Part shown: positions 1 to 14,135 of the stretch, one piece after another
How positions within the stretch are numbered: position 1 is the first letter of the stretch
Layout of the letters: each line of letters begins with the position of its first letter
Source: an uncultured Gemmatimonadales bacterium
Lineage (GTDB): Bacteria > Gemmatimonadota > Gemmatimonadetes > Gemmatimonadales > GWC2-71-9
Assembly: GCA_963771275.1 (NCBI GenBank)
Contig: CAVYSW010000002.1
Span: 1-14,135, forward strand
Length of the DNA: 14,135 bases
Reading direction: 5' to 3'
Notes under the pieces: generated by a model
Seen by the model: only the letters and a program-made list of their open reading frames with translations
Told to the model about the DNA's origin: nothing
The model's database searches: none
Made by a program: the position numbers and the translations under genes

Positions 1-161
1 CGCACCTGCGGGTGCTCGTGCGCGAACACGCGGAACAGCCGCGAACGCGTCGAATATCACCTTGCTGGTACACGGACTGTCGTTGGCAAGGCGCATGAGC
101 ACGAGCGTTCCCGGAGCCGCCGGCGGGCGGTCCGGCGCCTCCAGCGCTCAACCGGTCTCGT

Positions 162-506
162 CTAGTTGAAGCCGGGCCCGAGCGCCCGCGCTGCGGCCCA
201 CAGCGCGACGCCACCAAGGAGCACCATCAGGACGTATCTCTTGAGGTGCGCCATGGTAGCCAGCTTGCCATCGGCCGTCTTCCCCTTGAATCGCACGATG
301 TCGATGTAGCGAGCGCCGATCAGCAGGCCGACAATGAGCCAGAAGACCACATCCGCGATTGACCAGCCACCGCTACCATAGACCGAGGCCGTCGCCATAA
401 GCAGCGCAATGTTCCCGATCAGCATCCAGAAGATTCGTGGAAGGCACCCGACTGCACTGTCGTACTGGGGCTGCGCGGATACCGGTTCCCTACGGTCGTC
501 CACCAT
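162..506 (-). CDS. Hypothetical integral membrane protein (about 3 TM helices)
   Basis: 114-aa ATG ORF with AAGGAG RBS upstream. Hydrophobic segments IFWMLIGNIALLMATASVY, IADVVFWLIVGLLIGA and YVLMVLLGGVALWAAA. Confidence 0.8.
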   Translation of the reverse strand: MVDDRREPVSAQPQYDSAVGCLPRIFWMLIGNIALLMATASVYGSGGWSIADVVFWLIVGLLIGARYIDIVRFKGKTADGKLATMAHLKRYVLMVLLGGVALWAAARALGPGFN

Positions 507-577
507 GGGTCGCCACTCCTTCGCCTCCTTGAGGAAGCGAATGCGGTGGCTGGCGGCCCGACCAACCCGTCAGGTCC

Positions 578-616
578 TCCGACGGGATAAGGGGCCCGTC
601 GGACCCTTGTTGTTTC
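578..616 (+). terminator. Hairpin, possible intrinsic terminator
   Basis: Perfect 9-bp stem TCCGACGGG (578-586) / CCCGTCGGA (595-603) followed by the T-rich CCCTTGTTGTTTCC. Confidence 0.35.
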
Positions 617-655
617 CTGTGGACTAGCCTACCAGCTTCGGCGCCTACGAGCAAC

Positions 656-795
656 CAAAGCACCGTTGATGAGCAAGGACCATGGGGCGCAGGGACGCGT
701 CATCGCGCTGCTCGCGTCGCCCGCCTCCTCGGCGACTTCCTGCGCCAGATGATGGAAAACGACGCCGCCTACGACCGCGCCCGGCAACGGTATGG
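656..795 (+). pseudogene. Degenerate CopG/RHH-type (VapB-like) antitoxin remnant
   Basis: The frame of ORF 749 extended upstream reads TVDEQGPWGAGTRHRAARVARLLGDFLRQMMENDAAYDRARQRY. This resembles small antitoxins of the pattern TLDEE..W....AA....VSRLVGE.L...M.....Y..A...Y. No proper start and no partner toxin. Confidence 0.4.
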
Positions 796-935
796 AGCGC
801 TCGCGGTCTTCGGGAACGACCGCCGAGGGTACCACCTGCACGATCTGCGCCCCGGCGTCATCCGGCACCTCGATGGCCATGGCCACGAGGTCGCCTGGAA
901 ACAGCACCGCCCGGCGCGAGGCCCGGCGGGTGCCT

Positions 936-1934
936 TCACTGCTGTTGCAGGGTATAGCCGTACAAGGTGCCGGTTCCGGTGCCGGTGTCCGAAATCCAGA
1001 GGAGCCCGTTGGCAAACGACAGCGACCACGCGCTCTGCGCCACGACGGCCACCGGGAAGGTGAACGTGGTAATGGGCCCGCCCAGCATGTCATAGACGTA
1101 GACGGTCCCCAGCTCATCCATCGTGAACAGGTGGCTGCCGTCCGAGGTGATCACGTAGTTGCTCGGGAACACGCCGAACTGGAACCCGGTCAGCGTGCCC
1201 GTCACCGCCCCGCTGGAGAAGGCCAGCTGCGTGACGGTGCCATCGACGTGCTCCAGAATGGTCGCGCCGTCCGACGTCATGACCGGCTTGGCCTGACTCT
1301 GGGAGAAGATGCCCGTATGCAGGGGCGTCAGCGCGCCCGTCGCGGGGTCCACCTCATACCAGTCCAGCCCTAAGCTCTTCGCGTAGAACTTCCCGTCGGC
1401 CGGCCGATAGAACACCCCCCGCATGTCCAGGTTGACGGGTGTCGTCTGCGTGACGGTACCGCTGGTATTGACTTGCTGGATCTGGCCGGTCCCGGCATTG
1501 CCGCCATTGGAGAGGTAGTACGAAGTGCCGTCCCAGGTGACCGTCATCACGCGCAACGGAATCGAGAACGCAAAGGAGGTCGTCAGGACGGGGGCGATCG
1601 TCGCGGACTTGAAGTTGGTGGTGCCTGACACCCCATTCGCGGCGGTCGCCGTGACGGTCGTGGTGCCGTTCGCAACCGTCGTGAGGAGGCCGGCCGCGTC
1701 GATCGTGGCGACCCCTGCGTCGCTGCTGGCCCACGTGAACGTGGTGGCAAGCACGTGGCCGTCGGCCGACAGTCCCGACGCGGTGAAGGTAACCGTCCGG
1801 CCGCTGGCGATGAGGGTATCGACGTTGCTGGGCGTTACGACGACCGTCGTCACCACCTGAGGTTCGGTAGAACATCCTGCCACCAACGCCAGGATCGGAA
1901 CCGCACAGAGAGAGATCCGTAGTACGCGGGTCAC
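936..1934 (-). CDS. Lipoprotein with Ig-like (Big_2) domain and probable beta-propeller C-terminal domain
   Basis: GTG start at 1934 with AAGGAG RBS, in frame with ORF 936..2015. Signal peptide with lipobox VAGC. Big_2 pattern VVVTP...FTA...TWASSDAGVATIDAAGLLTTVANGTTTVTAT. Blade-like repeats WDGTSYYLS, SDGSHLFTM, FANGLLWISD. Confidence 0.8.
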   Translation of the reverse strand: MTRVLRISLCAVPILALVAGCSTEPQVVTTVVVTPSNVDTLIASGRTVTFTASGLSADGHVLATTFTWASSDAGVATIDAAGLLTTVANGTTTVTATAANGVSGTTNFKSATIAPVLTTSFAFSIPLRVMTVTWDGTSYYLSNGGNAGTGQIQQVNTSGTVTQTTPVNLDMRGVFYRPADGKFYAKSLGLDWYEVDPATGALTPLHTGIFSQSQAKPVMTSDGATILEHVDGTVTQLAFSSGAVTGTLTGFQFGVFPSNYVITSDGSHLFTMDELGTVYVYDMLGGPITTFTFPVAVVAQSAWSLSFANGLLWISDTGTGTGTLYGYTLQQQ

Positions 1935-2355
1935 GAGAGTCTCCTTTCGGCTTGGTGGTCGCTCCGGCACGTCGCCGCGACCACGTTGGGGGTCTTCGCG
2001 AGCAGCTTGCAACATGGTCCCGCCCGTGGCGCGGGGGGAACCGATTGGTGCCCAGGACTTGGGTCATGCTACCGCGGCTCGGCTCGCGCTGGAGCGTGTA
2101 CCGGCCGCCGAGTGGTTCATGGAGGGCGAGCCAACTGGTCAGGCGTTGGGCCCCCCGTGGTCCGCTCTCGCTGCTTCTACAATAGGGTCCGAAGCGGGAA
2201 TCGGCCAGAAGCCCCTGGAGATTCGTGAGATGAACGTGCTGGGCCGATCACTGAGAAACAACAACGGAACGACAATTGGGACGGCTGAACGAAGACAGGG
2301 CTGATGGAGCTAACCTCAAGCTCCGTCGGCCCCTAGCAGTCGGGACGGCGGATCG

Positions 2356-2688
2356 TCAGAGGCGCGCGATGGCATCGGTGAGGAGACCGATCGCCAACGT
2401 ATTGAGCGACACGCCCTCGACCGCGGCCCGTTCCGCCAGGCGGGCGTGCAGCGAGACAGGGACCCGGAGGCGGAACTGGCCACTGAAGCCGCGGTGGACC
2501 AGCGGATCCGGGAGCGCCTTGCCCTCGCTCGGCATGATGTCGACCGCTTCGGCGAGCACCGTCGTCAACTGGTCGAGCGCTTCCGTGTGCGTGTCACCCA
2601 GGCCTGAGAGGCCGGGGAACTCGGGGGAGACGGCCACGAACGCGTCGTCTTCCTCGCTCCACATCACACGGCGGCTGTACGCGCTCAC
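2356..2688 (-). CDS. hicB: HicB-family antitoxin (HicB N-terminal + RHH domain), orphaned
   Basis: Sequence YSRRVMWSEEDDAFVAVSPEFPGLSGLGDTHTEAL...FSGQFRLRVPVSLHARLAERAAVEGVSLN. The GTG start at 2688 overlaps (GTGA) the stop of the upstream toxin remnant. Confidence 0.85.
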   Translation of the reverse strand: MSAYSRRVMWSEEDDAFVAVSPEFPGLSGLGDTHTEALDQLTTVLAEAVDIMPSEGKALPDPLVHRGFSGQFRLRVPVSLHARLAERAAVEGVSLNTLAIGLLTDAIARL

Positions 2689-2790
2689 GGCGTCTGCTCG
2701 GGCGGCCGATCGTCGATCGCGGCGACGAGTTGCCGTACCTGATACGGTCTTGCCATGTCGTTCACGTTCTGGAGCGCTCCACACGAGGGG
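2685..2790 (-). pseudogene. C-terminal remnant of a HicA-like toxin
   Basis: 2774-2685 reads LQNVNDMARPYQVRQLVAAIDDRPPEQTP*, matching the NxQ..G.AKPYQV(R/K)Q C-terminus of HicA-like partners of this HicB type. The N-terminal part is missing. Not in the ORF track. Confidence 0.7.
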
Positions 2791-2797
2791 CGACCTC

Positions 2798-2830
2798 GAT
2801 GCCGCACTACGCGAGCGCGTGCGCGGCGTT
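2798..2830. terminator. GC-rich bulged hairpin downstream of the higBA-like operon
   Basis: GATGCCGC-AC-TACGCG-AG-CGCGTG-C-GCGGCGTT folds into a long stem. No clear U-tract. Confidence 0.3.
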
Positions 2831-2952
2831 AGCCTCACCGGCGTGCCGGATCGATGACAACACCGAATCGGCCGGTCCTCGTTCGGATCGCTGGGGCCTT
2901 GGAGGCCCCGCCATGGCGCGGCCAGGACCCTACCGCACCCAGCGCGCCACGA

Positions 2953-3279
2953 TCAATCCCCGCCGTCGCGACCGATCTCCTCGAACTGCGTGATTCGGAC
3001 CGCTCCATCCGGGAACCGGGCAACGATCTCCAGATCGCCGCCGAGGGCCTGGATGTAGGTGCGCAGCGAGCTGATGTACATGTCGGCTCGGCGCTCGAGC
3101 TTGGACACCAGGGCTTGCTGTGACCCGAGCCGCTTGGCCAGCGCTTCCTGGGTCATGCGTCGCGCCTGGCGCAACTCCTGGAGGGGCAGCTCGGCCAGGA
3201 GGGCCTGTGCTCGCTCGCGAACGCGCTTCTGGCGTTCGGGCGCCATCTTCGCTCGCAAGTCACGGAACTTCTTGGCCAT
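2953..3279 (-). CDS. higA: XRE-family HTH antitoxin (HigA-like)
   Basis: MAKKFRDLRAKM...LQELRQARRMTQEALAKRLGSQQALVSKLERRADMYISSLRTYIQALGGDLEIVARFPD. Overlaps the 3' end of the upstream toxin. Confidence 0.9.
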   Translation of the reverse strand: MAKKFRDLRAKMAPERQKRVRERAQALLAELPLQELRQARRMTQEALAKRLGSQQALVSKLERRADMYISSLRTYIQALGGDLEIVARFPDGAVRITQFEEIGRDGGD

Positions 3280-3649
3280 CACTTTCCCCCTCTTCTTCCG
3301 CTTCTCGCTTCAGCGCTTTCAGGTGCTCGTCCAGGAGCGCGTCAGCATTGGGCACTGCCGTCTCGTACCAACGGTCGTCGCCGGTCTTGTCACCGCCGAC
3401 CAGGAGCATTGCGACTCGGCGGGGATCGAACGCGTAGAGGACTCGGATCGGGCGGCCGGCATGCTGGACCCGCAGTTCGCGCATCTGGCCGTGGCGCGAC
3501 GCCCGAACGCCGGAGCTATATGGGTACCCGAGATGTGGACCGCGAGCCTCCAAGAGCGCGACCGCGACGGCAACCGACTCCTGCTCCTCCTCGGACAAGT
3601 CGTCCCACCAGCGCTCGAATTGGTCCGTATACTCGACGTCCCACGACAA
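3260..3649 (-). CDS. higB: RelE/ParE-superfamily toxin (HigB/Gp49-like)
   Basis: WDVEYTDQFERWW...GPHLGYPYSSGV..SRHGQMRELRVQHAGRPIRVLYAFDPRRVAMLLVGGDKTGDDRWY. Toxin-first order. Start is TTG at 3649 or 3655. Confidence 0.9.
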   Translation of the reverse strand: MSWDVEYTDQFERWWDDLSEEEQESVAVAVALLEARGPHLGYPYSSGVRASRHGQMRELRVQHAGRPIRVLYAFDPRRVAMLLVGGDKTGDDRWYETAVPNADALLDEHLKALKREAEEEGESDGQEVP

Positions 3650-3653
3650 GAAC

Positions 3654-3682
3654 AATATTCCTTTTGATGACTATTCTGTCAA
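3654..3682 (-). promoter_or_regulatory. Sigma70-type promoter of the higBA-like operon
   Basis: Minus strand TTGACA (3682-3677), 17-bp spacer, AATATT (3659-3654), in an AT-rich patch immediately before the start codon. Suggests a leaderless or near-leaderless mRNA. Confidence 0.7.
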
Positions 3683-3894
3683 GGGAATTCCTGACTGTTC
3701 TCCAACGTAGCAGAGACGACGGGGCGAACCGTCATCATTCTGTCCCGACGGGGGACAACGCCATCGCGGTGCTCAAGGGCCGGTTGGGGGAGCAGGCCCG
3801 CTGGCTACTCGTGGCCTGGGCGAGCCCGCTGATTCCGATCGTGGGGTTGTGGGTGCGGAGGTGAGGGCGGCGGCCTTCGTTGCGTGCCGAAAGC

Positions 3895-4355
3895 GACATG
3901 ACCTGCCGGGTATGGCGGGCGTCCAGCCGGCCGCCCGCCTTTAGCGCACGGCCACCCCGCTGCTTCCAGAAGAACGGCACCTTCTCCCGCACGCAGGTAT
4001 CCCTGCGCTGGAGCGCCCACGCTGGGTCCAGCGGCCGGGCATCGGGTCCACTCTCGCCCCAACGATGACCCAGTGGATCCCACGCAGGTTGAGTGACGCG
4101 CGCGGCTCGACCAACGGTCGCAGGACAGGGACCGGATGGCGGCGTTGAGGGATTTAGGGTGTCGCACGCGGTACGTCACGTCGTCATTGTCGACGGAAGT
4201 TTCGAGCCAGAGATGTCCCGGGATCCTCCGAAGACCGAGGAGGGGGCGGCCGAAACGAACTCGTCCGGGCCGCCGGCGTGGAAGAGGTCAGACATGGAGT
4301 TGACGAAGATCATTCGCGGCTCGGTTCACTTCAGGGGGTGATCCAGACGGTCCGA
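3895..4355 (-). pseudogene. DUF5131 / phage Gp37-Gp68 family pseudogene
   Basis: Motifs appear in order across shifting frames: [23 protein letters not shown], then [33 protein letters not shown], then [26 protein letters not shown]...CVREKVPFFWKQRGGRALKAGGRLD. In-frame stop, frameshifts, missing N-terminus. Confidence 0.85.
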
Positions 4356-4410
4356 TGTGATGCACCCAAAGCGCGCGGCCCGTTTGCGAATGCCTGCGCA
4401 CCTGGAGGTC

Positions 4411-5424
4411 CTAACGCAGTTCCGAGATCGCAGCGGCCAGCACCTCCGTCAGTCGCCTCTCGATGGTTCGCACCTGTTCCTTCGCTGAAAGCCGGAAGAA
4501 CGTTGAGAAGTCAGCCACCAGCGGGACGAATGCGCAGGCCCACCAGCGGTCACTACCCGGAGCCGCCAGTTCGCGCAGGGGCTCATGGCTCCGGAGTCGC
4601 TCGATGAGCGCGGGATCGACAAACGTGGCCCGAGAGAGCCATACCGCGGAGTCGCCGTGCAGATCCGAATAGGCAGGCCCGCCTATCTCCTGACCCTGGC
4701 TATCCTTGAGGGCCACGTACATCGCGTACCGGTCTGATCGGGCCGATGCGTGACGGAGATGGAGCGCCGCGCAGCACGCGTCCGCTGCCTCCTCGAACAT
4801 GAGTTGCAGGTGGTGACGCGCCAGCGTCCCTTCCAGCAGATGAGGGCCTACAGGCTCGAGGGTCATGCCGTGCTCCCTGAGGAATTGGAGTACTTCTCCG
4901 GTGATGAACCGCATCTCGGGCGACGAGCCGGAGATGCCGTTGAGTACGTCCGCGACGTCGTGCCAGCGCCGCTCCCTACACCACGTGGAGTGTGCTTTCC
5001 AGCGTTCAACGTCGATGGGATACTTCGAGATGAGCCCGACCGTGGCTCCAGTGTGTTGCGCGTACCTCAGGTAGCAGTCGATCTGGGTCTCTTCTTGTCC
5101 GTCGTCCTCCCGATGTCCGCGAATCCCAACAGCCGCCTCGATCTTCGATTCGATCAGCAGCTCGCGCTCCGGACCACCCTCGATCGGCACCTGCAGGACG
5201 AGATCGACATAGCCATCGGGTACGTCCATCTGCGTCTTGGCGGAGACTGTCCGGTCGGCGGCGACAGTTTCCACGAGAAAGAGGTTGGCGAAACCCCTTC
5301 CGAAATCCGGCCACTCATTGATGAGCCACGCCATCAATTCGGTCGTGAAGTTCTCAAGCGGCCGCACCGTAGCGGATGATGAATACGTGGACAGCGCGGT
5401 GAAGAGGCCCCTGGCCGGCGTCAT
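4411..5424 (-). CDS. PD-(D/E)XK nuclease superfamily protein
   Basis: ATG at 5424. ENFTTELMAWL, then YVDLVL...LLIESKIEA...QIDCYL (D...ExK plus QxxxY), then W.DV motif. The upstream part of ORF 4411..5838 is a shadow of the HNH remnant. Visibly less GC-rich than its neighbours. Confidence 0.8.
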   Translation of the reverse strand: MTPARGLFTALSTYSSSATVRPLENFTTELMAWLINEWPDFGRGFANLFLVETVAADRTVSAKTQMDVPDGYVDLVLQVPIEGGPERELLIESKIEAAVGIRGHREDDGQEETQIDCYLRYAQHTGATVGLISKYPIDVERWKAHSTWCRERRWHDVADVLNGISGSSPEMRFITGEVLQFLREHGMTLEPVGPHLLEGTLARHHLQLMFEEAADACCAALHLRHASARSDRYAMYVALKDSQGQEIGGPAYSDLHGDSAVWLSRATFVDPALIERLRSHEPLRELAAPGSDRWWACAFVPLVADFSTFFRLSAKEQVRTIERRLTEVLAAAISELR

Positions 5425-5609
5425 GAGTGGCGTCCTTGCCGCTCCCCTGGGCGAGGTCCCGAGTATATACCGAAAGCACATCACGGAGCACAGCCGTGCG
5501 CCAGGAACGGCCGATCCGCGGCAGACGGCCGTTCGCTGACCCCGAGCGGCGCGCCGCCGATCGTGGCCTGTGTCGCCTCGCGGAGACCGTGGGGCGACCT
5601 CGCCGCGCG

Positions 5610-5888
5610 CTACGCCGCCCGAAACCGCGCAAAGCGCTCGTCGAGGTAGTCCGCTTTCGGCCGCTGGGTAGGCACCCGTGGCAGCTGAATCCGGATGCCG
5701 TCCAGCTCCTGGAGGCCGTGGCGGAGCATGGGGCCGTCGTGTTCCTCCAGCACGTCTCGCCGCACGTGCACCCGATAGTCCGGCGCCACGCCCACGATGT
5801 TCACGTCGTAGGCGCCGTGGTGGATCTTGCAGAGGCACAAGCCGTTGGGCACTTCCGGGTGGCCGCGCTCGTCGCGGTCCCGCAGGAT
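5610..5888 (-). pseudogene. HNH endonuclease C-terminal fragment, copy 1
   Basis: ILRDRDERGHPEVPNGLCLCKIHHGAYDVNIVGV...LQELDGIRIQLPR...RP..DYLDERFARFRAA*. Begins right after the position of the first catalytic His (AAH), which is absent. Confidence 0.85.
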
Positions 5889-5906
5889 CACATTCTGTGA
5901 CCTTAA
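5884..5906. repeat. Imperfect palindromic site at the DUF2442/HNH junction (copy A)
   Basis: AGGATCACATTCTGTGACCTTAA. The right arm matches the perfect palindrome at 11543-11569. Confidence 0.75.
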
Positions 5907-5919
5907 GGCCCGCGTTGCG

Positions 5920-6186
5920 TCAGGCGGGGGCGACGTCTCGTTTGGACTGGCTGCGGACCGCGTCGTGCAGGAACTCCGGGGCGATGTCGGCGCCGTTGGG
6001 CCACACCAGCGTGTGGCACTCGGGGTCTACCCTGAACTGTCGGAAGTAGATCGGGTTGTGGAGCGGCTCGAATACCGGGCCGCGCAGCACGGGGCGAAGG
6101 TTCACCTCGCCGGCCGAGCCGTCACGGCAGCGGACCCAGACCGTGAAGTCTCGCAGGTATCTCGCTTCGAGTACGTCGTAGTCCAT
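5920..6186 (-). CDS. DUF2442 family protein (putative antitoxin)
   Basis: MDYDVLEARYLRDFTVWVRCRDGSAGEVNL...GPVFEPL...F..F.VD....TLVWPNGADIAPEFL. ATG 5 nt after the DUF4160 stop. Confidence 0.88.
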   Translation of the reverse strand: MDYDVLEARYLRDFTVWVRCRDGSAGEVNLRPVLRGPVFEPLHNPIYFRQFRVDPECHTLVWPNGADIAPEFLHDAVRSQSKRDVAPA

Positions 6187-6191
6187 ACCCG

Positions 6192-6449
6192 TCACTCCAG
6201 CGGGGTGATCGCGACGAGCGGCTTGCCCTGCCGCGCGCGCTCCCAATTGGCGAGCAGCTCCGCGCGGTGGAGGGTCGCCCATTCCAGCACGTGGTGCAGC
6301 GCCGTTCGTGGGAAGATACCGTGCACCGTGCTGGTTCGCACCTCAACCGAGATCTTGCAGCCGCCACACACCGCGTGGAAGTGGGGCACGCCATGGTCAG
6401 CGTAGTACATGTAGACGGCGATGCCGAAGAACCGGCAGATCTCGGGCAT
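6192..6449 (-). CDS. DUF4160 family protein (putative toxin)
   Basis: MPEICRFFGIAVYMYYADHGVPHFHA...VLEWATLHRAELLANWERARQGKPLVAITPLE. Typical partner of DUF2442. Confidence 0.88.
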   Translation of the reverse strand: MPEICRFFGIAVYMYYADHGVPHFHAVCGGCKISVEVRTSTVHGIFPRTALHHVLEWATLHRAELLANWERARQGKPLVAITPLE

Positions 6450-6465
6450 GCCGGCGAGTGTGCGG

Positions 6466-6557
6466 CCTCGCCAGCGCATTACGTCATCGGATTCATGCGT
6501 CAGAAGGGCGAAATGGCGCGTCACCCGTCGTAACAGGAGCTCTCTGGAGTGTCGAGT
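6466..6557 (-). repeat. 92-bp conserved leader upstream of DUF4160, copy A
   Basis: Aligns without gaps to 12508-12599, with 12 mismatches by hand count. Confidence 0.85.
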
Positions 6558-6664
6558 AGCTCAATGGGATGCTCACTGCGCTAGAACTACCGGCCGGACG
6601 TCATGGGACGTCCGCGCTCGCAGGCAGTCTTCGCGCAAAATCCTCCGCACCGTCGGCGCGAAGC

Positions 6665-6709
6665 CTCGACCGGCACGCCCAGCGCATCACCCACCGCGAG
6701 TCCGAGGAT
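6665..6709 (-). pseudogene. Short ADP-ribosylglycohydrolase (DraG/ARH) N-terminal remnant
   Basis: ILGLAVGDALGVPVE matches the family's N-terminal GxAxGDALG.PxE motif. The rest of the gene is absent. Confidence 0.6.
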
Positions 6710-6841
6710 GAACAACGGCGGCGCAGAAGGGGAGAGGTGACGGGGGAGGCGCTTCGTCACCCGCGGCGTGGGAAGGATGTCGCGGGATCGCGCTGACGAC
6801 GCCACGCTGCGGCCGTCCCGGGCATGAGAAACGAGGTCGAC

Positions 6842-6870
6842 TTGCCCACACAAGTTATAGCTTGTATCAT
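6842..6870 (+). promoter_or_regulatory. hicAB promoter with inverted-repeat operator
   Basis: TTGCCC (6842-6847), 17 bp, TATCAT (6865-6870). The inverted repeat ACAAG-TTATAG-CTTGT (6850-6865) fills the spacer. Confidence 0.7.
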
Positions 6871-6888
6871 CCAATTGGGGGTCGCCCG

Positions 6889-7080
6889 GTGGATTCCCGG
6901 GACGTGATCCGCGCCCTGAAAGACGACGGCTGGGTCCTCGTGCGCACCCGGGGGTCGCATCACCACTTCGCGCACTCGCTCAAGCCCGGGATCGTGACGG
7001 TGCCGCACCCCAGGAAGGACCTCGCGTTGGGTCTACTGCGGAGCATCGAGCGGCAGGCCGGGATCAGGCTCGAGCGGTGA
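6889..7080 (+). CDS. hicA: HicA-family mRNA interferase toxin
   Basis: GTG start. MDSRDVIRALKDDGWVLVRTRGSHHHFAH..KPGIVTVPHPRKDLALGLLRSIERQAG contains the GSH motif. Confidence 0.92.
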   Translation: MDSRDVIRALKDDGWVLVRTRGSHHHFAHSLKPGIVTVPHPRKDLALGLLRSIERQAGIRLER

Positions 7081-7088
7081 GGGGGACG

Positions 7089-7556
7089 ATGCGGTATCAG
7101 GCGCTGGTGACCAAGGAGGGGCGCGCAACCGTCGCGCGCTTCCCCGACTGCCCGGGCTGCCAGACGCAGGCGGGGCCGGGCGAGGAGGTCCTCGACCAGG
7201 CGCGCGACGCGCTCGAAGGCTGGCTCGAGGCGCATCTCGCGCTCGGCAGGGTCCCGCCTCTGCCGGCCGGCACGCGGCGGCGGGCCTCGGCCGGGCGCAA
7301 GGTGATCGACGTCGCGGTGGATCCCACGCTCGCGGTGCGCATGCTCCTGCGCGTCGCCCGTCACGAGGCCGGGCTCACGCAGGCAGAGCTGGCGCGGAAG
7401 ATCGGCGTGAGCCAGCAGCAGATTGCCGCCCTGGAGTCGCCCGACTCCAATCTCACACTCGGCACCCTGGTGCGGGTGGCTGCGGTGCTCGACCGCGAGG
7501 TCGAGATCCGCCTCAGCGTGACTGGCGCCCGAAGCGCCGCGCCTTCGCGGGCCTGA
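7089..7556 (+). CDS. hicB: HicB-family antitoxin with C-terminal XRE HTH
   Basis: HicB domain YQALV...ARFPDCPGCQTQ....E....ARDALEGWL, then HTH ARHEAGLTQAELARKIGVSQQQIAALE. GAGGGGG RBS. Confidence 0.88.
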   Translation: MRYQALVTKEGRATVARFPDCPGCQTQAGPGEEVLDQARDALEGWLEAHLALGRVPPLPAGTRRRASAGRKVIDVAVDPTLAVRMLLRVARHEAGLTQAELARKIGVSQQQIAALESPDSNLTLGTLVRVAAVLDREVEIRLSVTGARSAAPSRA

Positions 7557-7673
7557 CCCGAAGCTCCGCGACGCCCGTCCTTACGGGCAGTCAGCCCCGC
7601 CGAGTGGCCGCCTTGGCGGCATTCTAGAGAGAACGCCGCCAACACGCAGGGCTGTCCCAACCTCATCGGGGCG

Positions 7674-7823
7674 CTACGCCGCCCGGAACCGCGAAAACCG
7701 CCCATCGAGGTAGTCCGCTCTCGGCCGCTGGGCGGACACCGGCGGCACGCGAATCCGGATGCCGTCCAGCTCCTGGAGGCCGTGGCGGAGCCTGGGGCCG
7801 CGCTCGTCGCGGTCCCGCAGGAT
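7674..7823 (-). pseudogene. HNH endonuclease C-terminal fragment, copy 2 (internal deletion)
   Basis: ILRDRDERG|PRLRHGLQELDGIRIRVPPVSAQRPRADYLDGRFSRFRAA*. Lacks 129 bp relative to copy 1. Confidence 0.85.
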
Positions 7824-7840
7824 CACGTTCTGTGACCTTA
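7819..7840. repeat. Imperfect palindromic site at the DUF2442/HNH junction (copy B)
   Basis: AGGATCACGTTCTGTGACCTTA, in the same context as 5884-5906. Confidence 0.75.
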
Positions 7841-7854
7841 GAGCCCGCGTTGCG

Positions 7855-8082
7855 TCAGGCGGGGGCGACGTCTCGTCTATGCTGGCTGCGGACCGCGTCG
7901 TGCAGGAACTCCGGGGCGATGTCCGCACCGTTGGGCCAGACCAGGGTCTGCCCCACCGGGTCCAGAGCGAACTGCTGGAAGAAGGCAGCATCGTGCAGCG
8001 GCTCGAAAACGGGGCCGTGCAGCACGGGCCGGAGATCGACTTCGCCGGCCGAGCCGTCGCGGCACCGCACCCAGACGGTGTA
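7855..8082 (-). pseudogene. 5'-truncated DUF2442 gene
   Basis: YTVWVRCRDGSAGEVDLRPVLHGPVFEPL...TLVWPNGADIAPEFLHDAVRSQHRRDVAPA*. About 13 N-terminal residues and the DUF4160 partner are missing. Confidence 0.8.
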
Positions 8083-8113
8083 GTGGAGCTGAGCCCACTC
8101 CCGCCTACGGCCG

Positions 8114-8608
8114 CTACAGCCTCGTGATCGTGTAGGTTCCGAATCCGTCGACAGCCGTGCCCGGCGTGAGGTAGCCGAACCACAGGCCGGCTTCGATCGA
8201 GTCCGGGACCTGGCCTGAATTGAACCCCCCGTTGAACCCGTAGGCGCCGCCGCTCACGAAGACAATCTTCGTCAGCGTCCCGTCCTCGAAGTAGGCCGTG
8301 CCGAGGTCGCTCCCGCTGGACGCTCCTCGCGGGAAATCGAACGAGAAGTTGTCGAGCGCGGCGTCGATCGTCTCGGAGCCAGTTCCCGTGAGGCTCCCGA
8401 CATCAATCTGGAACGTGGCGGTGAAGGTCTGGCCCGCGTAGGTCCCGCCGTCGTTCAGGCAGGTCACGGTGACCTCGAATTGGACGATCTCGAACGTAGG
8501 CGCATCATCGGAGCAGGCACCGACCGCGACGACGAGTAGGCTCAGCCCGAGAATCGAGCCGAGGGTGGAAGAGCGTCGGGCGCCGAACCTGGTGTTGAGA
8601 CTCTTCAT
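8114..8608 (-). CDS. Hypothetical lipoprotein
   Basis: Basic N-terminus, hydrophobic stretch, lipobox VGAC, then a beta-rich acidic body. AAGGGA RBS. Confidence 0.75.
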   Translation of the reverse strand: MKSLNTRFGARRSSTLGSILGLSLLVVAVGACSDDAPTFEIVQFEVTVTCLNDGGTYAGQTFTATFQIDVGSLTGTGSETIDAALDNFSFDFPRGASSGSDLGTAYFEDGTLTKIVFVSGGAYGFNGGFNSGQVPDSIEAGLWFGYLTPGTAVDGFGTYTITRL

Positions 8609-8771
8609 GAGTCGATCCCTTCTCGTAAGCTGGAGTATGCTCCTCGCCTTCGTGGTAGTGCTTGCCCTCGGCGGGCGCGCCCTGGCCTCGGCAGCTTAGC
8701 CCGACCCGACGGACCGGAGTGACAGCGACAGAGGAGCCCCGAGGGCGCTAAGGCCTGCCCTGGCCGCTACG

Positions 8772-11432
8772 TCAGCGGACCGGCTCCGGGTTCGCGTACG
8801 TCACCAGCAGCGCCTGGAACCGCGGATCGCTGCGGATCGGGTCCCAGCGCGGATCGAGGCGGAGGGTGTGGGCGCCGAGCTCGGAGGGTCCCGCCAGCAG
8901 CCGCTCGATCTCGACGAGTGCCGCATCCGCGTCGCCGATCCTCGCCAGAATCCGCGCCCGATCGTCGGCAACTGCCGGCCCGGCAAGAGCGTCCCCGCGG
9001 TAGATCGTCGATTGCCTCAGCCAGCGGGCCTCACGTTCAGCCTCCCGCTGCCGTCCCAGGCCGGCGAGGGCCAGGCCCCGGGCGGCGTGGACGCGCCAAT
9101 CGTCGGGCAGCACCACCGCCACCGAGTCGAGCAGCACTCGGGCCGAATCGAATGCCGCCCGCGCCGCCACGTGATCCCCACGTAGCTGGTGGGCCCACGC
9201 CGCATACAGCGCCGTCGGGACATAGAAGTTCATACCGTCAAAGGCCCGCTGCGGTGTCCGACGGAGCAGCGCGAGCAGGCTGTCCGGCTTTCGCTCCCAA
9301 TACAGCTTGAGGGCCTGCCAGGCGCTGGCGCTCCCCAACGCACCGAGCTCGGCCTCCGGCGGATAGCGATCCAGCGCTGCCCCGAGCGAGTCCAGCCGTC
9401 CCTGCCAGACGACCCAGGTCCACCCGCGGTCCACGTCGATCGCGGCCACGTCCGGCGCCAGCGCCAGCGCTCGGCTGTACCACTCCACGGCCTCCCGATA
9501 CCGGCGCAGGAAATTCAGGGTGCCACCCAGATTGTAGAGGGCATCGGCGTTGCGCGGGTCGAGCGCCACGACCCGGTCGAACGCGGCGACGGCCTCGTCC
9601 CAGTTCCCGAGCCGCCGCTGCGTGTACCCGATCCGCTCCCACACCTCGGCGTCATTCGGCAGCCCCGCGAGCGCGATCCGAAACTCCCTCAGCGCCGCCT
9701 GCCAGTCCTGGCGTCCGACGTGCTGCACCAACCCCATGGCGAGGTGCGCCTGCGGCAAGTCGGGCGCAAGCCGCAGCGCTGACTCTGCCTCTTCCCGTTG
9801 GCGCGCCAACCGTGCCGGGGACGGATCATACCGGTACAACGACATCCGGCCATGCACCTGCGACAACGCCGCGTGGGCGAGGGCAAACGTCGAGTCCAGG
9901 GCCAGCGCCCGCCCATACAAGCCCTGCGCGATCTCCCAGTTGTCACGCAGGTTGCCCGGCCGGCGGTAGTACTCCAGCCCCTGCAAGTAGAGCCGGTACG
10001 CCTCGGCGCTCGCCGTGGGGGCCGCGGCGAGCGCCGTCCGTTCCGTCCCGCCGAGCGTCGCCCCCACCGCCGCCACGACCCGCTGCGCGATCTCGCTCTG
10101 GACCGCGAACGCATCGTCCAGCGTCCGGTCGTAGCGCTCCGCCCAGAGGTGCTGGTCCGTCGCGGCATCGATCAGCTGCACGTTCACCCGCAGGCGCGCT
10201 CCCAGCACCTGCACGCTGCCCTCGATGATCGTGCCGACACTCAGCTCGTCCGCGATCTGCCGGAGCGGCTTCGTCCGCGTCGCGTACTCCATCACGGACG
10301 TCCGACTGATCGGCTTCAGCGCCGCGACCTTCGTGAGCTGCGTGATCAGCTCGTCGTGCAACCCGCCCGCGAAGTAGGCGTTGGGACCCTCGCCACTCAG
10401 GTTCTCGAACGGCAGCACCGCGATCGCGGTGCGGGGGTGGCGTGACCCTGTCGCGCCCGGTCGCAGCCAGCTGCCCACCGCCACGGCGCCGGCGATCACC
10501 ACGACCGCCGCTCCGCCGAGCACCGCGATGCGCTTCCACGATCGCTTGGCGGACATGACCGCACCCGATGCGGGCGGAAACACCGCGCCGGCCGTCGAGG
10601 CCCGTGACCCGAGCGCCTCGGCGAACAGCGCCACCGGGTTGAACCGGTCGGCCGGTGTCTTTGCGAGTGACCGCGTCAGCGCCGCCGCTACCCACCCCGG
10701 CACCGCCGGCCGCATCACCGTGATGCTCGGCGGCTCCGCCGTGAGATGCTGATGGATCAGGCTCTCGACCGTCGGCCCCGTGAACGGCGGCTGCCCCGCG
10801 AGCATCTCGTACAGGACGCAGCCGAGGGAGTAGAGATCAGACCGACCGTCCAGGTCATGGCTCCCCGCTGCCTGCTCGGGAGACATGTACGCCGGCGTGC
10901 CCAGCGCGATCCCCGTCCCGGTGAGCTTCTCCCCACCCGCCTGGTCGATCGCCCGCGCGATCCCGAAGTCGGCCACCACCGCGTGGCCGCTCTCCAGCAG
11001 GATGTTCTCGGGCTTGACGTCGCGGTGGATCACCCCGTGGCTGTGGGCATAGGAGAGCGCGTCGGCCACCTCGCGGCTGATCTGGAGCGCGTCGTCCAGC
11101 GGCAGCTGCTTCTCGCGGGTGAGGCGGTCGCGGAGGGACTCGCCCTCCACGTAGGGCATCACGTAGTAGAGGAACCCGTCGGCGTTCCCGGAATCGTGCA
11201 GCGGCAAGATGTGGGGGTGCGTGAGCTGGGCGGTGGTCTTGACCTCGCGCAGGAACCGGTCCGCGCCCAGGACGGCCGCGAGCTCGGGCTTCAGCACCTT
11301 GAGGGCAACGGGCCGCTCGTGCTTGAGGTCGGTGGCGAGATAGACCGTGGCCATGCCCCCGCGGCCCAGCTCGCGCTGGAGCGCGTAGCGATCCACCAAG
11401 GCTGCCTTGAGGCGATCCACTTGGTCGGGCAT
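8772..11432 (-). CDS. Hanks-type Ser/Thr protein kinase with TM helix, TolB-like domain and TPR repeats
   Basis: Kinase motifs GRGGMATV, VALK, HRDVKPEN, DFG, GTPAYMSPEQ, DLYSLG. TM IAVLGGAAVVVIAGAVAVG. IAVLPFENL domain and TPR-like repeats. Ends with LDPRWDPIRSDPRFQAL. Confidence 0.95.
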   Translation of the reverse strand: MPDQVDRLKAALVDRYALQRELGRGGMATVYLATDLKHERPVALKVLKPELAAVLGADRFLREVKTTAQLTHPHILPLHDSGNADGFLYYVMPYVEGESLRDRLTREKQLPLDDALQISREVADALSYAHSHGVIHRDVKPENILLESGHAVVADFGIARAIDQAGGEKLTGTGIALGTPAYMSPEQAAGSHDLDGRSDLYSLGCVLYEMLAGQPPFTGPTVESLIHQHLTAEPPSITVMRPAVPGWVAAALTRSLAKTPADRFNPVALFAEALGSRASTAGAVFPPASGAVMSAKRSWKRIAVLGGAAVVVIAGAVAVGSWLRPGATGSRHPRTAIAVLPFENLSGEGPNAYFAGGLHDELITQLTKVAALKPISRTSVMEYATRTKPLRQIADELSVGTIIEGSVQVLGARLRVNVQLIDAATDQHLWAERYDRTLDDAFAVQSEIAQRVVAAVGATLGGTERTALAAAPTASAEAYRLYLQGLEYYRRPGNLRDNWEIAQGLYGRALALDSTFALAHAALSQVHGRMSLYRYDPSPARLARQREEAESALRLAPDLPQAHLAMGLVQHVGRQDWQAALREFRIALAGLPNDAEVWERIGYTQRRLGNWDEAVAAFDRVVALDPRNADALYNLGGTLNFLRRYREAVEWYSRALALAPDVAAIDVDRGWTWVVWQGRLDSLGAALDRYPPEAELGALGSASAWQALKLYWERKPDSLLALLRRTPQRAFDGMNFYVPTALYAAWAHQLRGDHVAARAAFDSARVLLDSVAVVLPDDWRVHAARGLALAGLGRQREAEREARWLRQSTIYRGDALAGPAVADDRARILARIGDADAALVEIERLLAGPSELGAHTLRLDPRWDPIRSDPRFQALLVTYANPEPVR

Positions 11433-11531
11433 CCGCTCCCGTTGGTCTCCCTCCCGCGGGTACTACGATACGGCGCGCCGGGCAAGCGGGCCAGAAGGGG
11501 GCTGAGGGACCAGAGACAGCACCGCGCAGTC

Positions 11532-11682
11532 CGCGACCCTTTTTTAAGGTCACACTCTGTGACCTTAAAGCCTCGGTTTCCTCCGCCAGGGTGGTGTCGA
11601 GCAGCACCTTCTGGCCGCGCAGCAACACGATGGCGCTCGTGATGCGCTCGACTGGTATCAGGCTCGCCGGAGGTCGGGGCAT
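11532..11682 (-). pseudogene. ORF6N-domain gene remnant (internal deletion, 3' truncated)
   Basis: MPRPPASLIPVERITSAIVLLRGQKVLLDTTLA|EETEALRSQSVTLKKGRG. The start and RSQxVTLK segments are present. The LYGV...RN..RFP.DFMFQL core and the YAFTEQG C-terminus are missing. Confidence 0.8.
11543..11569. repeat. Perfect palindrome inside the ORF6N remnant
   Basis: TTTAAGGTCACA-CTC-TGTGACCTTAAA, with 12-bp perfect arms. AT-rich in a GC-rich background. Confidence 0.9.
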
Positions 11683-11863
11683 GCACCCACGTTGCGTCGG
11701 CGCTGTTCGCGGCCGACATCATTCCTCGTCAGGGTGGACCATTGGGCCGCGGCTCCCGGCCGGGCGGTCGTACTGGAGCTTCCGACCGAGAAAGCGACGC
11801 GCGGCACGCATCGAGGATAGTGCGCCGGCAGGGGCTCGCCCTGATGCGGCGTCATCGGGGGGG

Positions 11864-12036
11864 CTACGCCGCCCGGAACCGCGCGAACCGCTCGTCGAGG
11901 TAGTCCGCTCTCGGCCGCTGGGCGGATACACCACGATGTTCACGTCGCAGGCGCCGTGGTGGATCTTGCAGAGGCAGAGGCTGTTGACGCTTTCGGGGCG
12001 ACCGCGCTGGTCGCGATCGGGGAGGAGGTGCGCTGC
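11864..12036 (-). pseudogene. HNH endonuclease C-terminal fragment, copy 3 (internal deletion)
   Basis: AAHLLPDRDQRGRPESVNSLCLCKIHHGACDVNIV is joined out of frame near 11925-11931 to SAQRPRADYLDERFARFRAA*. Confidence 0.85.
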
Positions 12037-12055
12037 CAAGGCCGGCGCTGCCGCT

Positions 12056-12301
12056 TCAGGCTGCTACCCGCACCGCCTCGTAAAGCGTCTCGGGAGCGAT
12101 GTCCGCCCCGTTGGGCCAGCAGAGGGTCCGGAACTCCGGGTGGATGGTGAACGTCCTGAAGAAGGCCGGGTCGCGGAGCGGTTCGAAGATCGGCCCCTGG
12201 AGCTCCGGGCCGAGATCTACCTCGCCGGCGGTCCCGTCGCGGAAGCGGAGCCAGACGGTATGGCCGCTGATGTAGCGAGCTTCGACGACACTGTAGTACA
12301 T
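12056..12301 (-). CDS. DUF2442 family protein (putative antitoxin), orphaned
   Basis: MYYSVVEARYISGHTVWLRFRDGTAGEVDL...GPIFEPLRDPAFFRTF...TLCWPNGADIAPETLY. Full length. Confidence 0.88.
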   Translation of the reverse strand: MYYSVVEARYISGHTVWLRFRDGTAGEVDLGPELQGPIFEPLRDPAFFRTFTIHPEFRTLCWPNGADIAPETLYEAVRVAA

Positions 12302-12305
12302 CGCA

Positions 12306-12495
12306 TCACTCCAGGGGCTCGATCCGTTCCAGTGCCGTTCCCTGACGAGCCCGATCCCAGTTCGCCAGCAACCGGGCTGCTTGAAGGGCCGTCCATGTCA
12401 GGACGGACCGGAGCACTCGTGGGGGTAAGCTACCATGAACCCGCCGCGACCTCTACCACAGCCTCGTAGTCGCCGTAGACGGCATGAATGTGCGC
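12306..12495 (-). pseudogene. DUF4160 pseudogene
   Basis: AHIHAVYGDYEAVVEVA, then a frameshift, then RVHGSLPPRVLRSVLTWTALQAARLLANWDRARQGTALERIEPLE*. The N-terminal ~20 codons are deleted. Confidence 0.8.
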
Positions 12496-12507
12496 AACCC
12501 CGTGCTC

Positions 12508-12599
12508 CCTCGCCAGCGGAGTGCGTCATCAGATTCATGCGTCGGAGGGGCGAAATGGCGCGTCGCCCGTCGCGACAGGAGCCGTTTGGAGTGTCGAGT
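12508..12599 (-). repeat. 92-bp conserved leader upstream of DUF4160, copy B
   Basis: Direct repeat of 6466-6557. Confidence 0.85.
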
Positions 12600-12636
12600 C
12601 GCGGCCGTTGGCCGTTGGCGGCAGCGGGACTCTCTC

Positions 12637-13107
12637 CTAGCGGCGCTGCCTTCCCCTGTCCGTGTCCAGCTCCGGATGCGCCCTCGCGAGCCAGCTCCGA
12701 ACCGCTCCCGCGAAGCGAGCGGCTTCCTTCCGAAGGTCGGCAGCCTCGGCATCCGAGACGTCGCCGGCACTGTCGTACTCCAACTGAGCGCGCTTTCGCC
12801 GGCAGTCGTCATAGTACCTGGCTCTGTCGGACACCTCGGGGATCCCGAGCCGGTGCAGGGCCTCGAACGTCATCTCGTGGTGCCGGGCGTGCTTCGCGCG
12901 CACGCCGTGGGCCCGGAGGACGACCGTGGCCGCGCACCGCACGGCGTCATACGCGAGCGTGAAGATCGAGTCCGGGTGCTTCAGGTTCCCCCGCAGCTCG
13001 TCGAGGCGGCGCTCGACGATGCCGAGCAGGCCACGGATCTCCTCGACGTCCGTCGGCTGGGGTTCCAGCCACCCGGCGTCAACCAGTGGCTTCAGCGCTT
13101 CGGGCAT
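12637..13107 (-). CDS. HEPN-like domain protein (partner of MNT)
   Basis: Helical pattern FTLAYDAVRCAATVVLRAHGVR...HHEMTFEAL...DDCRRKRAQLEYD. Overlaps the 3' end of the upstream nucleotidyltransferase. Confidence 0.72.
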   Translation of the reverse strand: MPEALKPLVDAGWLEPQPTDVEEIRGLLGIVERRLDELRGNLKHPDSIFTLAYDAVRCAATVVLRAHGVRAKHARHHEMTFEALHRLGIPEVSDRARYYDDCRRKRAQLEYDSAGDVSDAEAADLRKEAARFAGAVRSWLARAHPELDTDRGRQRR

Positions 13108-13711
13108 TGCCGATGAGGTCCAATCTCGGGCCCGCGAGGACCCGCGTGACGAAGGAGTGCCCCTTGCGCTGCTTCTCGCGGAACTCCGCGGGCGTGATGA
13201 GATAGGGGTTGACCGCGCGGCCGAGCAGGTCGGCGGCCGGTCTCAGGAGGTCGGCAAGCTCCGGGGACCCGATCGCCCCGACGACGAACAGATCGACGTC
13301 GCTGGCGGCCGTCTCCTGGCCGCTCGCCATCGAGCCGTAGAGAAAGGCCCAGCGGATGTCGGCCTGACGGTCCGCCAGCGCGGTCCGCAGCGCATCCGCG
13401 ATGCCTCCCAGCTTGAGGACGAGCGCGCGCAGCTCGGGGAGCACAGAGGCATCGCGATCCAGCTCGCAGTAGAGGCGGCGGCCCTCGGTGCGGCGACGGA
13501 CCAGCCCCAGGCGCTCCAGGGTTACCAGCTCGCGGCTGACAGCCGTCGGCGGCAGGTCCAACCGCCGCGCCAGGTTGCGGACGTAGTAGCGGTCCGCGGC
13601 ACCGAGCAGCAGCCCGCTGAGGATCTTCGCCCGGGCCTCGGAGCCGAACAGGCGGCCTAGGGTGGACTTGGACGGCCGCCGGCGCCCGGAACCTCGAGGC
13701 CGAACTGCCAC
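13079..13711 (-). CDS. wHTH + minimal nucleotidyltransferase (MNT) antitoxin-like protein
   Basis: N-terminal LFGSEARAKIL...YYVRNLARRL...VSRELVTLERLGLV (wHTH). AFLYGSMASGQETAASDVDLFVVG is an exact GSX10DXD motif. GTG start with GGAGGG RBS. Confidence 0.88.
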   Translation of the reverse strand: MAVRPRGSGRRRPSKSTLGRLFGSEARAKILSGLLLGAADRYYVRNLARRLDLPPTAVSRELVTLERLGLVRRRTEGRRLYCELDRDASVLPELRALVLKLGGIADALRTALADRQADIRWAFLYGSMASGQETAASDVDLFVVGAIGSPELADLLRPAADLLGRAVNPYLITPAEFREKQRKGHSFVTRVLAGPRLDLIGNARSAEATG

Positions 13712-13721
13712 AGTCCCTCCA

Positions 13722-13768
13722 TGTACACAATATGTGCACTATAGTACACATATTGTGGACAAGTGCAA
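13722..13768 (-). promoter_or_regulatory. MNT-HEPN promoter overlapped by a 40-bp palindromic operator
   Basis: Minus strand TTGCAC (13768-13763), 16 bp, TACTAT (13746-13741). Palindrome 13722-13761 has 18/20 matched arms. Confidence 0.75.
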
Positions 13769-13896
13769 CCCCTCGCGCGGATTCAGGCCGGATCCGGCGC
13801 TCAAGCCGAGAGTAGCCCGAACGGGTCCGGCTGCGTCATCGAAGCGTCGCCACTCGGCGCATTGTCGCGCTGGCCAGGCGTCGAGGAGGGAGACGG

Positions 13897-14135
13897 CTAC
13901 GCCGCCCGGAACCGCGCGAACCGCTCGTCGAGGTAGTCTGCTTTCGGCCGCTGGGCGGCGTACGCGCGGCAGCTGAATCCGGATGCCGTCCAGCTCCTGG
14001 AGCCCGTGGCGGAGCATGGGGCCGTCGTGCTCCTCCAGCACGTCCCGGCGCACGTGCACCCGGTAGTCCGGATCCACGCCCACGATGTTCACGTCGTAGG
14101 CGCCGTGGTGGATCTTGCAGAGGCACAGGCCGTTG
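13897..14135 (-). pseudogene. HNH endonuclease C-terminal region, copy 4 (frameshifted, runs off window)
   Basis: NGLCLCKIHHGAYDVNIVGVDPDYRVHVRRDVLEEHDGPMLRHGLQELDGIRIQLPRV, then a +1 shift near 13958 before AQRPKADYLDERFARFRAA*. The 5' extent is unknown. Confidence 0.8.

Follow-up and report, generated by a model that had tools for sequence, protein, structure and literature searches.

Repeated HNH gene tails in a soil Gemmatimonadota contig, most likely scars of repeated DNA insertion rather than a purpose-built capture device

The window analyzed here, 14,135 nt of DNA from a soil bacterium of the order Gemmatimonadales, is an entire 14-kb contig that terminates inside a repeat, and it raises the question of why the 3' end of one gene should stand four times in a row, each time with different cargo behind it. 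A first-pass annotation reported the same HNH C-terminus four times on the minus strand and proposed an integron-like platform for gene capture. Repeat families and blastn agree on the four copies and on their coordinates. The HNH tails are most likely scars of repeated DNA insertion, not a purpose-built capture device.

All four copies are 3' ends of an HNH_2 restriction-type gene, co-oriented on the minus strand and belonging to a single repeat family. Copy A (13897-14135, stop codon 13897-13899) is truncated by the contig end and possibly belongs to a complete gene. Copy B (11864-12036, stop codon 11864-11866) carries a 115-nt internal deletion and is shifted in frame, and copy C (7674-7830, stop codon 7674-7676) carries an internal deletion of 129 nt, in frame. 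Copy D (5610-5891, stop codon 5610-5612) keeps an open frame of 93 codons, without the first His of the HNH motif, and matches only positions 40-60 of the HNH_2 profile and the C-terminal part of NF045808. By blastn, D is 92.5% identical to A over 240 nt, 88.5% to C over 130 nt, and 82% and 93% to B over 96 and 60 nt. The TAG is the limit of similarity in all four, much as had been read by eye: identity is 85-94% over the last 68 nt and 22-56% over the 40 nt past the TAG. No further copy occurs elsewhere in the 3.86-Mb assembly.

The cargo blocks have no sequence in common with one another (repeat families from self-comparison). Cargo 1 consists of an MNT-type nucleotidyltransferase with an N-terminal HTH (13079-13711, minus; Pfam Polbeta/NTP_transf_2 and HTH; PADLOC PDC-M05A, E 1e-50) and its HEPN partner (12637-13107, minus; Pfam HEPN_SAV_6107; PADLOC PDC-M05B, E 4e-25). 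Cargo 2 holds a Ser/Thr protein kinase with TPR repeats (8772-11432, minus; Pfam Pkinase, E 2e-49, and TPR), which has numerous paralogues elsewhere in the genome, and a putative lipoprotein (8114-8608, minus), an open reading frame with zero matches in Pfam and NCBIfam. It also holds a tentative ORF6N remnant (11520-11682, minus), a label hinted at by a Pfam ORF6N match of E 0.042 and a tblastn match to locus L021 (67% over 42 aa of an ORF6N-like stretch); a perfect 12+3+12 palindrome lies within it at 11543-11569. Cargo 3 is a hicA gene (6862-7080; Pfam HicA_toxin, E 1e-22) with hicB-HTH (7077-7556; HTH_3 and HicB-like), on the plus strand, opposite to the HNH copies. Cargo blocks 1 and 3 measure 1.1-1.3 kb, with a single toxin-antitoxin pair each. 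Profile searches thus uphold the labels MNT-HEPN, HicA-HicB and kinase, together with DUF4160 and DUF2442. The label "PD-(D/E)XK nuclease" (4414-5400) found no support: the first gene beyond unit D (4411-5400, minus) has no match in Pfam, NCBIfam or PADLOC.

Three of the four copies (B, C and D) are preceded by genes of the DUF4160-DUF2442 (DhiT/DhiA-type toxin-antitoxin) kind, all on the minus strand. Unit D has a non-coding leader of ~100 nt (6460-6560), a DUF4160 gene (6192-6449; Pfam E 3e-14; 65 bits to the NCBIfam model toxin_DhiT, whose cut-off is 100 bits) and a DUF2442 gene (5920-6186; Pfam E 9e-15). Unit B has a non-coding leader (12502-12602, 85-86% identical to 6460-6560), a DUF4160 remnant with its N-terminal part deleted (12309-12500; tblastn 40% to the D copy) and a DUF2442 gene (12056-12301; Pfam E 1e-17; 62% amino acid identity to D). 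Unit C starts inside its DUF2442 gene (7855-8082; Pfam DUF2442; 5'-truncated) and has neither DUF4160 nor leader. A recurring unit of leader, DUF4160, DUF2442 and HNH 3' end between differing cargo, as first described, therefore exists, but with its leader-DUF4160 portion confined to B and D and DUF4160 decayed in B.

The three junctions between DUF2442 and HNH had been said to fall at about the same point. The HNH pieces of D and C start at "IL" with a common junction (91% identical); that of B starts at "LAAH", 4-5 codons earlier, with a different junction sequence (61%). From the DUF2442 stop codon to the HNH piece there are 10-30 nt, partly filler. In unit D (5884-5904, plus) a stretch of ~22 nt from the ORF6N palindrome fills the gap between the stop codon of DUF2442 and HNH, and unit C has the same stretch (7819-7839); the window holds 3 matches to it against 0 expected (200 shuffles). 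Units B and D have the same left border, with "GGCCTT" just ahead of the HNH junction in both and HNH starts that nearly coincide.

Other genomes offer parallels. The final ~30 nt of the HNH gene are conserved over 126 distinct 3' ends, among which no conserved sequence was found past the stop codon. HNH duplicates ending at the stop codon flank cargo in three further genomes. In one (G026), two copies that are 96% identical lie 5.7 kb apart, and the second is truncated at its 5' side, carries two internal deletions and is followed by an MNT-HEPN pair; another (G032) has two whole copies, 22.5 kb apart and 96.8% identical; and in the third (L182, from another phylum) an Eco57I-type methylase unit lies between 205-nt repeats that are 92.7% identical. 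Directly after the stop codon of full-length relatives are found AbiEii, HsdM-Fic-HsdR, a second HNH_2, or Smr with Uma2.

We put at about one in two the probability that the array arose by accretion, through recombination in the conserved end of the HNH gene followed by decay. Recombination involving the HNH 3' end, one of two options raised in the first-pass annotation, is the most likely origin. The stretch would be an accretion zone within a defence and toxin-antitoxin island, a variable island that in this Gemmatimonadota order appears to be headed by an HNH_2 restriction-type gene of ~305 aa. DNA would have been added repeatedly by recombination in the conserved terminal portion of that gene, its final ~70-280 nt, possibly by Campbell-type insertion of a circle bearing an HNH tail, or alternatively by the process known as "insertion with long target duplication". 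Such a direction, number and mechanism of insertions is what we infer: each event would put new cargo behind the working HNH end and leave a 5'-truncated tail stranded further downstream, subsequently to decay. The DUF4160-DUF2442 pairs would be toxin-antitoxin modules, not recombination machinery, that came in on the far end of each insert and perhaps help to retain it. Decay (the deletions inside B and C) and illegitimate junctions (the palindrome filler at D and C) count in favor of accretion, as do the mosaic make-up of the units, the mostly synonymous differences between A and D, the conserved HNH gene end with varied cargo behind it, the HNH duplicates in other genomes and the repeat-flanked restriction-modification units of PMC2853133. 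Against it, DUF2442 in B, C and D lies close to nearly the same HNH point, which would be unexpected from independent insertions unless the inserts were akin to one another or recombination took place inside the tail; copy D, which might be the oldest scar in the model, is the best preserved; and the HNH 5' part that the model expects upstream of copy A is absent from the assembly (96.7% complete). No empty-site or partial-array relative was found (same-genus genomes are ~75% identical and fragmented), so no insertion event is demonstrated.

It is unlikely that the whole block of cargo, leader, DUF4160, DUF2442 and HNH tail was instead amplified in place, by unequal crossing-over between long direct repeats, with cargo later swapped piecemeal and gene conversion keeping the HNH tails and leaders similar. 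Amplification would account for the common D/C junction, filler included, and for the left border, "GGCCTT" and near-identical HNH start of B and D, and units with long direct repeats are mentioned as amplifying in the account given in PMC2853133. The parts of the units have diverged to very different extents, with identities of 84-98% for the HNH pieces, 86% for the leader, 62% for DUF4160 and 67-77% for DUF2442. Third positions in conserved residues of DUF2442 from B and D agree at 27 of 50, near synonymous saturation, and since the HNH pieces (on this account supposedly neutral) are far more alike, the scaffold units are mosaics, not simple duplicates. DUF2442 of B ranks 124 of 125 homologues by nearness to D, that of C is 88% identical to outside homologues versus 80% to D, and the closest relatives of both are outside proteins, which also argues against amplification; an AU test does not reject the three copies as one clade (p 0.27, 81 columns), a result that suits amplification and tells against accretion. 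The A/D differences fall 2/1/14 by codon position (14 synonymous versus 2 non-synonymous codons; a chance of ~5e-5 under an even spread, by our own binomial estimate), and this near confinement to third positions indicates that A and D diverged as working coding alleles before joining. This mark of purifying selection is a further point against amplification, as is the want of anything common among the cargo blocks. The copies in G032 follow the same pattern (4/5/25). Differences in copy C are even across codon positions; changes specific to the D lineage look mostly synonymous (4 of 5, by hand count).

Prophages e14 and 21 supply a substitute 3' end for icd. By analogy, small integrase-less elements, each with a substitute HNH 3' end, might have integrated site-specifically in tandem through a recombinase encoded elsewhere, like cis-mobilisable elements accreted beside integrative elements. 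We consider this quite unlikely. The co-orientation of the copies, their sharp right border at the stop, the near-same left border in B, C and D and a substitute end differing chiefly at synonymous sites would all fit, as would five tyrosine recombinases on other contigs of the genome and, in an acidobacterial locus (L177), an HNH fragment that adjoins an HTH_17 gene and a split tyrosine integrase. However, the search for a recombinase linked to the array, suggested at the outset, yielded no tyrosine recombinase either in the contig or near HNH in five relatives (the loci of G032, G026, G018, G038 and G040) and no serine recombinase (PF00239) in five genomes, an absence that we count in favor of accretion. 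The spacing between DUF2442 and HNH, partly filler, is also unfavorable. Left borders that vary by 4-5 codons within the window, and from residue ~91 to ~243 across genomes, argue against a single fixed att-like crossover point, and the 126 HNH 3' ends show no conserved site after the stop codon.

The dedicated platform originally proposed, in which an integron-like system would recombine at the leader and HNH tail, is very improbable. The leader and the tail both touch cargo and are the best-conserved parts of the unit, cargo 1 and 3 are cassette-like, and both leader copies keep a predicted hairpin in which the two partners of one base pair have changed (two sequences only). Against this, the leader fold z-scores (-1.8 and -0.6) are unremarkable, the HNH tails are decaying through deletions and frameshift, what A and D conserve is the encoded protein and not a site, no recombinase is linked, and no attC-like or common hairpin-type site was found at the cargo borders. 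Neither leader copy has a conserved reading frame, and a search of 400 other genomes of the class did not recover the leader. This genome alone is known to carry the scaffold: about 400 genomes and 143 related loci held no second instance, and the DUF2442-HNH junction was not found in 80 metagenome loci, 63 species-genome loci and the same-genus contigs examined.

Contigs assembled from the reads of four sequencing runs, from three studies, span the D, C, B and A junctions as well as both leader borders, with 0-4 differences (e.g. 6715-8259, 12000-13652, 12012-12640, 5764-5982, 6464-6749 and 5478-5727), covering most junctions, and make local mis-assembly unlikely; the best-matching run may be the contig's own source sample. 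These contigs contain no joints between HNH copies, a weak point against accretion as contigs drop rare variants. One extra base at 13959-13962 breaks the frame of copy A, is missing from the contigs of all four runs, and is probably an assembly error. Despite that base and a short contig ending within a repeat, an artefact of collapsed repeats or chimeric joins in this metagenome-assembled genome is extremely improbable, given the contigs from the four runs and copies that differ by 2-16%, too much for collapsed duplicates.

Among known systems, integrons and integrase-less attC clusters have co-oriented small cargo, many toxin-antitoxin pairs and a recurring separator sequence. The contig likewise shows a co-oriented array, small toxin-antitoxin cargo and a recurring separator, but has no IntI, attI or attC-like imperfect palindromes at its borders; its separator, ~1 kb long, is made up of genes and gene fragments, and one cargo block lies on the opposite strand. 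Some integrative elements, among them e14 and phage 21 in icd, replace a protein gene's 3' end, and integrase-less elements accrete in tandem beside integrative conjugative elements. These resemble the contig in the displaced 3' fragment downstream, the mostly synonymous changes of the substitute end and the tandem line-up; they differ from it in that the contig has no integrase in cis, unfixed left borders and junction filler DNA, and its elements would be only 1-4 kb.

The DUF4160/DUF2442 system DhiTA of Dickeya dadantii, as presented in PMC8198452 and PMC12065111, agrees with the contig in its two Pfam domains, in their order and in the overlap or abutment of the genes, and toxin_DhiT is matched here. 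The contig scores are under the NCBIfam equivalog cut-offs (65/100 bits; 21/200 bits), the DUF2442 proteins have 81-88 aa versus 160 positions in the DhiA model, and toxin-antitoxin activity is putative.

There is also a likeness to insertion with long target duplication, which Furuta, Abe and Kobayashi (2010, PMC2853133) described for restriction-modification and type IV restriction genes, including restriction-modification units with direct repeats up to about 420 bp and without mobility genes. As portrayed there, defence genes lacking a mobility gene lie between long direct repeats (from 46 up to about 420 bp, versus 70-280 nt here) that may extend over a resident gene's 3' end and that permit amplification. 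The contig departs from that portrayal in having four consecutive repeats, cargo of toxin-antitoxin pairs plus a kinase instead of R and M genes, a restriction gene's own tail as the repeat, a DUF4160-DUF2442 pair ahead of the repeats, and a target duplication that is only putative. The methylase unit of L182, between its 205-nt repeats, fits the pattern reported there directly.

The window spans one entire contig (C2; 14,135 nt, 67.7% G+C), which belongs to a 3.86 Mb assembly of 11 contigs rated 96.7% complete. The four copies of a single HNH 3' end that the first-pass annotation had proposed, all on the minus strand, are recovered by blastn, by repeat finding and by four-way alignment, with stop codons at 13897 (copy A), 11864 (copy B), 7674 (copy C) and 5610 (copy D). 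Similarity does stop at the TAG, as had been claimed: the copies are 84-98% identical inside HNH and 22-56% identical in the next 40 nt. No further copies of this HNH occur elsewhere in the assembly, and the N-terminal part of the family is absent from all of it. Copy D is an open frame of 93 codons that begins "ILRDRDERG", directly past the initial His of the HNH motif, and only positions 40-60 of the HNH_2 profile (PF13391) match in it; a candidate GTG start, with AAGG 9 nt before it, can be made out. Copy C starts at the same point and carries an in-frame deletion of 129 nt; copy B begins 4-5 codons earlier, at "LAAH", and retains the AAH but is frameshifted by a 115-nt deletion; copy A is interrupted by the contig end. 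None of the four shows the HNH motif whole, with its first His ("AAH"). One window base at 13959-13962 is missing from the contigs of all four runs compared, and once it is removed the frame of copy A continues to RFARFRAA*. Because this one-base frameshift is probably an assembly error, an intact gene may end in copy A. In one sequencing run (X6) a contig leaves the window at 14051 for at least 255 nt of unrelated sequence; in a strain of that run copy A may have a different 5' border.

The array is unlikely to be a local mis-assembly. Contigs from four runs in three studies (0-4 differences, 21-28 of 30 bins covered) bridge all four HNH junctions and both leader borders (6715-8259, 12000-13652, 12012-12640, 5764-5982, 6464-6749, 5478-5727, 11446-11900, 7719-8000 and 13651-14101). 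The best-covering run may be the source sample itself, but the other two studies show the same local structure. Such bridging supports local structure, not long-range order. Other runs contain 29-34% of the sampled words. Excision or deletion joints between HNH copies are absent from the contigs of the four runs; two other joints, 929 to 8772 (short side 29 nt) and 6804 back to 2949 (39 nt), are probably due to paralogues or to a different strain. Nor did extension of the contig toward more copies succeed, as no contig ends share a 25-mer.

Cargo assignments were mostly borne out. Between A and B lies an MNT-HEPN pair matching the PADLOC candidate PDC-M05A/B, between B and C an ORF6N remnant, a Ser/Thr kinase with TPR repeats and a putative lipoprotein, and between C and D a HicA-HicB pair on the opposite strand. 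The gene after D, labelled a PD-(D/E)XK nuclease, encodes a 329-aa protein with no family match. No synteny was found between this cargo and the HNH neighborhoods of relatives. The MNT gene encodes an N-terminal HTH, and just upstream of it is an AT-rich palindrome (13722-13761; 20+20 nt, 90% complementary, no spacer) that is probably its operator. At the other end of the window, an nhaA-I (Na+) riboswitch match (548-606, minus strand; 48.4 bits, gathering score 37) precedes a 114-aa membrane ORF (162-506) with no Pfam family.

The proposed scaffold of leader, DUF4160, DUF2442 and HNH holds in part: DUF2442 does precede copies B, C and D, but DUF4160 and the leader occur only with B and D. DUF4160 of unit B has lost its start, and unit D has an adjacent DUF4160-DUF2442 pair (Pfam E-values 3e-14 and 9e-15). 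The NCBIfam models toxin_DhiT and antitoxin_DhiA match, both under their cut-offs. DUF4160/DUF2442 is the DhiT/DhiA toxin-antitoxin type, as outlined in PMC8198452 and PMC12065111, and unit D shares the gene-pair adjacency of the DhiTA system. A fifth pair, at 1449559-1450056 of contig C3 in the same genome, is 68% identical to unit D in nucleotides and has neither leader nor HNH tail; another genome of the genus (G003) has at least three more pairs, on separate contigs. The leader, of about 100 nt, is non-coding (no conserved reading frame) and folds with modest scores and weak z-scores; with no Rfam match and no homologue in 400 other genomes of the class, it was set aside as a candidate known RNA.

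Outside the window, full-length HNH homologues run to about 305-310 aa, with HNH_2 C-terminal; their C-terminal half resembles the NCBIfam phosphorothioate-DNA restriction endonuclease model NF045808, under its cut-off. The gene's distribution is patchy: of 401 genomes of the class, 53 carry it. Genomes differ in what comes after the stop codon (AbiEii; HsdM-Fic-HsdR; a second HNH_2 gene; Smr plus Uma2), and at six loci the gene's neighbors include ORF6N genes or remnants (PADLOC PDC-S05). Because of this patchiness, the differing downstream genes and the ORF6N neighbors, the HNH gene is taken to head a variable defense island in this lineage. Most other loci have a single whole gene, and three show parallels to the window. 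In G026, a genome of the same order, copies at 9090-9533 and 14790-15746 of locus L016 bracket 5.7 kb of defense genes; the second copy, 5.7 kb downstream and 96% identical, is 5'-truncated at about residue 91, has two internal deletions and keeps its similarity exactly to the stop codon, after which comes an MNT-HEPN pair. In G032, another genome of the order, two whole copies 22.5 kb apart (L017 4869-5786 and L018 7426-8344) bracket defense genes and are 96.8% identical over 910 nt, the similarity covering approximately the reading frame alone. In L182, a locus from Kryptoniota, an Eco57I-type methylase and a 292-aa ORF lie between HNH-tail direct repeats of 205 nt (1743-1947 and 5534-5738; 92.7% identical) that end one base past the stop codon, and BglII-like and DpnI-like genes come next. 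HNH fragments in other genomes start anywhere between residues about 91 and about 243.

Several candidate associations were rejected. A PUA-like gene product of about 400 aa recurs after the HNH copies of G026 and G032, and as a fixed HNH partner it fails, being found at five loci only and absent from the genome studied here. Short HNH proteins are not a natural family, since most of the 104 short relatives derive from short contigs or internal-Met starts; one (P0002) begins "DRDERG" following unrelated sequence. In genome G048 an IS3-family element (orfA plus rve-type orfB, assigned by sequence) splits the HNH gene at about residues 149-168 (L026 10188-12597), an event with no connection to the window's array. 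Same-genus comparison, in which the first search was dominated by kinase paralogues, yields scattered DUF4160/DUF2442 copies and one HNH fragment, all in other contexts, and no syntenic empty site, at which target duplication by insertion would predict a single repeat, in six genomes that are about 75% identical and fragmented; single full-length HNH genes are present in relatives. No DUF2442 is joined to an HNH tail in 80 metagenome loci, 63 species-genome loci or the same-genus contigs. The nearest relative of both the DUF pair (74% nucleotide identity) and the HNH (81%) is the metagenome locus L036, where the DUF pair lies about 950 nt upstream of a whole HNH gene in divergent orientation.

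The best fit to these observations is accretion by recombination in the conserved HNH gene end, followed by decay of the stranded tails. Among 126 distinct HNH 3' ends the last approximately 30 coding nt are conserved, and no conserved sequence follows the stop codon. The direction, number and mechanism of the accretion events are inferred. Codon positions show which pieces diverged as working genes. Differences between A and D fall 2, 1 and 14 by codon position (14 synonymous and 2 non-synonymous codons; by our binomial estimate about 5e-5, on small numbers), and those between the two HNH copies of G032 fall 4, 5 and 25; this skew marks both pairs as sequences that were still functional protein genes when they diverged and were united only afterwards. 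Differences of C and B from the other copies are even over the three codon positions, and these two are dead fragments that have drifted.

What accretion does not explain well is why DUF2442 sits at nearly the same HNH point in B, C and D, although related inserted pieces, recombining inside the HNH tail, could possibly give a common position. Amplification of one unit, remodelled afterwards, could also place it there, and we regard that as an unlikely account. Simple in-place duplication predicts divergence in neutral gene fragments no slower than in working genes, and the opposite is seen: identities are 84-98% in HNH and 86% in the leader (D/B), against 62% in DUF4160 and 67-77% in DUF2442, while the junction is 91% identical between D and C and 58-61% with B. 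At DUF2442 third positions in conserved residues, B and D agree in 27 of 50 codons, and C and D in 44 of 60. Among 125 homologues compared, B ranks 124 for D; outside proteins are nearest to C (88%, 86%, 85% and 84%, with D behind at 80%) and to B (77%). A likelihood tree separates the three copies, and a single clade is not rejected by the AU test (p = 0.27, 81 columns). By these comparisons the units are mosaics.

A recombinase encoded elsewhere, acting at the DUF2442-HNH point, would likewise account for the shared position, and seems distinctly unlikely. The genome has five PF00589 (tyrosine recombinase) matches, none of them on the window's contig, although on so short a contig a gene may lie beyond the ends; PF00589 is also lacking within the HNH loci of five genomes (G032, G026, G018, G038 and G040), serine recombinase PF00239 is found in none of five genomes searched, and a Pfam scan of the window's 21 proteins together with PF00589 and PF00239 searches finds no mobility gene. 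An integrase beside an HNH fragment occurs at a sole exception among about 200 loci, in Acidobacteriota (L177 9830-12700), where the genes after a C-terminal fragment are a PF01844-like HNH gene, an excisionase-like HTH_17 gene and a split tyrosine integrase. The copies begin at about, but not exactly, the same point after DUF2442, as the first-pass annotation described: B begins at LAAH and C and D at IL, which is not a single fixed crossover point.

The D and C junctions point elsewhere. In each, about 22 nt of ORF6N sequence separate the HNH piece from the stop codon of DUF2442; this filler pattern is matched three times in the window (0 expected, 200 shuffles). The filler derives from a 27-nt palindrome with 12-nt arms and a 3-nt spacer, within the LRSQxV(T/I)LK codons of ORF6N genes of this lineage; of 11 copies or remnants checked, 7 have it (11543-11569 in the window's own ORF6N remnant; L018 7058-7088 and 11465-11495; L036 7227-7257; L021 5906-5936; L016 16004-16034; contig C3 of the same genome, 1290744-1290774). 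Its arms covary, and it is AT-rich amid 70% G+C and uses rare codons. Because the HNH side of the junction and the palindrome's second arm have about 5 nt in common, the join looks like an illegitimate, microhomology-type event with filler DNA, not a site-specific crossover. The 3-nt spacer and the location in coding sequence argue against the palindrome as a crossover site, and an operator or RNA hairpin would fit better; it could be an operator, RNA hairpin or cleavage site in a defense-candidate gene. It accounts for the junction filler, not for the array.

Leader and HNH tail might instead be kept alike because they serve as homology arms, or as sites of a remote recombinase, for exchange of toxin-antitoxin and defense cassettes between strains, with DUF4160-DUF2442 retaining the units. 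We consider this very unlikely; if true, it would be a gene-capture array of gene fragments needing no integron integrase. The integron-like platform first proposed is highly improbable: integrons have the tyrosine recombinase IntI beside the array and attC-type imperfect inverted repeats at every cassette border, whereas this array, known from one genome, has no linked recombinase on its contig and, in a coarse inverted-repeat scan that used no attC model, no attC-like repeats common to its eight cargo-border regions.

Defense islands are mosaic, and to our knowledge little is understood of how genes enter them where no mobility gene is visible. The array can be compared with e14 and phage 21 in icd, with accretion of integrase-less elements, and with integrons. 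The window, G026, G032 and L182 point to a conserved restriction-gene 3' end as a repeated entry point, at which the truncated tails left by every entry event would form a datable trail. Should strain comparisons bear this out, co-oriented gene tails that end with the stop codon would be a simple signature for entry points; otherwise the array is an ordinary decaying island.

The closest described process, as PMC2853133 presents it, is insertion with long target duplication, in which restriction-modification (R-M) and type IV genes are flanked by direct repeats of 46 to about 420 bp, mobility genes are lacking, and amplification via the repeats is possible. The window likewise has no mobility genes, and its cargo blocks are flanked by direct repeats of 70-280 nt (84-98% identical), above the 30 bp criterion. 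It differs in cargo: R and M genes in the insert were a screening criterion of PMC2853133, whereas the window carries MNT-HEPN, HicAB, the kinase and DUF4160-DUF2442, with no R and M genes. L182, the only parallel with a methylase, is a direct fit, and a bold proposal would make the HNH gene end a cross-phylum hot spot (Gemmatimonadota, Kryptoniota) for such insertions. Confirmation by strain comparisons would widen insertion with long target duplication from R-M systems to toxin-antitoxin cargo and multi-copy arrays.
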